NCBI RefSeq assembly: GCF_056712565.1
Contig: NZ_JBWXXM010000004.1
DNA from: a plasmid
Reading direction: 5' to 3' (one strand)
DNA length: 64,000 bases
The notes under the pieces: model-generated
Seen by the model: the letters and a program-made list of their open reading frames with translations, nothing else
What the model was told of the DNA's origin: nothing
Database searches by the model: none
Shown here: in pieces, positions 1-64,000 of the stretch
Layout of the letters: each line of letters starts with the position of its first letter
Numbering within the stretch: the first letter of the stretch is position 1
Made by a program: the position numbers and the translations under genes

Positions 1-156
1 ACGTGCAGCTTCAAGGATAGATGCGGCACGCGCGGCATCATCTTTAATGAATTGGTTATCAGTACCGAACTGCGCAGTGCTTGCCCAGCCAAGCACAGCT
101 TTAGAGCGTTTTGCGATATCTGCAATACGATTCTGGTATTCGCGTAAGTTACTCAA
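1..156 (-). CDS. partial CDS, N-terminal 52 codons; gene continues beyond window start; hypothetical (possibly a late/head gene)
   Basis: Open frame on minus strand from TTG at 156 (RBS AAGGAAG 6 nt upstream) to position 1, reading LSNLREYQNRIADIAKRSKAVLGW...; late-promoter-like box upstream at 219-233. Confidence 0.35.
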   Translation of the reverse strand, partial: MSNLREYQNRIADIAKRSKAVLGWASTAQFGTDNQFIKDDAARAASILEAAR

Positions 157-289
157 TTTACTCTTCCTTAAACACAAGGCACTTGTGTGAATCCCTTTTC
201 GGAAGAGATTTTATTGAAAGTCACTTGTTGACTTTCTCGTGACAAGCAATTTTTTTATTTTTTTCGGGAGTAGGGGAGGAAGGTAAAAT

Positions 290-380
290 CCAAGGTGAAA
301 TCGTGGCGATTTCACCTTGAAATTTTAGATGGATTTACTTTAAAAACAGTTGGTTAATAGTGAAATTTGAATGGCGAAAG
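290..380. other. parS: parS-like partition site
   Basis: Immediately downstream of parB: heptamer ATTTCAC boxes (295-301, 309-315, 360-366) and hexamer TCGCCA boxes as TGGCGA (304-309, 372-377) flanking an AT-rich IHF-like spacer. Confidence 0.65.
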
Positions 381-381
381 T

Positions 382-1383
382 TTAAGGCTTCGGCTTTTTA
401 TCGAGGCTCTTTCTAAGGATATGCCCAATCATCCTGTCGAGTTCTTCCTGTAGCTCTTTTGAAAGTCGATTAAACTCATAAGAAAATGCACGGCCTTTCA
501 CGCGCTTCCTTGCAAAGCGATCCTTGTCCTCAAATTTCCATAATTCAGTAACTACGGACTTATCTTTAGAACCTTTATCCGTGAGTAGTGAGGCTTCCTT
601 TGTTATCAAGCGCAGGATTTTATTTTTAACTTCATCTTCGGCCATTTCTTCAATGGATAAGATGTCGTTTATTTCCGGGGATATGTTTTGAATAAGCTGA
701 TCAAACTCTAAATTCTTGTTCCCCATTTCGTCGCCAACAGCACAAAGCGTTTTGTAGTCCGAAAAGGTTAATTCCGACTGCACAGGGAAAAGGGCGACTA
801 ATTCTTCCGGAGCACTCGCTGCCTGGAGAGCACGCGTGACCTTCGCCTGAGACAGCCCTTCTTTGGCTGCAATATCCTTCTGACTCATCCCATCATTTTT
901 CATTCGCATCAAACGCAGACCTATTTCTCGAATGCTGTGCTGCAATGCTGTCTGAACGTCTTTCGCTAAATTTTGCGCTTCCTGAACGCTGATCTCCTGG
1001 TCCGTGACTAAAACCCGCAACCCTACGTTCTCTAAGATGGCAGAAGCTCGACGCCGGGAACCATCCAAAATTTCAATTTTCCCTGTAGCCCGTCTGACAC
1101 CTATTGCAGGGTAAAATTGCTGATGCTTAATAGTGCTTCGGATACTTTTTAATGATTTTGGCGTAAGAGATGCCTGGTCACGCCCGTTGTTATGCTGATC
1201 AACAAAGGTATCGCTTTCTACCTGGTTCGGAGGTATTACCTCTTCAATAAATGTGGCCTGGCGACCAGTTGATAACTTGAATACCTGCTCGACTCGATCG
1301 CCAGAGGCTGAAGAACTATCAAATCCGCTTAATATTGAAGGATTAAGGGTTCGCCCAATTGTTGGTCTGTTTTTCTTTGACAT
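382..1383 (-). CDS. parB: ParB partition protein (centromere-binding)
   Basis: 333-aa ORF downstream of parA, next to parS boxes; sequence recognised as P1-type ParB. Confidence 0.9.
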   Translation of the reverse strand: MSKKNRPTIGRTLNPSILSGFDSSSASGDRVEQVFKLSTGRQATFIEEVIPPNQVESDTFVDQHNNGRDQASLTPKSLKSIRSTIKHQQFYPAIGVRRATGKIEILDGSRRRASAILENVGLRVLVTDQEISVQEAQNLAKDVQTALQHSIREIGLRLMRMKNDGMSQKDIAAKEGLSQAKVTRALQAASAPEELVALFPVQSELTFSDYKTLCAVGDEMGNKNLEFDQLIQNISPEINDILSIEEMAEDEVKNKILRLITKEASLLTDKGSKDKSVVTELWKFEDKDRFARKRVKGRAFSYEFNRLSKELQEELDRMIGHILRKSLDKKPKP

Positions 1384-1399
1384 GGGGGTTTCTTACTCC

Positions 1400-2596
1400 T
1401 CAGTTAGATCTGATAAATTCAATACGGTCAAAAACTGCTTTAGCAAAATCTTCCGCAGCAATTCGCGCGTTCTTCAATGCATCAGCACTACCAACATACG
1501 TTGCCGGGTTAGCTGAAATAACAGTGTCAAAAGACTCGCCGCAGCGTTCAAAACCGTCAAGGCGAGGGAGGACAACATCAAGCATATCCCCACCGAACAC
1601 TTCTTTAGCCAGGCTATGGCAATACTTATGGTCTGCCTTGTTACTCAACTTGGACATAAATCCAATGTTAGTTGCAAGCTGACACTCGCAGCCTTCATCC
1701 GAAATGAGTTTCACCAACTCAGGAAGGCGGGCAACGTATTTAAGCGATGAGTGGAAATCAACCGTTGCAGGCGGCAGAGGTGTAAACAGTATATTGGCCG
1801 AGGCCAAAGCATTTTTCAGGAAGGCGTCAAGGTGAGGACCACTATCAACGAGGATAAAGTCATAATCGCTCTTCAGCTTATCAATCACATTTTCTTTCAG
1901 GACTGCATGGATGTTCTGACCCGGTAGATGCTCATTGCACAGCTCTCTCCAATCGGATGCAATAAAGGCATCGTCAATCGACGCAGGCATAACGTCAACC
2001 CCAGGTACAACAGAAGGAACAATAAACTCCTCTAACAGCTCTTCACGGCTTACATTCTGCAACATAGCCTGTGCAGATGTTGCGTTTACGATACCAATAG
2101 AGTGTTTATGGCTTAAAAACATCGTTGCTGAAGATTGCGGATCAAGGTCAATAACCAGAATCCTTAAATCTTCCATCAGAAGATGAGGATGAGCACGCAT
2201 TGCATGCGCCAGAGAAACCGTCGATACAGTTTTTGACACACCGCCTTTAAGATTGGAGATGAAAATCACATACGCTTCGCTGTAGCGATCCCGGTATTTT
2301 GGCACTCCGCGATGTTCATATATGTCAATGATGTTCTGAATTGACATCGCATATTTCATTGAAGAGCCAGCAGGGCGTTTATCGAAAACATAACCCTTTT
2401 CTTCCATTTCACTTACGGCATAGTCAACGTTCGCACGAGTCAGTAGAGGCAATTTTGCCAGTGCCGCTTTCGCATAGACCTGGTAAAACTCGTTCGCGTG
2501 TAGCTCATCCTTTTGCAACTGTACTTGTTCAGTCAGAACATTGAGCATTCTATTTGCTCTTTGAGCAACCTTGTGAAGCTGGCTGGAATCACTCAT
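1400..2596 (-). CDS. parA: ParA partition ATPase (Walker-type, deviant Walker A KGGVSKT)
   Basis: 398-aa ORF with KGGVSKT P-loop; recognised as P1-type ParA; 16-bp gap to parB. Confidence 0.9.
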   Translation of the reverse strand: MSDSSQLHKVAQRANRMLNVLTEQVQLQKDELHANEFYQVYAKAALAKLPLLTRANVDYAVSEMEEKGYVFDKRPAGSSMKYAMSIQNIIDIYEHRGVPKYRDRYSEAYVIFISNLKGGVSKTVSTVSLAHAMRAHPHLLMEDLRILVIDLDPQSSATMFLSHKHSIGIVNATSAQAMLQNVSREELLEEFIVPSVVPGVDVMPASIDDAFIASDWRELCNEHLPGQNIHAVLKENVIDKLKSDYDFILVDSGPHLDAFLKNALASANILFTPLPPATVDFHSSLKYVARLPELVKLISDEGCECQLATNIGFMSKLSNKADHKYCHSLAKEVFGGDMLDVVLPRLDGFERCGESFDTVISANPATYVGSADALKNARIAAEDFAKAVFDRIEFIRSN

Positions 2597-2735
2597 CGAA
2601 AGTCATCCTTTATGCTGTATTTTTGAATTTAATTAAAAATGCTGCATAAAATAATAATGTATGCGTAGATGCTTGTACATAGCATTCTCTGCATGTTTGG
2701 TTCATTTTGCACGATTGAGAGTTACAAGGAGGGCA

Positions 2736-2757
2736 CAAAAAAGCCCCGTTCAGGGGC
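2736..2757 (-). terminator. rho-independent terminator after T5orf172-like gene
   Basis: Minus-strand stem GCCCC-GAACG-GGGGC followed by T-run (plus strand CAAAAAAGCCCCGTTCAGGGGC). Confidence 0.6.
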
Positions 2758-2764
2758 ATCAGTG

Positions 2765-3574
2765 TTATTTGCTAAGAGCAGCGAATAATCGTTCGAAATC
2801 GATAGTATCTATAGCACGCGTAAGCGCCGGAAGTTCAGCCTCAAAGTACCCGTGTCGATCGTAAAAGAAGGGACCGAAGAGCGAGGCATGTTGGATTCTA
2901 CTTCGCCCCAGCCCGGACACACAGTTAAGCCCATTACCGGCTAAAAGGCTAAAAAACTTCTCTGGATTATCGTGGTAAAGCTGGGAATCAATGGTGGCGG
3001 TTAACTCTTCCATAGGGAAGCACACCCGCCCTGTATCCCAGGGATATTTAGTCCGAAGCATAAACATTGCTTTCAGCAATTCACATTGAGCGCGGATCGC
3101 GTCCGGTTCATAGCCAGATATGGAGACATAAGCCACGTCCCTCATTCCTGCGTCATCTTTGAAAGTCACGATAGAAGTAACATCCAGCTCTTTTTCGAAA
3201 GAGCAAGCAGCATCTACTGGACGCTGAAGTAAATCATTCGACTTAATGCGCTCGAGAATCCCTCCCCACATATCATTTAGATATTCGATATGAGCCAAAA
3301 CCTTATCAAGACACTCTCGTGTAAACCATTCAGTATGCCCGCCACCGACGCTTTTCTCCCACGGCGCATTCCAGGGGAAAAAGGTTGCGTGTAAAGCCCG
3401 CTCAAGATTAACCATTGCCAAACGCGTACCACGATAGACCCGTGAAAGCGCAAAATCGGGACTCACTTGTAGTCCTTTAAACCGTGCCAATGGACCACAT
3501 GAAATGCCGATTTTAAAAGTATCTCCGTTCTCTGGCACCAGAACGTAGAGGTAGTGTTGTTTCTCTTCTTGCAT
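2765..3574 (-). CDS. T5orf172 / GIY-YIG-like domain protein
   Basis: 269-aa ORF; N-terminus YLYVLVPENGDTFKIGIS resembles T5orf172 (GIY-YIG-like) signature; own terminator; lies between iteron array and parA. Confidence 0.55.
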   Translation of the reverse strand: MQEEKQHYLYVLVPENGDTFKIGISCGPLARFKGLQVSPDFALSRVYRGTRLAMVNLERALHATFFPWNAPWEKSVGGGHTEWFTRECLDKVLAHIEYLNDMWGGILERIKSNDLLQRPVDAACSFEKELDVTSIVTFKDDAGMRDVAYVSISGYEPDAIRAQCELLKAMFMLRTKYPWDTGRVCFPMEELTATIDSQLYHDNPEKFFSLLAGNGLNCVSGLGRSRIQHASLFGPFFYDRHGYFEAELPALTRAIDTIDFERLFAALSK

Positions 3575-3608
3575 ATCAATACCACTGCTTGATGAGAACC
3601 GCGCAAAT

Positions 3609-3865
3609 GTTGACTATGCGCGAAGGTTAATGTGAATAGTTGACTATGCGCGATGTGACTACAGTCAAAAGTTGACTGTAGTCGATTTAACTCCACCAAA
3701 GATCGACTATGTAAGATATTGTCGGGAGAAACGTTGACTATACGCGATGAAATGCCCCTAAAAGCCATCTCAATAGCGACTTGCAGAATATTGACGCCAG
3801 CAAAAATCCACCAGCGTCAACGAATGTCGCCTATAGTCAACTTCTCGCTATCGCATATAGTCAAT
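3609..3865. repeat. iteron array downstream of repA (incA-like copy-control locus), about 8-9 copies
   Basis: Repeated GTTGACTATGCGCGA / CGC.TATAGTCAA units in both orientations at 3609, 3639, 3671, 3701, 3733, 3828, 3852 and others. Confidence 0.7.
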
Positions 3866-3866
3866 A

Positions 3867-4787
3867 TTATGGATTGCGCTTATGGATCTGGAAGCCGATT
3901 TTCCTGCCGTTTTTTATCTCTGAAAATTTAAGATATTCAATAGCTTCCAAATCTTTCATGGCTTTTCTGATAACGCTATTTTGCACGCTAACGGATGATT
4001 TGAGATTAAGCCTCGCTCTAAGGCGCTCAATGCTGACAGGTGCCGGGTTGGCGGGTAGAGCCTCAAAGAATGTATACAGTACCTTGGCCGTCTCTTTGCG
4101 CCCTAGTTTATCCAGCATCTTCAGCTTCAGGATTCGCTTATAGTCAACATAGTAAAGTTCAGATAGCTGTTTCTGCGGCTGGATCTCGATAACATCAAGC
4201 TCGGTATTCAGGCTGCTATATGCCAACAAGTTGACGTTAATGTTATTGAGATGACCTTTTGCCGCCGGGAAGCGGAATTTGACAACTGTCTGCTGAATGC
4301 GTGTCAGAGAGTCATCAATACTTTTACGGAACGCCTTTGAAAGGCGCTTACGTGGATAGCCGCATCGATCGGCAAACTCGGAGAATGGCAGGGTGATTAT
4401 GCCGTCATCATCAGGTGCGTAGTCAAACAACGCGGAAGTTATGCCCACCCACACCTTAAAATCAGTATCCATATCCAGGCGTGGACCATGAATTTCAATT
4501 CCCTCATAGCCTTCCTGCTCAACAATTTTGAGGCTTGATAGTTCTTCAGTTGCGTTCGTTGTGTTTGTTGTAACTGACGATCCGCGACGTAGCGCCACAT
4601 TGGTAGATTTTAAGGTTGGCACAAACACACCTAAGCGCAACAAAGCGATGGGTTGTATAGTGCTGTTGTTATTGGGCTTCAGGCTGTGGATTTCTCCTGT
4701 ATTTCCTGCAACTTCTTCAACGCTAAGGAAGCCTTTACTTTCTTCCGGCATCACGGTTTCTCCATGTGTGGCGCGGCCTGACGTCAA
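3867..4787 (-). CDS. repA: RepA plasmid replication initiator (iteron-binding)
   Basis: 306-aa ORF flanked by iteron arrays on both sides; RepA-like motifs (GPRLDMDTDFKVW); alternative start at 4751. Confidence 0.8.
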   Translation of the reverse strand: MTSGRATHGETVMPEESKGFLSVEEVAGNTGEIHSLKPNNNSTIQPIALLRLGVFVPTLKSTNVALRRGSSVTTNTTNATEELSSLKIVEQEGYEGIEIHGPRLDMDTDFKVWVGITSALFDYAPDDDGIITLPFSEFADRCGYPRKRLSKAFRKSIDDSLTRIQQTVVKFRFPAAKGHLNNINVNLLAYSSLNTELDVIEIQPQKQLSELYYVDYKRILKLKMLDKLGRKETAKVLYTFFEALPANPAPVSIERLRARLNLKSSVSVQNSVIRKAMKDLEAIEYLKFSEIKNGRKIGFQIHKRNP

Positions 4788-4835
4788 TTTGGATGGCTGT
4801 TATCAACAGCTGTGAATATTCAGACTCTAAAATCG

Positions 4836-4933
4836 CTTACAGTCAATGTTTCTGTCGCGTATAGTCAACAATAAATCGCGTGCAGTCAACAATAAATCGT
4901 GCACAGTCAACATAAAATCGCGTATAGTCAATG
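4836..4933. repeat. origin iterons, 5 copies at about 21-bp spacing
   Basis: CGCGTATAGTCAAC-type repeats at 4836, 4857, 4877, 4898, 4919 directly upstream of repA. Confidence 0.75.
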
Positions 4934-4935
4934 TT

Positions 4936-5043
4936 GATCCCATTTCAGGCCAGTAATGACGCGGCTTACAGCGATCCGGGATCTTCTTTGGATCTTCCTA
5001 GGTTCTCTTTAGGATCTGTTTATTGGATCTATGCTGTGGATAA
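4936..5043. promoter_or_regulatory. origin-associated GATC cluster (6 Dam sites) and DnaA box
   Basis: GATC at 4936, 4973, 4980, 4991, 5013, 5026; TGTGGATAAG at 5035-5044 is the reverse complement of DnaA box TTATCCACA. Confidence 0.65.
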
Positions 5044-5086
5044 GTTGAATAAACCGGCCAACAAAGCCGGTTGGAAGGAAGTCATA

Positions 5087-5479
5087 TTATTCTACGCTTT
5101 CGATAAGAAGACCATGTTCATAACATTTAAGCTCATCGCCTTCATACAGGAATTGGTATCCAATACCACCATTTTCATGGACATTAGGGAATAACTCATA
5201 ACTCACTGAAGAGCAAATCACACCAATGCAGCGATCAACGCCTTCTCGTTCTTCAGTGCTGAAAAAATCCTCTTCGGTAAGAACATGAGTACATTGCTCA
5301 TCAGCATAGGTCGGAAATACATGCTCGATGCAATCCGGGTGTTTTAAACCAAGCTGATCGGCAAGCTCGAAAGCATGACGGTATTGTTCAGATCCTGGCT
5401 TGCCAACAGTGATGTGCTCAATTTTGTAGATTGAAGTCGCTTTGTTGATAGTTTGCTTTACTGTTACTTTATCAGACAT
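5087..5479 (-). CDS. hypothetical protein (upfA-like position)
   Basis: 130-aa ORF upstream of repA origin in same orientation as neighbours. Confidence 0.5.
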   Translation of the reverse strand: MSDKVTVKQTINKATSIYKIEHITVGKPGSEQYRHAFELADQLGLKHPDCIEHVFPTYADEQCTHVLTEEDFFSTEEREGVDRCIGVICSSVSYELFPNVHENGGIGYQFLYEGDELKCYEHGLLIESVE

Positions 5480-5490
5480 AAAAATCCCTT

Positions 5491-5742
5491 TTAGTTACCG
5501 CTGATAGCGCGGTTGTAATCATTAACGTTGCGATTCTTCCTGTTAATCCCCATCAGCATCGTTTCTGTATCGAGGATATACGCTGGCAGATCATCAAAAT
5601 ATTCACTGCTAAACTCTGGCATTCTGCACATAAATGCACTTTTGGGGGCAGGGTGGTTAACCTTTGTCGGCGTCGGCGTTAAATTCGCTGATCGACTCCC
5701 GGAGCAACCGCTGAGTGTCAGCAGGAATGCGCTGGCGAACAT
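5491..5742 (-). CDS. lipoprotein, o-spanin-like (Rz1-like)
   Basis: Signal peptide MFASAFLLTLSGC with lipobox, Pro-rich mature part; overlaps 3-prime end of the upstream coiled-coil membrane ORF in another frame. Confidence 0.5.
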   Translation of the reverse strand: MFASAFLLTLSGCSGSRSANLTPTPTKVNHPAPKSAFMCRMPEFSSEYFDDLPAYILDTETMLMGINRKNRNVNDYNRAISGN

Positions 5743-6079
5743 TACCCGCCGCAACCAGTTGTTTCTGAACTTCAGCTTTTCGTTCCATTTGCCTGTCAGC
5801 ATATTTGGCTTGTTCTGATTCATTTTTCACTTCCTGGCTGTGAAAATGTTGCTCTGCTTTGTTCATCGTCTCAATGGTCTGGTTAAGATCCATTATTGAC
5901 TTATCACGTTCCTTAACAGCCTGATCAAGACTGCCAATTTTCTCCATGGCTTGCTTTAGCTGATGACGTTCCCATGCAAACCCAGCACCAACAAGTGCGC
6001 AAATCAGAACAAGAACACCAGTAGCAGCAAGTTTCTCCTTCAAAGACAAAGCTGTTTTTAACGTAGAAAAGAATGACAT
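5657..6079 (-). CDS. i-spanin-like (Rz-like) membrane coiled-coil protein
   Basis: N-terminal TM segment GVLVLICALVGAGFAW then coiled-coil; AGGAGG RBS before ATG at 6079; overlapped by lipoprotein ORF. Confidence 0.5.
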   Translation of the reverse strand: MSFFSTLKTALSLKEKLAATGVLVLICALVGAGFAWERHQLKQAMEKIGSLDQAVKERDKSIMDLNQTIETMNKAEQHFHSQEVKNESEQAKYADRQMERKAEVQKQLVAAGNVRQRIPADTQRLLRESISEFNADADKG

Positions 6080-6118
6080 GTCTTCCTCCTGAAGAAAAAT
6101 TATCAATGAAGTCCTTTG

Positions 6119-6904
6119 TTACTGTGCCGCTTTGTTTAATTCATCAAGAACAGAATCAGGAACCAAAGCGGCAACTGCGCTGGCTGTGCTGGCCTTATTT
6201 GCTGATGCTTCCGCAAGCGCGGTACCGATAGCATGGTTATAAGCAGTTATGGCTACGTTGGCGCTTTCATTCGCTCGTTCATACTGCTGTTGTAACGCAG
6301 TTGTGGGCGCTGTTGTCTGGTTGAAAACAACCCCAAACTGTTCAGTTGCTACTTTCAGAGATTCAATTTGCTCTTCTGTTAGTGCTGGTGGGGGAGTGGC
6401 AGTGCCGCCGCCTGAACCAGAGCCTGACGAGCTTCCTGAGCCAGTGTTAAGGGTCTGGTTAATCTCCCCCATTGCAGCGACTAAACTTGATGTATTAAGC
6501 GCGTTAACAGCGTCCTCAAGCGATTTAGTAATATTCACATCACCAATGGCAATAGAGATCGGCAGTTCTGAAACTTCTCGCTCATTAGCACGGCAGTAAA
6601 CATCCCAACCAATATCGAGTTGAAGCAGCATTGACAGATCTGCATAACCAGCCAACAGGTCCGCGTGCTTAGTTGCCAGTTCTCCAATGTTCGTTAAGCC
6701 GGTTGTGGTTGTTCTGATCGTTGAAACATAGCTGGTAATAGTGTCGGGATAGACAATTGTATCCAGAATTAATCCGGTCAATTCTTCTGCAAGCAGTTTT
6801 GCTGTGTTAGCACTGTTTCGTGCCGATGTTATGGCACCAGGTGTTTTCATCCCACCGGCGGCGGCCAATTTTTTATATGCGGATAACTGGTAGTCTTTTT
6901 CCAG
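6119..6904 (-). CDS. hypothetical protein with Gly/Ser-rich linker
   Basis: 262-aa ORF from ATG at 6904 (RBS GGAGAT); GSGSSSGSGSGGG linker. Confidence 0.55.
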   Translation of the reverse strand: MEKDYQLSAYKKLAAAGGMKTPGAITSARNSANTAKLLAEELTGLILDTIVYPDTITSYVSTIRTTTTGLTNIGELATKHADLLAGYADLSMLLQLDIGWDVYCRANEREVSELPISIAIGDVNITKSLEDAVNALNTSSLVAAMGEINQTLNTGSGSSSGSGSGGGTATPPPALTEEQIESLKVATEQFGVVFNQTTAPTTALQQQYERANESANVAITAYNHAIGTALAEASANKASTASAVAALVPDSVLDELNKAAQ

Positions 6905-6915
6905 CATGATATCTC

Positions 6916-7200
6916 CTAACTTACCTGAACCAGGCCGTCTCCGGACGCTACGGTAGATCCGCATGAAACAGGGTCACCAACGCATACGATCCCTTTACCA
7001 TTGACGGTAAACCATGCCCTGGTTGATATAGCTTGCCCACCGTGCGTACTGTTTCCATCGGTATGCTGTGCATATTGCTTACCATCAACTAACACTTCGA
7101 CTCCGTTGACTTTAAGTAGTGGTTCACTCTCTACAGGAGGCCTGGATGGGAATCCTCCGTGCCCCGAACAAATGCTGTCTTTTGTTGCAATACTTGCCAC
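6916..7200 (-). CDS. PAAR-like small protein
   Basis: 94-aa ORF with HGG and GDPVSCG motifs reminiscent of PAAR spike-tip domains. Confidence 0.4.
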   Translation of the reverse strand: MASIATKDSICSGHGGFPSRPPVESEPLLKVNGVEVLVDGKQYAQHTDGNSTHGGQAISTRAWFTVNGKGIVCVGDPVSCGSTVASGDGLVQVS

Positions 7201-7281
7201 GCCATCACCAATTATTTGCTCTGATTTTCGTTATTTTAACTTAGGTTATTTGTGGTCTGTATGGCGTTTACTTATTACAAA

Positions 7282-7298
7282 ATTGCTCTAATAAATAT
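7282..7298 (+). promoter_or_regulatory. C1-operator-like site
   Basis: ATTGCTCTAATAAATAT upstream of uhr-hrdC. Confidence 0.55.
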
Positions 7299-7369
7299 TG
7301 TTTTTTATGTCGTATTTTCGGTACCATTCAGCCATCGCCCTTCAATGGGCATTTGTTTGGAGTCGTCAG

Positions 7370-7654
7370 ATGCAGATGGAGCTAATAAGCCGCAAGGAGT
7401 TCGATAGCCGTGTAACCAGCGGTGAACTCGACAACTTGCAGGCTATCAAGGTGAAAGAAGGCTTTTGCCTCATTGGGAATCAGAGCGGAACAAATCGCGT
7501 TTTTATGCTTCGCCGTACGGATTTGAAGCCATTTGTCTGGAAGAACGAAATTGGTCCCAGCTCATACGCTCAAACGAGGGGGTGCCACAACCTGGCCTTT
7601 TTCTACAAAGACGAGCTTTCTGTGGTTGATATTCAAGGGTTACAACATGTTTAA
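7370..7654 (+). CDS. hypothetical protein upstream of hrdC (uhr-like)
   Basis: ORF in frame from 7298, likely start at MQMELIS (7370); stop overlaps hrdC start. Confidence 0.45.
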
Positions 7655-8552
7655 GCACTGGAAAAACATTACTATTTATAAACTTTCTCGTGAGGCGGAT
7701 CTGACCGACTTAGAAGATAAAAAGAAAATGATCCTTTTCACGCCATGCGGTAGTCAGGATATGGCCAAGTTCGGTTTTGTATCGCCATTTGGTGATAATT
7801 CCGAAGTTATCGCTATGCATGGAAATGGTTTTATCCTTGTTGAAGCAAAGCGCGAAACAAAAATTCTTCCCCCGCCGGTTATCCAGCGAGCTATTCAAGA
7901 AAAAATTGAAAAACTTGAGCAAGAACAAGCGCGTAAACTGAAGAAAACAGAGAAGGACTCCCTGAAAGACGAAGTTCTGCATTCTCTTCTGCCACGGGCT
8001 TTTTCAAAGTTTTCTGTTATCCAGGCGATCTACGACGGTTCAACTAAACGTATCTATATCAATGCCAGCGCGCGGCAGGCAGAGGATATGCTCGCGCTTA
8101 TGCGTAAGTCTCTTGGTTCTCTTCCTGTTGTTCCCCTGAGTGTTGAAAATCCCATTGAATTAACGCTGACCGACTGGGTACGTGATGGTAGTGCTCCACA
8201 GGGATTTCAAATGGGGGATGCGGCAGAACTTAAGGCAGTGCTTGAGGATGGCGGTATTGCCCGAGTGAAAAAGCAGGATTTGGGAAGCGATGAAATTTCC
8301 ACACACCTGGAAGCTGGCAAGCTCGTCACTAAGTTGGCACTCGACTGGCAGAACCGCATTAAATTTACACTGGACCATAACTTCAGCCTTACCAGCGTCA
8401 AATTTGCGGATGAATTGCTTGAGCAGAACTCTGATATTGATAGTGAAGATGTTGCGCAGCGACTGGACGCAGATTTCTTCCTGTTAACCAGTGAAATTTC
8501 GTGCCTGGTTGATGCTCTGGTAAATGCCCTTGGTGGAGAGGCTAAGCAGTGA
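7647..8552 (+). CDS. hrdC: RdgC-like recombination-associated protein
   Basis: N-terminus [13 protein letters not shown] and [45 protein letters not shown] match RdgC family essentially residue by residue. Confidence 0.85.
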
Positions 8553-21191: not shown

Positions 21192-21770
21192 ATGTTGCGC
21201 TTTACTGAGGAAGAGTTTCAGGCTTTTAGTGAGCGTCGAAATAAGGGGCGGTCCAGGCCAAAAACCAAAAAGGATCCATTCTTATCGCTTGCGCCGGTAA
21301 AAGAAGTTTCTCCACATGCGAAGGCACTTGCAGCACTGGCAAAGAACCCAGACCTGCGCGACGGAAATTGCGAGCACTTCGAGCAGGTTTTCATTTTTGA
21401 TTACTTCGAACGCAAGCACCCTGACATCTATGAGCTGTTGCATGCAACGCCTAACGGAGGGAAACGTTCAAAAGCAACCGCCGGGAAAATGAAGGCTGAA
21501 GGGCAGAAAAAAGGTTATCCGGACATGAGTCTCGATAAAGCATGCGGTATTTATCACGGCATGCGAATTGAGCTTAAAGAACCAAATGGTAAAGCCCCGA
21601 CGAAAGAGCAGATCGCCTGGATGCGCAGGCTTAGAGAGGAAGGTTACTACGTCGTTCTTGCGTATGGTGCAGAACAAGCGATAACCGCCATCCTGGAATA
21701 CATGAGCCTTAAAAAGGGTGAGGCTATTGAGCATGTATTGAACGGTGACAAGTGGTTGTACGCTACGTGA
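21192..21770 (+). CDS. VRR-NUC-like PD-(D/E)xK nuclease domain protein
   Basis: 192 aa; GYPDMSL...IELKEPNGK matches VRR-NUC catalytic core. Confidence 0.5.
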   Translation: MLRFTEEEFQAFSERRNKGRSRPKTKKDPFLSLAPVKEVSPHAKALAALAKNPDLRDGNCEHFEQVFIFDYFERKHPDIYELLHATPNGGKRSKATAGKMKAEGQKKGYPDMSLDKACGIYHGMRIELKEPNGKAPTKEQIAWMRRLREEGYYVVLAYGAEQAITAILEYMSLKKGEAIEHVLNGDKWLYAT

Positions 21771-21934
21771 AATAATAAATTAATTAGTGCATATGTGTAT
21801 CTTTGATACAGCGCACATTAACATCGGGAGAATAATCGTGTCATCCAAGGCTAATTATGAATCGCTGGCATCGATCATGCCGCGTAATGAACAGGAAGCA
21901 GATGCTGTAGTGGACCCGGTAATCGCTGAAATGA

Positions 21935-22597
21935 ATGCTCGCCTGGAGGCTGAATTTGCAGCTGAGAATGAACATACCACCCAGGGCGACTAGGACTGTT
22001 TTTTGTGTCGGTAGCGGTCCGTCACTCACTCGTGAGGACTGTGCTGCTATAGAAAAAACTGGCTGTTCAATCATCGCGGTTAACAATTCCTGGCAGATGT
22101 TCGATGACATTTATGCCTTATACGCCGGTGATTTGTCATGGTGGAAGCAATACGGATCCACCATACCGGGAGGGAAATTCCGCAAAGTGACAGCCAACCT
22201 GGCGGCGGCGAAATCATTTTCGTTGGAGTACAGGCGATATTGTGGACCGGCGGAAGGGGTAAATAGCGGCGCGCAGGCTATCAGTCTGGCTGCTGAATCA
22301 GGGGCTGAAGTAGTTGTATTAGTCGGCTATGACTGTTCTCTGCAAAACGGCCTTCATTGGCATGGCGCGCACCCTCAAGCCCTACGGAATCCAACGCAGG
22401 TGTCTATTTCAAAATGGCAACAGCAGTTCCTGGATACCCGCAAAAAACACGCAGATTTACATATTTTGAATGCAAGTAGGAGCAGTGCAATTCAATGTTT
22501 CCCAAGAATAAATTTAGAGGCAGTGATCGCGTTATTATCGTCGGCAGTGGCCCAAGCGCCGCAAACTTTGTTGCGCCGCGCGGAGTGCCGATTATAG
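21935..22597 (+). CDS. DUF115-like protein, paralog 1 (start uncertain)
   Basis: VGSGPS...IIAVNN...NSGAQAISLA...VVLVGYD motifs; 5-prime end overlaps a 68-aa ORF, 3-prime tail overlaps paralog 2. Confidence 0.45.
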   Translation: MLAWRLNLQLRMNIPPRATRTVFCVGSGPSLTREDCAAIEKTGCSIIAVNNSWQMFDDIYALYAGDLSWWKQYGSTIPGGKFRKVTANLAAAKSFSLEYRRYCGPAEGVNSGAQAISLAAESGAEVVVLVGYDCSLQNGLHWHGAHPQALRNPTQVSISKWQQQFLDTRKKHADLHILNASRSSAIQCFPRINLEAVIALLSSAVAQAPQTLLRRAECRL

Positions 22598-23121
22598 CGG
22601 TCAATGGGGCCATCGACTGGCTGAACCGCGCTTCTTATTTTTTCACACTTGATCCATCGCCAGACAATATGCGGCGCGTTGGTCGTGGCCGCCGTCGCCG
22701 TGGTGTTTGTTATTGCATGGCACTACCCGATGTTAAAGAACGTGAAGTCAGAGACGGCGTTCTGTGCTTCCGTCGTGTGGCTGAACGTGGCATGGAGCCA
22801 AAAAATACGAATTCTCCCGAGTGGTGGGCGTGGCGCTGGTCCGCACATTTCGGACTTTGCGAAGATGAGAATGAAATTGCCAGCGGCAATAGTGCATATG
22901 GTGCTCTGAACCTGGCTTTCCATATCGGATTCAAACATGTCGCCCTGGTGGGCGTTGACGCTACACAAGAACCACGCGTTCACTCCGGCGGCACGCCAAA
23001 AAATCTAAGTCACCTGCCTTTGTTATTCCAGTCTGCGCGTGAACGGATTGACGTTGTTTCATGCGGGAAAATGGGAGGTATTCCGCAGATGACTCTTAAA
23101 GAATGGCTGAAGAATACATGA
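22495..23121 (+). CDS. DUF115-like protein, paralog 2
   Basis: 208 aa; IIVGSGPS...IIAVNG...[11 protein letters not shown]...VALVGVD; RBS AGGAG 12 nt upstream. Confidence 0.5.
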
Positions 23122-23795
23122 TGGCACCCACAATTTATCACCGTATCGACGGTACCAAATACAGGAATGTCTGGGTTGTTGGTGATCTGCATGGTTGCTA
23201 CACCAGACTGATGTCCGAACTCCATCGTGTGGATTTTGACCCGGCGCAGGATTTACTGATATCGGTCGGCGACCTTATCGATCGCGGTACTGAAAATGTC
23301 GAATGTCTGGAACTATTGCAGATGCCCTGGTTCAGGGCAGTGATGGGGAACCATGAGCGGCTGATGATTGATGCGTTAAGTCCAGATGGCAACGTGAATA
23401 ACTGGCTAATGAATGGCGGACAATGGTTCTTCATGCTGGACACTGATCAGGAAATATTAGCCTGGGCGCTGGTGGAGCTGGTAAAGCGTCTGCCCTATAT
23501 CATTGAGTTGAACACCGGGCAAGAAACTATCGTTATAGCCCATGCCGACTATCCGGATAATGAATACCAATTCGGTAAGGAGGTACCGCTTTTCAACGTT
23601 GTCTGGGCGCGCGAGCGTATCAGTGATTCGATGGATGATATTGGTGGCGAAATTTCGGGCGCAGATCGTTTTATCTTTGGTCACACTCCGGTGAAAAGCC
23701 CGAAGACATTCTGGAATCAGCAGTATATCGACACTGGTGCCGTATTTTGCGGAAACCTGACATTGATGAAAGTGAAAGGTGATGGTGCAGCATGA
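23103..23795 (+). CDS. ppp: Ser/Thr protein phosphatase (lambda-PPase-like metallophosphatase)
   Basis: GDLHG, GDLIDRG, GNHE motifs; 230 aa. Confidence 0.85.
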
Positions 23796-24493
23796 AGATT
23801 GCTTTAGTTCTTCGCTCTGGTGGTGACTATAACGCTTCCGATGTGCAGTGGCTGGTTAATCAACTGCCAAAAGACTATGAAATTATTTGCCTGACAGACC
23901 TGAAGTGTTTACATGTACCTGGCGTCAAAGTTATCCCATTGATCAACCAGTGGCAAAAGTGCCGTGGCTGGTGGGCGAAAATCGAGTTGTTCCGACCGGA
24001 TATAACCGATGATCTGTTCTATCTGGATTTGGACACGGTTATTGCCGGTGATATACGCCCAATCCTAGAGCATCCACCAACCAGCTTCACCATGCTTAGG
24101 GATTTTTACCATCCACAATATCGTGGCAGCGGTGCCCTGTGGATACCAAATAGTGTTAAAGCGCATATCTGGAGTTCATTCTGGCAAGATCCGGAAGGTT
24201 GGATTTCTCGTTGTGTCACTACTGAGTGCTGGGGTGACCAGGGGTTCTTACGAAAGGTTATGGGCGATGATACACCAGCATTTCAGGATCTGTATCCAGG
24301 ATGGTTTGTAAGTTACAAGGCCGATGTTGTGGAACCTGGTTCAAAATATGCGAGCGCGCGTTACTCCAGGGGGAATGGGGCATTACCAAAAGACTGCCGA
24401 ATAATCTTTTTCCACGGCAAACCGCGACCTCGCGAAGTGTCAGAGGATTGGCTTCCCCTTATCAGCTCATTTTTTGAGCGAGAATTAGAATAA
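23792..24493 (+). CDS. hypothetical protein (possible nucleotide-sugar transferase fold)
   Basis: 233 aa; YLDLDTVI DxD-like motif; overlaps ppp stop by 4 nt. Confidence 0.4.
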
Positions 24494-24494
24494 T

Positions 24495-24511
24495 ATTGCT
24501 CTAATAATTCC
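24495..24511 (+). promoter_or_regulatory. C1-operator-like site
   Basis: ATTGCTCTAATAATTCC. Confidence 0.5.
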
Positions 24512-24519
24512 ATATTTTT

Positions 24520-24549
24520 AAAACGTGATGTACACTCATCACGTTTTTT
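24520..24549. terminator. perfect hairpin terminator flanked by two inverted operator-like sites
   Basis: AAAACGTGATG-TACACT-CATCACGTTTT with flanking A/T runs. Confidence 0.55.
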
Positions 24550-24560
24550 ATTAGAGCAAT
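24544..24560 (-). promoter_or_regulatory. C1-operator-like site (inverted)
   Basis: TTTTATTAGAGCAAT, reverse complement ATTGCTCTAATAAAA. Confidence 0.4.
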
Positions 24561-24574
24561 CTACAAGGTGCACT

Positions 24575-24793
24575 ATGTGGCCATTCCGACGGAAATATCA
24601 CTACTGGCTGATCGCCTTTGTTACGCCGACCGGCGGTATCAGGCATGTCATCACCAGGTATCGCAACAAGAGACTCACCTTAGCCAGAATTTTACAGGCT
24701 GCCATAGGTGAGGGACTGGATACAAATTGCGTAGTCCTTCCTCCTTCATACTTAGGAAAAATGACCGAAGCACAAGCTAATACGGAACTTTGA
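24575..24793 (+). CDS. hypothetical small protein
   Basis: 72-aa ORF preceding and abutting the 420-aa ORF. Confidence 0.35.
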   Translation: MWPFRRKYHYWLIAFVTPTGGIRHVITRYRNKRLTLARILQAAIGEGLDTNCVVLPPSYLGKMTEAQANTEL

Positions 24794-24794
24794 A

Positions 24795-26057
24795 ATGATC
24801 ACTTCAGCACAAAACCAATCAATCGAAAATGTATCTATCCCTGACGTCCTGAATGCCGGTATCCCGGCCATTATCCAGAACATCCGGGCCGCGCAACGCC
24901 GCGTTAGTTGTGATGACCTCACAGCGCGTTTTTTTGATAATGCGGTTCAGTCAGCGGAGATGCTTCACGCACAGCTTATTGATGTTTATAACGCAGAAGC
25001 TGATAGCCATAACTCCCTGGTAGATGCAGCTGAAAATATGCAGTTGGATCTCGGTCTGAAGGGTAAAGAAATTGAAGAGCTTCAGCTACAAATTGAACAT
25101 TTGAAACGCCAGCAACAGGACGCGATCGACGATGCGACGCATGACGCCAACCAGCGTGCTGATAATGCCGAACGTATAAGCATTGAGCTGGAAACAAAAC
25201 TCAATGAAATGACCGCGATGGTTGAACTGCGGAACTCACAGATTTCAACGCTAAAATCTCAATATAAAGAGATCATGAAACTTGATCCTTTTAACCTTGA
25301 GAAACGCTATAACAAAGCTAAAAGCGAGCGACAGGAACTGCGTAAGCAGGTCGCCGACCTTAACCAACAGCTCAAAAAAACTATTAAAGATGCAAGCGAA
25401 GCGCGCGTGGCATTTGCTAATAAAAAAGCAGAGGTTACCGCGCTGGTTAATGAGAATGCCAAATTTGCGACGCTCAAGAAGGAAATGTATGGCATTACTG
25501 AGCGCCGTTTCCCTGCAAGCAAACTTCATCCGACGTTAGGGCAAATCTCCTTCTTCCCGCGCCTCCTGGCTTATGGGATCTCATCGCCTAAAGAGTTCAA
25601 TAACGAGCGTCCTTATATCGTTTCTAAGCTGGACTTTGCTTATCAGTTCTGCTGCGACATGGGCTATGCCATTGATATCCGAATCAACGAATGGTTGATG
25701 CCAAACTTCCAGCCGTTGGCAATTTTCCGCGAGTTCCAGCCGGAAGGTTGGGTAGAGTTCTTCCATGAATTGATCTGTAAAGAGATGGAAAGCCGCCGCC
25801 CGGAATTGGTCCGTCGAGTTGAGTGGGCGCAAGAGGTTATGTTGGCAGATGCAGAGCTGCCGTTCGAACCGGAATTCATTGATGATCTGGCAACTAAAGG
25901 GTTGCATACCCTGTTTGATGTGGTTACCCGCCGTCATGAGCAGTTGGTTGTCGAATTGGGTTTAGAGGAAACAGCGGCAAGAAGACTTCTCGATGTTTGC
26001 TATGCACGTAGCGATGCATGGGAAAAAGAGAACGGCGGCACTATTTACGTCCGCTGA
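24795..26057 (+). CDS. coiled-coil protein with globular C-terminal domain
   Basis: 420-aa ORF; long heptad-like central region. Confidence 0.55.
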   Translation: MITSAQNQSIENVSIPDVLNAGIPAIIQNIRAAQRRVSCDDLTARFFDNAVQSAEMLHAQLIDVYNAEADSHNSLVDAAENMQLDLGLKGKEIEELQLQIEHLKRQQQDAIDDATHDANQRADNAERISIELETKLNEMTAMVELRNSQISTLKSQYKEIMKLDPFNLEKRYNKAKSERQELRKQVADLNQQLKKTIKDASEARVAFANKKAEVTALVNENAKFATLKKEMYGITERRFPASKLHPTLGQISFFPRLLAYGISSPKEFNNERPYIVSKLDFAYQFCCDMGYAIDIRINEWLMPNFQPLAIFREFQPEGWVEFFHELICKEMESRRPELVRRVEWAQEVMLADAELPFEPEFIDDLATKGLHTLFDVVTRRHEQLVVELGLEETAARRLLDVCYARSDAWEKENGGTIYVR

Positions 26058-26079
26058 TAGTTACAGCGTCACTTTTAAT

Positions 26080-26110
26080 GCTGGTGGAGTGCGCCCACCA
26101 GCATTTTTTT
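26080..26110 (+). terminator. rho-independent terminator
   Basis: GCTGGTGG-AGTGCGC-CCACCAGC followed by ATTTTTTT. Confidence 0.65.
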
Positions 26111-26129
26111 CGTCCAATGAGGAGGGCAT

Positions 26130-26636
26130 TTGAGTATTTTCAATAAACACGCACACCAGGAACGTCCGTATATCGTCATAGTCGATATTGATGGAACAAT
26201 ATCAGAGGCAACTGAAGACAGACTGCATTTGCTTCCGCCACCAGGTAAAGGTGCATTAACAAAGGACTGGAACGAGTTTAATCTCGCCTGTGACACCGAT
26301 ACTCCCATCACTCCGGTTATTGATATGGTGCGCCAGTTATTTAACGTTTACACGGTCTGGTTTGTAACCGGGCGCTGTGAGATCGCAAGGGATAAAACAC
26401 GAGCCTGGCTGCGTAAGCACGTAACAAATGGGGCTGAGCCTTTGCTATCTATGCGTCCTGCCACCGATGACAGAAATGACGGCCCTGCAAAGATTGATCT
26501 CCTGAAGAAAATTGGTCTAAGTAAAATTGCGTTCGCGCTGGAAGATAAGATTGAAGTGGCGCGTGTTTTCAGGAGTCACGGCGTACTTACGTTAATGGTC
26601 AGGGAATATGAAAATGCACTTCTTCATCAACAATAA
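26130..26636 (+). CDS. HAD-superfamily phosphatase-like protein
   Basis: 168 aa with DxDGT motif (IVIVDIDGTIS). Confidence 0.55.
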   Translation: MSIFNKHAHQERPYIVIVDIDGTISEATEDRLHLLPPPGKGALTKDWNEFNLACDTDTPITPVIDMVRQLFNVYTVWFVTGRCEIARDKTRAWLRKHVTNGAEPLLSMRPATDDRNDGPAKIDLLKKIGLSKIAFALEDKIEVARVFRSHGVLTLMVREYENALLHQQ

Positions 26637-26652
26637 TTGCTCTAATAAATCT
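26636..26652 (+). promoter_or_regulatory. C1-operator-like site
   Basis: ATTGCTCTAATAAATCT right after the HAD gene stop. Confidence 0.55.
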
Positions 26653-26734
26653 TGATTTTTAAAACAGAGAAAGTGAAAATTAAAACATGCCGCAAGGCGC
26701 GGCATGTATCCAATCAATCACAGGAGCTGAAAAT

Positions 26735-26821
26735 ATGAACACGGCATTCAAAATCATTATGGCCGCGATCTATTTCTGGCTGTTCTCTATCACTTTTGGC
26801 GGCATCGTCGCACATGGGTAA
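26735..26821 (+). CDS. 28-aa hydrophobic peptide (single TM)
   Basis: MNTAFKIIMAAIYFWLFSITFGGIVAHG with AGGAG RBS 7 nt upstream; below ORF-track cutoff. Confidence 0.35.
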   Translation: MNTAFKIIMAAIYFWLFSITFGGIVAHG

Positions 26822-26830
26822 GGGGGATGT

Positions 26831-27409
26831 ATGAAAGGCGAAGTGAAAGAGCGCGGCATGATTTTTAACGATGAGATGGTCCGGGCAATTCTTGGCGGGA
26901 ATAAAACACAGACTCGCAGGATTGTTGAAGAAAAATTCTATGGACGGGCAGTGGCCGCAGAGTTGCTTGCCAAGCATTGTCCATATGGTCAACCGGGCGA
27001 TCGTATTTGGGTTCGCGAAACCTACCGGGTACATGGCAAAGCGACGGACGTCGCAACGCTGGTTTATCGCGCAAGCGTGCGTAACTCCTGGACAGAACAA
27101 ACGCACCGGGTTCCGGTCGAGGTTTGTAATAAACCAGTATCAGAAAAGTGGACGCCATCAATTCACATGCCGCGCTGGGCATCGCGCATTCTTCTGGAAA
27201 TTACCGACGTGCGTGTGGAACGGCTGCATGACATGAGCGAGGCAGATGCTAAAGCAGAAGGCGCAACTCCGGCGACGTACAAGATTACGCCATCTGAAGC
27301 TGTTTATCGCGTTGGTTTTGGTGATATCTGGCGCAGTATTTACGGGCAGGATAACTGGCTATCTAACCCGTTGGTATGGGTAATCGAGTTTAAGCGCATT
27401 CAGGAATAA
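26831..27409 (+). CDS. ASCH-domain protein (YqfB-like)
   Basis: GGNKTQTRR near N-terminus and C-terminal VWVIEFKRI resemble ASCH (GxKxxExR ... YVIEFK); alternative start 26858. Confidence 0.5.
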   Translation: MKGEVKERGMIFNDEMVRAILGGNKTQTRRIVEEKFYGRAVAAELLAKHCPYGQPGDRIWVRETYRVHGKATDVATLVYRASVRNSWTEQTHRVPVEVCNKPVSEKWTPSIHMPRWASRILLEITDVRVERLHDMSEADAKAEGATPATYKITPSEAVYRVGFGDIWRSIYGQDNWLSNPLVWVIEFKRIQE

Positions 27410-27412
27410 ACC

Positions 27413-28291
27413 GTGAGTATGCATCAAGTCGTCAGCTTTTCAGGTGGACGAACATCGGCTTATCTCGTTCATCTGATGGAAGCACAGCGAAAAGCTGGCG
27501 CTAGCGTCCATTTCATTTTTATGGATACCGGCTGTGAACATCCTCTGACGTATCGCTTTATTCGTGAGGTTGTGAAGTTCTGGAACGTACCGCTAACGGT
27601 GTTGCAGGTCGATATAAATCCAGAAATTGGGAAGCCAAATGGTTATACGGAATGGGAACCAAAGGATATTCAGACGCGAATGCCGGTGCTTAAACCGTTT
27701 ATGGACATGGTTAAAAAGTACGGTACGCCATACATCGGCGGCGCGTTCTGTACTGAAAGGCTAAAACTCACCCCTTTCACGAAATATTGCGATGACCATT
27801 TTGGGCGAGGGAATTACATCACATGGCTGGGTATTCGTGCGGACGAACCCCGTAGGCTGAAACCGAAACCGGGCGTCCGGTATCTTGCCGAACTGTCAGA
27901 TTTTGATAAGTCGGATGTTATCCGGTGGTGGCGAAAACAACCTTTTGATTTGCAAATCCCGGAGCACCTCGGGAACTGTGTTTTTTGCATCAAAAAGTCA
28001 ACGCAAAAGCTGGGGCTTGCATGTAAAGACGAACCAGGTCTGATGCGGGTTTTTAATGAACTGGTTACAGGCAAACACGTCAGGGATGGTCATCGCAGAA
28101 CAGGTAAAGACGTTATGTACCGTGGCCACCTGACGCTTGACGGGATTGCCAGAATGTATGCCGACAGTGACTACAGAAATTTGTATCAGGCGATGGTGCT
28201 GGCCAAGCGGTTTGATACTGGTTCGTGTTCCGAATCATGTGAAATCTGGGGTGACCAATTGGAGTTGAAATTCGAAGAGGTAGTGGAATGA
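27413..28291 (+). CDS. PAPS-reductase-like / PP-loop ATP pyrophosphatase family protein
   Basis: 292 aa; PP-loop SFSGGRTSAYLV near N-terminus. Confidence 0.55.
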   Translation: MSMHQVVSFSGGRTSAYLVHLMEAQRKAGASVHFIFMDTGCEHPLTYRFIREVVKFWNVPLTVLQVDINPEIGKPNGYTEWEPKDIQTRMPVLKPFMDMVKKYGTPYIGGAFCTERLKLTPFTKYCDDHFGRGNYITWLGIRADEPRRLKPKPGVRYLAELSDFDKSDVIRWWRKQPFDLQIPEHLGNCVFCIKKSTQKLGLACKDEPGLMRVFNELVTGKHVRDGHRRTGKDVMYRGHLTLDGIARMYADSDYRNLYQAMVLAKRFDTGSCSESCEIWGDQLELKFEEVVE

Positions 28292-28491
28292 CAATCGTAA
28301 AAACCCATACCGGTACCGTGATCACCAAAGATGGCCCGAAGGTAAAAAAACTGCACCAAACAGAGCGGATGTGGGTCGTTGGCAAAAACGAGTTTTACCA
28401 CAAAGAAACTGGACGCCGCCATTTTGCAGAAAATACGCGCCGCCGACTGCTGTTAGACACCATCAAGCCTATCGAGGTGAAGCATGTTTAA
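28288..28491 (+). CDS. hypothetical small protein
   Basis: 67-aa ORF, start overlaps upstream stop. Confidence 0.35.
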   Translation: MTIVKTHTGTVITKDGPKVKKLHQTERMWVVGKNEFYHKETGRRHFAENTRRRLLLDTIKPIEVKHV

Positions 28492-28723
28492 ACAGAACGA
28501 AAAAGCTATCGCTCAAATTGCTGATTATATCCCGCGTGCGTGCCGGGGTATGCAGTTGCAGGAAGCCAAAGCGCGCCTGGAGAAAAAAATTGCGCTCTAT
28601 ATTGATGACGGCTGTGATGCCGCCGTTCTTAACGCGGCGTTCGCACCAGCTCTTAACTGTCACACTCGGGAGTCTTTTTTTTCATGCATCGCAGCGCAAC
28701 TCCGCCAAGGAGGCAACCAGTGA
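28484..28723 (+). CDS. hypothetical protein ending in ..AAQLRQGGNQ
   Basis: 79-aa ORF; 3-prime junction AAGGAGGCAACCAGTGAG repeated at 29925. Confidence 0.4.
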   Translation: MFKQNEKAIAQIADYIPRACRGMQLQEAKARLEKKIALYIDDGCDAAVLNAAFAPALNCHTRESFFSCIAAQLRQGGNQ

Positions 28724-29364
28724 GTAACCGTTTTTACATGATGTGCTTGCGTGAAATTGTGGGTAATAACGCCTCATTCCATTGCCATAACGGCAATGGT
28801 TACAGTTCTGATATCGATCGCGCTCATGTTTACACGCTGGAAGAAGGCCAAAAAGCCTGGAATTGTGGACGAGATATCGATCAGCCTGTTTGCGCTGATA
28901 GCGTGGATGCAATGGCTGTGTGGCACGTTGATTGCCAGTACATCCCTACAGAAAGCCTGATTGAGTCAGATTGCACTGCGTATGTGGCCTACAAAAAAGG
29001 TAGCTGGAACGGCAACGATGTTTACTGGCTTCAACACGGTGGATTGCCAACAGATGACTTCAGTAAAGCGACCATCTTTAGCGTCGCCAACAAAAACGAA
29101 CCAGGAATAGTTTGGTTGCCATTTTCCATTGCTGATTCAGCAAAGCGCCGGACGTTCAATATCAATAACTTTAACCGCAGAACAATGGTTCAGGGCGCAG
29201 GTTTGGTCATGCCTGACTGGTTGAAAAAGCAGAACAGAAGAAAGAAGTCGCGAAGCGGGAAGGTGCGTTGGAATTGTCCGCATTGCGGAAAAATTACCTG
29301 GCAGTACAGCCCATATGATTTTGAAGGCTGTCGTGATTACAACTGTGAAGGATGGCGAGAATGA
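28719..29364 (+). CDS. Cys-rich hypothetical protein with C-terminal zinc-ribbon-like CPHC..C..C
   Basis: GTG start inside conserved junction with AAGGAGG RBS; about 215 aa. Confidence 0.45.
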
Positions 29365-29948
29365 CAATTGACTATCAGGCACTGCGAGATGCGGCAGTTG
29401 CAGTAGAAACAGAACCTATGCATCAAAATTTTGTGGCGTTTCGTATGGCGTTCACGCCATCGGTGGCACTGGCACTACTGGATGAAATTAAGCGGCTGGA
29501 AGACACAAATATTGATGCTATGTGCCGTATTGCAGAGCTTGAGACTAATCTCGCGGCGCTGGTGGCAGAGAACGCCGGACTGAAACACGCAATGGCCGTA
29601 ACTCTTGAGCATGTGTCGGTCACGGATGCAGGGCAGGCCGGAGTTGCTGCAATGATTATCAACGATGCCCTGCACCACAGCGAAACTCCAGCTACCGATG
29701 CTTTTCTAGCTGAAGTGAAGACTGAAGCACGCAAGGAAGGCGCTTATTTTGTGGCGAACAGAATGCTGGCTGCCTGGGAAGCTGGTTTTATTGATGATAC
29801 CGCGAAGAACGCCGCGGATATTGCCCGGATGATTCTTACCTCTACTGAGTTTATGGCTAATGCGCCGGAAGGCGATTTTGACCGCTCATTCTCTGATGGC
29901 GTTCTCGAAGATATCGCCGCCCAGCTTCGAAAAGGAGGCAACCAGTGA
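29352..29948 (+). CDS. Ead/Ea22-like protein, paralog A
   Basis: 198 aa; N-terminal IDYQALRDAA and ALALLDE motifs; ends ..AAQLRKGGNQ. Confidence 0.45.
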   Translation: MARMTIDYQALRDAAVAVETEPMHQNFVAFRMAFTPSVALALLDEIKRLEDTNIDAMCRIAELETNLAALVAENAGLKHAMAVTLEHVSVTDAGQAGVAAMIINDALHHSETPATDAFLAEVKTEARKEGAYFVANRMLAAWEAGFIDDTAKNAADIARMILTSTEFMANAPEGDFDRSFSDGVLEDIAAQLRKGGNQ

Positions 29949-30697
29949 GCAAGATTGACTATCAGGCACTGCGTGAGGCGGCGGAACGTGCAATTCCAGC
30001 AATGGAACGCCTGTTAATGTTGCCAGCTGATGATGATTTGTTAAGTGAACAGGAACTTAAAGATTACGGTGTGGATATTGATGCGCTCAACGCCTTCAAA
30101 TTTCTGGCCGGACCAGAAACCGTGCTGGCACTACTGGATGAACGGGAAAGAAACCAGCAATACATCAAACGCCGTGACCAGGAGAACGAGGATATTGCGC
30201 TAACGGTAGGGAAGCTGAGAGTTGAGCTTGAGGAAGTAAAACAACACGCTGAAGAATTATCCGAAACCAAGGCTGTTCGTAACCAATGGCGGCCAGATAT
30301 TTGCCCAATAACCGGACGTGCATTTTTCATGTGGATTGAGCATCCAACATTGGGAAATGTGCCGACATATGGTGGCCCATTAGATAGTTACACCATTCCA
30401 ACAAAGGACGGTGACGGTGAGTTTTCATGTGAGCGTTACGATCATGATTTTGGCGGTTGGGTAGAAAGCGAATGTCTTGGGTTATATCTGATTGATGATA
30501 GAGAACAATGCAGGGTCTACGAACTGGAGGAACGCGTTAAGGAACTGGATGCTCGGGAAATATCGCTCCCGGAACGTAGCAGCATGCTTCATCGAACAGA
30601 TTTTCACGATGATTACCAAACGGTAATGGCATACAAAGTTTCTGAGGTCATCGCTGCAATCCGCGCCGCTGGCATCCGTATCAACGGAGGTGAGTAG
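29945..30697 (+). CDS. Ead/Ea22-like protein, paralog B
   Basis: 250 aa; N-terminal IDYQALREAA and PETVLALLDE; GTG start in repeated junction. Confidence 0.45.
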   Translation: MSKIDYQALREAAERAIPAMERLLMLPADDDLLSEQELKDYGVDIDALNAFKFLAGPETVLALLDERERNQQYIKRRDQENEDIALTVGKLRVELEEVKQHAEELSETKAVRNQWRPDICPITGRAFFMWIEHPTLGNVPTYGGPLDSYTIPTKDGDGEFSCERYDHDFGGWVESECLGLYLIDDREQCRVYELEERVKELDAREISLPERSSMLHRTDFHDDYQTVMAYKVSEVIAAIRAAGIRINGGE

Positions 30698-30867
30698 TGC
30701 GTGTGGTATGTATCAGCTTGTTACCGTACCCGACTCGTTTTTGGGCTTCTGCGCTAATTGCAAAGCCACATGTCCTGATGGCTGACAACATCATCCCGGC
30801 ACCAAAGCGCCGCCATACCGGTATTGCAGCGGCACGACGAGCAGCAAAGAGACGCAGGAGAGCAAAG

Positions 30868-31046
30868 CGATGAAAAACCGTAAGGCAAAACGACTTTTTT
30901 TACAGCGGCCTGTGCGTGTGGTGGAGCTGGTTATTAGCAACCATAAGATAGCGGTACTCCATCCATTTGGTCAGGTGGCTTTTGCCGCAAAGCGTAAGCC
31001 TACTGCGTCACAGAACAGGCGGAAGAAAGGGTACGCAGTAAGATGA
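30868..31046 (+). pseudogene. small basic protein gene (paralog of next ORF) interrupted at a T9 homopolymer
   Basis: ATG at 30868 reads MKNRKAKRLF then shifts frame in T-run 30893-30901; with T8 the frame gives a 58-aa protein ending ATGA-coupled to next ORF. Confidence 0.3.
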
Positions 31047-31231
31047 AAAACCGTAAAGCAAAGATTCTGTTAGTTCGTAGAAACGCTCCTGGCGTCTGGC
31101 AGTGGGTGAGACTCAGCAACCGACGGATGGGGTTGATGAAATATTACGGGATGATGGATTGTGGTTTTTGCAAAAAGCCCAGCGCGGCGCAAAACCGCTG
31201 GAAAAACCATTTGCGCACTAAAGGAGAGTGA
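31043..31231 (+). CDS. small basic protein with Cys pair
   Basis: 62 aa MKNRKAKILLVRR...; shares N- and C-terminal motifs with the upstream frameshifted copy. Confidence 0.4.
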   Translation: MKNRKAKILLVRRNAPGVWQWVRLSNRRMGLMKYYGMMDCGFCKKPSAAQNRWKNHLRTKGE

Positions 31232-31232
31232 T

Positions 31233-31748
31233 ATGGCGTTAACACACCGCGAACTCTGTCAAATTGCGTACAAGTTCCTTAAGCGCAACGGGTTCAAGGT
31301 TTGTTTTCATGACCGCTTTATAGCTGTAACCAGTACCGGAGAACAGCCAGATGCTATGGGGTTCAGAAATTCAGCATCATGCCTGATAGAGGCGAAGTGT
31401 TCTCGTGCTGACTTGTTGGCAGATAGAAAAAAGCGTTTCCGTAAAAATCCCTCACTTGGCATGGGCGACTGGCGATTCTTTATTAGTGAGCCGGGAATTA
31501 TTTCAATTGAGGATTTACCACCTGGCTGGGGATTACTTCACGTTGTTAACGGAAGAGTACGGAAAGTACATGGGTGGCCCAAGGGTAATTGCTGTTGGGG
31601 TAATCCTGACGATAAGCCATTTACTGGAAATAAGCAGGTTGAATGCGATTACATGTTATCTGCATTAAGGCGCATGGAGTTGAGAGGGCACCTTAATGAA
31701 ATATATGACGGTGTAATTGTTAATAAGAAAGAAGGAAACGCGGCATGA
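31233..31748 (+). CDS. PD-(D/E)xK nuclease-fold protein
   Basis: 171 aa from ATG 31233 (RBS AAGGAGAG); motif ..EQPDAMGF..(12)..LIEAKCS. Confidence 0.5.
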   Translation: MALTHRELCQIAYKFLKRNGFKVCFHDRFIAVTSTGEQPDAMGFRNSASCLIEAKCSRADLLADRKKRFRKNPSLGMGDWRFFISEPGIISIEDLPPGWGLLHVVNGRVRKVHGWPKGNCCWGNPDDKPFTGNKQVECDYMLSALRRMELRGHLNEIYDGVIVNKKEGNAA

Positions 31749-32944
31749 TCACTATTACCAAAGAGCGACTGCTGACAATCAAGCAGTGGCGCGAAACATA
31801 CGGACCTGGTAGCAACGTTGTACTGCCAGCAGAAGAAGCGGAAGAGCTGGCACGGATTGCTCTGGCATCGCTGGAAGCAGAACCGGTGGCATGGACTGAT
31901 GAAGAGGAACTGCGCGATGTCAGGAAGTATGGTTTCGGTGAGATATTTCAGTGTCCGCCAGATAAATATGCGGACCCGCGTCGTGTAATCTCGCTGTATC
32001 GCGAGCTGCCAGCACCGGTAGTGCCAGATGATTGGCAACTCGTACCTAAGAAAATAACACTGGAAATGGAATGTGCTCTATCAAAAGCTGATAGCTATGA
32101 AATTGGTTGGCTATGGGCATTGGCAGCCGCACCTAAATACGAAGTACAGAACGCTAAACGCGTGCAAAACGCGCTTAACGCCTGCCGCGCCGCCATGCTT
32201 CAGTCCGGAAACTTTCGGGAAAACAAGAATTCGTCAACCAATAATTTTCGGGAAATCGCGGAAACGTCAACCAACTATCCGGCAATTCCTAGTGAGGTGT
32301 TGTCCGCAATCCTGAAGGTTGCCAGGATTCGTGCCGATTTCGATGATTTTGACGGTGACAGGCGAGGTATCGGTGATTGTCTGGATGAGGCTGAGCAAGA
32401 GCTTATCGTTACCATTAACAAATATGCCAGTCAGTTGGCAGCAGAACCGATAGCGACTAATGACGTTCGAGAGCAGCAGACAGCCGTTCCGCCAGTTCCG
32501 GAAATACAGGATGATGTCGCGCAAGCAATTGAAAATCTCAAGCAGAAGTTAGTGGAATGCAATCGCTATAACTACTGCGCAGATGCAGTTAAAGGCGTAG
32601 AGGATGCCTGCCACGCTGCCATGCTTCAGGGTAGGGAACGCCTTGTTCTGGATGCCGCTACCAGAACCGCCGCAGGAGGCGAAATGATGGATGTAAAAGA
32701 GAAGGTTTTGCAGGTGATGCGTTCCCGGGCTGCCCTGCAAGATAAAGCTCTCGGCGGGGAATATCCATTCAGGATGGCAACCTGGAATCTGCGGTTGGCA
32801 ATGGAGAAGGAATTTCCTGATGAAGAATGGCGGTCGGCAGATTTGCGCAAAATTCTTATGGAGCTGGCTAAAGATGGAACAGTATCCAAAGATACCCATG
32901 CCAGCCGGATTGGTCAGGCGGTATGGAGACTGGAGGTGAGGTAA
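31745..32944 (+). CDS. hypothetical protein with internal repeat
   Basis: 399 aa; repeated segments NALNACRAAMLQSGNFRE and GVEDACHAAMLQGRE. Confidence 0.5.
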   Translation: MITITKERLLTIKQWRETYGPGSNVVLPAEEAEELARIALASLEAEPVAWTDEEELRDVRKYGFGEIFQCPPDKYADPRRVISLYRELPAPVVPDDWQLVPKKITLEMECALSKADSYEIGWLWALAAAPKYEVQNAKRVQNALNACRAAMLQSGNFRENKNSSTNNFREIAETSTNYPAIPSEVLSAILKVARIRADFDDFDGDRRGIGDCLDEAEQELIVTINKYASQLAAEPIATNDVREQQTAVPPVPEIQDDVAQAIENLKQKLVECNRYNYCADAVKGVEDACHAAMLQGRERLVLDAATRTAAGGEMMDVKEKVLQVMRSRAALQDKALGGEYPFRMATWNLRLAMEKEFPDEEWRSADLRKILMELAKDGTVSKDTHASRIGQAVWRLEVR

Positions 32945-33020
32945 TAAGCTGGCCTGAAGCATTTGCGATTGTAGGCGTAGCTATGGCGATTGCCGCTATT
33001 TTTATCTTCTGGGGGTAACG

Positions 33021-33254
33021 ATGGGAAAATTAACTTTTGTAGTCGAATTTGAGGATGGCAAAGAGCCACCTGTTAGCGCCAATCTTGATGTTGCTGGTGG
33101 CAGGCTGGTTTCGGTTCTATTTGGTGATTACCGCGACGACTTCTTTCAGCCTGAAGAAGTTGATGTAGTGCGAGAAGCATTAAACGAGCTAAGTGTTGAT
33201 AACGATGATGCTCATGCGGAAATCATCAAAAAAATGGAACTGCTAACTCACTAA
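33021..33254 (+). CDS. hypothetical acidic small protein
   Basis: 77-aa ORF. Confidence 0.4.
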   Translation: MGKLTFVVEFEDGKEPPVSANLDVAGGRLVSVLFGDYRDDFFQPEEVDVVREALNELSVDNDDAHAEIIKKMELLTH

Positions 33255-33302
33255 ATTATCAATTATGGTGCTATCACCTACGACACCGAGAGAAAATTTA
33301 TA

Positions 33303-33425
33303 ATGTCAAAAGTAAATGTTTTGATTTTTTCAGCAATTGTTGGCTTTGGTTTTACTGCCGGAGTGCAGATTTATATTACGTGGGAAAAAATCATCAACTA
33401 CGCATGGAGTTGTTTTATTAAGTGA
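33303..33425 (+). CDS. 40-aa hydrophobic peptide
   Basis: MSKVNVLIFSAIVGFGFTAGVQIYITWEKIINYAWSCFIK; weak RBS; below ORF-track cutoff. Confidence 0.25.
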   Translation: MSKVNVLIFSAIVGFGFTAGVQIYITWEKIINYAWSCFIK

Positions 33426-33431
33426 GGTAAG

Positions 33432-33726
33432 TATGTGGAGAGGTAATAATCATGGCAAAAGCCAGATGATACTTACCGAATATAAGCTAGACCACAAAAC
33501 CAATAAATCACGCTCAGTATATTTGCTCCGGCACAATAGCCGCGTAAGAAATACCGTGCTGGAACAAAATCTGACAGTTGAAATGGATAATTGCGGGGGA
33601 TTCAAGCCAACAATTTCGCTTGATGATTTTCCTCGTGGTTTAAGCGAAAGAGAAGCAATGCTGAAATTAGCAGAATGGCTACAAAGATTAAGCATTGCTA
33701 TTGAAGATAACTGGTCTGAACCTTAA
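33432..33726 (+). CDS. hypothetical protein
   Basis: 98 aa from ATG 33432 with GAGGT RBS; ORF-track frame opens at 33337. Confidence 0.4.
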
Positions 33727-33732
33727 ATTTAT

Positions 33733-34107
33733 ATGATGACACTAAAACATTTTCTTGACCGCCCATTATGGGCGGCAGCCGCAGGCTATGACTTTAATTA
33801 TATGGATTGCATGTCTTATACTGCCAATGCATACGACCATTCGTTCATCCTGCTGTTTAATTCTTTAAGAATATTGCCGGAAACAGAAGTTGGAGAGCTT
33901 CATTTATGGCTATTGGGCTTTATCGCGGCTGTCGTTGGTATTGCTGTATGGCCTTTTATTTTCTGGCTGGTGGCTGTTGTAGTGTGGTTTAAGTGCAAGA
34001 CATACCGGAAAAAGTATTTCTTAGGTGATGGAATGACTGATATTGCCAAAATGAACATTGAAGAATGGACTAAGGAATGTGAAAAGAAATGGCGCAAAAA
34101 GAAATGA
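33733..34107 (+). CDS. membrane protein (two TM segments)
   Basis: 124 aa; LWLLGFIAAVVGIAVWPFIFWLVAVVVWF. Confidence 0.45.
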   Translation: MMTLKHFLDRPLWAAAAGYDFNYMDCMSYTANAYDHSFILLFNSLRILPETEVGELHLWLLGFIAAVVGIAVWPFIFWLVAVVVWFKCKTYRKKYFLGDGMTDIAKMNIEEWTKECEKKWRKKK

Positions 34108-34739
34108 CCAGAATCACTGAAGAGCGCATATCAGAGATTATTTCCCGTATCGAAATGTATGGTCACGGTGCTGGATATACGGCAGATGAAGTATTGGAAA
34201 TAGCCCAGCAGATGCTGGCCTTGAGACAAAAAGAGCAACATGAAAGTAATACGTGTAGATTGAATTTTGAGCATTGGCTGGAACAGCAACGCGGAAAAAT
34301 CGATGTGGACTGTGGTTGTGTGTCCACTGAAACATTCATGCACTGGCTGCGGGTAGCTTACGAGGCTGGCAACTATCCGGATATTCCGGATAGTTCGGTG
34401 CCAGCGCCAGGAAAGGGCGTCACCGGTGAACGTATCCGCATTAAGCCGCATGTTTATCGCGAACTGGTTAACCGTCTCCACGATACAGCGATCAAGTGTG
34501 CTGGCACCCAGCAATTACGAGAAAGAATTAGCCGTGTTTTGGGCGACGTTATTACACCAGATCATCATAAACAAGCCGAGAAAAGTGACCTGGAAAGGTG
34601 TCACCTTGAGGCGGCATTAAACATTAAGCCGGGGCATACGCTTGGCATTATTGATGCACTATTGGTTCATAAGATGGCCAGGGCTTTATTGCCGCTGGTG
34701 GCTGAAAAGCATGAGGTGGACCATGCCAACGAAAGCTGA
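34089..34739 (+). CDS. hypothetical protein
   Basis: 216-aa ORF. Confidence 0.45.
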   Translation: MAQKEMTRITEERISEIISRIEMYGHGAGYTADEVLEIAQQMLALRQKEQHESNTCRLNFEHWLEQQRGKIDVDCGCVSTETFMHWLRVAYEAGNYPDIPDSSVPAPGKGVTGERIRIKPHVYRELVNRLHDTAIKCAGTQQLRERISRVLGDVITPDHHKQAEKSDLERCHLEAALNIKPGHTLGIIDALLVHKMARALLPLVAEKHEVDHANES

Positions 34740-35006
34740 ATTACAGGTGCGCGTAGATGAGCTGAAAAAGAGAACGCGAGCCTCAAAAAAATGCTGTCGC
34801 GGGCGGAAAGGGAATTATCAGGCAAATTATTGCCAGAAGAACTGCCACCAGCAGATATACTAGATCGAGTGTCCCAGTGGATGAAGTCTTTTGGTTTACC
34901 GTGGGAGGCTTTTTGGTGCTACGACCATCGCAGATGGTGTGATGAACTTGATAGCAATTTTCCCTACTTTGCGGAAGGGAACACCTGCCCTCAATGCAGG
35001 GGATAG
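34729..35006 (+). pseudogene. small coiled-coil / Cys-containing protein split by frameshift at an A-run
   Basis: Frame 1 MPTKAELQVRVDELKK.. and frame 2 ..ENASLKKMLSRAERELSGK..CPQCRG join into one about 93-aa protein if one extra A is present at 34771-34775. Confidence 0.3.
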
Positions 35007-35341
35007 CATTTGACGAAATCGATCACCCTATCCTGAACTTCAGAAAGAAGGTCTTTTTCACGCGCCAGGACGTCAGGATATTGACGTTCTGGCCTTACCA
35101 GATGCCGGAGCTTCCCATTAAGCAGAATGGCCTCAGAAAACACTTTTACGCTGTGCTTTATCCCCTCTGTTTCACTTTTCAGCGTCAAAATAAAGCGCAA
35201 TTGCTTATTAGCCTGATTCGGATTCAATACACGAATTTGCAGTTCGTCTATGCTGTTTCGCAATGGGATTGATGCCACCACACTGGTGCAGTCTCTGATT
35301 GTCTGAATTGAACGGCTAACATTGAGAACGTTATTGTGCAT
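34991..35341 (-). CDS. hypothetical protein on opposite strand
   Basis: 116-aa ORF with balanced composition, convergent with upstream plus-strand genes; no strong RBS. Confidence 0.3.
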   Translation of the reverse strand: MHNNVLNVSRSIQTIRDCTSVVASIPLRNSIDELQIRVLNPNQANKQLRFILTLKSETEGIKHSVKVFSEAILLNGKLRHLVRPERQYPDVLAREKDLLSEVQDRVIDFVKCYPLH

Positions 35342-35373
35342 GTGCCTGATCCACTAACTCCTGGAGGTTTCTT

Positions 35374-35625
35374 GTGTCAGATCGAAATATAGCAGCTAAA
35401 AGCCAGGAAGAGCGAGACAAGGTGAACGTAGACCTTGCCGCCAGCGGCGTTGCTTACAAAGAACGGCTGAATATACCTGTGATTGCAGAGCAGGTGGCCC
35501 GTGAGCAACCGGAAAACCTGCGCGCCTATTTCATGGAACGGCTACGGCACTACCGGCAGTTAAGCCTCCAGTTGCCAAAAGGGAGCGATCCGGTGTATCA
35601 GAACGAGGATGCACCAAAAAAATAA
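35374..35625 (+). CDS. hot: DNA polymerase III theta-subunit homolog (HolE-like)
   Basis: 83 aa from GTG with GGAGG RBS; [43 protein letters not shown] matches HolE. Confidence 0.8.
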
Positions 35626-35712
35626 CGGCAAGATGGGGGAGAAATGTGATTAGCCCCCAGCGTGGCGCGCCTACAAACCCCGCTTTCACAAACTATGCCT
35701 TTTCAATGTATA

Positions 35713-35728
35713 CTGTATGAATAAACAG
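35713..35728. promoter_or_regulatory. LexA box (SOS operator) upstream of humD
   Basis: CTGTATGAATAAACAG fits CTGT-N8-ACAG, about 20 bp before the humD start. Confidence 0.75.
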
Positions 35729-35748
35729 TATCATTGAGGTAAAACGCT

Positions 35749-36138
35749 ATGGGCTTCCCTTCTCCTGCGGCGGATTATGTTGAAAGCCGAATTTCTCTTG
35801 ATCAGCAGATAATTAGACATCCATCAGCAACCTACTTCATGCGGGCAGCTGATAGCCATCACCGTGAGGGAATATTGCAGGGTGCTTTGCTGGTGGTTGA
35901 TTCTTCGCTTACTCCAGTTGATGGTTCGCTGCTTGTGTGCGCTATGGAGGGTGAATATCGCATAAAGAGATACAGGAAGTATCCGCGCCAGCACCTGGAG
36001 GATTTAAGCACCGGGAAGAAAGAGGCGTTACCAGTAGATGACGATGGATGCACGGGCAGTAATGCTGTTTTTGGTGTGATCACTCATGTCATCAATGATG
36101 CCCGAAGTGGGGAGTTTGATGATTGTCCGGTTATTTAA
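35749..36138 (+). CDS. humD: UmuD-like SOS mutagenesis protein
   Basis: 129 aa; LexA/UmuD-type self-cleaving fold (CAMEGEYRIKRY); preceded by LexA box. Confidence 0.75.
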   Translation: MGFPSPAADYVESRISLDQQIIRHPSATYFMRAADSHHREGILQGALLVVDSSLTPVDGSLLVCAMEGEYRIKRYRKYPRQHLEDLSTGKKEALPVDDDGCTGSNAVFGVITHVINDARSGEFDDCPVI

Positions 36139-36210
36139 GCTGCAAAGGGCTGGTGCTTTATGCCTGTGAGGTTTATAATTGTGTACACATAACGAGTACA
36201 CGAGGTGTTT

Positions 36211-36432
36211 ATGCAATCCATTAACTTCCGTACCGCGCGCGGCAACCTTTCTGAAGTGCTCAACAATGTTGAAGCCGGGGAAGAGGTTGAAATCACCCGC
36301 AGAGGCCGTGAGCCAGCAGTAATTGTCAGCAAGGCTACTTTCGAAGCCTACAAAAAAGCGGCGCTGGATGCTGAATTTGCATCCCTGTTTGACACCCTGG
36401 ACTCCACCAACAAGGAACTGGTTAACCGATAA
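36211..36432 (+). CDS. phd: Phd antitoxin
   Basis: [49 protein letters not shown], 73 aa. Confidence 0.9.
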
Positions 36433-36812
36433 TGAGGCATATATCACCGGAAGAACTTATTGCGCTTCATGATGCGAATATAAGCCGCTACGGCGGCCTG
36501 CCTGGCATGTCAGATCCGGGCAGGGCAGAGGCCATTATCGGGAGAGTTCAGGCCAGAGTTGCCTACGAAGAGATCACCGACCTTTTCGAAGTCTCCGCCA
36601 CCTACCTGGTGGCTACAGCGAGAGGGCATATATTCAATGATGCCAATAAGCGTACCGCGCTAAACAGCGCGCTGCTATTTCTACGCCGTAACGGGGTGCA
36701 GGTATTTGATTCACCTGAACTGGCAGACCTTACTGTAGGCGCTGCGACTGGCGAGATATCTGTATCTTCTGTCGCCGACACGTTACGTAGATTGTATGGT
36801 TCTGCGGAGTAG
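36432..36812 (+). CDS. doc: Doc toxin (Fic-fold kinase)
   Basis: 126 aa; start overlaps phd stop; Doc motif [23 protein letters not shown]. Confidence 0.9.
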
Positions 36813-36816
36813 ATTA

Positions 36817-36996
36817 ATGGCACGCAAATACAACAAATTGTCCCTTGAAGCGTTAAAGATGCTTCTTGATGGCGTGAGTCGCCGCAAGGTAAAGCAATAC
36901 CTGGTTGGTAAGCAAATTGGAGTCAGGACCGCTATTGCTGTGTTATGCCGTCAGGAAATGGTTGTGCTTAAACAGAGAATGCCGGGCAGCAGATAA
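36817..36996 (+). CDS. hypothetical small basic protein
   Basis: 59 aa from ATG 36817 (GGAG RBS). Confidence 0.35.
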   Translation: MARKYNKLSLEALKMLLDGVSRRKVKQYLVGKQIGVRTAIAVLCRQEMVVLKQRMPGSR

Positions 36997-37023
36997 AGCC
37001 CAATCAGTGATTAAAGGTGTGAT

Positions 37024-38067
37024 GTGAAAGCCGTAATTACTCCCTTTGTACAGAAAGAGCTTGGCCTCGCCACGTTCAAAGTGGATCAGGAGGTCAGAAA
37101 ACTGGTGGAGGCTGGCCGTAAATTTATCATGGAGCCGGTGCCGCGTGAGTTAATCGAGCACATGGAAGACGGCCTCGTTGTTACCGAGCAAACCATGGCA
37201 ACAAATGAGGCGTTGCAGCCGTTTTTTAACAGCGATGAACTGTTTCGCCGTATTGGTGGAATTGACGCGCTGGTGGCGTGGTTGCGTAGGAAAGAGGGTC
37301 AATGCCAGGCCGCAGATCGTAGTTGGTGTGACAACCATATTGTCCACGCTGAACGAGACAATAGCGCGGTGTTGTTGTGCTGGCATCACGATAACCATTA
37401 CCGGATGCGTGGTTTTAATGAGCTGAAAGAAACGCTGCACAATAATCGCGTTAACTGGATACTGGATGTCGCCCGTCAGGAAATGGGCCTTTCAAATAGC
37501 CATGATTTAAGTATTCAGGAGCTGTGCTGGTGGGCTTTCATGCGCAACATGATGCACCTGATGCCGGAAGAAGTCTGCCGCATATCAATAAATAAGATGA
37601 AGGCTACTCCGCAGGATAGCGGACCTCTGAAAGAGGCGGATATTCGCCCGTATGACGATCGCGCTACAGCATATGTTCAGATGATGGAAGAACGCGCCGC
37701 GCCGATGCGTGCAAAAGTATGCCCTGTGGATGTTGACTCCGACCCAGGTATGGCGCATTTCAAAATACCAAAACTTCAATCGCTAAAATTGCCCGAGTAC
37801 ATGGACTTTGTGGCTTCCCGTCCATGCTGTGGCTGTGGAGCTGCGGGAGCTGGCGCTCACATTACGCCTTATATCGTTCGTCATAGTCGATTATGCGCGC
37901 ATGACATTTATGCTATTCCTCTGTGCCAGTCATGCCAGCGTGATATTGAGCGTGACCGCGATAATTGGGAGAAGACGCACGGTAGGCTGGCGATGCATCA
38001 ACGATTGTTCTTTGATTACGCGCTTGGAGTCGGCGCTATCACAAGTCACTCGTCGAGCGTTAGATAA
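37024..38067 (+). CDS. hypothetical protein with C-terminal Cys/His cluster
   Basis: 347-aa ORF; [18 protein letters not shown]. Confidence 0.5.
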
Positions 38068-38068
38068 A

Positions 38069-38085
38069 ATTGCTCTAATGTATTG
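38069..38085 (+). promoter_or_regulatory. C1-operator-like site upstream of lpa
   Basis: ATTGCTCTAATGTATTG. Confidence 0.5.
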
Positions 38086-38155
38086 CTATTTCTTTAATCG
38101 AGGGTATTATATTCCACGTTGATTAGTTGACATGGGCTAATCAGTAGGTGACAGG

Positions 38156-38608
38156 ATGTTACTTAACTGGCAGGGACGCCACTTCATGGAAATAAATCAC
38201 TCACGAATAACATCGTACGAGATTGCGGATTACATGATCCGCACTAAATCTCTTCTATCAGCGAAAGAACTCGCAGCAATTCTTGAAAAGGAATACCCGC
38301 ATCTGGATGTCGATAAGCGCGATGTTTATCTGCGCTTAAAGGCTATCGCTGTGTCTAAGTATTCGTCTGTTTTGATTGATGACAGTACACGCCCACGTAG
38401 ATTTCAGATCCACTCTCTGAATCCTGAATTCTTTCGCCGCAGCCGCGCTCCGCGCCGGTTTGATGAAAAACTCCAGAACGAACTCTATATGACGCAGGAC
38501 GAAAAGGAACGCCGGGAGCACCAGCCTTGGGTGATGGCGCGTCAACTTTTCAATAAGGTGGTCCGTCAGCACCGTCATTACGGTAATGCCACATCCGCAC
38601 GTATCTGA
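38156..38608 (+). CDS. lpa: late promoter activator-like protein
   Basis: About 140-150 aa ORF between operator and pacA, matching the P1 lpa position; alternative start 38186. Confidence 0.55.
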   Translation: MLLNWQGRHFMEINHSRITSYEIADYMIRTKSLLSAKELAAILEKEYPHLDVDKRDVYLRLKAIAVSKYSSVLIDDSTRPRRFQIHSLNPEFFRRSRAPRRFDEKLQNELYMTQDEKERREHQPWVMARQLFNKVVRQHRHYGNATSARI

Positions 38609-38694
38609 TTGATTGCTTGCCCGTTCCGGGCCTTTTGACATGTGACTTTCGTTACCCTCGCGTCAAAAAGAGTTTTATACGAAAGGAAGCATAA

Positions 38695-39887
38695 GTGACC
38701 TGGGACGATCACAAGAAGAATTTTGCTCGCCTGGCGCGAGATGGTGGTTACACCATCGCACAATATGCCGCCGAGTTTAATCTCAACCCAAACACCGCAC
38801 GTCGTTATCTCCGTGCATTCAAAGAAGACACCGGAACAGCGGACAGCCGTAAGCCAAATAAGCCTGTCAGAAAACCACTAAAAAGCATGATCATTGATCA
38901 CGCTAATGATCAACGTGCAGGTGATCACATTGTGGCTGAAATGGCTGAAAAACAAAGAGTTAATGCTGTTGTCAGTGCCGCAGTCGAGAACGCGAAGCGC
39001 CAGAATAAGCGCATAAATGATCGTTCTGATGATCATGACGTGATCACCCGCGCCCACCGGACCTTACGTGATCGCCTGGAACGCGACACCCTGGATGATG
39101 ATGGTGAACGCTTTGAATTCGAAGCTGGCGATTACCTGATAGATAACGTTGAAGCGCGGAAGGCCGCGCGCGCTATGTTGCGTCGGTCCGGGGCTGATGT
39201 TCTGGAAACCACTCTTCTGGAAAAGTCTCTCTCTCATCTCCTTATGCTGGAGAACGCCAGGGATACGTGTATTCGCTTGGTTCAGGAAATGCGCGATCAG
39301 CAAAAAGACGATGATGAAGGAACTCCGCCTGAATACCGTATCGCGAGCATGCTAAACAGCTGTTCCGCGCAGATAAGCAGCCTGATCAACACCATTTACA
39401 GCATCCGGAATAACTATCGAAAAGAAAGCCGGGAGGCGGAAAAGCACGCTTTGTCTATGGGGCAAGCTGGCATTGTAAGCTGGCATACGAACGAAAGCGT
39501 GAAAACAACTGGTCAGTGCTGGAGGCAGCTGAATTCATCGAGGCGCATGGAGGGAAAGTACCGCCCCTGATGCTGGAGCAAATCAAAGCCGATCTGCGTG
39601 CTCCTAAGACCAATACCGATGATGAGGAAAGGCAAACAGCCGTCGGTGGCCCTTCTCTTGAAGATCTGGACAAAGTTGCGCGAGAACGGGCCGCCAACCG
39701 CCGCGCCGATGCCGCATTGTGGATTGAGCAGCGTAGGGAAGAAATCGCCGATATCGTTGATACAGGCGGTTATGGAGATGTTGATACTGAAGGTGTATCA
39801 AACGACCCATGGCTGGAACAAGACCTGGACGAAGACGAGGAGGAAGACGAAGAAGTTACCCGCAAGCTATACGGGGATGATGATTAA
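38695..39887 (+). CDS. pacA: PacA small terminase subunit, reading frame interrupted near 39450
   Basis: Frame 1 (38695-39570) and frame 0 (to 39887) join seamlessly if the TTT run at 39450-39452 were TTTT; reconstructed length 397 aa. Confidence 0.7.
38888..39046. other. pac: pac packaging site (4 + 3 TGATCA/G hexamers)
   Basis: TGATCA at 38888, 38895, 38907, 38922 and TGATCG/TGATCA at 39018, 39030, 39041 inside pacA. Confidence 0.75.
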
Positions 39888-41371
39888 TGGCCAGAAGTTG
39901 CGTAACGGATCCACGTTGGCGCGAGCTGGTGGCGCTATATCGTTATGACTGGATTGCTGCCGCTGATGTTTTGTTCGGCAAAACACCTACCTGGCAGCAG
40001 GATCTGATTATTGAGTCTGTGCAGGAACAGGGTAGCAAGACATCTGTTTCGTCTGGTCACGGTACCGGGAAATCAGACATGACTTCTATCATGATCATGT
40101 TGTTCATAATCATGTATCCAGGTGCCCGTGCCATTATCGTTGCGAACAAAATTCAGCAGGTAATGACCGGTATATTCAAGTACATCAAGATAAACTGGGC
40201 TACTGCCACCAGCCGTTTCCCATGGCTTGCTGATTATTTTGTTCTGACAGAAACCGCTTTCTATGAGATTACTGGTAAAGGTGTATGGACTGTAGTACCG
40301 AAGGGCTTTCGTCTGGGAAGTGAAGAAGCTCTCGCCGGTGAACACGCAGATCATCTTCTGTATATTATCGATGAAGCCTCCGGTGTCAGTGATAGAGCTT
40401 TCGGTATCATCACCGGTGCTCTTACCGGACAGGATAACCGCATCTTATTGCTGTCACAGCCTACACGCCCAAGCGGCTATTTCTACGATACACACCATAA
40501 ACTGGCCAAGCGTCCTGGTAACCCTGATGGCGTTTATACGGCGATCACGCTTAACAGTGAGGAATCACCGTTGGTAACGCCAGCATTTATCAAAATGAAG
40601 CTGGCGGAGTACGGCGGGCGTGATAACCCTATGTACATGATTAAGGTACGCGGCCTATTCCCTAAATCACAGGATGGCTTCCTTCTTGGACGTGATGAGG
40701 TTGAACGTGCGACGCGGCGGAAAGTCAAGATTGCCAAAGGATGGGGCTGGCTTGCATGTGTGGACGTTGCTGGTGGTACGGGACGGGATAAGTCCGTTAT
40801 CAATATCATGATGGTGTCCGGCCAGAGAAATAAACGCCGTGTAATCAACTATCGAATGCTGGAATACACAGACGTTACAGAAACGCAGCTTGCCGCCAAA
40901 ATTTTCGCAGAATGTAATCCTGAGCGATTCCCAAATATCACCATAGCGATAGACGGCGATGGGCTGGGTAAAGCAACGGCGGATCTGATGTACGAGTATT
41001 ATGGTATTACCGTACAGCGTATACGCTGGGGTAAAAAGATGCATAGCCGTGAAGATAAGAGCCTGTACTTTGATAAACGTGCTTATGCCAACGTTCAAGC
41101 CGCAGAGGCCGTAAAATCTGGTCGTATGAGACTGGATAAGGGTAATGAAACTATTGAGGAAGCGTCGAAAATCCCTGTAGGGATTAACTCCGCAGGTCAA
41201 TGGAAGGTGATGAGTAAGGAGGATATGAAGAAAAAACTCAACCTGCACTCACCAGACCATTGGGATACATATTGTTTCGCTATGCTGGCGGATTATGTTC
41301 CCCAGGATGAAGTGCTTAGCGTCGAAGACGAAGCGCAGGTTGATGAAGCTCTGGCATGGCTTAATGAATAA
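39887..41371 (+). CDS. pacB: PacB large terminase subunit
   Basis: 494 aa downstream of pacA with overlapping stop/start. Confidence 0.8.
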
Positions 41372-41395
41372 CTCATTGACCATGCCGGATGGAAA

Positions 41396-42247
41396 CTATT
41401 GCGCGCTTTCGGGGTTGTCGTTTACTGGCTGCCCTTTCTTAGTTTTACGGCTGCGCGTAACTGATGCGGCTGATTTGACCTTTTTCTCTTCGCGAGTGAT
41501 GGCAATTTGTTTTTTTACATTTTCAATATCTGCCAGGCGATATATTTTTGCCTGCGGCCAGCGGTCGCAGATGATCGGTTCTATAGAGTCATAAAGGCTA
41601 AATTTTGCTTTCTCGAATTCACCGTTGATGATAATTCCATCACGGAGAGTTTCATCGCAGATAAACACACCACATAGCGGCACATGGTAACTAACTGATT
41701 TACCATCATTGTAGTTAGGGCTACTAGAAATGTAATGGACGCGCAGCATTGTTTCGCTAAAGCCGTGTACGCGCATACGGAATTTTTCATCCTCCGGGTA
41801 CTGCTTCATTAGCTCTTTTGTTGCTTCCAGGTTCTCTATGTATTTCGCACTGTGCTCATTGATCCCTGCGCTTTTCTGGATGCGAATGTCCTTATCAATC
41901 AGATGAATAATGCGGCCAGCGGTCATGTTGACGCTGTTCACAGCTTCTGTCTGATAAGTCGTAACCTTACGCACACCGCGAAGGATGTTAGGTACTGGAT
42001 ATAAAATAGTCTTTGGGATATTGAGGTCTGGGTACTGTTCCAGTTCCCGCGCCATTAAAGTCCATTTATCAATTTCAGCCTGAATGCTGTCAGTTTCTTT
42101 GAACGGCAGAACGACAACCGGGCGTACAGGACGACCGTCGCTGGCGGCATCAACGTGTTGGGCGCGTGCAACAGCTTTTTTTAGAAAGAGATCCCTGAAG
42201 CTGACGAACTCCTGGTACAGTTGTTCGCCGTAGACATAATTTATCAT
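41396..42247 (-). CDS. c1: C1 repressor of lysis
   Basis: 283 aa, recognised sequence; its 17-bp operator motif recurs throughout the window. Confidence 0.9.
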   Translation of the reverse strand: MINYVYGEQLYQEFVSFRDLFLKKAVARAQHVDAASDGRPVRPVVVLPFKETDSIQAEIDKWTLMARELEQYPDLNIPKTILYPVPNILRGVRKVTTYQTEAVNSVNMTAGRIIHLIDKDIRIQKSAGINEHSAKYIENLEATKELMKQYPEDEKFRMRVHGFSETMLRVHYISSSPNYNDGKSVSYHVPLCGVFICDETLRDGIIINGEFEKAKFSLYDSIEPIICDRWPQAKIYRLADIENVKKQIAITREEKKVKSAASVTRSRKTKKGQPVNDNPESAQ

Positions 42248-42341
42248 TGATCCTCCTCCAGAATTGACATGGCCAACAACTCACAGCGGATTACACTGGG
42301 AGTTGTTGGCCACCATTATAGAAGGATCCAACGAAAATAAT

Positions 42342-42357
42342 AGATTTATTAGTGCAT
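42342..42357 (-). promoter_or_regulatory. C1-operator-like site upstream of c1
   Basis: AGATTTATTAGTGCAT, reverse complement ATGCACTAATAAATCT. Confidence 0.45.
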
Positions 42358-42567
42358 TTATTGTGAGTCTGGCTGGTTAGTGGCCATGAGATATTCGATT
42401 GTGTCAGTGAGATCATCCAGGTCGTCTTGGGTGATGCGGTACTCCTGATTGGATATCTTTGAGTAGTGTTCAGCAATGGCGCGGGCAGCGTCGGTTTCGG
42501 CGGGGTCTACAGATAAAGCGTTAGAGCAATGTCTAACGTCGTCGATGGTTGGTGGAATGAAAGCCAT
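42358..42567 (-). CDS. coi: Coi, C1 inactivator
   Basis: 69 aa upstream of c1 in the same orientation. Confidence 0.8.
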   Translation of the reverse strand: MAFIPPTIDDVRHCSNALSVDPAETDAARAIAEHYSKISNQEYRITQDDLDDLTDTIEYLMATNQPDSQ

Positions 42568-42806
42568 AATTATGCCTCACTGTATTGACAACACAGAGCC
42601 TGAAGCTCTGACCTACTGTTTCACCCATGATCCATGCTGGGGTAATCTAACAACATTGCGCTGTGTGTAAGATGAGCAATGCATAGCTGTAATGCCGTTG
42701 TATAAGGTTTCCCTGTTTGCTCATTTCCTTCTGAGCCGCTCTACAACGCTGAAGACACATTAAATAGTGAATCCAAAGTCGTATTACGAAACGGCGGCAA
42801 AACTAT

Positions 42807-42822
42807 AATTTATTAGAGCAAT
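42807..42822 (-). promoter_or_regulatory. C1-operator-like site
   Basis: AATTTATTAGAGCAAT, reverse complement of the operator consensus. Confidence 0.55.
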
Positions 42823-42888
42823 TGTCAAACAACTATGAAAAACAATCCAGTTTTTGGCTGGTGGAGTGGGATTTTTCTCTCAAAATTT

Positions 42889-42905
42889 ATTGCTCTAATA
42901 ATTCT
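42889..42905 (+). promoter_or_regulatory. C1-operator-like site
   Basis: ATTGCTCTAATAATTCT. Confidence 0.55.
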
Positions 42906-42948
42906 TGATTTTTATGCACAGCTGGACGTAAACTCCTCTTCAGACCTA

Positions 42949-42982
42949 ATAACTTCGTATAGCATACATTATACGAAGTTAT
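42949..42982. other. loxP: loxP recombination site
   Basis: ATAACTTCGTATA-GCATACAT-TATACGAAGTTAT, exact 34-bp loxP. Confidence 0.97.
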
Positions 42983-43171
42983 CTTAAGGGTTATTGAACA
43001 TGATCAATTTACCTGTAAATCCATACAGTTCAATACCTTATCAGGTCAAATAGTGATCACTTGATCATTTGATCAAGGTTGCGCTACGTAAAATCTGTGA
43101 AATGTTGGCAGTGTTAGTGCTCCAGATTTCGCGTAGCGCACTTAGCACCACCAATCAATCAGAGGTGAAAA

Positions 43172-43393
43172 ATGGGATATTCAGCTGCTAAAGTGTCCAC
43201 TCATATTGAGCTTGAGAAAAACCGTGGTTACTGGCGGGCAAAAGGGTTTGATCGTGATAGTTGTCAACTGTCATTATCGCGCGGTGAAGAGAAAATAGAA
43301 CGCACGCGCGGTCGCTGGCGTTTCTATGACGAGAACCATAAACAGGTAAAGGCAGAGCCGATCCTGTACACTTTACTTAAAACCATTATCTGA
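43172..43393 (+). CDS. cra: Cra (cre-associated function)
   Basis: 73-aa ORF immediately upstream of cre. Confidence 0.7.
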   Translation: MGYSAAKVSTHIELEKNRGYWRAKGFDRDSCQLSLSRGEEKIERTRGRWRFYDENHKQVKAEPILYTLLKTII

Positions 43394-43400
43394 GTGTTAA

Positions 43401-44432
43401 ATGTCCAATTTACTGACCGTACACCAAAATTTGCCTGCATTACCGGTCGATGCAACGAGTGATGAGGTTCGCAAGAACCTGATGGACATGTTCAGGGATC
43501 GCCAGGCGTTTTCTGAGCATACCTGGAAAATGCTTCTGTCCGTTTGCCGATCGTGGGCGGCATGGTGCAAGTTGAATAACCGGAAATGGTTTCCCGCAGA
43601 ACCTGAAGATGTTCGCGATTATCTTCTATATCTTCAGGCGCGCGGTCTGGCAGTAAAAACTATCCAGCAACATTTGGGCCAGCTAAACATGCTTCATCGT
43701 CGGTCCGGGCTGCCACGACCAAGTGACAGTAATGCTGTTTCACTGGTCATGCGACGGATCCGAAAAGAAAACGTTGATGCCGGTGAACGTGCAAAACAGG
43801 CACTGGCGTTCGAACGCACTGATTTCGACCAGGTTCGTTCACTCATGGAAAATAGCGATCGCTGCCAGGATATACGTAATCTGGCATTTCTGGGGATTGC
43901 TTATAACACCCTATTACGTATAGCCGAAATTGCCAGGATCAGGGTTAAAGATATCTCACGTACTGACGGTGGGAGAATGTTAATCCATATTGGCAGAACG
44001 AAAACGCTGGTTAGCACCGCAGGTGTAGAGAAGGCACTTAGCCTGGGGGTAACTAAACTGGTCGAGCGATGGATTTCTGTCTCTGGTGTGGCTGATGATC
44101 CGAATAACTACTTGTTTTGCCGTGTCAGAAAAAATGGTGTTGCCGCGCCATCTGCCACCAGCCAGCTATCAACTCGCGCCCTGGAAGGGATTTTTGAAGC
44201 AACTCATCGATTGATTTACGGCGCTAAGGATGACTCTGGTCAGAGATACCTGGCCTGGTCTGGACACAGTGCCCGTGTCGGAGCCGCGCGAGATATGGCC
44301 CGCGCCGGAGTTTCAATACCGGAGATCATGCAAGCTGGTGGCTGGACCAACGTAAATATTGTCATGAACTATATCCGTAACCTGGATAGTGAAACGGGGG
44401 CAATGGTGCGCCTGCTGGAAGATGGCGATTAG
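43401..44432 (+). CDS. cre: Cre tyrosine recombinase
   Basis: 343 aa MSNLLTVHQNLPALPVDATSDEVRKNLMDMFRDRQAFSEHTWKMLLSVCRSWAAWCKLNNRKWFPAEPEDVRDYLLYLQARGLAVKTIQQHLGQLNMLHRRSGLPRPSDSNAVSLVMRRIRKENVDAGERAKQALAFERTDFDQVRSLMENSDRCQDIRNLAFLGIAYNTLLRIAEIARIRVKDISRTDGGRMLIHIGRTKTLVSTAGVEKALSLGVTKLVERWISVSGVADDPNNYLFCRVRKNGVAAPSATSQLSTRALEGIFEATHRLIYGAKDDSGQRYLAWSGHSARVGAARDMARAGVSIPEIMQAGGWTNVNIVMNYIRNLDSETGAMVRLLEDGD; next to loxP. Confidence 0.97.
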   Translation: MSNLLTVHQNLPALPVDATSDEVRKNLMDMFRDRQAFSEHTWKMLLSVCRSWAAWCKLNNRKWFPAEPEDVRDYLLYLQARGLAVKTIQQHLGQLNMLHRRSGLPRPSDSNAVSLVMRRIRKENVDAGERAKQALAFERTDFDQVRSLMENSDRCQDIRNLAFLGIAYNTLLRIAEIARIRVKDISRTDGGRMLIHIGRTKTLVSTAGVEKALSLGVTKLVERWISVSGVADDPNNYLFCRVRKNGVAAPSATSQLSTRALEGIFEATHRLIYGAKDDSGQRYLAWSGHSARVGAARDMARAGVSIPEIMQAGGWTNVNIVMNYIRNLDSETGAMVRLLEDGD

Positions 44433-44449
44433 CCGTTCATTTGCGCTTG

Positions 44450-44466
44450 ATTGCTCTAATTATTTG
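44450..44466 (+). promoter_or_regulatory. C1-operator-like site
   Basis: ATTGCTCTAATTATTTG between cre and next ORF. Confidence 0.5.
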
Positions 44467-44482
44467 ATATTTATGGTGACGC

Positions 44483-44794
44483 ATGCGGAAGGATTTCAAA
44501 ATAGACGGAAAATATGTGGTGCTGTCTGTAAGCTCTCAAATTCAGTCACCATCTGTCATTGTCACCGTAAAGTTGAGCGATAGGATGCCTGATATCGACT
44601 CGATATCTGTTGCGTTCCCCGTTAAAAGCATGCGGAGTGCTGAACATTTTGTGATGAATGCAACGGAGGAGGAAGCGCGGCGCGGGCTTACTAGAGTGAT
44701 GGTGGAATTTGGCGAACTCCTGGGTAAGGTAAACAATGCCCTTTCAATCAGTTCAGCAAGATCCAAAGCGTTAACAGCTTCCATGATGAAATAA
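44483..44794 (+). CDS. hypothetical protein between cre and ref
   Basis: 103-aa ORF. Confidence 0.45.
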   Translation: MRKDFKIDGKYVVLSVSSQIQSPSVIVTVKLSDRMPDIDSISVAFPVKSMRSAEHFVMNATEEEARRGLTRVMVEFGELLGKVNNALSISSARSKALTASMMK

Positions 44795-44819
44795 AAAAAG
44801 CCTGGCAAGGAGCCAGGCT
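44793..44819 (-). terminator. hairpin with minus-strand T-run (terminator-like)
   Basis: AAAAAAAGCCTGGCAAGGAGCCAGGC on plus strand; stem then T-run when read on minus strand. Confidence 0.35.
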
Positions 44820-44915
44820 GCACAAAAGAGCGGGTTTGTATTCCGCATCCAATCAATCAAGAAGGAGTATAGCACACAGGTACTGAAGTGAAAAAATGTG
44901 ATTCGCGATTAACAA

Positions 44916-44932
44916 AATATCTGCCATTGCTC
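44916..44932 (+). promoter_or_regulatory. C1-operator-like site upstream of ref
   Basis: ATTGCTCTAATTGATTG. Confidence 0.55.
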
Positions 44933-44999
44933 TAATTGATTGCTATAATTAAGCCGCAGTTTTTGTCAACTACGAAGACGTTGCCATTACTTAACTCCT

Positions 45000-45026
45000 T
45001 GACATCATTGGCGGCCATTAGGCCGC
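45000..45026 (+). terminator. hairpin plus T9 tract immediately upstream of ref start
   Basis: GGCGGCCATTAGGCCGCC then TTTTTTTTT, 15 nt before the ref ATG. Confidence 0.45.
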
Positions 45027-45041
45027 CTTTTTTTTTGCCAT

Positions 45042-45602
45042 ATGAAAACAATCGAACAAAAACTTGAACAGCGCCGCGAGTGGCAGAAGGCAGCCAGAGA
45101 ACGAGCGATCGCTCGGCAACGGGAAAAGTTGGCTGACCCCGCCTGGCGAGAATCGCAATATCAGAAAATGCGGGATTCTATCGACCGCCGTATCGCTAAA
45201 CAGAAAGAGCGCCCACCAGCCAGCAAAACGCGGAAAAGTGCGGTAAAGATAAAATCTCGTGGCTTGAAGGGGCGAACATCGACAGCGGAGGAACGGAGCA
45301 TCGCCAATGCTCTTGGCGCTCTCCCCTGCATTGCCTGCTACATGCATGGAGTAATATCTGAAGAGGTATCTCTGCACCATATCTCCGGTCGTACCGCGCC
45401 GGGTTGTCACAAAAAGCAATTGCCCCTTTGTAGATGGCACCACCAGCATGCAGCACCGGCTGAAGTAAGAGAAAAATACCCCTGGCTGGTCCCTGTTCAT
45501 GCCGATGGTGTGGTTGGAGGCAAGAAAGAATTCACCTTGCTGAACAAGTCAGAGATGGAGTTGCTGGCTGACGCCTATGAGATGGCAAACATCATGCACT
45601 AA
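45042..45602 (+). CDS. ref: Ref recombination enhancement function (HNH endonuclease)
   Basis: 186 aa; HNH-like Cys/His cluster CIACYMHG..HHISGR..CHKKQLPLCRWHH. Confidence 0.85.
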   Translation: MKTIEQKLEQRREWQKAARERAIARQREKLADPAWRESQYQKMRDSIDRRIAKQKERPPASKTRKSAVKIKSRGLKGRTSTAEERSIANALGALPCIACYMHGVISEEVSLHHISGRTAPGCHKKQLPLCRWHHQHAAPAEVREKYPWLVPVHADGVVGGKKEFTLLNKSEMELLADAYEMANIMH

Positions 45603-45791
45603 TAAATATATTATTTTTAATCTGAAATAATTGACAACTGACAAGTGACTTCAGTCAGAATCATCACATGCCCGGTACGGATGGATCCCTTTTCAAATAT
45701 TCCATGGACGGCACAGTCTGAGTACCGGGCGCTACCTTCAGTTGTATTGCTAAGCCGCCGCTGGTGGCTTTTCTTTTTTGTAGGGGGCGCT

Positions 45792-46433
45792 ATGGATAAG
45801 AAAATATGCGTTGTTTCGATGAGCGTCGGCAAACCGGCGTCAATGACTGCTGCATGGATCAACAATGAGCTAATAATGGCTGAGCGGACCAGCTACCCTG
45901 AACGCCGCCGCGATATGGAACTCCAGCTGCTGCGCGAATTGCGAGAAAAAGAGGAAAAGGGTTTTATCGTGCTGGTGGAAGAGGAAAACAGCTTTATTAC
46001 TGGTCGAGTTGGCCAGCGTGTAAGGTTGCGCGATCCCTTCATGAACGGCAGGCCGGTACTAATTGAGGCAATGCAGATTTATAAGGAGCTGGAACGCCAG
46101 AAAGCAATCAAGTTACCGCGCAAGGAATCCGGCAAATACATTCTCCACCAAAGCATCTTCGATTCCGAACACGATAAAAAAGGCGATGAGTTTTTCAACA
46201 TCAACTGGAGCGAAATAACGACAGAGCATGTTCTGACGTTGTTATGCTGCTTCGCAACAGAATACAACAACGTGGTAAGCGCAGACTACATCAGGGCAAT
46301 GGCTGGAGAAGTTGAGGCCCGCCAAGAACCATCGTTACTAAGTCCACTGATTAACATAATTCTGGGCACCCAGATACTGGAACAAAAAAAAGTGCCGAAA
46401 GGGGTATTAACAGGCAAGCATAATTATTTTTAA
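45792..46433 (+). CDS. mat: Mat-like protein (particle maturation)
   Basis: 213 aa from ATG 45792 (G-rich RBS); position after ref as in P1. Confidence 0.55.
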   Translation: MDKKICVVSMSVGKPASMTAAWINNELIMAERTSYPERRRDMELQLLRELREKEEKGFIVLVEEENSFITGRVGQRVRLRDPFMNGRPVLIEAMQIYKELERQKAIKLPRKESGKYILHQSIFDSEHDKKGDEFFNINWSEITTEHVLTLLCCFATEYNNVVSADYIRAMAGEVEARQEPSLLSPLINIILGTQILEQKKVPKGVLTGKHNYF

Positions 46434-46526
46434 CAATTACATACAGTAATTTTGTGGTTACATTCTCCATTGATTTTCTAACCGCTTTATCATTAGATGT
46501 AACAGCATGTAAATCATTTAAAATGG

Positions 46527-47663
46527 ATGAAAGCAATGGGGAATGAAGTTTATCAAAGTCAAAAATGCAAGTTGAAATATTCAAAATCTCAAATTGATAG
46601 GGCTGCTCAATTGATAAGGCACGGGTGTAGTGACGAAGAAAGGCAGCAATCTATTGAAATGATACAAAATTTCCGTGAGCTGCATCTTTATCCATTAATG
46701 CTCATGAAAAATCATTTAGCAAGAGCAGCTGCTAAGGTTGACAAGGACAAAAAGATTCTCGTTGCAAGAAGACTTAAGCGACTTTCTACCATAATAGATA
46801 AACTAGAGCGTCCTAGTCTTGATGGAGGCAGAACTAGCAATGCAATTAAATTAACACGGATGCAGGACGTTGGCGGATGTAGGGCCATTGTCAGAAACTT
46901 AGACCAGTTGATACAGCTAAAGGAACGTCTTTTAAAAAGCAAATCTGTTCATAGGATTGTTAAAGAGTATGATTATCTTACTCCCAAAGACAGCGGCTAT
47001 AGTGGAATCCACCTTGCATACAGTTGCTTCGATCAGAAAGAGGATCAATATCCGTGGCGAAAAACAAAGATTGAGATACAGTTAAGAACTCAATTGCAGC
47101 ATGCTTGGGCTACCAGCCTTGAAATAATTGATACCCTTGAAGGTATCAAGCTGAAAACTTCAAGTGAAGGGCATCCAGAATGGAGACGATTTTTCTATCT
47201 AGCCGGATGTCTTGTAGCGCACGACGAAAAAGCCTGCACTCTTGATGAGCTAGTTGTATCTCAGTATGAAGGCGAGCTTAAAGAGCTGGAACGGACTTTA
47301 TCTGTACGGAGGAAACTAAGCACATACACCATCGCCTTAAATTTAACTTCTGACGCGAATTTGATTAAGAAGTTGCCAAAAAATCATAAGGGGCATTACT
47401 TAGTAACAATGAGAAATGCAGAAAACAAGCCCAATACAAAAAACAAAAAAATGTTCCTAGTGTCTGTTCGCGCATTTAAAACAAAAGAAGCAGATGAAGC
47501 CCTTGAGGCCTTAAATAAAGACGATTCTAATCCTAATGTATTGATATCTGTTCTCGTTGCTACAGATAACATTAAGTCACTAAAAAAAGCCTACCCCAAC
47601 TATTTTGGCTCAACAAACCAGTTTACAAAATTCTTAGATAAGCATCTTCGTAACGAAGGATAG
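46527..47663 (+). CDS. RelA/SpoT-domain nucleotidyltransferase protein, candidate fused toxin-antitoxin (CapRel-like toxSAS)
   Basis: 378 aa, AT-rich codon usage; RelA/SpoT synthetase motifs RLKRLSTIIDKL, DVGGCRAIV, GYSGIHLAY, EIQLRTQLQHAW; about 130-aa C-terminal extension; occupies the res/mod position. Confidence 0.7.
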   Translation: MKAMGNEVYQSQKCKLKYSKSQIDRAAQLIRHGCSDEERQQSIEMIQNFRELHLYPLMLMKNHLARAAAKVDKDKKILVARRLKRLSTIIDKLERPSLDGGRTSNAIKLTRMQDVGGCRAIVRNLDQLIQLKERLLKSKSVHRIVKEYDYLTPKDSGYSGIHLAYSCFDQKEDQYPWRKTKIEIQLRTQLQHAWATSLEIIDTLEGIKLKTSSEGHPEWRRFFYLAGCLVAHDEKACTLDELVVSQYEGELKELERTLSVRRKLSTYTIALNLTSDANLIKKLPKNHKGHYLVTMRNAENKPNTKNKKMFLVSVRAFKTKEADEALEALNKDDSNPNVLISVLVATDNIKSLKKAYPNYFGSTNQFTKFLDKHLRNEG

Positions 47664-47669
47664 TTGCTT

Positions 47670-47697
47670 AATTTTGCCCGGTAATTCCGGGCAAAAT
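47670..47697. other. perfect 28-bp palindrome between convergent genes
   Basis: AATTTTGCCCGG-TAAT-TCCGGGCAAAATT. Confidence 0.5.
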
Positions 47698-47699
47698 TG

Positions 47700-47948
47700 T
47701 CAATCTGCATTCAGGAGCAATGCGTTATCTATGATGATCTGCTCCCATTCTTCGAATGCCCGATCGCGGACGCCCTGGGGAACACTGTTAGTTTTGAAAT
47801 CGACCACCGTCCGCCATTTCCCGTCCGGGCGGTACATGCGCAGAGCTTTACTTCCCCCTTCCCTGCGCACCTCAACGTTATGCTTATCAGCAAACTCTTG
47901 TAATGCTCGTAGCGTCCCATGCTTTACTGTGTAGTATCGCTTTTTCAA
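47700..47948 (-). CDS. lxc: Lxc/Bof-like C1 co-repressor
   Basis: 82-aa ORF directly downstream of ulx-like ORF, matching recalled Bof/Lxc size and position. Confidence 0.55.
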   Translation of the reverse strand: MKKRYYTVKHGTLRALQEFADKHNVEVRREGGSKALRMYRPDGKWRTVVDFKTNSVPQGVRDRAFEEWEQIIIDNALLLNAD

Positions 47949-48385
47949 GTTTTCTCTCCAGCCTGTGCCAAGGCTTCAACTTCCAAATCGTAAGACTCAA
48001 ACTCATAGTCCTGGTCGTCAACTTCTTCAGGCACTGGCAGTAAATGCCAGGCTGAGTATATCTGACCATTATCAAAACGCTCCTGGCTGTAGAGCGTCGC
48101 GGCTATGAGTGTTAGCGCCGGGCGGTCATAACGGTAAATTTTGCGAACGTCACGGTCAACGAGACGACCGAAATTACCATAACCGCGCTCCAGTAATAAT
48201 TTTTTAATTTCCGGCCAGTATGGACCATAGCTGCGGTACAGGCGGGGATTTTTCAGTAATCGCCCGCGTAGCCCTGACAGGAAGAAATCAACGTATTCGT
48301 CTTCTGTCTTTCCTAACAACGCTGTACGGAGTACCGCCTCAAGATATGTTTTATTCGGTTTTATTGTATCAGATAGTGTGGCCAT
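47945..48385 (-). CDS. ulx: Ulx-like protein (upstream of lxc)
   Basis: 146-aa ORF overlapping lxc start by 4 nt. Confidence 0.5.
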   Translation of the reverse strand: MATLSDTIKPNKTYLEAVLRTALLGKTEDEYVDFFLSGLRGRLLKNPRLYRSYGPYWPEIKKLLLERGYGNFGRLVDRDVRKIYRYDRPALTLIAATLYSQERFDNGQIYSAWHLLPVPEEVDDQDYEFESYDLEVEALAQAGEKT

Positions 48386-48418
48386 ATTATGCGACGCCCG
48401 GCGAACCGGGCGCTCCTG

Positions 48419-51400
48419 TTATGCGTATTGTTGGATGACGGCCAGAACGTCCGCCACGTTGTGTTTTGTCTCGATAATCCACCAGTTACCCGGGAAATCG
48501 CTGTTCTTCGCCTTCGCTGGCAGCCAGCGAGCGCCGAATTTCGCCTTGATTGCGTCTTTCGCACGGAAAAGAACGCCTTTCATGCCTGAGGCTTCCTGAA
48601 GCCCAAATACCTCGCCAGCGGCGAATTTTGGTGCGTACATCATCTTCAGGTCGGCGGTGGATACGCGATAATTCAGACCAAGAGACTGAGCTATGCTGGT
48701 GGCATCACCCTGTGTTGATGATAACTCTTCTTGTTTCTCGTTTCTGGCGGCAATCTCTTCCTCCGTGATGTTGCCAAGGGCTAGGTTTATCCGATCAGCG
48801 TCGGCCTGTTTCTCTTCATCGGTGCGCCCGGCAAGAACCGTGTTAATTCTCTGCAATATCTCCACATGATTCTTGCGCATGCTGAGCAATTCCGGCGTAA
48901 CCTCGTTAAGATCCACCAGCCCAAGGATGGCAAGGTCGGAAAACATTGATACCAGGTTGTAGGTCATGCGATAGCTGAGTTGACCATAGGCTGATGGCAA
49001 CTTCACAGCATCCATTTGATAGGCATCCATAAATTTAGAGCCGTCGTTTACGACATCCGCTATTGCAGGTGTGATTTTCCCTGTGGTGGCGGCCTCCCTG
49101 ATTGCTGTTACCCACGATTGAGTCAGCGCGGCGACTGCATGATTCAGATTGGCTTCCCGTTCTGCTACGATGCGCGCGCTTGCTGCGTCCATTGCCTGCT
49201 TGATCTCGGCTTTATTGCTGTAAATGCCAATGGTGCCAAACTGTGCTGTGGTGATCTCATAATCTGACCCCCGGAACTCATTGGTACCGAAAATGGCATT
49301 GGTGACTTCAAGTTCAGAATCCCCGTTACGAGTAGCCCCCTGGCTTGTTTTTTCCGGCATTCTGGCGATCGCATCCGCTATTTTCTCCTGAATTGCTTCA
49401 GGGGATAGCGTATCTCCGTATGACGCGATTACATCGCCATAATTGGAGCCAAACAATTCAACCAGGAATGTTTCTGCCGAACGGATCTGGCGGTTATTCC
49501 CTTCCGACATCATACCAAGCACCCATTTTGCAATTGACGACTTCAGCGCGTCGTCACGGCGATCCGGGTAAACCGCATGCTTCAGTGGGTCCGTATAGGT
49601 ACCAACAAAATCAATGCTATAGCCTGACTCTGTAGTCTGAACGCCGTACGAGTCAGTTATTTTGATCATGCCGCGCTGCTGGAAACGGTAGAAATCGTCA
49701 CAGGAAATGATGTCGTTAATCCCGGCGATGGAGACGCCACCACTGATTTTCTGCATAACAGCATCTTCATCGGGAGTTACATCCACCTGTTTATCCAGCG
49801 TCTTCACATCCCAGTTACCCGATTTGGTGCCTTTGAAGGTAAAGATGATCTCCACGTCTGCGCGCTGGCTGTCGAAGTCCAGCGACTTAATGCGAACGAT
49901 ATCACCGGCACAATCGTAGTATTGGCCTACACGCCATGAGCGATCGCCGATAACAAGGAACTCACTCGCATGGTTAACCAGGTCAGGATCAACATCCAGA
50001 ATGCCTTTATTTATTGCATCCTCCACCAGCGGGCGCAGGCGTTTGATATCCGTCGCGGCCTTCTGAGTACGGTTCAATAATTTCTCATAGCGGGAGATGG
50101 CTTGAGAGATATTAGCCTTGCGCTGAATGGCGTTTTTCAACGACGCGCGATACTGTGCTAACAACATACGGTCTGTGTGATGGACGCTCCCCCAGCGGGC
50201 CTTCCAGTCTGCGTTATCAGCTGCTTTGGCCATTACCGCCTGTTTGAATTTGGCGACGTCGGCGGTGGTCTTTTCAAGTTCCGCTTTGCTTCGCTCTAAT
50301 TCAGCGGTAAGTACCTCCACATCCTCGCCAGCTGCGTGCTGCGCCTTGATGTAGTTCTGAAGGTCGATAGTAGCCTGTTCTTTCTGGCGAGCGCGTTGCG
50401 CGGCTTTCGCCTTATCCATTTGAACCTGCATCATTGCCAGACGTTCGCCATCATCCTTAGCGGTATACATCTGCATTTCGATCATATCGTTGGCGTCGGC
50501 GTTCTCCATTTCTGACTTATCTGAACGGAGGATATCGGAGATCCAGCCTGCTTTACGCTTCAGCGTCTTCAGTCGGTATTCATCGAAAGAACCCTTGCCG
50601 CAGTAGTAGTGAACGCGAACGCTTGCACGGTTGGAGCCAACTCGGGCACCGCGACCGTTACGCTGTGCGATACTGGCTGGTGTCCATGGCAACGTCAGAT
50701 GATGGATGTCAGTCGTTCCTCGATGCAGGTTGATACCCACCTCTGCCTTTTTGTTGCAGATGATGATCGGAGTCCGGCCCTCCTGGAAGTCGGCAGCAAT
50801 CTTTTCCAGCCCACCCAGCGACATTTCATTTTGCTGCGCGATATAGGCGTCATACAGAGCCATTTGCTCGTTGTATTTCGCTATCTGTGCATCTGTTGGT
50901 TCATCCGGTAGCTCTTTCGGCGGTTTAACCGCTTTCAGTTTCTTACCGGTTTTACCTGCCTCGGCAACCGTCTGAGCATTCAGGATCCCCACCTTTGAAG
51001 GTTCAAGGTTAAGAGCATTGCAGATAATGCGCTTGAGCTTCTGGTGTTGCGTTTTTTCATCGGTGAAGATGATTTGCTTACCTTCCGGGAAAAACTCCTT
51101 CAGCGTGGCAATCAGCTTCGCGTATTTGGGCGTAACGGGGTGAGTTACGGTCTGTTCGTCAATGCCAAACTTGGCCAGGCGCTTATTCACTTCCTGCTCG
51201 AACGCTTCCGGAACCTGCAACTGAATAAACTCGCCCTTATCTATCAGGGAGTATTGCGATTGCTGCGTGATTGAATCATCACTGTCGTCGTCTTCGCTGG
51301 TGGCTTGTTTAGGCAAACTGTCCGCCAGCTGCTGCACCGCATCGGCGTACTCCGGCAGGAAACGATAGGTGATCCGGCGATAGTACAGGTCCATGTCAGT

Positions 51401-54400
51401 ACATACGCGGTCCATATCCCTGATTATTGAGAAGATCGGACGGGCTTTCTCGTGCTCAATCACGCCGTCTTCATTGACCGAGGTCGTTACGCCATTGTTG
51501 GCTTTGGCCGCCGCTTCCGCCTGCTGACGCAATTCTTCATACGCCGCCAGTTGTTCTTCAGTAAGTGGTGCATCCTGCTGGTGTTCGTCCAGCTCCGGGA
51601 TCTCCACGGTATCCTTAACGTCTTCCGCCGTTTTAAGCGTTACCCAGCGATGGAATATACCGCGCAGCGCATCAAGGTTTTCAAAGCCCACCAGCGCCAT
51701 TTTTTCTTCAACTTCACCGCTAATTTTCTGTACCGTTTCCAGCCTGGTCTTGCCGAAGAATTTAACGAAGTCATCAGGACCGTAGATCCCCATGTTCTGC
51801 CAGTATTCCTTCGGCAGAACATGAGAAAGCATGTTGTATGCATCGATCGGGGTGTTAACGACTGGCGTTGCAGTCAGGAGAACCGGCCCGCGCCCGCCAT
51901 TCTTTTTCATCAGGTACGCGTTTTTAATTGCCATATCTCGCGCCGATTGCGCCACCGCGCTGGTGGGCAGATAGGCCAGTTGTGACGCTTCGCGACCATT
52001 TTTATAGCTATTGCGGTAGTTGTGACCTTCGTCGGCGATCACACTATCGAAGCCCATATCCTCAAAGTACGGATACTTCTCTGCTTTTTCGGTGCCGGTA
52101 TCTGAATACTCCGACAATACCCGGCGACGCGCGGCCTCTTTGCGGTGGGAGTCGGAGTCCATTGCGCTGGCTACGCGCCCGGCTGCAACGAAGTCATAAA
52201 GCATATCCTGTGCATGCTCATCTACGGTGTCATCACGTAGCGGAATGCGGGCGTATTGTTCTTTGGTAAACACGACTGCACGGTAATTTGAGTGCGGGAT
52301 CGCGTTCATCCGCGCCGTGATAGTGGCTTCATCTGCCAGTTTTAGGGCATCGCGCATAACTGGAGTGCCATCAGTACCAAGAACAGGTTTACCGTTCTCA
52401 TCGAGCACCGGCACCTGGCGAATCTGATCGCCATCCATCAGCACATCAAGACCGACGAACAGGTAGTTACTGAATGCCTCTTCACTCAGGAATTCTTTTG
52501 CTTCGTAATACCAGTTTTCCAGCACTGATTTAGGCACTACATACGCAGTACGGGTGGAGCGACCGTTCTCATAGTTGAACGCCTCAAGCGCCAGCGCGGT
52601 CGTAGTTTTACCCAGCCCGGTGCCGAAGCCCAGGATGCCGCGCCCATCTTCGGACAGTCGGCGCACTTCGCTATTCTGGTAATCAAATGGCTGGCGCTTA
52701 CCGCTTAATCCCTTCAACCCAAGCGGATCGCCAGAGTGTTCATACGGGATATTGCTATTGAACACATCGTTGTATTTGGCAACCAGTTCATCGTAGCGAT
52801 CGTGCGTCTTGATCCACTTATTGAACTGGTCCTCAAGCAGTGCCATCTGCTCGCGGTAGCCGTTCGCCGTCGCGCTATCTTTGCCACCGATACGCGCACC
52901 ATTGAGATACTTTTCCAGCTGTGCCGGGAACCCGGTCGCGTTTTCACCTGATTTACGGTCCCACTCGTAGCGGATCTCGCCTGTTTCTTTATCCTTGCGC
53001 TGGACGACACCGTATCGGTGCCCGACGAACAGACCATCACCACCGTGATAGGTGTCAGAAACCATTTCGTCGCCTTCCAGCTGCACTGACTGCACATAGC
53101 GAAGATCCGGATAGCCGTTTTCCTGCAAAAATTCCAGAATGACGGAACGGTCGAACCAACGGCTATTGAGCTTAAAGCGGATATTCTCTGCTGGCGTCTT
53201 GATGCGCTTCTCTTCGATCGCTGCCAGCTGATTAAGGACGTTGTTCTTTACTGGACCGTCGGGGAGTGTGGCAAGGAATTCCTGTTTTGGTGCCACTATC
53301 TCGTTAATGTCGCCGCTGGTGGCGCGGGCGAACGGAACAATCCCGCCATACGGTGAAACCGCAATGCCAGGGGTGCTGGCCAATAAATTAAGCAACTCGT
53401 CATCACTGGCTGGCAGTTCGCCGGTAAACGCAAGGCGGAAATCATCGAGCTGGATTGGATCGCGAGTGAGATCACTGTAGAGATAACGCAGGGTGTCCTG
53501 ATAGCTGGTGGAGTCATAACTGGCGCTGGAATCATGCGTAACCAGTTTTCCTGTCAGCTCGTCAGAAATAGTGCCATCCAGCTTAATTGCACCACGGAAA
53601 GCAAACCAGGCGCGCGCACCGCTCCCCGATAATTTCGCTATCGGACCGCGACCGGGGTTACCAAAACGGTCAATCTCTGCCTGCAAACGGGATACCAGAG
53701 AAAGGCGCTGCTGTTCGATTTGTTCAGCACTATGCCCGGCGGCCTTCATGTCCTGATATTCAATTAACATCCGGCCAATCATCGCCCCGCGATACAAGCG
53801 TTCACGGTATTTTTCAGGCTGGCTGTTAATCCAGTCCACCAGCTGCACCATATCGTCGCTGATTGATGTGGTGTACTTATCGCGGACATTTGCCATCTGG
53901 GTAAATGTCATGCCGAGACGGCCTTCTGTTGTAGTCAGGTTACGCTGAAGAGCCTCCCAGCTATCCGCGCCATAACTGGCAGCATCGATCTTAAGTTCCT
54001 TCCCTGCATCAGCTTCAATCCAGCGACCACCAGCATATTTTTGCCATACGCCATTAATCAGGCGCATTTCCCCTTCACCAACAACGTCTGCGGTCGGTGA
54101 CGGTTCAGCCATATCGAGCAAAGACCAGTCGATACGGCTTTCGAAACGATGAATCAGCTTCGCTTTAAGAGCCTGGTTATCAATCTGACCGTCGGCACGA
54201 ACCTCAATACGCCCCTGGAAGCCCTTTTCCTGGGTGCCATGAACAAACCGGCGGCCATCCTTTTCAAACCACTTGCCAGAAATAAACGTTGACCAAAGCA
54301 CATTTGCCGATTCGAGAGTGCTTTCATCCACCAGGGGGATTTTCTCAGCCATCTCTGCCGGATGTTTGCGCATCAGCACCACATCTACGACCGTACTGGT

Positions 54401-55186
54401 CCCGTTAGCGTCAAAAGTACCGGTAGGCAAGCGGTGAGCGCCAAGAAATTCAGCTTTACGGGATAGGCGCAGGCGTAACCGCTTCATGTTTGAACCTGAA
54501 ACAATGGACGGCGGCACAATCACGCACATGAATCCGCCTGGCTTTATCTTGTCCAGCATGCGGAGCATGAAGTAAGAACCCATGTCCGTTTCTTCTGCGT
54601 AAGGCTTATCGATGTTGCGTGTGTTATCACGACCACCGAACGGAACGTTACCCACAACATGGTCGAATGAATCGTTAGGCGTGCTTACAGCCAGCTGTTC
54701 GAACGGGGAAATCTGTACGCTGTCTTCCGGGTGTAACAGCTGGTTTATACGACCGGAAACACTGCTGATCTCAGTCGCAGTCATCACCGTACCAACCGGT
54801 TTTGTCTCATTAAAAACGCCGGTGCCCGCCGATGGTTCCAGAGTGTTACCTACGTCCGCGCCGTAGAGCTTCATGATCTCCCAGACACCTTCAGCGATCG
54901 GCTTTGGTGTGTAATATTCGGAGACGGACCCGCCAATGCCGCCTTCACCGGTGTACCCAGCCAGGATCTGGCGCTGTTCATCTGTCAGTGTCGCGCCGTC
55001 CACCAGCGAATTAAGCAAATCTATCGCCTTCTGATTCGCCTCCCGGCGCAGTCGGTCATAGCTTTTGCCTTCCACCTTTTCCACGCCGTATTTAATCGGC
55101 GCTCGGTGAGATGTTATTGCCCTAATGTATTTCAATATTTCGCTGACACTTGAACAGCGAAACACCCCCATAGATAGCTTGTTCAT
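48419..55186 (-). CDS. darB: DarB antirestriction protein (N-terminal N6-adenine MTase domain plus DEAH-type helicase)
   Basis: 2255-aa ORF; MTase motifs EPSAGTG and NVPFGG; helicase motifs GTGLGKT, ADEGHNYRN. Confidence 0.85.
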   Translation of the reverse strand: MNKLSMGVFRCSSVSEILKYIRAITSHRAPIKYGVEKVEGKSYDRLRREANQKAIDLLNSLVDGATLTDEQRQILAGYTGEGGIGGSVSEYYTPKPIAEGVWEIMKLYGADVGNTLEPSAGTGVFNETKPVGTVMTATEISSVSGRINQLLHPEDSVQISPFEQLAVSTPNDSFDHVVGNVPFGGRDNTRNIDKPYAEETDMGSYFMLRMLDKIKPGGFMCVIVPPSIVSGSNMKRLRLRLSRKAEFLGAHRLPTGTFDANGTSTVVDVVLMRKHPAEMAEKIPLVDESTLESANVLWSTFISGKWFEKDGRRFVHGTQEKGFQGRIEVRADGQIDNQALKAKLIHRFESRIDWSLLDMAEPSPTADVVGEGEMRLINGVWQKYAGGRWIEADAGKELKIDAASYGADSWEALQRNLTTTEGRLGMTFTQMANVRDKYTTSISDDMVQLVDWINSQPEKYRERLYRGAMIGRMLIEYQDMKAAGHSAEQIEQQRLSLVSRLQAEIDRFGNPGRGPIAKLSGSGARAWFAFRGAIKLDGTISDELTGKLVTHDSSASYDSTSYQDTLRYLYSDLTRDPIQLDDFRLAFTGELPASDDELLNLLASTPGIAVSPYGGIVPFARATSGDINEIVAPKQEFLATLPDGPVKNNVLNQLAAIEEKRIKTPAENIRFKLNSRWFDRSVILEFLQENGYPDLRYVQSVQLEGDEMVSDTYHGGDGLFVGHRYGVVQRKDKETGEIRYEWDRKSGENATGFPAQLEKYLNGARIGGKDSATANGYREQMALLEDQFNKWIKTHDRYDELVAKYNDVFNSNIPYEHSGDPLGLKGLSGKRQPFDYQNSEVRRLSEDGRGILGFGTGLGKTTTALALEAFNYENGRSTRTAYVVPKSVLENWYYEAKEFLSEEAFSNYLFVGLDVLMDGDQIRQVPVLDENGKPVLGTDGTPVMRDALKLADEATITARMNAIPHSNYRAVVFTKEQYARIPLRDDTVDEHAQDMLYDFVAAGRVASAMDSDSHRKEAARRRVLSEYSDTGTEKAEKYPYFEDMGFDSVIADEGHNYRNSYKNGREASQLAYLPTSAVAQSARDMAIKNAYLMKKNGGRGPVLLTATPVVNTPIDAYNMLSHVLPKEYWQNMGIYGPDDFVKFFGKTRLETVQKISGEVEEKMALVGFENLDALRGIFHRWVTLKTAEDVKDTVEIPELDEHQQDAPLTEEQLAAYEELRQQAEAAAKANNGVTTSVNEDGVIEHEKARPIFSIIRDMDRVCTDMDLYYRRITYRFLPEYADAVQQLADSLPKQATSEDDDSDDSITQQSQYSLIDKGEFIQLQVPEAFEQEVNKRLAKFGIDEQTVTHPVTPKYAKLIATLKEFFPEGKQIIFTDEKTQHQKLKRIICNALNLEPSKVGILNAQTVAEAGKTGKKLKAVKPPKELPDEPTDAQIAKYNEQMALYDAYIAQQNEMSLGGLEKIAADFQEGRTPIIICNKKAEVGINLHRGTTDIHHLTLPWTPASIAQRNGRGARVGSNRASVRVHYYCGKGSFDEYRLKTLKRKAGWISDILRSDKSEMENADANDMIEMQMYTAKDDGERLAMMQVQMDKAKAAQRARQKEQATIDLQNYIKAQHAAGEDVEVLTAELERSKAELEKTTADVAKFKQAVMAKAADNADWKARWGSVHHTDRMLLAQYRASLKNAIQRKANISQAISRYEKLLNRTQKAATDIKRLRPLVEDAINKGILDVDPDLVNHASEFLVIGDRSWRVGQYYDCAGDIVRIKSLDFDSQRADVEIIFTFKGTKSGNWDVKTLDKQVDVTPDEDAVMQKISGGVSIAGINDIISCDDFYRFQQRGMIKITDSYGVQTTESGYSIDFVGTYTDPLKHAVYPDRRDDALKSSIAKWVLGMMSEGNNRQIRSAETFLVELFGSNYGDVIASYGDTLSPEAIQEKIADAIARMPEKTSQGATRNGDSELEVTNAIFGTNEFRGSDYEITTAQFGTIGIYSNKAEIKQAMDAASARIVAEREANLNHAVAALTQSWVTAIREAATTGKITPAIADVVNDGSKFMDAYQMDAVKLPSAYGQLSYRMTYNLVSMFSDLAILGLVDLNEVTPELLSMRKNHVEILQRINTVLAGRTDEEKQADADRINLALGNITEEEIAARNEKQEELSSTQGDATSIAQSLGLNYRVSTADLKMMYAPKFAAGEVFGLQEASGMKGVLFRAKDAIKAKFGARWLPAKAKNSDFPGNWWIIETKHNVADVLAVIQQYA

Positions 55187-55195
55187 TGGTAATCC

Positions 55196-55213
55196 TTAAC
55201 AAGTGACTAGTGT
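55196..55213. promoter_or_regulatory. candidate late-promoter box in darB/prt divergent region
   Basis: CTTAACAAGTGACTAGTG contains the AGTCACTTGTT core also seen at 219-233, 20838-20850, 58929-58942. Confidence 0.35.
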
Positions 55214-55252
55214 TAAATTCCGTTCAAACACGATGTGAATTATTCTAATTAA

Positions 55253-57983
<2,731 letters not shown>

Positions 57984-57991
57984 CCATCAAA

Positions 57992-58020
57992 AATAACCCC
58001 GGCGGCTGCCGGGGTTCTCG
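57992..58020. terminator. bidirectional terminator between pro and lyz block
   Basis: AAAAATAACCCCGGCGGCTGCCGGGGTTCTCGTT; strong when read on minus strand. Confidence 0.6.
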
Positions 58021-58027
58021 TTAACTA

Positions 58028-58282
58028 TTATCGCCTTCGTCTGCGTGCCATATATTTTCGCACCGCGCGACGTGGGCAATCTGAAGCGGTTTCTTTCTGC
58101 TGCATCAATCTTGCAGCCATGCTCAAAAATGTCAGGCACAGCCGAAGCCCGGCATATAATAGCGGTTCCAGTGGCCACGTCTCATTGATCACATATACCG
58201 CCATGAAAATCGAGTCGAAAACTATCGCCGCCAGCGATAACTTCATTGTCGAAAGTCGGCGGAGCTGCCGGAGTTTATTCAT
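58028..58282 (-). CDS. small membrane protein downstream of lyz (holin/pinholin candidate)
   Basis: 84-aa ORF (or 72 aa from 58246) with two hydrophobic segments; overlaps the lyz stop. Confidence 0.3.
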   Translation of the reverse strand: MNKLRQLRRLSTMKLSLAAIVFDSIFMAVYVINETWPLEPLLYAGLRLCLTFLSMAARLMQQKETASDCPRRAVRKYMARRRRR

Positions 58283-58832
58283 TGACCAGTCCCGTCAGGC
58301 AAAGCTGACGTTCTTTTTCACGGCGAATCTTTAAGCCTCGCAGTGGCACGCCGTTACTGTTCACGAAATCAGGGAGATGGTTACACATATTCACCCATTC
58401 CCCTTTCTGCGCCCACTTGTGGATGGACGTTTCTACTCGCATGCCTCGCGCTTTGCTGTAGTAGGTCCGTAAACTATTGCATCCCATATTGAATGCCGCG
58501 CTTGTCATTGCACTGAAGGCATTATCGGGCATGTCTTTGCCCCGGAAGTGCTGATTAATACAGCGTTCAGCGATCAGGATATTCTTTTCCCAATCAGCGG
58601 CGATTTGCTGGTCGGTTTTTCGCACGCCTGGCGTTACCCCGTGTGTATTACCAATCCCGTCAGTCCATACACCCGCCGGGCACATGTATGGGTCACGTCG
58701 GCAACCTTCAGCGTTTCCGATAAGCTCAAGCCCCGCCTGGTTGGTTCGCACATTGCCATTACCCATCACGATGGTAATCATCACCGCGATAGCGCAAATT
58801 GCACCGCCTCCTGCGGCTGTTTTTCCCTTCAT
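58275..58832 (-). CDS. lyz: SAR endolysin (lysozyme with signal-arrest-release domain)
   Basis: 185 aa from MKGKTAAGGGAICAIAVMITIVMG; Gly/Ala-rich SAR segment then T4-lysozyme-like catalytic region. Confidence 0.9.
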   Translation of the reverse strand: MKGKTAAGGGAICAIAVMITIVMGNGNVRTNQAGLELIGNAEGCRRDPYMCPAGVWTDGIGNTHGVTPGVRKTDQQIAADWEKNILIAERCINQHFRGKDMPDNAFSAMTSAAFNMGCNSLRTYYSKARGMRVETSIHKWAQKGEWVNMCNHLPDFVNSNGVPLRGLKIRREKERQLCLTGLVNE

Positions 58833-58963
58833 AAAGACCTCATAAGCGAATTTTTTACGCTCCAGGACAACACCCATTCACAGCCAATACCGACTGACTC
58901 GATCCCTTTAGAAGGCACAGGATAATGCAAATCACTTGTTAGCTACGTTTCAAAGATATACAT

Positions 58964-58980
58964 TATTGCTCTAATTAATT
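58964..58980 (+). promoter_or_regulatory. C1-operator-like site upstream of ssb
   Basis: ATTGCTCTAATTAATTT. Confidence 0.55.
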
Positions 58981-59000
58981 TATTTTATTAGGTAAGATAA

Positions 59001-59489
59001 GTGGCACAACGCGGTGTAAACAAAGTCATCCTGATTGGTACCCTGGGGCAAGACCCGGAGATCAGGTATATACCAAATGGCGGAGCGGTCGGAAGACTCA
59101 GCATCGCAACGAATGAATCATGGCGCGACAAGCAAACGGGCCAACAGAAAGAGCAAACAGAATGGCATAAAGTCGTTTTGTTCGGAAAACTTGCTGAAAT
59201 TGCGAGTGAGTATTTACGAAAAGGTTCTCAGGTCTACATCGAAGGGAAACTTAAAACCCGTAAGTGGACAGATGACGCCGGTGTAGAACGTTACACGACG
59301 GAAATTATCGTCAGCCAGGGCGGCACCATGCAAATGATCGGCGCTCGCCGTGACGATTCACAGTCCTCAAATGGCTGGGGGCAATCAAACCAACCTCAAA
59401 ACCACCAGCAATACAGTGGTGGCGGTAAACCTCAGAGCAACGCCAATAACGAACCTCCAATGGACTTTGACGACGATATTCCGTTTTGA
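59001..59489 (+). CDS. ssb: single-stranded DNA-binding protein
   Basis: 162 aa; OB-fold N-terminus, Gly/Gln-rich tail, C-terminal DFDDDIPF. Confidence 0.95.
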
Positions 59490-59686
59490 ATGTGTAAAAA
59501 ACGACTGAAAGAAAAGCGGTGGTCCAGACGCCAACAAAAGCACGAACTCGCTAAAAAACGCCAAAGTTGGCAATGGCACGCGTTTTTAACGAACAGAACA
59601 CCACGAGATATTGCTTTCGCTGGTGGGAAAACATTCCTAACCCACCTGAAGACGCAATACATCAGTTTTTAAGCAGAGAAAAGACT

Positions 59687-60475
59687 ATGACAGCACAAAA
59701 AACTAAAACCATTCAATACCGCCTACGTAATGGCCAGAGTGTCGAAGTGACCATCAATAATGATGGAGTACCTGGCGAAAAAGTTTCTATCTCTGATCTG
59801 GCTATCGAAAAAACCATCATGTGCCACCTTGGCTTTACTGAAGAAGTGAGCAAAAAGCATGGTGTAGCAATCTGGAGCGCAATGGATACTGGTATGCGCA
59901 AGTTCATTACTGCTCGTACCCCAGGGATGACCATGATGGACCTCATGCAGATTGCGCCGCTGTTTGAATGTGAGCCTTTAGATGTATTCAGCAATCCAGC
60001 TATCTGCCAGCAGTTATATGGTGAGATGAAACTCGCGGTTACCCCCATTGTGCTGCATGAAGGATCGCTTGCTGGCGTGTGGAAAGTAGAGCGTATTTCA
60101 AGCTACATGCCTTTCCATGTCAACGGCGTAATCACTGGTGAAAATCAACCTGTTTCCGTTATAAAGTCAGACCTCAAGCGCGCAATTCTTGAAGCAAGTT
60201 GTCGAGTTGTCGGGCTGGGCAAACAGTCTTATGTTTCCTTCCCGGCTGGCCCTGAAGGCCCGGCAGAAATTCTGATTATGGATGCCGATCTGCTCTGGCA
60301 AATACAGTTTCTGATTGGCAAAAGCATCATCCGCGCTGAAGAACTCGATCAGTACATTACCTGCACGATGACGGATGAAGTCAAAAGTGTGGCTATAGCC
60401 AATGCCCGGAACCTATGTCGTGCTGCATTAACAGAACTGCAAGAAAACACCACGGAAGAAGTGGAAAGCGATTAA
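59687..60475 (+). CDS. hypothetical protein
   Basis: ORF-track frame 59567-60475; likely start MTAQKTK at 59687; followed by terminator. Confidence 0.45.
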   Translation: MTAQKTKTIQYRLRNGQSVEVTINNDGVPGEKVSISDLAIEKTIMCHLGFTEEVSKKHGVAIWSAMDTGMRKFITARTPGMTMMDLMQIAPLFECEPLDVFSNPAICQQLYGEMKLAVTPIVLHEGSLAGVWKVERISSYMPFHVNGVITGENQPVSVIKSDLKRAILEASCRVVGLGKQSYVSFPAGPEGPAEILIMDADLLWQIQFLIGKSIIRAEELDQYITCTMTDEVKSVAIANARNLCRAALTELQENTTEEVESD

Positions 60476-60477
60476 AA

Positions 60478-60503
60478 AAAATCCCGCCGATTGGCGGGAT
60501 TTC
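60478..60503. terminator. bidirectional intrinsic terminator
   Basis: AAAAAAAATCCCGCCGATTGGCGGGATTTCTTC. Confidence 0.6.
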
Positions 60504-60504
60504 T

Positions 60505-60813
60505 TCAATATACGATCTGGTCTACATGATCACCAAAATCATCGTCGTCGTCCTCATCGCCACCATCTACTGCTGGCCAATCAACAAACCAGCCAGCGTA
60601 AAGATGCAGCGTTCGGAGAACATCACTTGCGGGAGCATCAAGGGTGTTAACGAATCCCATATAGCTATTGGGATTTGCTCCAGCTATGGCTTCAGCGATC
60701 ATGTCCTCGGTAATGTCACCGGAGATAATGCTTAAACGCCCGGAAACTTCTTCATTATCATCAAATTCGATAATGGCATCTCCGCCTAATGGCGCTGCGA
60801 TTTTAATCTGCAT
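60505..60813 (-). CDS. acidic hypothetical protein, last gene of minus-strand operon
   Basis: 102-aa ORF ending in Asp/Glu-rich tail; start overlaps ddrB stop. Confidence 0.45.
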   Translation of the reverse strand: MQIKIAAPLGGDAIIEFDDNEEVSGRLSIISGDITEDMIAEAIAGANPNSYMGFVNTLDAPASDVLRTLHLYAGWFVDWPAVDGGDEDDDDDFGDHVDQIVY

Positions 60814-63790
60814 TATTTAGCTCCTTTGCCACACCTAATAACAGTTCCAGCAATCCGTCACCATTCATCAGTGATGCGGCAGCGGCCTCTTTGTCATGAT
60901 ACAACTGAAGAGCCATAGAGAATACTTCCGTTGCTGACGTTTTGGAAATAGTCGGTGATTTCTGCCGAATTTTCCCGGAATTACTCACTGAGGCTGGCGG
61001 GTATACCTTCGCCATATAAATATTACTCAATCGAGATCTGAAGCACCATTCAGGCTTGCCACGCCCACCGATATTAACGAAAGATGGCTTATCCCCTTCA
61101 ACATTGGCCTTCAGGAATGACCGGGCTTTCTCTAACAAACCAGGGTTACTGTACTCAAGATGATGACCCAGCTCGTGCCACAGTGCACTTGCATTTTCAT
61201 CGTTCAAATTGACAGCAACAACACCATTAAGATTTGCATATGCCCTTCCCTGGTGGTGAACCACCTTTGTTAAGGTCGAAATTTTACCGCCGGTCAGGCG
61301 ATAAATATCAGCAAGTTCCTTGCGCAGGTCTATCCCACCATTCTGTCCAGCGCGGGCTTCTTCCACTTCTTCCGTGATAAAAGAGTCGGCCCACTCAAGA
61401 GCTTTTTCTTCAGATACGGATGAGTTGGCGATCGCACTGTTCATGGCAGATAACACTTTCTCGTGGACCGAACCCATACTTCGCTGATTCATTTGCCAGC
61501 GTGTCTGCGGGTTATATGAGAATCGCTTAAGTAGTTGGTCAAGCTGCTCAAGTTCTTCTTCACTGACATACTTTTTAGCCTCACCAATAATGCCAGGGAG
61601 AATATTGCCGTTAGGATTAAACGCTCGCGAAAGGAAGAGTTTCAGCGCCCCCATGCCCTCCGATGCTTCAATATCACCAATAACCCGGTTAACAATGGCC
61701 GCACTCTTCGGATTAGCATCCGCCAACGCTCTGGCTACGATTTGCAGGGACGATACGACCTCACGCTGCATATCCGTCCTGATCTCATCAATAAACTCTG
61801 GCGTTATGCCGTGCTCTTTAAGGATATCCCGGCCTTCCGCCGTTACCCCATCGATATCACCGACATGTTTATTAACACGACTTTGCAATGCCTTAAATGC
61901 CTTCAGAATTCCACGGGCATCATCCGCTTTACTAACGGCCTTCCTGAATGCTGGCAAGAAGTCAGAGTTAACCTCATTTTGTTGATCGGCCCACTGAATG
62001 GAGGCTTCTTTCATCTCGTCCAGAGTCAGATCACCCAACGCGGTATGGTCTGTGAATATGAGCGACAACCTCTGAACCATTTCTGCCAATGGTGATGCCG
62101 AATGCGCCGCGCTAAGGAATGCTTTCACCCTGGTTGGGCGAATGGAAAACCAGTCAATAGCTGGTGGCATATCTCCGTTTTTTATCGCCTGCGCTATCTC
62201 ATCAAAGCCGTCGCGCCCAAGGGAGGATGCGTGATTTAACAATCCGCGAAGTAACGAATTGCTGATACCGAATAATCGGCACCATTTATTCACGTCGGCA
62301 ACAGGCATTCGAACAAAATGCGCAAGCACTTGTACAAGCTGTTCATCCTGGGGATCTGTACGGGAAAGCAGCCTGATCAGATGAATAATGTCTTTGATGC
62401 CGGATGCCCGATGTAATAGCAAGCTGGTATATGGAGCAACACCGTTGTAACTACCGCCGGAAACGGACTCGAAAAGACCGCCGGATATCCCTTGCATGCC
62501 TTCGTTTTCCAGTTCCTGAGACACCTGGCGAAGGATATCCTGTAACGACACATCACCACCGCCAAACATATCCCCCAGCGCCTGGCCCTGGTGCTGTAAC
62601 TCATCATTGATACGTTGAGCCATCAATTTAAAGGCGGTGGCCATACGCTTCGCGCTACGGTTATTCGCGACGATGAACAACGCGAGAGCTTTCACTTCCG
62701 GGGCTGTTTCGCTGAACATATCCCCCTGAGCAATAACATCGGTAATATGTTGGCCTGACTCCTTCGATTGCCTTACCAGGTCTACCGCATCTTTCAATGC
62801 CGCCAGCGCCTTTTTATCGAGACTATCCGCTGTCTCAATACCATCAACAATAGTTGTCACAGCCTGCTTGTGCGCTTCTCCTGATAAAGCCTGCATCTGG
62901 ACAAAATCATTGGCTGCCGCATTAAGCGCCGTCAGAACATTACGCATATCCGGATCAGGTTCTTCTGCAACCATCCTTACCAGGCGCGCATCCTTATATG
63001 CCTTGGCAAAGATCGCGTTTTGTATACGGTCAACAAGTTGCCGCGTTGGTCGCCCATCTTCCGTTACAAGGCCAGCCGCCTGTGTGGCACCAACTTGCGT
63101 CATAAATCCGCGAATAAACGCGTCATTACTGCGGCTAAGCAGATCTCCGCTTTCTGACGGGTTAAAAAGCGCCATCATCGCCGGTGTTATGCTGTCGGCA
63201 TCAACAAAAGCCTTTTCACTGGCTGCCATTTCCTGAAGATCAGAAATATTTGAGTCCTTGGCAAACTGAACGCGGTCAACCTTGGTTAACCGGCGGCGCA
63301 CCAGTACCGGAGCCGTCATTGATTCAACCTTTTCAGGTCGTATGCCGAATTCGGTCGCATGATCAATCAGGTACTCACGATACCGATCCGCATTGCCGTC
63401 CTGATAGGCTTTGATGATCCCCATGGTCCGTCCATTACCTGACTCAACGGCATTGTCCTCACCAATTATCGGCGCACCATGGCTGGATAAACCGGAATCA
63501 GTAAGCTGAGCAGGCCGCAAATCTTTGGATATCTGGTTAACCTGAAGAAGGCTGGATGCGCGGGTCCGGTCGCGCGGCTGAAGTTCCTGGGGATAGTCAG
63601 GATTAATTTTCCCATCCAGAGTATTGGATACCAAAAGAGCTGAGGCATCGACGATATCAAACGCTGTTTTTACCTCGTCTCCCTTCGCTGTCACCACATA
63701 CGAAACCCGCCCATAACCGGGCAGGTTCTTTAGCAGCTCGATCAGCGTTTCTATGCTGGTGGCCATTACCACCTGATCGCTTAAGCTCAT
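60803..63790 (-). CDS. ddrB: DdrB-like large virion protein (HExxH metallopeptidase-like motif)
   Basis: 995-aa ORF; HELGHHLEY motif; position between ssb side and darA-operon genes. Confidence 0.55.
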   Translation of the reverse strand: MSLSDQVVMATSIETLIELLKNLPGYGRVSYVVTAKGDEVKTAFDIVDASALLVSNTLDGKINPDYPQELQPRDRTRASSLLQVNQISKDLRPAQLTDSGLSSHGAPIIGEDNAVESGNGRTMGIIKAYQDGNADRYREYLIDHATEFGIRPEKVESMTAPVLVRRRLTKVDRVQFAKDSNISDLQEMAASEKAFVDADSITPAMMALFNPSESGDLLSRSNDAFIRGFMTQVGATQAAGLVTEDGRPTRQLVDRIQNAIFAKAYKDARLVRMVAEEPDPDMRNVLTALNAAANDFVQMQALSGEAHKQAVTTIVDGIETADSLDKKALAALKDAVDLVRQSKESGQHITDVIAQGDMFSETAPEVKALALFIVANNRSAKRMATAFKLMAQRINDELQHQGQALGDMFGGGDVSLQDILRQVSQELENEGMQGISGGLFESVSGGSYNGVAPYTSLLLHRASGIKDIIHLIRLLSRTDPQDEQLVQVLAHFVRMPVADVNKWCRLFGISNSLLRGLLNHASSLGRDGFDEIAQAIKNGDMPPAIDWFSIRPTRVKAFLSAAHSASPLAEMVQRLSLIFTDHTALGDLTLDEMKEASIQWADQQNEVNSDFLPAFRKAVSKADDARGILKAFKALQSRVNKHVGDIDGVTAEGRDILKEHGITPEFIDEIRTDMQREVVSSLQIVARALADANPKSAAIVNRVIGDIEASEGMGALKLFLSRAFNPNGNILPGIIGEAKKYVSEEELEQLDQLLKRFSYNPQTRWQMNQRSMGSVHEKVLSAMNSAIANSSVSEEKALEWADSFITEEVEEARAGQNGGIDLRKELADIYRLTGGKISTLTKVVHHQGRAYANLNGVVAVNLNDENASALWHELGHHLEYSNPGLLEKARSFLKANVEGDKPSFVNIGGRGKPEWCFRSRLSNIYMAKVYPPASVSNSGKIRQKSPTISKTSATEVFSMALQLYHDKEAAAASLMNGDGLLELLLGVAKELNNAD

Positions 63791-63802
63791 CCCTGTTACG
63801 CC

Positions 63803-64000
63803 TTATGCTGCCTCTTTAATGTTGGCGGCTATCCATGCCGCCGTGTGCTGTTTAACCTGGTCCAGGTCGATGTATGTGCCAACATATTGACTCAAATCCT
63901 GCAAGGTACCGATAAATGCATCGGTGCTCTGATCGACGAATTTATCAGCCAGGAAATCAGCAACCAGTTTTGGCACACCATCATGTACCGAAGGTTGTTT
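63803..64000 (-). CDS. partial CDS, C-terminal 65 codons; gene continues past window end (ddrA-like position)
   Basis: Open minus-strand frame from window end to TAA at 63803-63805, 13 nt upstream of ddrB start. Confidence 0.4.
   Translation of the reverse strand, partial: KQPSVHDGVPKLVADFLADKFVDQSTDAFIGTLQDLSQYVGTYIDLDQVKQHTAAWIAANIKEAA

Follow-up and report, generated by a model that had tools for sequence, protein, structure and literature searches.

What does a P1-like plasmid prophage carry in the slot between mat and lxc, and what might the gene found there do for its host? We address this for a 64,000-nucleotide stretch of plasmid DNA, hereafter the window, in which an initial annotation made from the letters alone had proposed a RelA/SpoT-domain toxin-antitoxin gene, fused in the manner of CapRel, in an exchangeable defence cassette.

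BLASTN against P1 delimits the cassette on both sides. Homology to P1 ends at position 46434 (P1 3469, directly after the mat stop codon) and is back from 47702 (P1 9752, the lxc stop codon), and the intervening segment is the only one between mat and lxc that has no P1 counterpart (Table 1). In P1, this place is taken by the res and mod genes of the EcoP1I type III restriction-modification system together with IS5, so the gene does lie in the res/mod slot as first proposed. The two occupants share the slot and a defence function for the lysogen, but they are unrelated in sequence, and EcoP1I comprises two large opposite-strand genes plus IS5 (~6.3 kb) compared with 1.27 kb here. The cassette (1267 bp) contains a single long ORF, bordered on its two sides by mat and lxc of the backbone, and a separate adjacent antitoxin gene is absent. 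The gene was described as AT-rich, and its GC content is indeed 0.34-0.42 compared with 0.47-0.53 in the flanks, making up the longest low-GC island of the window.

Described previously as "variable region 1" (PMC9603915), the mat-lxc slot differs in content among P1-like elements: P1 carries res/mod, RCS47 is empty, and JL22 and Ro157c2YLVW have other genes. Salmonella phage SJ46, the source of the fused toxin-antitoxin CapRel-SJ46 (PDB 7ZTB, and 9ERV with Bas11 Gp54; Zhang et al. Nature 2022, 2024), carries capRel at this very place, also in a P1-like phage-plasmid, in the same orientation and behind a homologous leader. Altogether, this bears out the view of the slot as an exchangeable defence site. 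Identity to SJ46 along the window goes from at least 0.9 to 0.5-0.8 (approximately 46340 to 47711) and then to 0.93-1.0.

Table 1. Features of the mat-lxc interval and its flanks, in window positions.
Feature	Position	Strand	Basis or remark
mat, left backbone flank	45645..46433	+	final ~90 bp already diverged from SJ46
Variable cassette without P1 counterpart	46435..47701		blastn vs P1
Leader, presumed own promoter of capRel	46434..46535	+	~70% identity to SJ46 leader
capRel CDS, 375 aa + stop, WP_000526244.1	46536..47663	+	RefSeq/PGAP start, second in-frame ATG
RelA/SpoT nucleotidyltransferase core (toxSYNTH toxin domain), residues 79-193 of 375	46770..47114	+	Pfam PF04607
G-loop tyrosine Y155, codon TAT	46998..47000	+	residue mapping; invariant in 54/54 homologues
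C-terminal antitoxin/sensor, residues 273-375 (anchor helices + pseudo-zinc-finger domain)	47352..47660	+	AF2 secondary structure
YPNY, the YXXY neutralisation motif, Y353/Y356	47592..47603	+	mapped from SJ46 Y352/Y355
Hairpin between convergent capRel and lxc, 12-bp stem + 5-nt loop	47670..47698		inverted repeat + folding
lxc + ulx, right backbone flank (lxc 47700-47948, ulx 47945-48385)	47700..48385	-	98-100% identity to SJ46

The 378-aa ORF of the initial annotation is present and intact (46527-47663, plus strand), and the motifs GYSGIHLAY, EIQLRTQLQHAW, and DVGGCRAIV, on which the RelA/SpoT assignment had been based, are all found in its translation. Its ATG at 46527 is an alternative start; the start at 46536 agrees with the N-terminus of the crystallised SJ46 protein and gives a product of 375 aa, close to the 373 aa of CapRel-SJ46. 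In databases, the gene is labelled "RelA/SpoT domain-containing protein" or "GTP pyrophosphokinase," and we found no paper that names WP_000526244.

Based on a Pfam search, the only recognizable domain is RelA_SpoT (PF04607, E 7.1e-12, residues 82-196 of the 378-aa ORF), a significant match, as anticipated; the HD hydrolase, TGS, and ACT/RRM domains of long RSH proteins are absent from this 375-aa protein. The closest structural relatives are the two CapRel-SJ46 entries, 7ZTB_A (E 4.9e-185) and 9ERV_A (E 2.5e-184). The match to 7ZTB_A runs end to end (query 4-374 vs chain 1-370), and over 371 aa the proteins share 74% identity and 87% positives. The PADLOC model PDC-S33 (E 6.7e-86; protein 14-374, model 4-342 of 349 positions) and PHROG 4773 (E 9e-148) were also matched. 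A separate PADLOC match to AbiEi (residues 307-354, E 0.0066), with no stretch that passes alone, was treated as chance.

The predicted fold agrees with this assignment. An AF2 model (pLDDT 85, pTM 0.84) places a beta-beta-alpha-beta domain near the C-terminus, with strands at 286-294, 307-315, and 335-343 and a helix at 316-330 between the last two strands; further helices precede it (257-271, 274-279) and follow it (346-352, 361-371). In the model, this corresponds to the pseudo-zinc-finger domain (pseudo-ZFD) with flanking anchor helices. Foldseek aligns the model to 9ERV and 7ZTB with E 1e-40 over ~361 columns, while the next matches, RelP/RelQ, cover the N-terminal domain only. The rmsd to the crystal structures is ~10 A, which is consistent with a closed model being compared with open crystal forms. 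The full-length comparison with CapRel thus gives a predicted toxSYNTH plus pseudo-zinc-finger sensor. A C-terminal extension of about 130 aa had been reported from the sequence; the extension is real, and the size needs revision, being ~100 aa if counted from residue 273, as the antitoxin fragment was defined for SJ46, or ~145 aa if everything beyond the toxSYNTH core is included.

The residues on which CapRel function depends are conserved. All 12 residues that were shown experimentally to be important for catalysis, autoinhibition, or capsid sensing in SJ46 (A77, R79, R116, Y155, L280, L307, V338, L339, A341, A351, Y352, and Y355) are identical in the present protein. Across 54 homologues, the ATP-coordinating arginines R79 and R116 and the G-loop Y155 are invariant, and Y352/Y355 and A351 are invariant or nearly so; A341 is the exception, 33 of the homologues having S and 21 having A. 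In CapRel-SJ46, the substitution Y155A abolishes defence, and in its closed state the YXXY motif plugs the adenine site (PMC9712102). Taken together, the full-length homology, the retained residues, and the predicted fold uphold the original proposal of a fused toxSAS/CapRel-type protein, and we are highly confident that the gene is a CapRel-subfamily toxSAS toxin-antitoxin, a single-gene defence cassette that would act as CapRel-SJ46 does.

Given the close homology to CapRel-SJ46, the most likely mechanism is the one published for this family (PMC9712102, PMC11578894, PMC13423816). In the uninfected lysogen, the C-terminal pseudo-ZFD would fold back onto the N-terminal toxSYNTH domain, and the YPNY motif would insert between R79 and R116, blocking ATP binding and keeping the enzyme autoinhibited. 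On superinfection, a particular protein of the incoming phage would bind the pseudo-ZFD and anchor helices and hold the enzyme open. The toxin domain, with its G-loop Y155, would then, with ATP as the pyrophosphate donor, modify the 3' CCA end of tRNAs, which would stop translation and abort the infection. It is the 80% identity of the toxin domain that suggests tRNA 3'-end pyrophosphorylation upon activation; sequence comparison likewise underlies our reading of the protein as a putative toxin that would act on tRNA and abort infection, and our guess at its trigger. Bicistronic toxSAS systems (PhRel/ATphRel of mycobacteriophage Phrann, FaRel2/ATfaRel2) share the toxSYNTH domain, pyrophosphorylation of the tRNA CCA end, and a role in prophage-encoded defence (PMC9712102); in the FaRel2 and PhRel2 types, the antitoxin is a separate gene, whereas here it is a C-terminal domain.

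That difference bears on another possible role, in which a CapRel-family protein would serve plasmid maintenance (addiction) or the exclusion of competing P1-like elements rather than defence against unrelated phages. The gene lies on a low-copy plasmid prophage, beside the immunity modulator lxc and the anti-restriction genes ulx and darB, and post-segregational killing is the classic role of plasmid toxin-antitoxin modules. However, addiction needs a separately degradable antitoxin, and the fused single polypeptide has none. The mat-lxc slot elsewhere houses defence genes such as EcoP1I, and CapRel-SJ46, which has been tracked for its levels following infection, depends for its activation on direct binding and not on antitoxin loss (PMC9712102). 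We regard a role in maintenance or exclusion as very unlikely.

The enzymatic target raises a second alternative, in which the enzyme would be directed at nucleotides: an alarmone synthetase in the manner of RelQ/RelP, FaRel, Tas1, or Pag1B that produces (p)ppGpp or (p)ppApp and would poison metabolism instead of modifying tRNA. Such enzymes share the Pfam domain, YjbM, RelP, and RelQ give weak structure matches (E 2e-8 to 1e-4), and the NCBIfam model GTPPhKinYjbM is matched with E 8e-9, in line with the "GTP pyrophosphokinase" label; but NCBIfam NF053588 requires 320 bits and the protein scores 35.5. Identity to small alarmone synthetases is ~20%, compared with 80% between the toxSYNTH domain and that of CapRel-SJ46, an enzyme with demonstrated tRNA pyrophosphorylation activity. 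The housekeeping enzymes RelQ/YjbM and RelP/YwaC, rejected as candidates on the same score, are ~200-230 aa long and have no antitoxin domain. An alarmone synthetase is, in our assessment, extremely improbable.

The leader, which presumably supplies capRel with its own promoter, holds a conserved CCATTGATTT as well as TTACAT/ATGTAA hexamer repeats; no sigma-70 consensus promoter was found in it. In SJ46, the leader begins directly behind the mat stop codon and spans ~105 bp, and native expression was obtained from it (Zhang 2022, supplement TZ-1). The leader was said to lack an operator, which holds at up to 3 mismatches: there are no C1-operator-like sites in 46434-46535, and 15 such sites lie elsewhere in the window. 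At the 3' end, what had been read as a perfect 28-bp palindrome is really a 29-nt hairpin with 12-nt arms (47670-47681 and 47687-47698) and a non-palindromic 5-nt spacer. It folds with -24.2 kcal/mol (z -4.2) and shares the stem core TGCCCGG/CCGGGCA with the hairpin of the empty RCS47 slot. A T-run is lacking, and the hairpin was not scored as an intrinsic terminator. It probably serves as a barrier or as a structure at transcript ends and is no canonical terminator. Rfam gave no match in 45500-48500 at E up to 1.

The allele is widespread. An intact ORF with at least 99% identity is present in 52 PLSDB plasmids, ~7% of the 699 that are P1-like by carriage of lxc-ulx, and in 1.5% of complete E. 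coli genomes (82 of 5426). Many independent plasmids, with human, poultry, cattle, and river sources, encode a protein that is 100% identical. P1-like plasmids carry two CapRel alleles, of which the present one is the commoner (52 vs 22 PLSDB records). Relative to SJ46 capRel, nucleotide identity is 68.5% and third-codon-position identity 43%; synonymous sites are saturated, which marks the allele as old rather than of recent origin. Third-position identity of 43% against 74% identity at the protein level indicates long purifying selection. With Nei-Gojobori pS above 0.75, dN/dS per domain is not estimable against SJ46; dN itself is ~0.13 in the toxin and ~0.24 in the sensor. Some copies are disrupted: NZ_CP050045.1 has an IS1A inserted in the gene, the CDS of phage vB_EcoM-673R5 is split, and others are truncated at the 5' end. 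These copies, along with the lack of a consensus promoter, could point to a decaying or silent remnant without current function, a reading that is scarcely tenable given the intact ORF in the window, the identical protein in so many plasmids, and the full set of catalytic and regulatory residues.

Which phage protein this CapRel allele would recognise depends on its sensor, where it differs most from SJ46. Identity is 80% over residues 1-230 (toxin domain), ~60% (58-64%) in the sensor, 60-64% when residues 273-375 are taken, and 56-64% in linker and sensor together; across the family, entropy is 2-2.7 bits in the sensor region vs 0.3-1.5 in the toxin domain. This fits the suggestion, made at the outset, that the sensor and its trigger are probably specific to the variant. 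The beta6-beta7 loop, which contacts the capsid A-domain, has a 1-aa insertion and heavy substitution, and three Gp54-contact positions are changed (K269N, S279K, and R314K). No near-identical sensor was found on another toxin domain that would suggest domain shuffling, the best pseudo-ZFD identity being 67% among the 21 closest of 53 aligned cluster representatives.

The relatives show how much such divergence may matter. CapRel-Ebc (Enterobacter chengduensis), CapRel-Kp, and CapRel-EcHT belong to the same family and have the same architecture. CapRel homologues that are ~70% identical, with diverged C-termini, differ in trigger: Ebc responds to T7 Gp0.4 and FtsZ, and EcHT to the Bas8 capsid (PMC9712102, PMC13423816). 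The 2022 paper tested SJ46, Ebc, Kp, and EcHT, and the present allele is none of these four, the direct sequence comparisons being with SJ46 and EcHT. Identity with EcHT was considered and rejected: the supplement of 2022 gives the synthetic gene as text, which best matches cluster P0012 and matches the present allele at ~61%, percentages that OCR errors make rough. The region upstream of CapRel-EcHT is unrelated to the present leader.

Given the sensor identity, the loop insertion, and the contact changes, the trigger cannot be transferred from SJ46 by homology. Because L280 and L307 are retained, our best guess is the HK97-fold major capsid protein of SECphi27/Bas-like siphophages; in the beta6-beta7 loop, the indel and the many substitutions suggest that the phage range is probably different from that of SJ46. 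We advance more tentatively, as a possibility slightly below even, that the allele recognises a phage protein or range unlike the triggers described so far, that is, the SECphi27/Bas capsid, Bas11 Gp54, and T7 Gp0.4 with FtsZ.

As the founding, structurally solved member of the family occupies the same locus in SJ46, the present gene is a further CapRel allele and a largely ordinary find that opens no new mechanism. Its main value lies in correcting the annotation, from a RelA/SpoT domain-containing protein or GTP pyrophosphokinase to a CapRel-type abortive-infection system. The allele is frequent, clinically and agriculturally widespread, and diverged in the sensor, a divergence known to alter the phage protein recognised in this family, so specificity mapping could sensibly include it; it is also relevant to the choice of therapeutic phages against E. 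coli with P1-like plasmids. If a new trigger proves true, the two alleles, on a near-identical backbone, would form a natural pair for mapping pseudo-ZFD specificity, and the pair would also suit asking how a capsid sensor avoids firing on the carrier's own capsid during P1 lytic growth.

The window is P1-like phage-plasmid DNA. The slot between mat and lxc, which the initial annotation placed at 46434-47700 as the interval where P1 carries res and mod, was nearly exact. By blastn, P1 homology stops at window 46434 (P1 3469), one base beyond the mat stop codon, and restarts at 47702 (P1 9752), where the lxc stop lies; P1 is annotated with res, mod, and IS5 in this interval. Res-mod is "highly variable region 1" in a survey of P1-like phage-plasmids, where such regions have low GC (PMC9603915). 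The window slot is likewise AT-rich, as first described (GC of 0.34-0.42 in capRel vs 0.47-0.53 in the flanks), and capRel is the longest low-GC island of the whole 64-kb window. A second low-GC island (33001-34200, minimum 0.378) contains small + strand ORFs of 124-129 aa.

Features of the mat-lxc region and its neighbors, in window coordinates
Feature	Position	Strand	Basis or remark
cre	43401-44432	+	window gene list, P1 annotation
ref	45042-45602	+	window gene list, P1 annotation
mat	end 46433	+	window gene list, P1 annotation
capRel ORF	46527-47663	+	378 aa; sole long ORF between mat and lxc
3' hairpin	47670-47698	both strands	12-bp stem, 5-nt loop
lxc	47700-47948	-	window gene list, P1 annotation
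ulx	47945-48385	-	window gene list, P1 annotation
darB	48419-55186	-	window gene list, P1 annotation

The 378-aa ORF is present as claimed, but its start may lie slightly downstream: for the identical gene of E. coli plasmid p1540-3, RefSeq starts at the second in-frame ATG (window 46536), giving a 375-aa protein (WP_000526244.1, "RelA/SpoT domain-containing protein"). This start agrees with the N-terminus of the crystallised protein of Salmonella phage SJ46. The same two in-frame ATGs are present in SJ46 capRel, so the protein may or may not include the three extra residues.

The window gene belongs to the known, mechanistically solved CapRel family. All of the RelA/SpoT motifs quoted in the initial annotation are found in the translation, which matches Pfam RelA_SpoT (E 7.1e-12), PHROGs family 4773 (E 9e-148), and, over its full length, the PADLOC single-gene candidate PDC-S33 (E 6.7e-86). 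The NCBIfam housekeeping synthetase model scores 35.5 bits, far under its 320-bit cut-off. The decisive result came from solved structures, with end-to-end matches to 7ZTB_A (E 4.9e-185; "Salmonella tRNA pyrophosphokinase CapRel") and 9ERV_A (E 2.5e-184; the same protein with Bas11 Gp54 bound). BLASTP aligns the window and SJ46 proteins at 74% identity (87% positives), and the alignment has a single gap of one residue. An AlphaFold2 model (54-sequence alignment; pLDDT 85.1, pTM 0.84) predicts a C-terminal part consisting of strands 286-294 and 307-315, helix 316-330, strand 335-343, and two further helices. This predicted topology is that described for the pseudo-zinc-finger domain (pseudo-ZFD), in which a helix connects the second and third strands of a three-stranded sheet and a helical anchor follows at the C-terminus (PMC9712102). 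The top Foldseek matches in the PDB were 9ERV and 7ZTB (E 1e-40, ~361 columns, TM 0.69-0.76), followed by RelP and RelQ, which match only the N-terminal domain. The rmsd of ~10 Å between model and crystal structures would fit a closed model compared with open crystal forms; a closed prediction vs an open crystal was likewise found for the SJ46 protein's own model (PMC9712102).

Residues with known roles in CapRel-SJ46 are retained. These are the G-loop Y155, whose substitution in Y155A abolishes defence (Zhang et al. 2022, PMC9712102); R79 and R116, which coordinate adenine; Y352 and Y355 of the YXXY motif and interface residues A77, V338, L339, A341, and A351, substitution of which leads to constitutive toxicity; and L280 and L307 in the pseudo-ZFD, required to bind the SECphi27 capsid protein (PMC9712102). 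All 12 are identical in the window protein. In a 54-member family alignment, R79, R116, Y155, A351, and Y352 show no variation and A77, L339, and Y355 almost none; V338 occurs in 49 members, and position 341 is either A (21/54) or S (33/54). Retention of L280 (10/54) and L307 (6/54) carries some information because both are rare in the family. The window protein keeps six of the nine residues reported as Bas11 Gp54 contacts (PMC11578894) and differs at the other three (K269N, S279K, and R314K).

Identity to SJ46 is 80% over residues 1-230, 60% over both 231-272 and 273-340, and 73% over 341-373. Column entropy across the family follows the same pattern: the toxin domain has 0.3-1.5 bits, residues 241-315 have 2-2.7, and the YPNYFG block has 0.55. 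The beta6-beta7 loop, reported to contact the capsid A-domain (PMC9712102), reads NAENKPNTKNKKM in the window vs NAITK-NGKDTGK in SJ46. No closely similar sensor was found among the 21 closest of the 53 cluster representatives aligned (best pseudo-ZFD identity 67%).

Nucleotide identity between the window and SJ46 genes is only 68.5%, and at third codon positions it drops to 43%. Given these values, the two alleles are old and under purifying selection rather than recent derivatives; saturation of synonymous sites precluded an estimate of dN/dS between them. The left flank is 92-100% identical to SJ46 up to ~46340, and the right flank (lxc-ulx-darB start, 47700-48971) is 98-100% identical from 47712. 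The right break coincides exactly with the lxc stop codon, while the left is gradual, inside the last ~90 bp of mat (46340-46433). Near-identical flanks around diverged alleles indicate that the whole cassette was swapped by recombination in the flanks. This flank haplotype occurs at ≥99% in only 70 of 699 lxc-ulx PLSDB plasmids, about the number with a CapRel allele.

The slot also varies elsewhere, in line with its description as exchangeable. It is only 39 bp in RCS47. In JL22 (sequence L005), it holds a single 316-aa gene on the opposite strand (2376-3326, -), with a weak partial match to PADLOC PDC-S34 (E 1.4e-11) in the C-terminal 70 residues. Ro157c2YLVW has two slot genes, neither of which matched PADLOC. 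In the SJ46 genome record, CapRel (YP_009293515.1, 373 aa) also lies in the mat-lxc interval and has the same orientation as in the window; the window capRel thus sits at the very locus of the family's founding member.

The 102-bp leader contains no C1-operator-like site at up to three mismatches, which bears out the claim of an operator-free leader; the rest of the window has 15 of them (0.33 expected). The 2022 constructs generally included 100-200 bp upstream, and the SJ46 "native promoter" fragment starts directly after the mat stop codon (2022 supplement, TZ-1). Since the leader is homologous to this fragment (~70% identity to the SJ46 leader), we infer that it contains a promoter; a simple consensus promoter scan of the leader gave no match. 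Read-through from mat promoters is possible, as no terminator was found between mat and capRel. The leader also has two TTACAT and two ATGTAA hexamers (46440-46515), mutually inverted around a CCATTGATTT block conserved with SJ46; this arrangement might bind a regulator or form an RNA structure.

The perfect 28-bp palindrome first reported at the 3' end is indeed an inverted repeat, but one interrupted by a loop, and it folds stably (-24.2 and -19.6 kcal/mol on the two strands; z about -4.2 and -4.35). Hairpins also precede the lxc stop in RCS47 (L004 2335-2373), SJ46 (L002 5068-5104), and JL22 (L005 3327-3387), and a T-run is absent from all four, the window included. The stem core TGCCCGG/CCGGGCA is common to the window and the empty slot of RCS47; the SJ46 hairpin has an apparent compensatory change (T-A to C-G), and that of JL22 is unrelated. 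Because these slot variants each have a hairpin and the empty slot shares the core, the hairpin is more readily taken for a feature of the junction where mat and lxc converge than for the cassette mark originally proposed. An Rfam search of 45500-48500 at E up to 1 found no family.

This allele is common. By megablast, it is present at ≥99% identity in 52 PLSDB plasmids, all from E. coli or E. fergusonii. A second discrete group, the SJ46 allele (74.1% by tblastn), comprises 22 plasmids from E. coli, Salmonella, and Klebsiella, with none between 39% and 74% among the tblastn matches listed. With the lxc-ulx backbone in 699 PLSDB plasmids, ~7% carry this allele and ~3% the SJ46 allele. Among complete E. 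coli genomes, 82/5426 have this allele, at 86 places (82 on plasmids and four chromosomal). At least one chromosomal copy (NZ_CP125883.1, 3480511-3480924) retains just a 3' part of the gene, and its annotation reads hypothetical protein. The CDS is split in phage vB_EcoM-673R5 (L001 3934-5033) by a frameshift or sequencing error, interrupted by IS1A in NZ_CP050045.1, and 5'- or 3'-truncated in NZ_AP024520.1, NZ_CP103610.1, and NZ_CP070916.1. In the protein database, the cluster of this protein has 313 member sequences and the SJ46 cluster 122, and hundreds of remoter homologues extend through Gammaproteobacteria and beyond.

Altogether, the original observation proved correct apart from small corrections, and its CapRel-type interpretation is supported. 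The 2022 study tested CapRels SJ46, Ebc, Kp, and EcHT (PMC9712102), and our literature search found no paper naming WP_000526244. We rejected identity with CapRel-EcHT: the upstream region of its synthetic gene (2022 supplement) is unrelated, and the gene is closest to cluster P0012, with this allele at only ~61% (a rough value, due to OCR errors in the text). CapRel-SJ46 senses capsid protein and also Bas11 Gp54 (PMC11578894), while Ebc senses T7 Gp0.4 complexed with FtsZ (PMC13423816). Later published work shows that sensor divergence alters the trigger across CapRels, and the remaining new interest of this common allele is confined to its trigger and phage range.

Follow-up and report, generated by a model that had tools for sequence, protein, structure and literature searches.

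Intact Dar anti-restriction genes ulx, darB and ddrB and a CapRel homologue in the res/mod slot of a P1-type phage-plasmid

Here we report that a 64,000-nucleotide stretch of plasmid DNA (hereafter the window; contig NZ_JBWXXM010000004.1 of assembly GCF_056712565.1) holds the ulx, darB and ddrB genes of the P1 Dar anti-restriction system and, at the site where P1 carries its res/mod genes, a homologue of the immunity protein CapRel. We suggest that these are two independent conflict modules of a P1-type phage-plasmid, the P1 Dar genes serving offence and the CapRel between mat and lxc serving defence, and put the probability of this reading at about 0.9. Orthology, intact motifs, purifying selection, the boundaries of the cassette, the diversity of the hotspot and the independence of the two modules were all computed here and form its basis.

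Dar retention together with CapRel in the res/mod slot, largely as the initial annotation had it, is a correct observation of a common arrangement that has already been described. Replacement of res/mod at this slot was described in 2019, when the mat-lxc slot was named the “RD-1” hotspot of P1-like plasmids (PMC6906374), and again in 2024 with relAP1 lying between mat and lxc (PMC10865808); in about 1,600 P1/D6 elements Dar-Ddr is universal and the defence cargo variable (2025, bioRxiv 10.1101/2025.09.12.675607), and the comparison across relatives is largely published in these three papers. As stated, the finding adds little, Dar being the textbook P1 system and CapRel a characterised defence. 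Part of its modest value is that counter-defence and defence modules are shown to vary independently and that the restriction-modification (R-M) system of P1 is shown to be a minority occupant of the slot.

The Dar module and its two large proteins

By its sequence, the source of the window is a phage-plasmid of P1 type (Punavirus), recognised as P1-like at 97-98% nucleotide identity. The 2255-aa and 995-aa reading frames first noticed here, now darB and ddrB, lie exactly where they had been placed, among the following features:

47945..48385 (-): ulx, Dar component; 98.6% identity to P1 Ulx, PHROG “Ulx-like anti-restriction” 4.5e-66
48419..55186 (-): darB, 2255 aa, methyltransferase (MTase), SF2 helicase and an unannotated C-terminal third; 98.8% identity to P1 DarB
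50252..52726 (-): SNF2/SF2 helicase core of DarB, aa ~821-1645; PF00176 5.6e-11, PF04851 1.8e-05, PF00271 3.3e-06
54287..54934 (-): N6-adenine methyltransferase domain of DarB, aa ~85-300; PF02384 2.2e-08, PF07669 2e-07
55262..60475 (no strand assigned): prt (portal), pro (prohead protease), lydE/lydD, lyz, ssb and isaA-like; 94-100% identity to P1 proteins, P1 annotation
60476..60506 (no strand assigned): junction at the site of IS1 and isaB in P1 (P1 22532-24245), from the window-versus-P1 map
60505..60813 (-): hxr, Xre-like repressor homologue; 98% identity to P1 Hxr, overlapping the ddrB 3' end
60803..63790 (-): ddrB, 995 aa, virion protein; 98.7% identity to P1 DdrB, same length
60866..61408 (-): zincin-like metallopeptidase domain at the C-terminus of DdrB, aa ~795-975
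63290..63685 (-): DdrB-type ParB/Srx-superfamily domain of DdrB, aa 36-167; PF18763 1.6e-39
63803..64000 (-): 3' part of ddrA, cut at the window end; P1-collinear to the last base, translation

The module shares its gene order and orientation with the P1 Dar system (DarB, Ulx, DdrB, DdrA, DarA, Hdf), at 98.6-98.8% protein identity and with the same catalytic motifs and DarB capsid-targeting N-terminus. DarB carries 26 substitutions and DdrB 13, all of them outside the catalytic motifs, and hdf, darA and most of ddrA are not seen in the window. Whereas ulx, darB and ddrB are intact, ddrA is represented by its C-terminal 65 codons only; darA and hdf are expected past the window end, and SJ46 and other close relatives carry darA and hdf. 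The P1 system is reportedly the subject of studies by Iida (1987), Piya (2017) and Gonzales (2022).

The initial annotation treated 48419-63790 as one interval, which does contain darB and ddrB but also takes in P1 genes unrelated to Dar (prt, pro, lydE/lydD, lyz, ssb, the isaA-like gene and hxr). According to the window-versus-P1 map both IS1 and isaB are missing at the 60476..60506 junction, which is the “RD-2” of Venturini et al. (PMC6906374).

DarB aligns to P1 DarB free of gaps, with 2229 of 2255 residues identical, and domain searches bear out its assignment as an MTase-helicase. The Pfam families N6_Mtase, SNF2-rel_dom/ResIII and Helicase_C all score above their cut-offs, the helicase also matches DrmD/ZorD-like helicases in PADLOC, and the motifs of both enzymes are intact (SAM-binding motif I EPSAGTG at aa 117 and catalytic motif IV NVPF at aa 180; helicase motifs I GTGLGKT at 855, II DEGH at 1052 and VI QRNGRGAR at 1508). 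Relative to P1, dN/dS is 0.10 for darB, 0.09 for ddrB and 0.12 for ulx.

By homology to P1, DdrB and Ulx would enter the procapsid once Hdf, DarA and DdrA are in place, and would then make possible the packaging of about 40 DarB copies via an N-terminal targeting signal of 30 residues. This sequence is identical to that of P1, where its function is known and where Ulx is needed for the capsid localisation of DarB (PMC9024508). The Dar proteins would then be ejected with the DNA and shield it in cis from type I restriction in the new host. The literature on P1 points to a DarB that is packaged in the virion, ejected and protective against EcoB/EcoK, and likewise suggests packaging and injection for the other Dar proteins and a peptidase activity among them.

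The 995-aa protein had been called “DdrB-like”. The relation to DdrB stands, and the qualifier is too weak: at 98.7% identity the protein is the orthologue of P1 DdrB, and we rejected a “DdrB-like paralogue”. Its partner role and its metallopeptidase motif both hold up. HELGHH occupies residues 872-877 (window 61160..61177(-)), where the residue composition of DdrB predicts 0.025 HExxH motifs in the whole protein, and HExxH is kept in 147 of 148 homologues. These were collected with an exhaustive HMMER scan of the C-terminus, an earlier word-indexed search having returned close relatives only. Across the C-terminal domain G835, R849, H872, E873, H876, E914, Y925 and E955 are invariant, and its structural model shows a predicted zincin-like fold that matches active zincins. 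The C-terminal profile run against PDB sequences and Pfam gave weak matches to FtsH, ADAM8, Reprolysin and Zincin_1 near the HExxH helix (E 0.003-0.6). The same search returned one spurious match to a designed repeat.

The HExxH domain could be a structural relic, DdrB acting as a mere scaffold or adaptor for DarB packaging, as might be argued from a peptidase activity that is not known to have been demonstrated biochemically, from the failure of any Pfam peptidase family to reach threshold and from the sole documented role of DdrB, listed in the P1 virion proteome as “Aids DarB addition to capsid” (PMC9024508). We consider this improbable: H872, E873, H876 and two Glu residues further downstream do not vary across homologues whose identity to DdrB is only 23-39%, which would be unexpected for a relic, and the modelled fold resembles that of active zincins. 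The zincin-type domain probably processes DdrB itself, other proteins inside the head, or both. In the polyvalent proteins of Iyer et al. 2017 (PMC5512222) the DdrB-ParB domain has DdrB as its prototype, and their zincin-like MPTase, with HExxH in a domain at the C-terminus and a link to the lethal-factor-like fold, is reproduced here independently and with no difference of substance. The metallopeptidase fold of DdrB is in this way independently confirmed.

The mat-lxc slot as a cargo hotspot

The restriction genes of P1 are absent, as the initial annotation claimed. P1 3470-9751, the res/mod interval, is replaced in our map by window 46435-47701, and neither Res (two alleles) nor Mod has a tblastn match anywhere in the 64 kb window at E<=1e-3. 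The slot is made up as follows:

45681..46433 (+): mat (maturation control), bordering the variable slot on the left; 95% identity to P1 Mat
46434..47699 (+): cassette of 1266 bp, the cargo of the RD-1 (res/mod) slot
46536..47663 (+): CapRel homologue (fused toxSAS toxin-antitoxin), 375 aa; RelA_SpoT, PADLOC and CapRel^SJ46 alignment
47700..47948 (-): lxc (modulator of C1 repressor), bordering the slot on the right; 100% identity to P1 Lxc

The cassette has a GC content of 38.1%, against ~48% in its flanks, and the single gene that it places between mat and lxc is not accompanied by an antitoxin gene. Its right boundary is exactly the lxc stop codon, as seen in 9 of 9 relatives compared, while on the left the last ~130 nt of mat co-vary with the cargo, the homology of relatives stopping at variable points (positions 657-789 of a 789-nt query). 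Copies at 100% identity occur in many E. coli plasmids, and the cassette was found in 82 of 5426 complete genomes. A promoter and terminator scan around the cassette gave 1 promoter-like site where chance alone predicts 4.2, and added no information.

In P1, in P7 and in about 10% of P1-like plasmids this slot is filled by the EcoPI type III R-M system (res/mod), which also is a defence that protects the lysogen. It is wholly missing here, and it differs from the one-gene, 1.1 kb, abortive-infection CapRel in having two genes, spanning ~5 kb and targeting DNA. Dar kept without EcoPI is to be expected, because Dar counters type I systems and does not depend functionally on EcoPI, a type III system.

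Could a restriction system of the element's own sit elsewhere, so that no real exchange of defence function took place? The pmg region of other P1-like plasmids carries type I R-M (PMC6906374), the window has ~7.4 kb of non-P1 sequence at that position, and about a third of the element (~30-35 kb) lies outside the window. We nevertheless judge this rather unlikely, as no R-M genes occur in the ~7.4 kb block, whose products are a solitary PAPS-reductase-like protein together with Ead/Ea22-like and hypothetical proteins, and Res/Mod homologues were not found in the window. The block itself (26923-34357), considered as a type I R-M locus like that of pSvP1, was rejected on finding no R-M domains in it. 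Its solitary PAPS-reductase-like protein shows weak SspD/DndC similarity.

The mat and lxc flanks are common to 703 plasmids, and in a systematic sample of 60 of these 703 we found at least nine alternative cargo types, several with PADLOC defence matches. The slot may hold CapRel, SIR2, YaaC, DUF2971, PIN, GNAT, EAL, type III R-M or nothing. P1-type res occurs in only 108 plasmids, so the slot holds the R-M of P1 in a minority of cases; on the same counts we rejected the idea that res/mod was ancestral and then lost. Because res/mod is a minority occupant of the hotspot, the direction of a “swap” is not inferable, and of the initial statement that the element had swapped its restriction system for a different immunity gene, the part that holds is the presence of a CapRel homologue in the slot. 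Among the sampled cargos, a YaaC and deoxyribosyltransferase-like pair, a GNAT, an EAL and AraC-HTH pair and a 132-aa protein had no match in a defence database, and such cargos are inexpensive candidates for new defence genes.

Comparing dar loci with the content of the slot across relatives, as the initial annotation had proposed, yields all four combinations of presence and absence of R-M and DarB, from which we conclude that the two modules vary independently. The same relatives offer some grounds for thinking that darB and ddrB are kept by linkage only and are decaying as the element lives mostly as a plasmid, since, of the P1-like plasmids that match darB at all, about 37% have it truncated, SJ46 has its darB divided between two ORFs, and pE2855-2 lacks both darB and ulx. 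We regard this as very unlikely for the present element, in which neither darB nor ddrB is shortened, every motif is intact and dN/dS relative to P1 is about 0.1; full-length darB is moreover found in 441 plasmids.

The CapRel homologue and relAP1

The slot gene is supported as a CapRel-type fused toxin-antitoxin and, by homology, an immunity gene. Its product (RefSeq WP_000526244.1; 375 aa counted from Met4 of a 378-aa ORF, the PGAP start) has an N-terminal toxSYNTH (RelA_SpoT) domain (PF04607, E 3e-12), matches the PADLOC defence-candidate family PDC-S33 along its full length (6.7e-86), and is 74% identical to CapRel^SJ46 (PDB 7ZTB) over residues 4-374 (E 5e-185). CapRel^SJ46 is likewise a single polypeptide of toxSAS and pseudo-ZFD, and in Salmonella phage SJ46, also P1-like, its gene lies in the same mat-lxc slot. 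All 12 of the key residues compared are shared (A77, R79, R116, Y155, L280, L307, V338, L339, A341, A351, Y352 and Y355), their experimental roles in CapRel being taken from Zhang et al. 2022 (PMC9712102). They include the G-loop Tyr Y155, the ATP-coordinating R79 and R116, the YxxY motif (Y352, Y355) and the interface residues V338, L339, A341, A351 and A77. The C-terminal pseudo-ZFD antitoxin and sensor is on the same polypeptide, and the alignment to 7ZTB runs through residue 370.

By homology to CapRel^SJ46, the C-terminal pseudo-zinc-finger domain would autoinhibit the N-terminal toxSAS until a protein of a superinfecting phage binds it, and the released enzyme would pyrophosphorylate tRNA 3' ends, stopping translation and aborting the infection. 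Published work on CapRel is what suggests anti-phage activity and a specific trigger for the slot protein. The strongest divergence from CapRel^SJ46 falls in the sensor domain (61% identity overall, 48% in aa 301-325), and because identity is only 74% overall and 61% in the sensor, phage range and trigger probably differ from those of CapRel^SJ46.

The gene is the published “relAP1”. The plasmid pTZ20_1P (MN510447), which encodes relAP1 according to Lai & Cooper 2024 (PMC10865808), is 99.4% identical across window 45645-48385; relAP1 of the E. coli M114 P1-like phage (Lai & Cooper 2024) and the “putative phosphokinase” in RD-1 of pTZ20_1P (Venturini 2019) are the same gene between the same flanks. 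The difference lies in the reading, ppGpp synthetase or phosphokinase in those papers and CapRel-type fused toxin-antitoxin here, and we found no joint mention of relAP1 and CapRel in the literature searchable here. The proposal of Lai & Cooper 2024 that the gene is a stand-alone small alarmone synthetase raising basal ppGpp, and not a CapRel-type immune sensor, draws on its RelA_SpoT synthetase domain, on the lack of a recognised regulatory domain and on the absence of toxicity upon expression (PMC10865808), and we find it highly improbable: the end-to-end alignment with CapRel^SJ46 covers the pseudo-ZFD and the autoinhibitory YxxY motif, absence of toxicity is just what full-length CapRel shows (PMC9712102), and the PADLOC defence-family match spans the whole protein.

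Seen as an allele of CapRel whose sensor domain has diverged, relAP1 offers a testable explanation of a published resistance-gene fitness cost. relAP1 is necessary and sufficient for an unexplained 9-16% cost of blaTEM-116* in E. coli (Lai & Cooper 2024, PMC10865808). Because relAP1 is a CapRel-type sensor, we tentatively propose, as a possibility short of an even chance, that this cost is low-level autoimmunity, in which the beta-lactamase would partly relieve CapRel autoinhibition, leading to tRNA pyrophosphorylation and slower growth; the trigger may be the beta-lactamase or its precursor, acting directly or via the stress it causes. If true, a CapRel immune sensor would have a trigger that does not come from a phage, and the incompatibility of a resistance gene with a prophage defence gene would gain a mechanistic basis. 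I179S, the compensatory change, adjoins the catalytic E-x-Q-L-R-T strand, a position consistent with loss of toxSAS activity.

DarB and DdrB on a P1-type phage-plasmid

The window belongs to a P1-type (Punavirus) phage-plasmid: positions 46000-64000 share 97-98% nucleotide identity with P1, P7, SJ46 and many relatives, and when mapped locally against the complete P1 genome the window is collinear apart from a few replaced blocks. About one third of the element lies beyond the window, to which our statements on gene content apply. Directly downstream of darB are ulx and lxc, and the darB-ddrB interval is filled by ordinary P1 genes (prt, pro, lydD/E, lyz, ssb, isaA, hxr). The window stops 198 nt into ddrA; darA and hdf would lie past its end.

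Both ORFs of the initial annotation, of 2255 and 995 aa, are present exactly as described, and their products align without gaps to P1 DarB (98.8% identical) and DdrB (98.7%). The first had been read as an MTase-helicase, and domain searches support this: Pfam domains exceed curated cut-offs (N6_Mtase/Eco57I-type methylase, SNF2-related/ResIII, Helicase_C), and no disruption is seen in MTase motifs I (EPSAGTG) and IV (NVPF) or in helicase motifs I, II and VI. DarB also has the same 30-residue N-terminal capsid-targeting sequence as P1 DarB, and dN/dS relative to P1 is 0.10 for darB, 0.09 for ddrB and 0.12 for ulx. In the P1 virion proteome, Ulx is listed as "Aids DarB localization" and DdrB as "Aids DarB addition to capsid" (PMC9024508), in line with the reading of DdrB as a partner of DarB.

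The metallopeptidase motif attributed to that partner, HELGHH, occupies DdrB residues 872-877, as in P1 (coordinates checked); the number of HExxH motifs expected in this protein from its residue composition is 0.025. A HMMER search with residues 701-995, run exhaustively, gave 370 homologues. Of 148 that were examined, mostly at just 25-45% identity to the query, 147 keep HExxH, and H872, E873, H876, E914, E955, G835, R849 and Y925 do not vary across an alignment of 25 sequences. The Pfam search found a strong DdrB-ParB domain (PF18763, E 1.6e-39) and no peptidase family, sequence profiles matched known metalloproteases weakly at best, and Foldseek returned no significant match. The metallopeptidase assignment was made earlier by Iyer et al. 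2017 (PMC5512222), and our analysis is an independent reproduction of it.

A CapRel homologue in the res/mod slot

The mat-lxc interval, which holds EcoPI res/mod in P1, carries different cargo here: P1 3470-9751 (res, mod::IS5) is replaced by window 46435-47701, and tblastn with Res (two alleles) and Mod found no match within the window. The replacing cassette is 1266 bp long, with 38% GC against 48% in its flanks, and contains one gene.

46536..47663, relAP1, the slot gene

This gene encodes a RelA_SpoT domain and matches PADLOC candidate family PDC-S33 over its full length. Its product is 74% identical, again over the full length, to CapRel^SJ46 (PDB 7ZTB), the fused toxSAS toxin-antitoxin of Salmonella phage SJ46, and keeps 12 of 12 residues shown to matter there, which supports the reading of a different immunity gene in place of res/mod. 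The pseudo-ZFD sensor is the most divergent domain. PGAP places the start codon at Met4 (375 aa, WP_000526244.1), and this start brings the residue numbers back in line with those of SJ46.

Residues important in CapRel^SJ46 and kept in the slot protein (roles from PMC9712102)
Catalytic/ATP-binding: R79, R116, Y155
Autoinhibition interface: A77, V338, L339, A341, A351
YxxY motif: Y352/Y355
Trigger binding: L280, L307

Phage SJ46 likewise carries its own CapRel in the same slot. Its darB (locus L002, 5423-12175) is annotated as two ORFs of 2091 and 4482 nt with 180 nt between them, which points to either disruption of the gene or an error in sequencing.

The retention of Dar with replacement of res/mod is real and was correctly read, and it is already known. 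Venturini et al. 2019 (PMC6906374) recognised five variable hot-spots in P1-like plasmids and noted that none of their three elements had res-mod (RD-1) or IS1 (RD-2). One of the three, pTZ20_1P (MN510447), is 99.4% identical to the window across the slot and has its slot gene annotated as "putative phosphokinase". Among about 1,600 P1/D6 elements surveyed in a 2025 preprint, Dar-Ddr is reported to be universal, with type III R-M, dGTPase, PrrC and CapRel as variable defence cargo; CapRel is commoner in E. coli, and Salmonella more often has type III R-M (bioRxiv 10.1101/2025.09.12.675607). The identical cassette also occurs in 82 of 5,426 complete E. coli genomes, nearly always on plasmids of ~92-100 kb.

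The same gene in the same flanks was published as relAP1, its protein being read as an unregulated ppGpp synthetase (Lai & Cooper 2024, PMC10865808). In that study relAP1 was both required and enough for the 9-16% loss of fitness that blaTEM-116*, a beta-lactamase gene, causes in E. coli. Judged by its sequence, relAP1 is a predicted CapRel-type fused toxin-antitoxin, that is, an autoinhibited toxSAS; no paper in the searchable literature library contains "relAP1" and "CapRel" together. Given this identification, the beta-lactamase cost associated with relAP1 might, as a tentative and rather doubtful suggestion, reflect partial triggering of a CapRel immune sensor. The compensatory I179S change adjoins the catalytic ExQLRT strand.

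Independent variation of slot cargo and darB

The comparison of dar loci with slot content called for by the initial annotation drew on PLSDB, where 703 plasmids have the mat/lxc-ulx flanks in common. A CapRel gene occupies the slot in 72 of these. P1-type res was found in only 108 PLSDB plasmids. In the 9 relatives compared, cassettes always end exactly at the lxc stop codon, and begin inside the final ~130 nt of mat.

Slot content in an evenly spaced sample of 60 of the 703 records (frequencies rest on incomplete PLSDB gene tables)
SIR2: 12
CapRel (two alleles): 7
YaaC family: 6
DUF2971: 5
PIN: 2
GNAT: 1
EAL: 1
Hypothetical proteins only: about 4
Empty slot: 2
Flanks too distant for joining: 18

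Inspection of five of these 18 showed type III R-M (two alleles, Res 93% identical) or EAL-based cassettes into which IS or resistance genes have inserted. Defence models were matched by SIR2 (PDC-S25/ThsA), DUF2971 (PDC-S31) and PIN (PDC-S34); other cargos matched none. Among the latter are a GNAT acetyltransferase (L009:1286-1894), an EAL-domain protein with an AraC-type HTH regulator (L003:6054-8962) and a 132-aa protein without family (L010:1224-1622), all from P1-like relatives. A two-gene cassette of a YaaC-family protein and a 169-aa protein fills the slot of ~10% of sampled P1-like plasmids (L006:1180-2729 in E. coli plasmid NZ_LR882977.1); the 169-aa partner is weakly similar to nucleoside 2-deoxyribosyltransferase, the cassette has no PADLOC match, and we regard the two genes as candidates for a defence pair that is still uncharacterised.

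Where PLSDB plasmids have a darB match of any kind (703), the gene is full-length in 441 and truncated in the others, often at a recurrent breakpoint. All four combinations of R-M and DarB occur, so defence cargo and counter-defence genes vary independently: both are present in P1 and pSA20030575.2; DarB without R-M in the window and in plasmids with SIR2, YaaC, DUF2971, PIN or GNAT cargo; R-M without DarB in pE2855-2, which has a deletion matching window 48404-55042; and truncated DarB without R-M among further relatives. Dar acts against type I enzymes of a new host, and EcoPI (type III) and CapRel protect the lysogen; on this established background such independence is expected.

The arrangement in pE2855-2 (L015, NZ_AP018798.1; 10366-12382) is the reverse of the window's, with type III R-M in the slot, ulx and darB almost wholly lost and ddrB kept. 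The recurrent truncation, common to many P1-like plasmids, falls at window ~52387 (darB query position 3969; loci L004 and L016 of two relatives). The MTase half is lost, and what remains, a 3.9-kb 'helicase-related protein', precedes phd/yefM-relE and an autotransporter gene. The shared pattern suggests a clonal lineage of P1-derived non-phage plasmids.

Other departures from P1

The replicon is unlike P1's: incA/repA/oriR (P1 61316-62806) give way to 2.25 kb at window 2699..4948, which encodes a Rep3-type initiator, and MOB-suite types related CapRel-carrying plasmids as 'IncHI1B', not IncY. A second large variable block, 26923..35695, stands in place of P1 pmgT-lxr; it encodes a solitary PAPS-reductase-like protein, two Ead/Ea22-like proteins and several proteins without family match, and no complete known defence system was found in it. 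At 60476..60506, which is RD-2 of Venturini et al., 31 bp replace P1 IS1 and isaB (P1 22532-24245).

3867..4787, minus strand, Rep3-type initiator
27413..28291, PAPS-reductase-like protein, weakly similar to SspD/DndC/BrxP
59567..60475, isaA-like ORF, called 18 codons shorter than P1 IsaA
61590..61985, plus strand, iddB-equivalent ORF

The last of these is the counterpart of P1's annotated iddB; it lies inside ddrB, antisense to it, and keeps an open frame of 131 aa. Small stretches non-collinear with P1 also occur at 11732..13030, in the tRNA / plp-upl / tciA region (P1 ~69.6-70.7 kb).

Follow-up and report, generated by a model that had tools for sequence, protein, structure and literature searches.

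LydD, very probably the pinholin of a P1-like lyz-lydD operon, and its predicted place in the DUF7940 family

Introduction

In Lyz of phage P1, the prototype signal-arrest-release (SAR) endolysin, the SAR helix keeps the enzyme inactive at the membrane, and its release leads to activation by disulfide rearrangement among Cys13, Cys44 and Cys51. The product of the adjoining gene, lydD, was studied in P1 and P7 by Bednarek et al. 2022 (Int J Mol Sci 23:4231, PMC9025707), who concluded that it is a pinholin. A plasmid carrying both lyz and lydD brought about faster and more complete lysis than one carrying lyz alone, and deletion of lydD delayed lysis. The lydA lydD double mutant formed no plaques; lydA lydC mutants did. 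In both the phage and a two-plasmid system LydD was unable to support the soluble lambda R endolysin, unlike LydA and LydC, which support lambda R and therefore make large holes. This inability, taken together with the acceleration of Lyz-dependent lysis, indicates that LydD acts as a pinholin. Loss of lydD also shifted the pattern of cell shapes during lysis from 'SAR endolysin-pinholin' to 'canonical'. LydD was accessory in shaken liquid culture and sufficient on solid medium, and in liquid E. coli culture P1 lacking lydA failed to lyse despite an intact lydD. The formation of nanometre-scale holes and depolarisation by LydD were deduced from the phenotype (all PMC9025707).

Here we compare with this system a lyz-lydD locus found in a 64-kb stretch of DNA, referred to as the window.

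Results

A 1.1-kb segment containing the two genes (57900-59000) matched 19 phage records over its full length at 96.7-98.4% identity, P1, P7, RCS47 and SJ46 among them, and collinearity with P1-like phages including the same four extends over the final 24 kb of the window. The full-length matches and the collinearity identify the window as a P1-like phage or plasmid prophage (Punavirus), and we are confident that the lyz-lydD stretch is the late lysis operon of such a phage. In AF234172, the P1 record, the corresponding place carries annotations for lyz ('lysozyme'), for lydD ('putative holin') with lydE ('putative antiholin') overlapping it, and for the late promoter LPlyz; the pair lyz-lydD is flanked there by the convergent gene pro on one side and by the divergent gene ssb on the other. 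P1 and the window have in common the gene order ssb, lyz lydD, pro, as well as an 8-nt overlap of the two lysis genes, the late promoter and a terminator.

The late promoter driving lyz-lydD was positioned from the P1 annotation at 58919..58937 on the minus strand, with the −22 box AAGTGATTT and the −10 box TATCCT, and its sequence, AAGTGATTTGCATTATCCT, is the same in the window and in P1. The intrinsic terminator occupies 57985..58016 on the minus strand, in the interval that separates the convergent genes pro and lydD, and starts 12 nt past the lydD stop. Its hairpin AACCCCGGCAGCCGCCGGGGTT at 58016..57995 combines a 9-bp GC-rich stem with a 4-nt loop (AACCCCGGC-AGCC-GCCGGGGTT) and is followed by the T-tract ATTTTTGATG. 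The predicted RNA fold has a free energy of −20.1 kcal/mol, compared with −8.8 ± 2.5 kcal/mol for shuffled sequences (z = −4.47), and none of 200 shuffles was as good, which bears out the strong terminator that a first-pass annotation had placed after the open reading frame (ORF) downstream of lyz. Transcription of lyz-lydD would be expected to begin at the Lpa-dependent LPlyz and to stop at this hairpin. A tblastn search of the 64-kb window found none of lydA, lydB or lydC, which in P1 lie about 10 kb from lyz-lydD in a separate operon.

The order lyz then lydD is also kept in divergent P1-like plasmid prophages (loci L002-L008). In these prophages lydD and pro are separated by two inserted genes, one RepL-like and the other convergent and with a ProQ domain (about 3233..4800). 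In L002-L007 the ProQ-like gene shares 23 nt with the 3' end of lydD, and in L008 it starts past the lydD stop.

Elsewhere in the collinear region, isaA (59519..59600, plus strand) contains an in-frame stop at codon 12 when read from the GTG annotated in P1 (VVQTPTKARTR*K versus VVQTPTKARTRKQ), and the ORF is open again from 59567. This implies that isaA is damaged in the window or else that the P1 annotation places its start too far upstream. IS1 and isaB, which separate isaA from hxr in P1, are absent here (60475..60820), and Hxr aligns over residues 1-76 of 102 only.

The gene lyz (58275..58832 including the stop, minus strand) encodes a SAR endolysin of 185 amino acids with a T4-type lysozyme fold. 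It starts at the ATG at 58832 (MKGKT; MKGKTAAGGGAICAIAVMITIVMGNG...), and a Shine-Dalgarno sequence, GAGG, could be read 5 nt 5' of this codon (58838..58841, minus strand). The protein is 100% identical to P1 Lyz (gp17) over all 185 residues, so that there is no difference at the protein level. It matched the Pfam family Phage_lysozyme (PF00959, 2e-22), the endolysin family PHROG 7 (7e-69) and the PDB entries 1XJT (1.8e-128) and 1XJU (7.6e-110). The SAR domain, at approximately residues 6-26 (58755..58817, minus strand), coincides with the hydropathy maximum, is Gly/Ala-rich and holds Cys13; Cys44 and Cys51 are likewise present. Residues 7-23 of the N-terminus, AGGGAICAIAVMITIVM, have a mean Kyte-Doolittle value of 2.24 and consist to 53% of G, A, S, T or C, as in a SAR segment, and the maximum over residues 7-24 amounts to 2.24-2.44. 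The assignment of lyz as a SAR endolysin with a Gly/Ala-rich N-terminus, made earlier from the sequence alone, was therefore correct. Lysozymes that adjoin relatives of LydD carry a comparable SAR-like N-terminal segment.

Directly downstream, lydD occupies 58028..58282 on the minus strand and encodes 84 amino acids. The first-pass annotation had described this ORF accurately, including its coordinates and its overlap with the lyz stop. The product is identical to P1 LydD (AAQ13988) at 83 of 84 positions and matches PHROG 21930 'holin' with 2e-58 over positions 1-84 of 84. The start of lydD and the stop of lyz overlap by 8 nt, which read ATGAATAA (58275..58282, minus strand). This sequence is kept at the lyz-lydD junction in L002-L007, where the overlap is called as 4 nt in L002 and L003 and as 8 nt in L004-L007. 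The Shine-Dalgarno sequence of lydD is weak (GGGA), and we infer that its translation is coupled to that of lyz via the overlap.

Short length, the weak GGGA and absence from the feature lists at many database matches are what an untranslated chance ORF would display. The evolutionary record of the lydD frame speaks against such an explanation. Seven nucleotide differences separate it from P1, of which six are synonymous and one is a conservative exchange in the first transmembrane domain (TMD1; I32 here, L32 in P1). Homologues encoded at L002-L007 (P0001-P0004; Salmonella, Klebsiella and other Enterobacteriaceae) are 77-85% identical to LydD at saturated synonymous sites, and dN/dS in this frame is 0.05-0.15 in comparisons with relatives at 77-99% protein identity. 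These values indicate that lydD is more than a chance ORF and is under purifying selection. Protein homologues with invariant residues can furthermore be followed down to 31% identity, and lydD mutants have published phenotypes (PMC9025707). Conservation and genetics thus refute the chance-ORF reading, to which we attach next to no probability, and the conservation in P1-like genomes that the first-pass annotation had named as a check is borne out. We accordingly treat lydD as a genuine lysis gene.

In PLSDB, lydD DNA was found in 495 plasmid records, mostly non-mobilizable E. coli plasmids of about 90-100 kb. The feature lists at these matches usually contain only 'lysozyme' and lydD often seems to be unannotated, bearing in mind that the PLSDB gene table is incomplete. 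For annotators, the point is that many records of P1-like plasmids appear to lack a lydD annotation.

The 3' half of lydD is overlapped in another frame by the P1 gene lydE, which encodes 71 amino acids and runs through the terminator. The matching ORF of the window, located from the ORF list and the P1 annotation (57987..58178, minus strand), encodes 63 amino acids; a TAG in place of a TGG codon makes it eight codons shorter than its P1 counterpart. In L002-L007 stop codons interrupt the lydE frame, and its sequence shows no conservation. The apparent dN/dS of lydE, 1.7-3.3, is as expected from an unselected frame that overlaps a constrained one. Removal of lydE caused no lysis phenotype (PMC9025707). 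On these grounds we rejected lydE as an antipinholin; the 'putative antiholin' of P1 annotations looks like a non-gene and is most likely a spurious annotation. Three database proteins (P0005, P0006 and P0008) begin as LydD and then switch to the lydE frame, and these LydD-LydE fusions are presumably frameshift variants or assembly errors.

LydD contains two hydrophobic segments, at approximately residues 14-33 and 38-59, separated by the short loop NETWPLEP. Hydropathy, AlphaFold2 and invariant alignment columns delimit TMD1 (58184..58243, minus strand), which contains the family-invariant Asp23, and TMD2 (approximately residues 38-58; 58109..58171, minus strand; LEPLLYAGLRLCLTFLSMAARL), which contains the invariant residues P40, Y43, R47, L50, T51, A57 and R58 and a single Gly. 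An AlphaFold2 model based on an 11-sequence alignment showed a two-helix hairpin (H3-35 and H40-83) of moderate confidence, with a mean pLDDT of 70. The two-transmembrane topology predicted in the first-pass annotation agrees with both the hydropathy profile and this helical hairpin. Searching the PDB with the LydD family profile returned no matching sequence at E≤1. Four of the first 12 residues are basic (K3, R5, R8 and R9), and the protein ends in a basic tail (residues 71-84, RRAVRKYMARRRRR; 58031..58072, minus strand) that terminates in RRRRR and was described as cytoplasmic (PMC9025707). As judged by the positive-inside rule, both termini would be cytoplasmic.

Two transmembrane domains with a basic C-tail are an architecture common to class II holins, and LydD is labelled 'holin' or 'putative holin' in P1, P7, RCS47, SJ46 and PHROG 21930. 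It could on these grounds be a canonical holin making large holes through which endolysins pass non-specifically. Its failure with soluble lambda R, the substrate that LydA and LydC do support (PMC9025707), and the location of its gene immediately behind that of a SAR endolysin, which is typical of pinholins, make a large-hole function improbable. The N-terminal charges bear on a second alternative, namely a delay of lysis by LydD acting as an antiholin or lysis inhibitor: four positive charges resemble the extra charge that makes the phage 21 pinholin antagonize itself (PMC9025707), and the record MH422554 labels LydD 'putative antiholin'. The genetic effects of lydD have the opposite sign, since its addition to lyz speeds lysis, its deletion delays lysis, and LydD alone with Lyz suffices for plaques in the lydA lydC mutant (PMC9025707). 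We consider an inhibitory role very unlikely, even more so than a large-hole one, and retain the pinholin as the function of LydD.

An in-frame Met13-Lys14 just 5' of TMD1 is conserved in P1-like relatives, and distant relatives have L, I, V or M at this position. We consider use of this codon as a second start improbable: the sequence reads no Shine-Dalgarno ahead of it, Met is not conserved in distant relatives, and the apparently equivalent start of the distant homologue P0017 has an upstream ATG. A 72-residue product initiated at the conserved Met13 in P1-like phages, forming an antiholin/holin pair with the 84-residue protein, is accordingly a low-probability option. Between the codons of Met1 and Met13 the mRNA strand contains a small 6-bp stem-loop, CCGGCA GCTC CGCCGA (58256..58271), which in form recalls the structure governing start choice in lambda S.

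Beyond the P1-like phages, LydD matched the Pfam family DUF7940 (PF25612) over model positions 7-63 of 63 with 22.1 bits (E = 2.3e-4). As this score is below the 27-bit gathering cut-off, automated annotation misses the link. An exhaustive phmmer search with LydD against 1.84 billion representatives yielded 13 matches at E≤0.001. Eight of these are small proteins (54-82 amino acids; 31-52% identity to LydD), each of them a match to DUF7940; the carriers P0009 and P0011, for example, were found at 5.7e-13 and 1.4e-08. DUF7940 was likewise matched by every one of the 11 aligned LydD-family sequences. Residues D23 (TMD1), E34, P40 (loop), Y43, R47 (TMD2), T51 and R58 are invariant between LydD and its DUF7940 relatives. 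Judged by sequence, LydD is a divergent member of DUF7940, from which it differs in a longer basic C-tail of about 20 extra residues.

We then examined seven genomic contexts of distant DUF7940 relatives (L008, L009, L010, L011, L012/L013, L014 and L017). In five of them (L008, L009, L011, L012/L013 and L017) the DUF7940 gene comes directly after a Phage_lysozyme gene encoding a protein with a SAR-like N-terminus; at the other two, L010 and L014, no lysozyme adjoins it. Four of these five DUF7940 genes overlap the lysozyme stop or adjoin it, as does the fifth, that of L017, when an upstream in-frame ATG is used. A spanin-like gene is located downstream in four of the five, all of them in non-P1 phages (L009, L011, L012/L013 and L017). 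Three of the spanin-like genes contain DUF2570 or DUF2514, and that of L009 has no Pfam match, only an N-terminal hydrophobic segment.

At L017 (620..842) the DUF7940 homologue P0017 has been called from an internal Met, giving 59 amino acids. The called start is probably wrong, because starting from the upstream in-frame ATG, which lies across the lysozyme stop, brings back the conserved N-terminus MLIDNWHKSWRLSS.

A literature search found no papers on DUF7940. LydD links this family with experimentally tested pinholin activity, and the usual place of its genes after SAR-type lysozymes supports transfer of the function; together these observations suggest that DUF7940 is a family of LydD-type pinholins.

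Discussion

We conclude with high confidence that LydD of the window is the pinholin of a P1-like lyz-lydD operon, an assignment that transfers to it the phenotype determined in experiments on the 99%-identical gene of P1 and P7. The lysis-timing role that the first-pass annotation had suggested for this ORF, including a possible pinholin function, is thereby supported but had already been published (PMC9025707). The lyz-lydD operon is annotated and experimentally characterised, and the points made here for annotators leave the current understanding of phage lysis unchanged.

For the molecular route of hole formation by LydD we infer the following sequence of events. Lyz would be exported by Sec and remain inactive, with the weakly hydrophobic SAR helix at its N-terminus tethering it to the inner membrane. 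LydD, translated from the start that overlaps the lyz stop, would insert as a two-helix hairpin with its basic N-terminus and basic C-tail in the cytoplasm. It may then build up until, at a set time or critical concentration, pinholes form and the membrane potential collapses. Depolarisation would release the SAR helix of Lyz to the periplasm, where the enzyme would refold into its active form and degrade the cell wall. The LydD holes are predicted to be too small for a folded soluble endolysin. In P1, LydD acts together with LydA and LydC, both canonical holins, and with LydB, an antiholin.

The class II holins LydA and LydC resemble LydD in being small proteins with two TMDs and basic C-termini that work with the same endolysin, and are unrelated to it in sequence (PMC9025707). 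A functional counterpart is the phage 21 pair S21 68/R21. S21 68, like LydD, is small, has two TMDs and a basic C-tail, and is encoded beside a SAR endolysin; it triggers lysis by depolarisation, as LydD would, and neither protein releases soluble endolysins (PMC9025707). BLASTP aligned LydD with S21 68 nowhere at E≤100, and a Pfam scan of LydD at E≤1 returned DUF7940 and no holin family. LydD is therefore not placed in the S21-type family.

The two systems also differ in organization and in the proteins themselves. The gene order is reversed relative to phage 21, as lydD comes after the endolysin gene. LydD lacks the glycine zipper that characterizes TMD2 of S21 (also in PMC9025707), and no dual-start motif of the phage 21 kind is obvious in it. 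Its N-terminus has four positive charges, compared with one in the phage 21 pinholin (also in PMC9025707), and for this reason TMD1 of LydD should not leave the membrane, in contrast to the SAR-type TMD1 of S21. Extending this comparison to the family leads to a tentative picture that we regard as possible, if rather doubtful. LydD, as the sole functionally characterised member of DUF7940, might represent a widespread second class of pinholins that is coupled to SAR endolysins and has no sequence relationship with the phage 21 type. Its mechanism might be unlike that of S21, with a conserved basic N-terminal helix holding TMD1 in the membrane and the invariant intramembrane pair of Asp (TMD1) and Arg (TMD2) lining or gating the pinhole.
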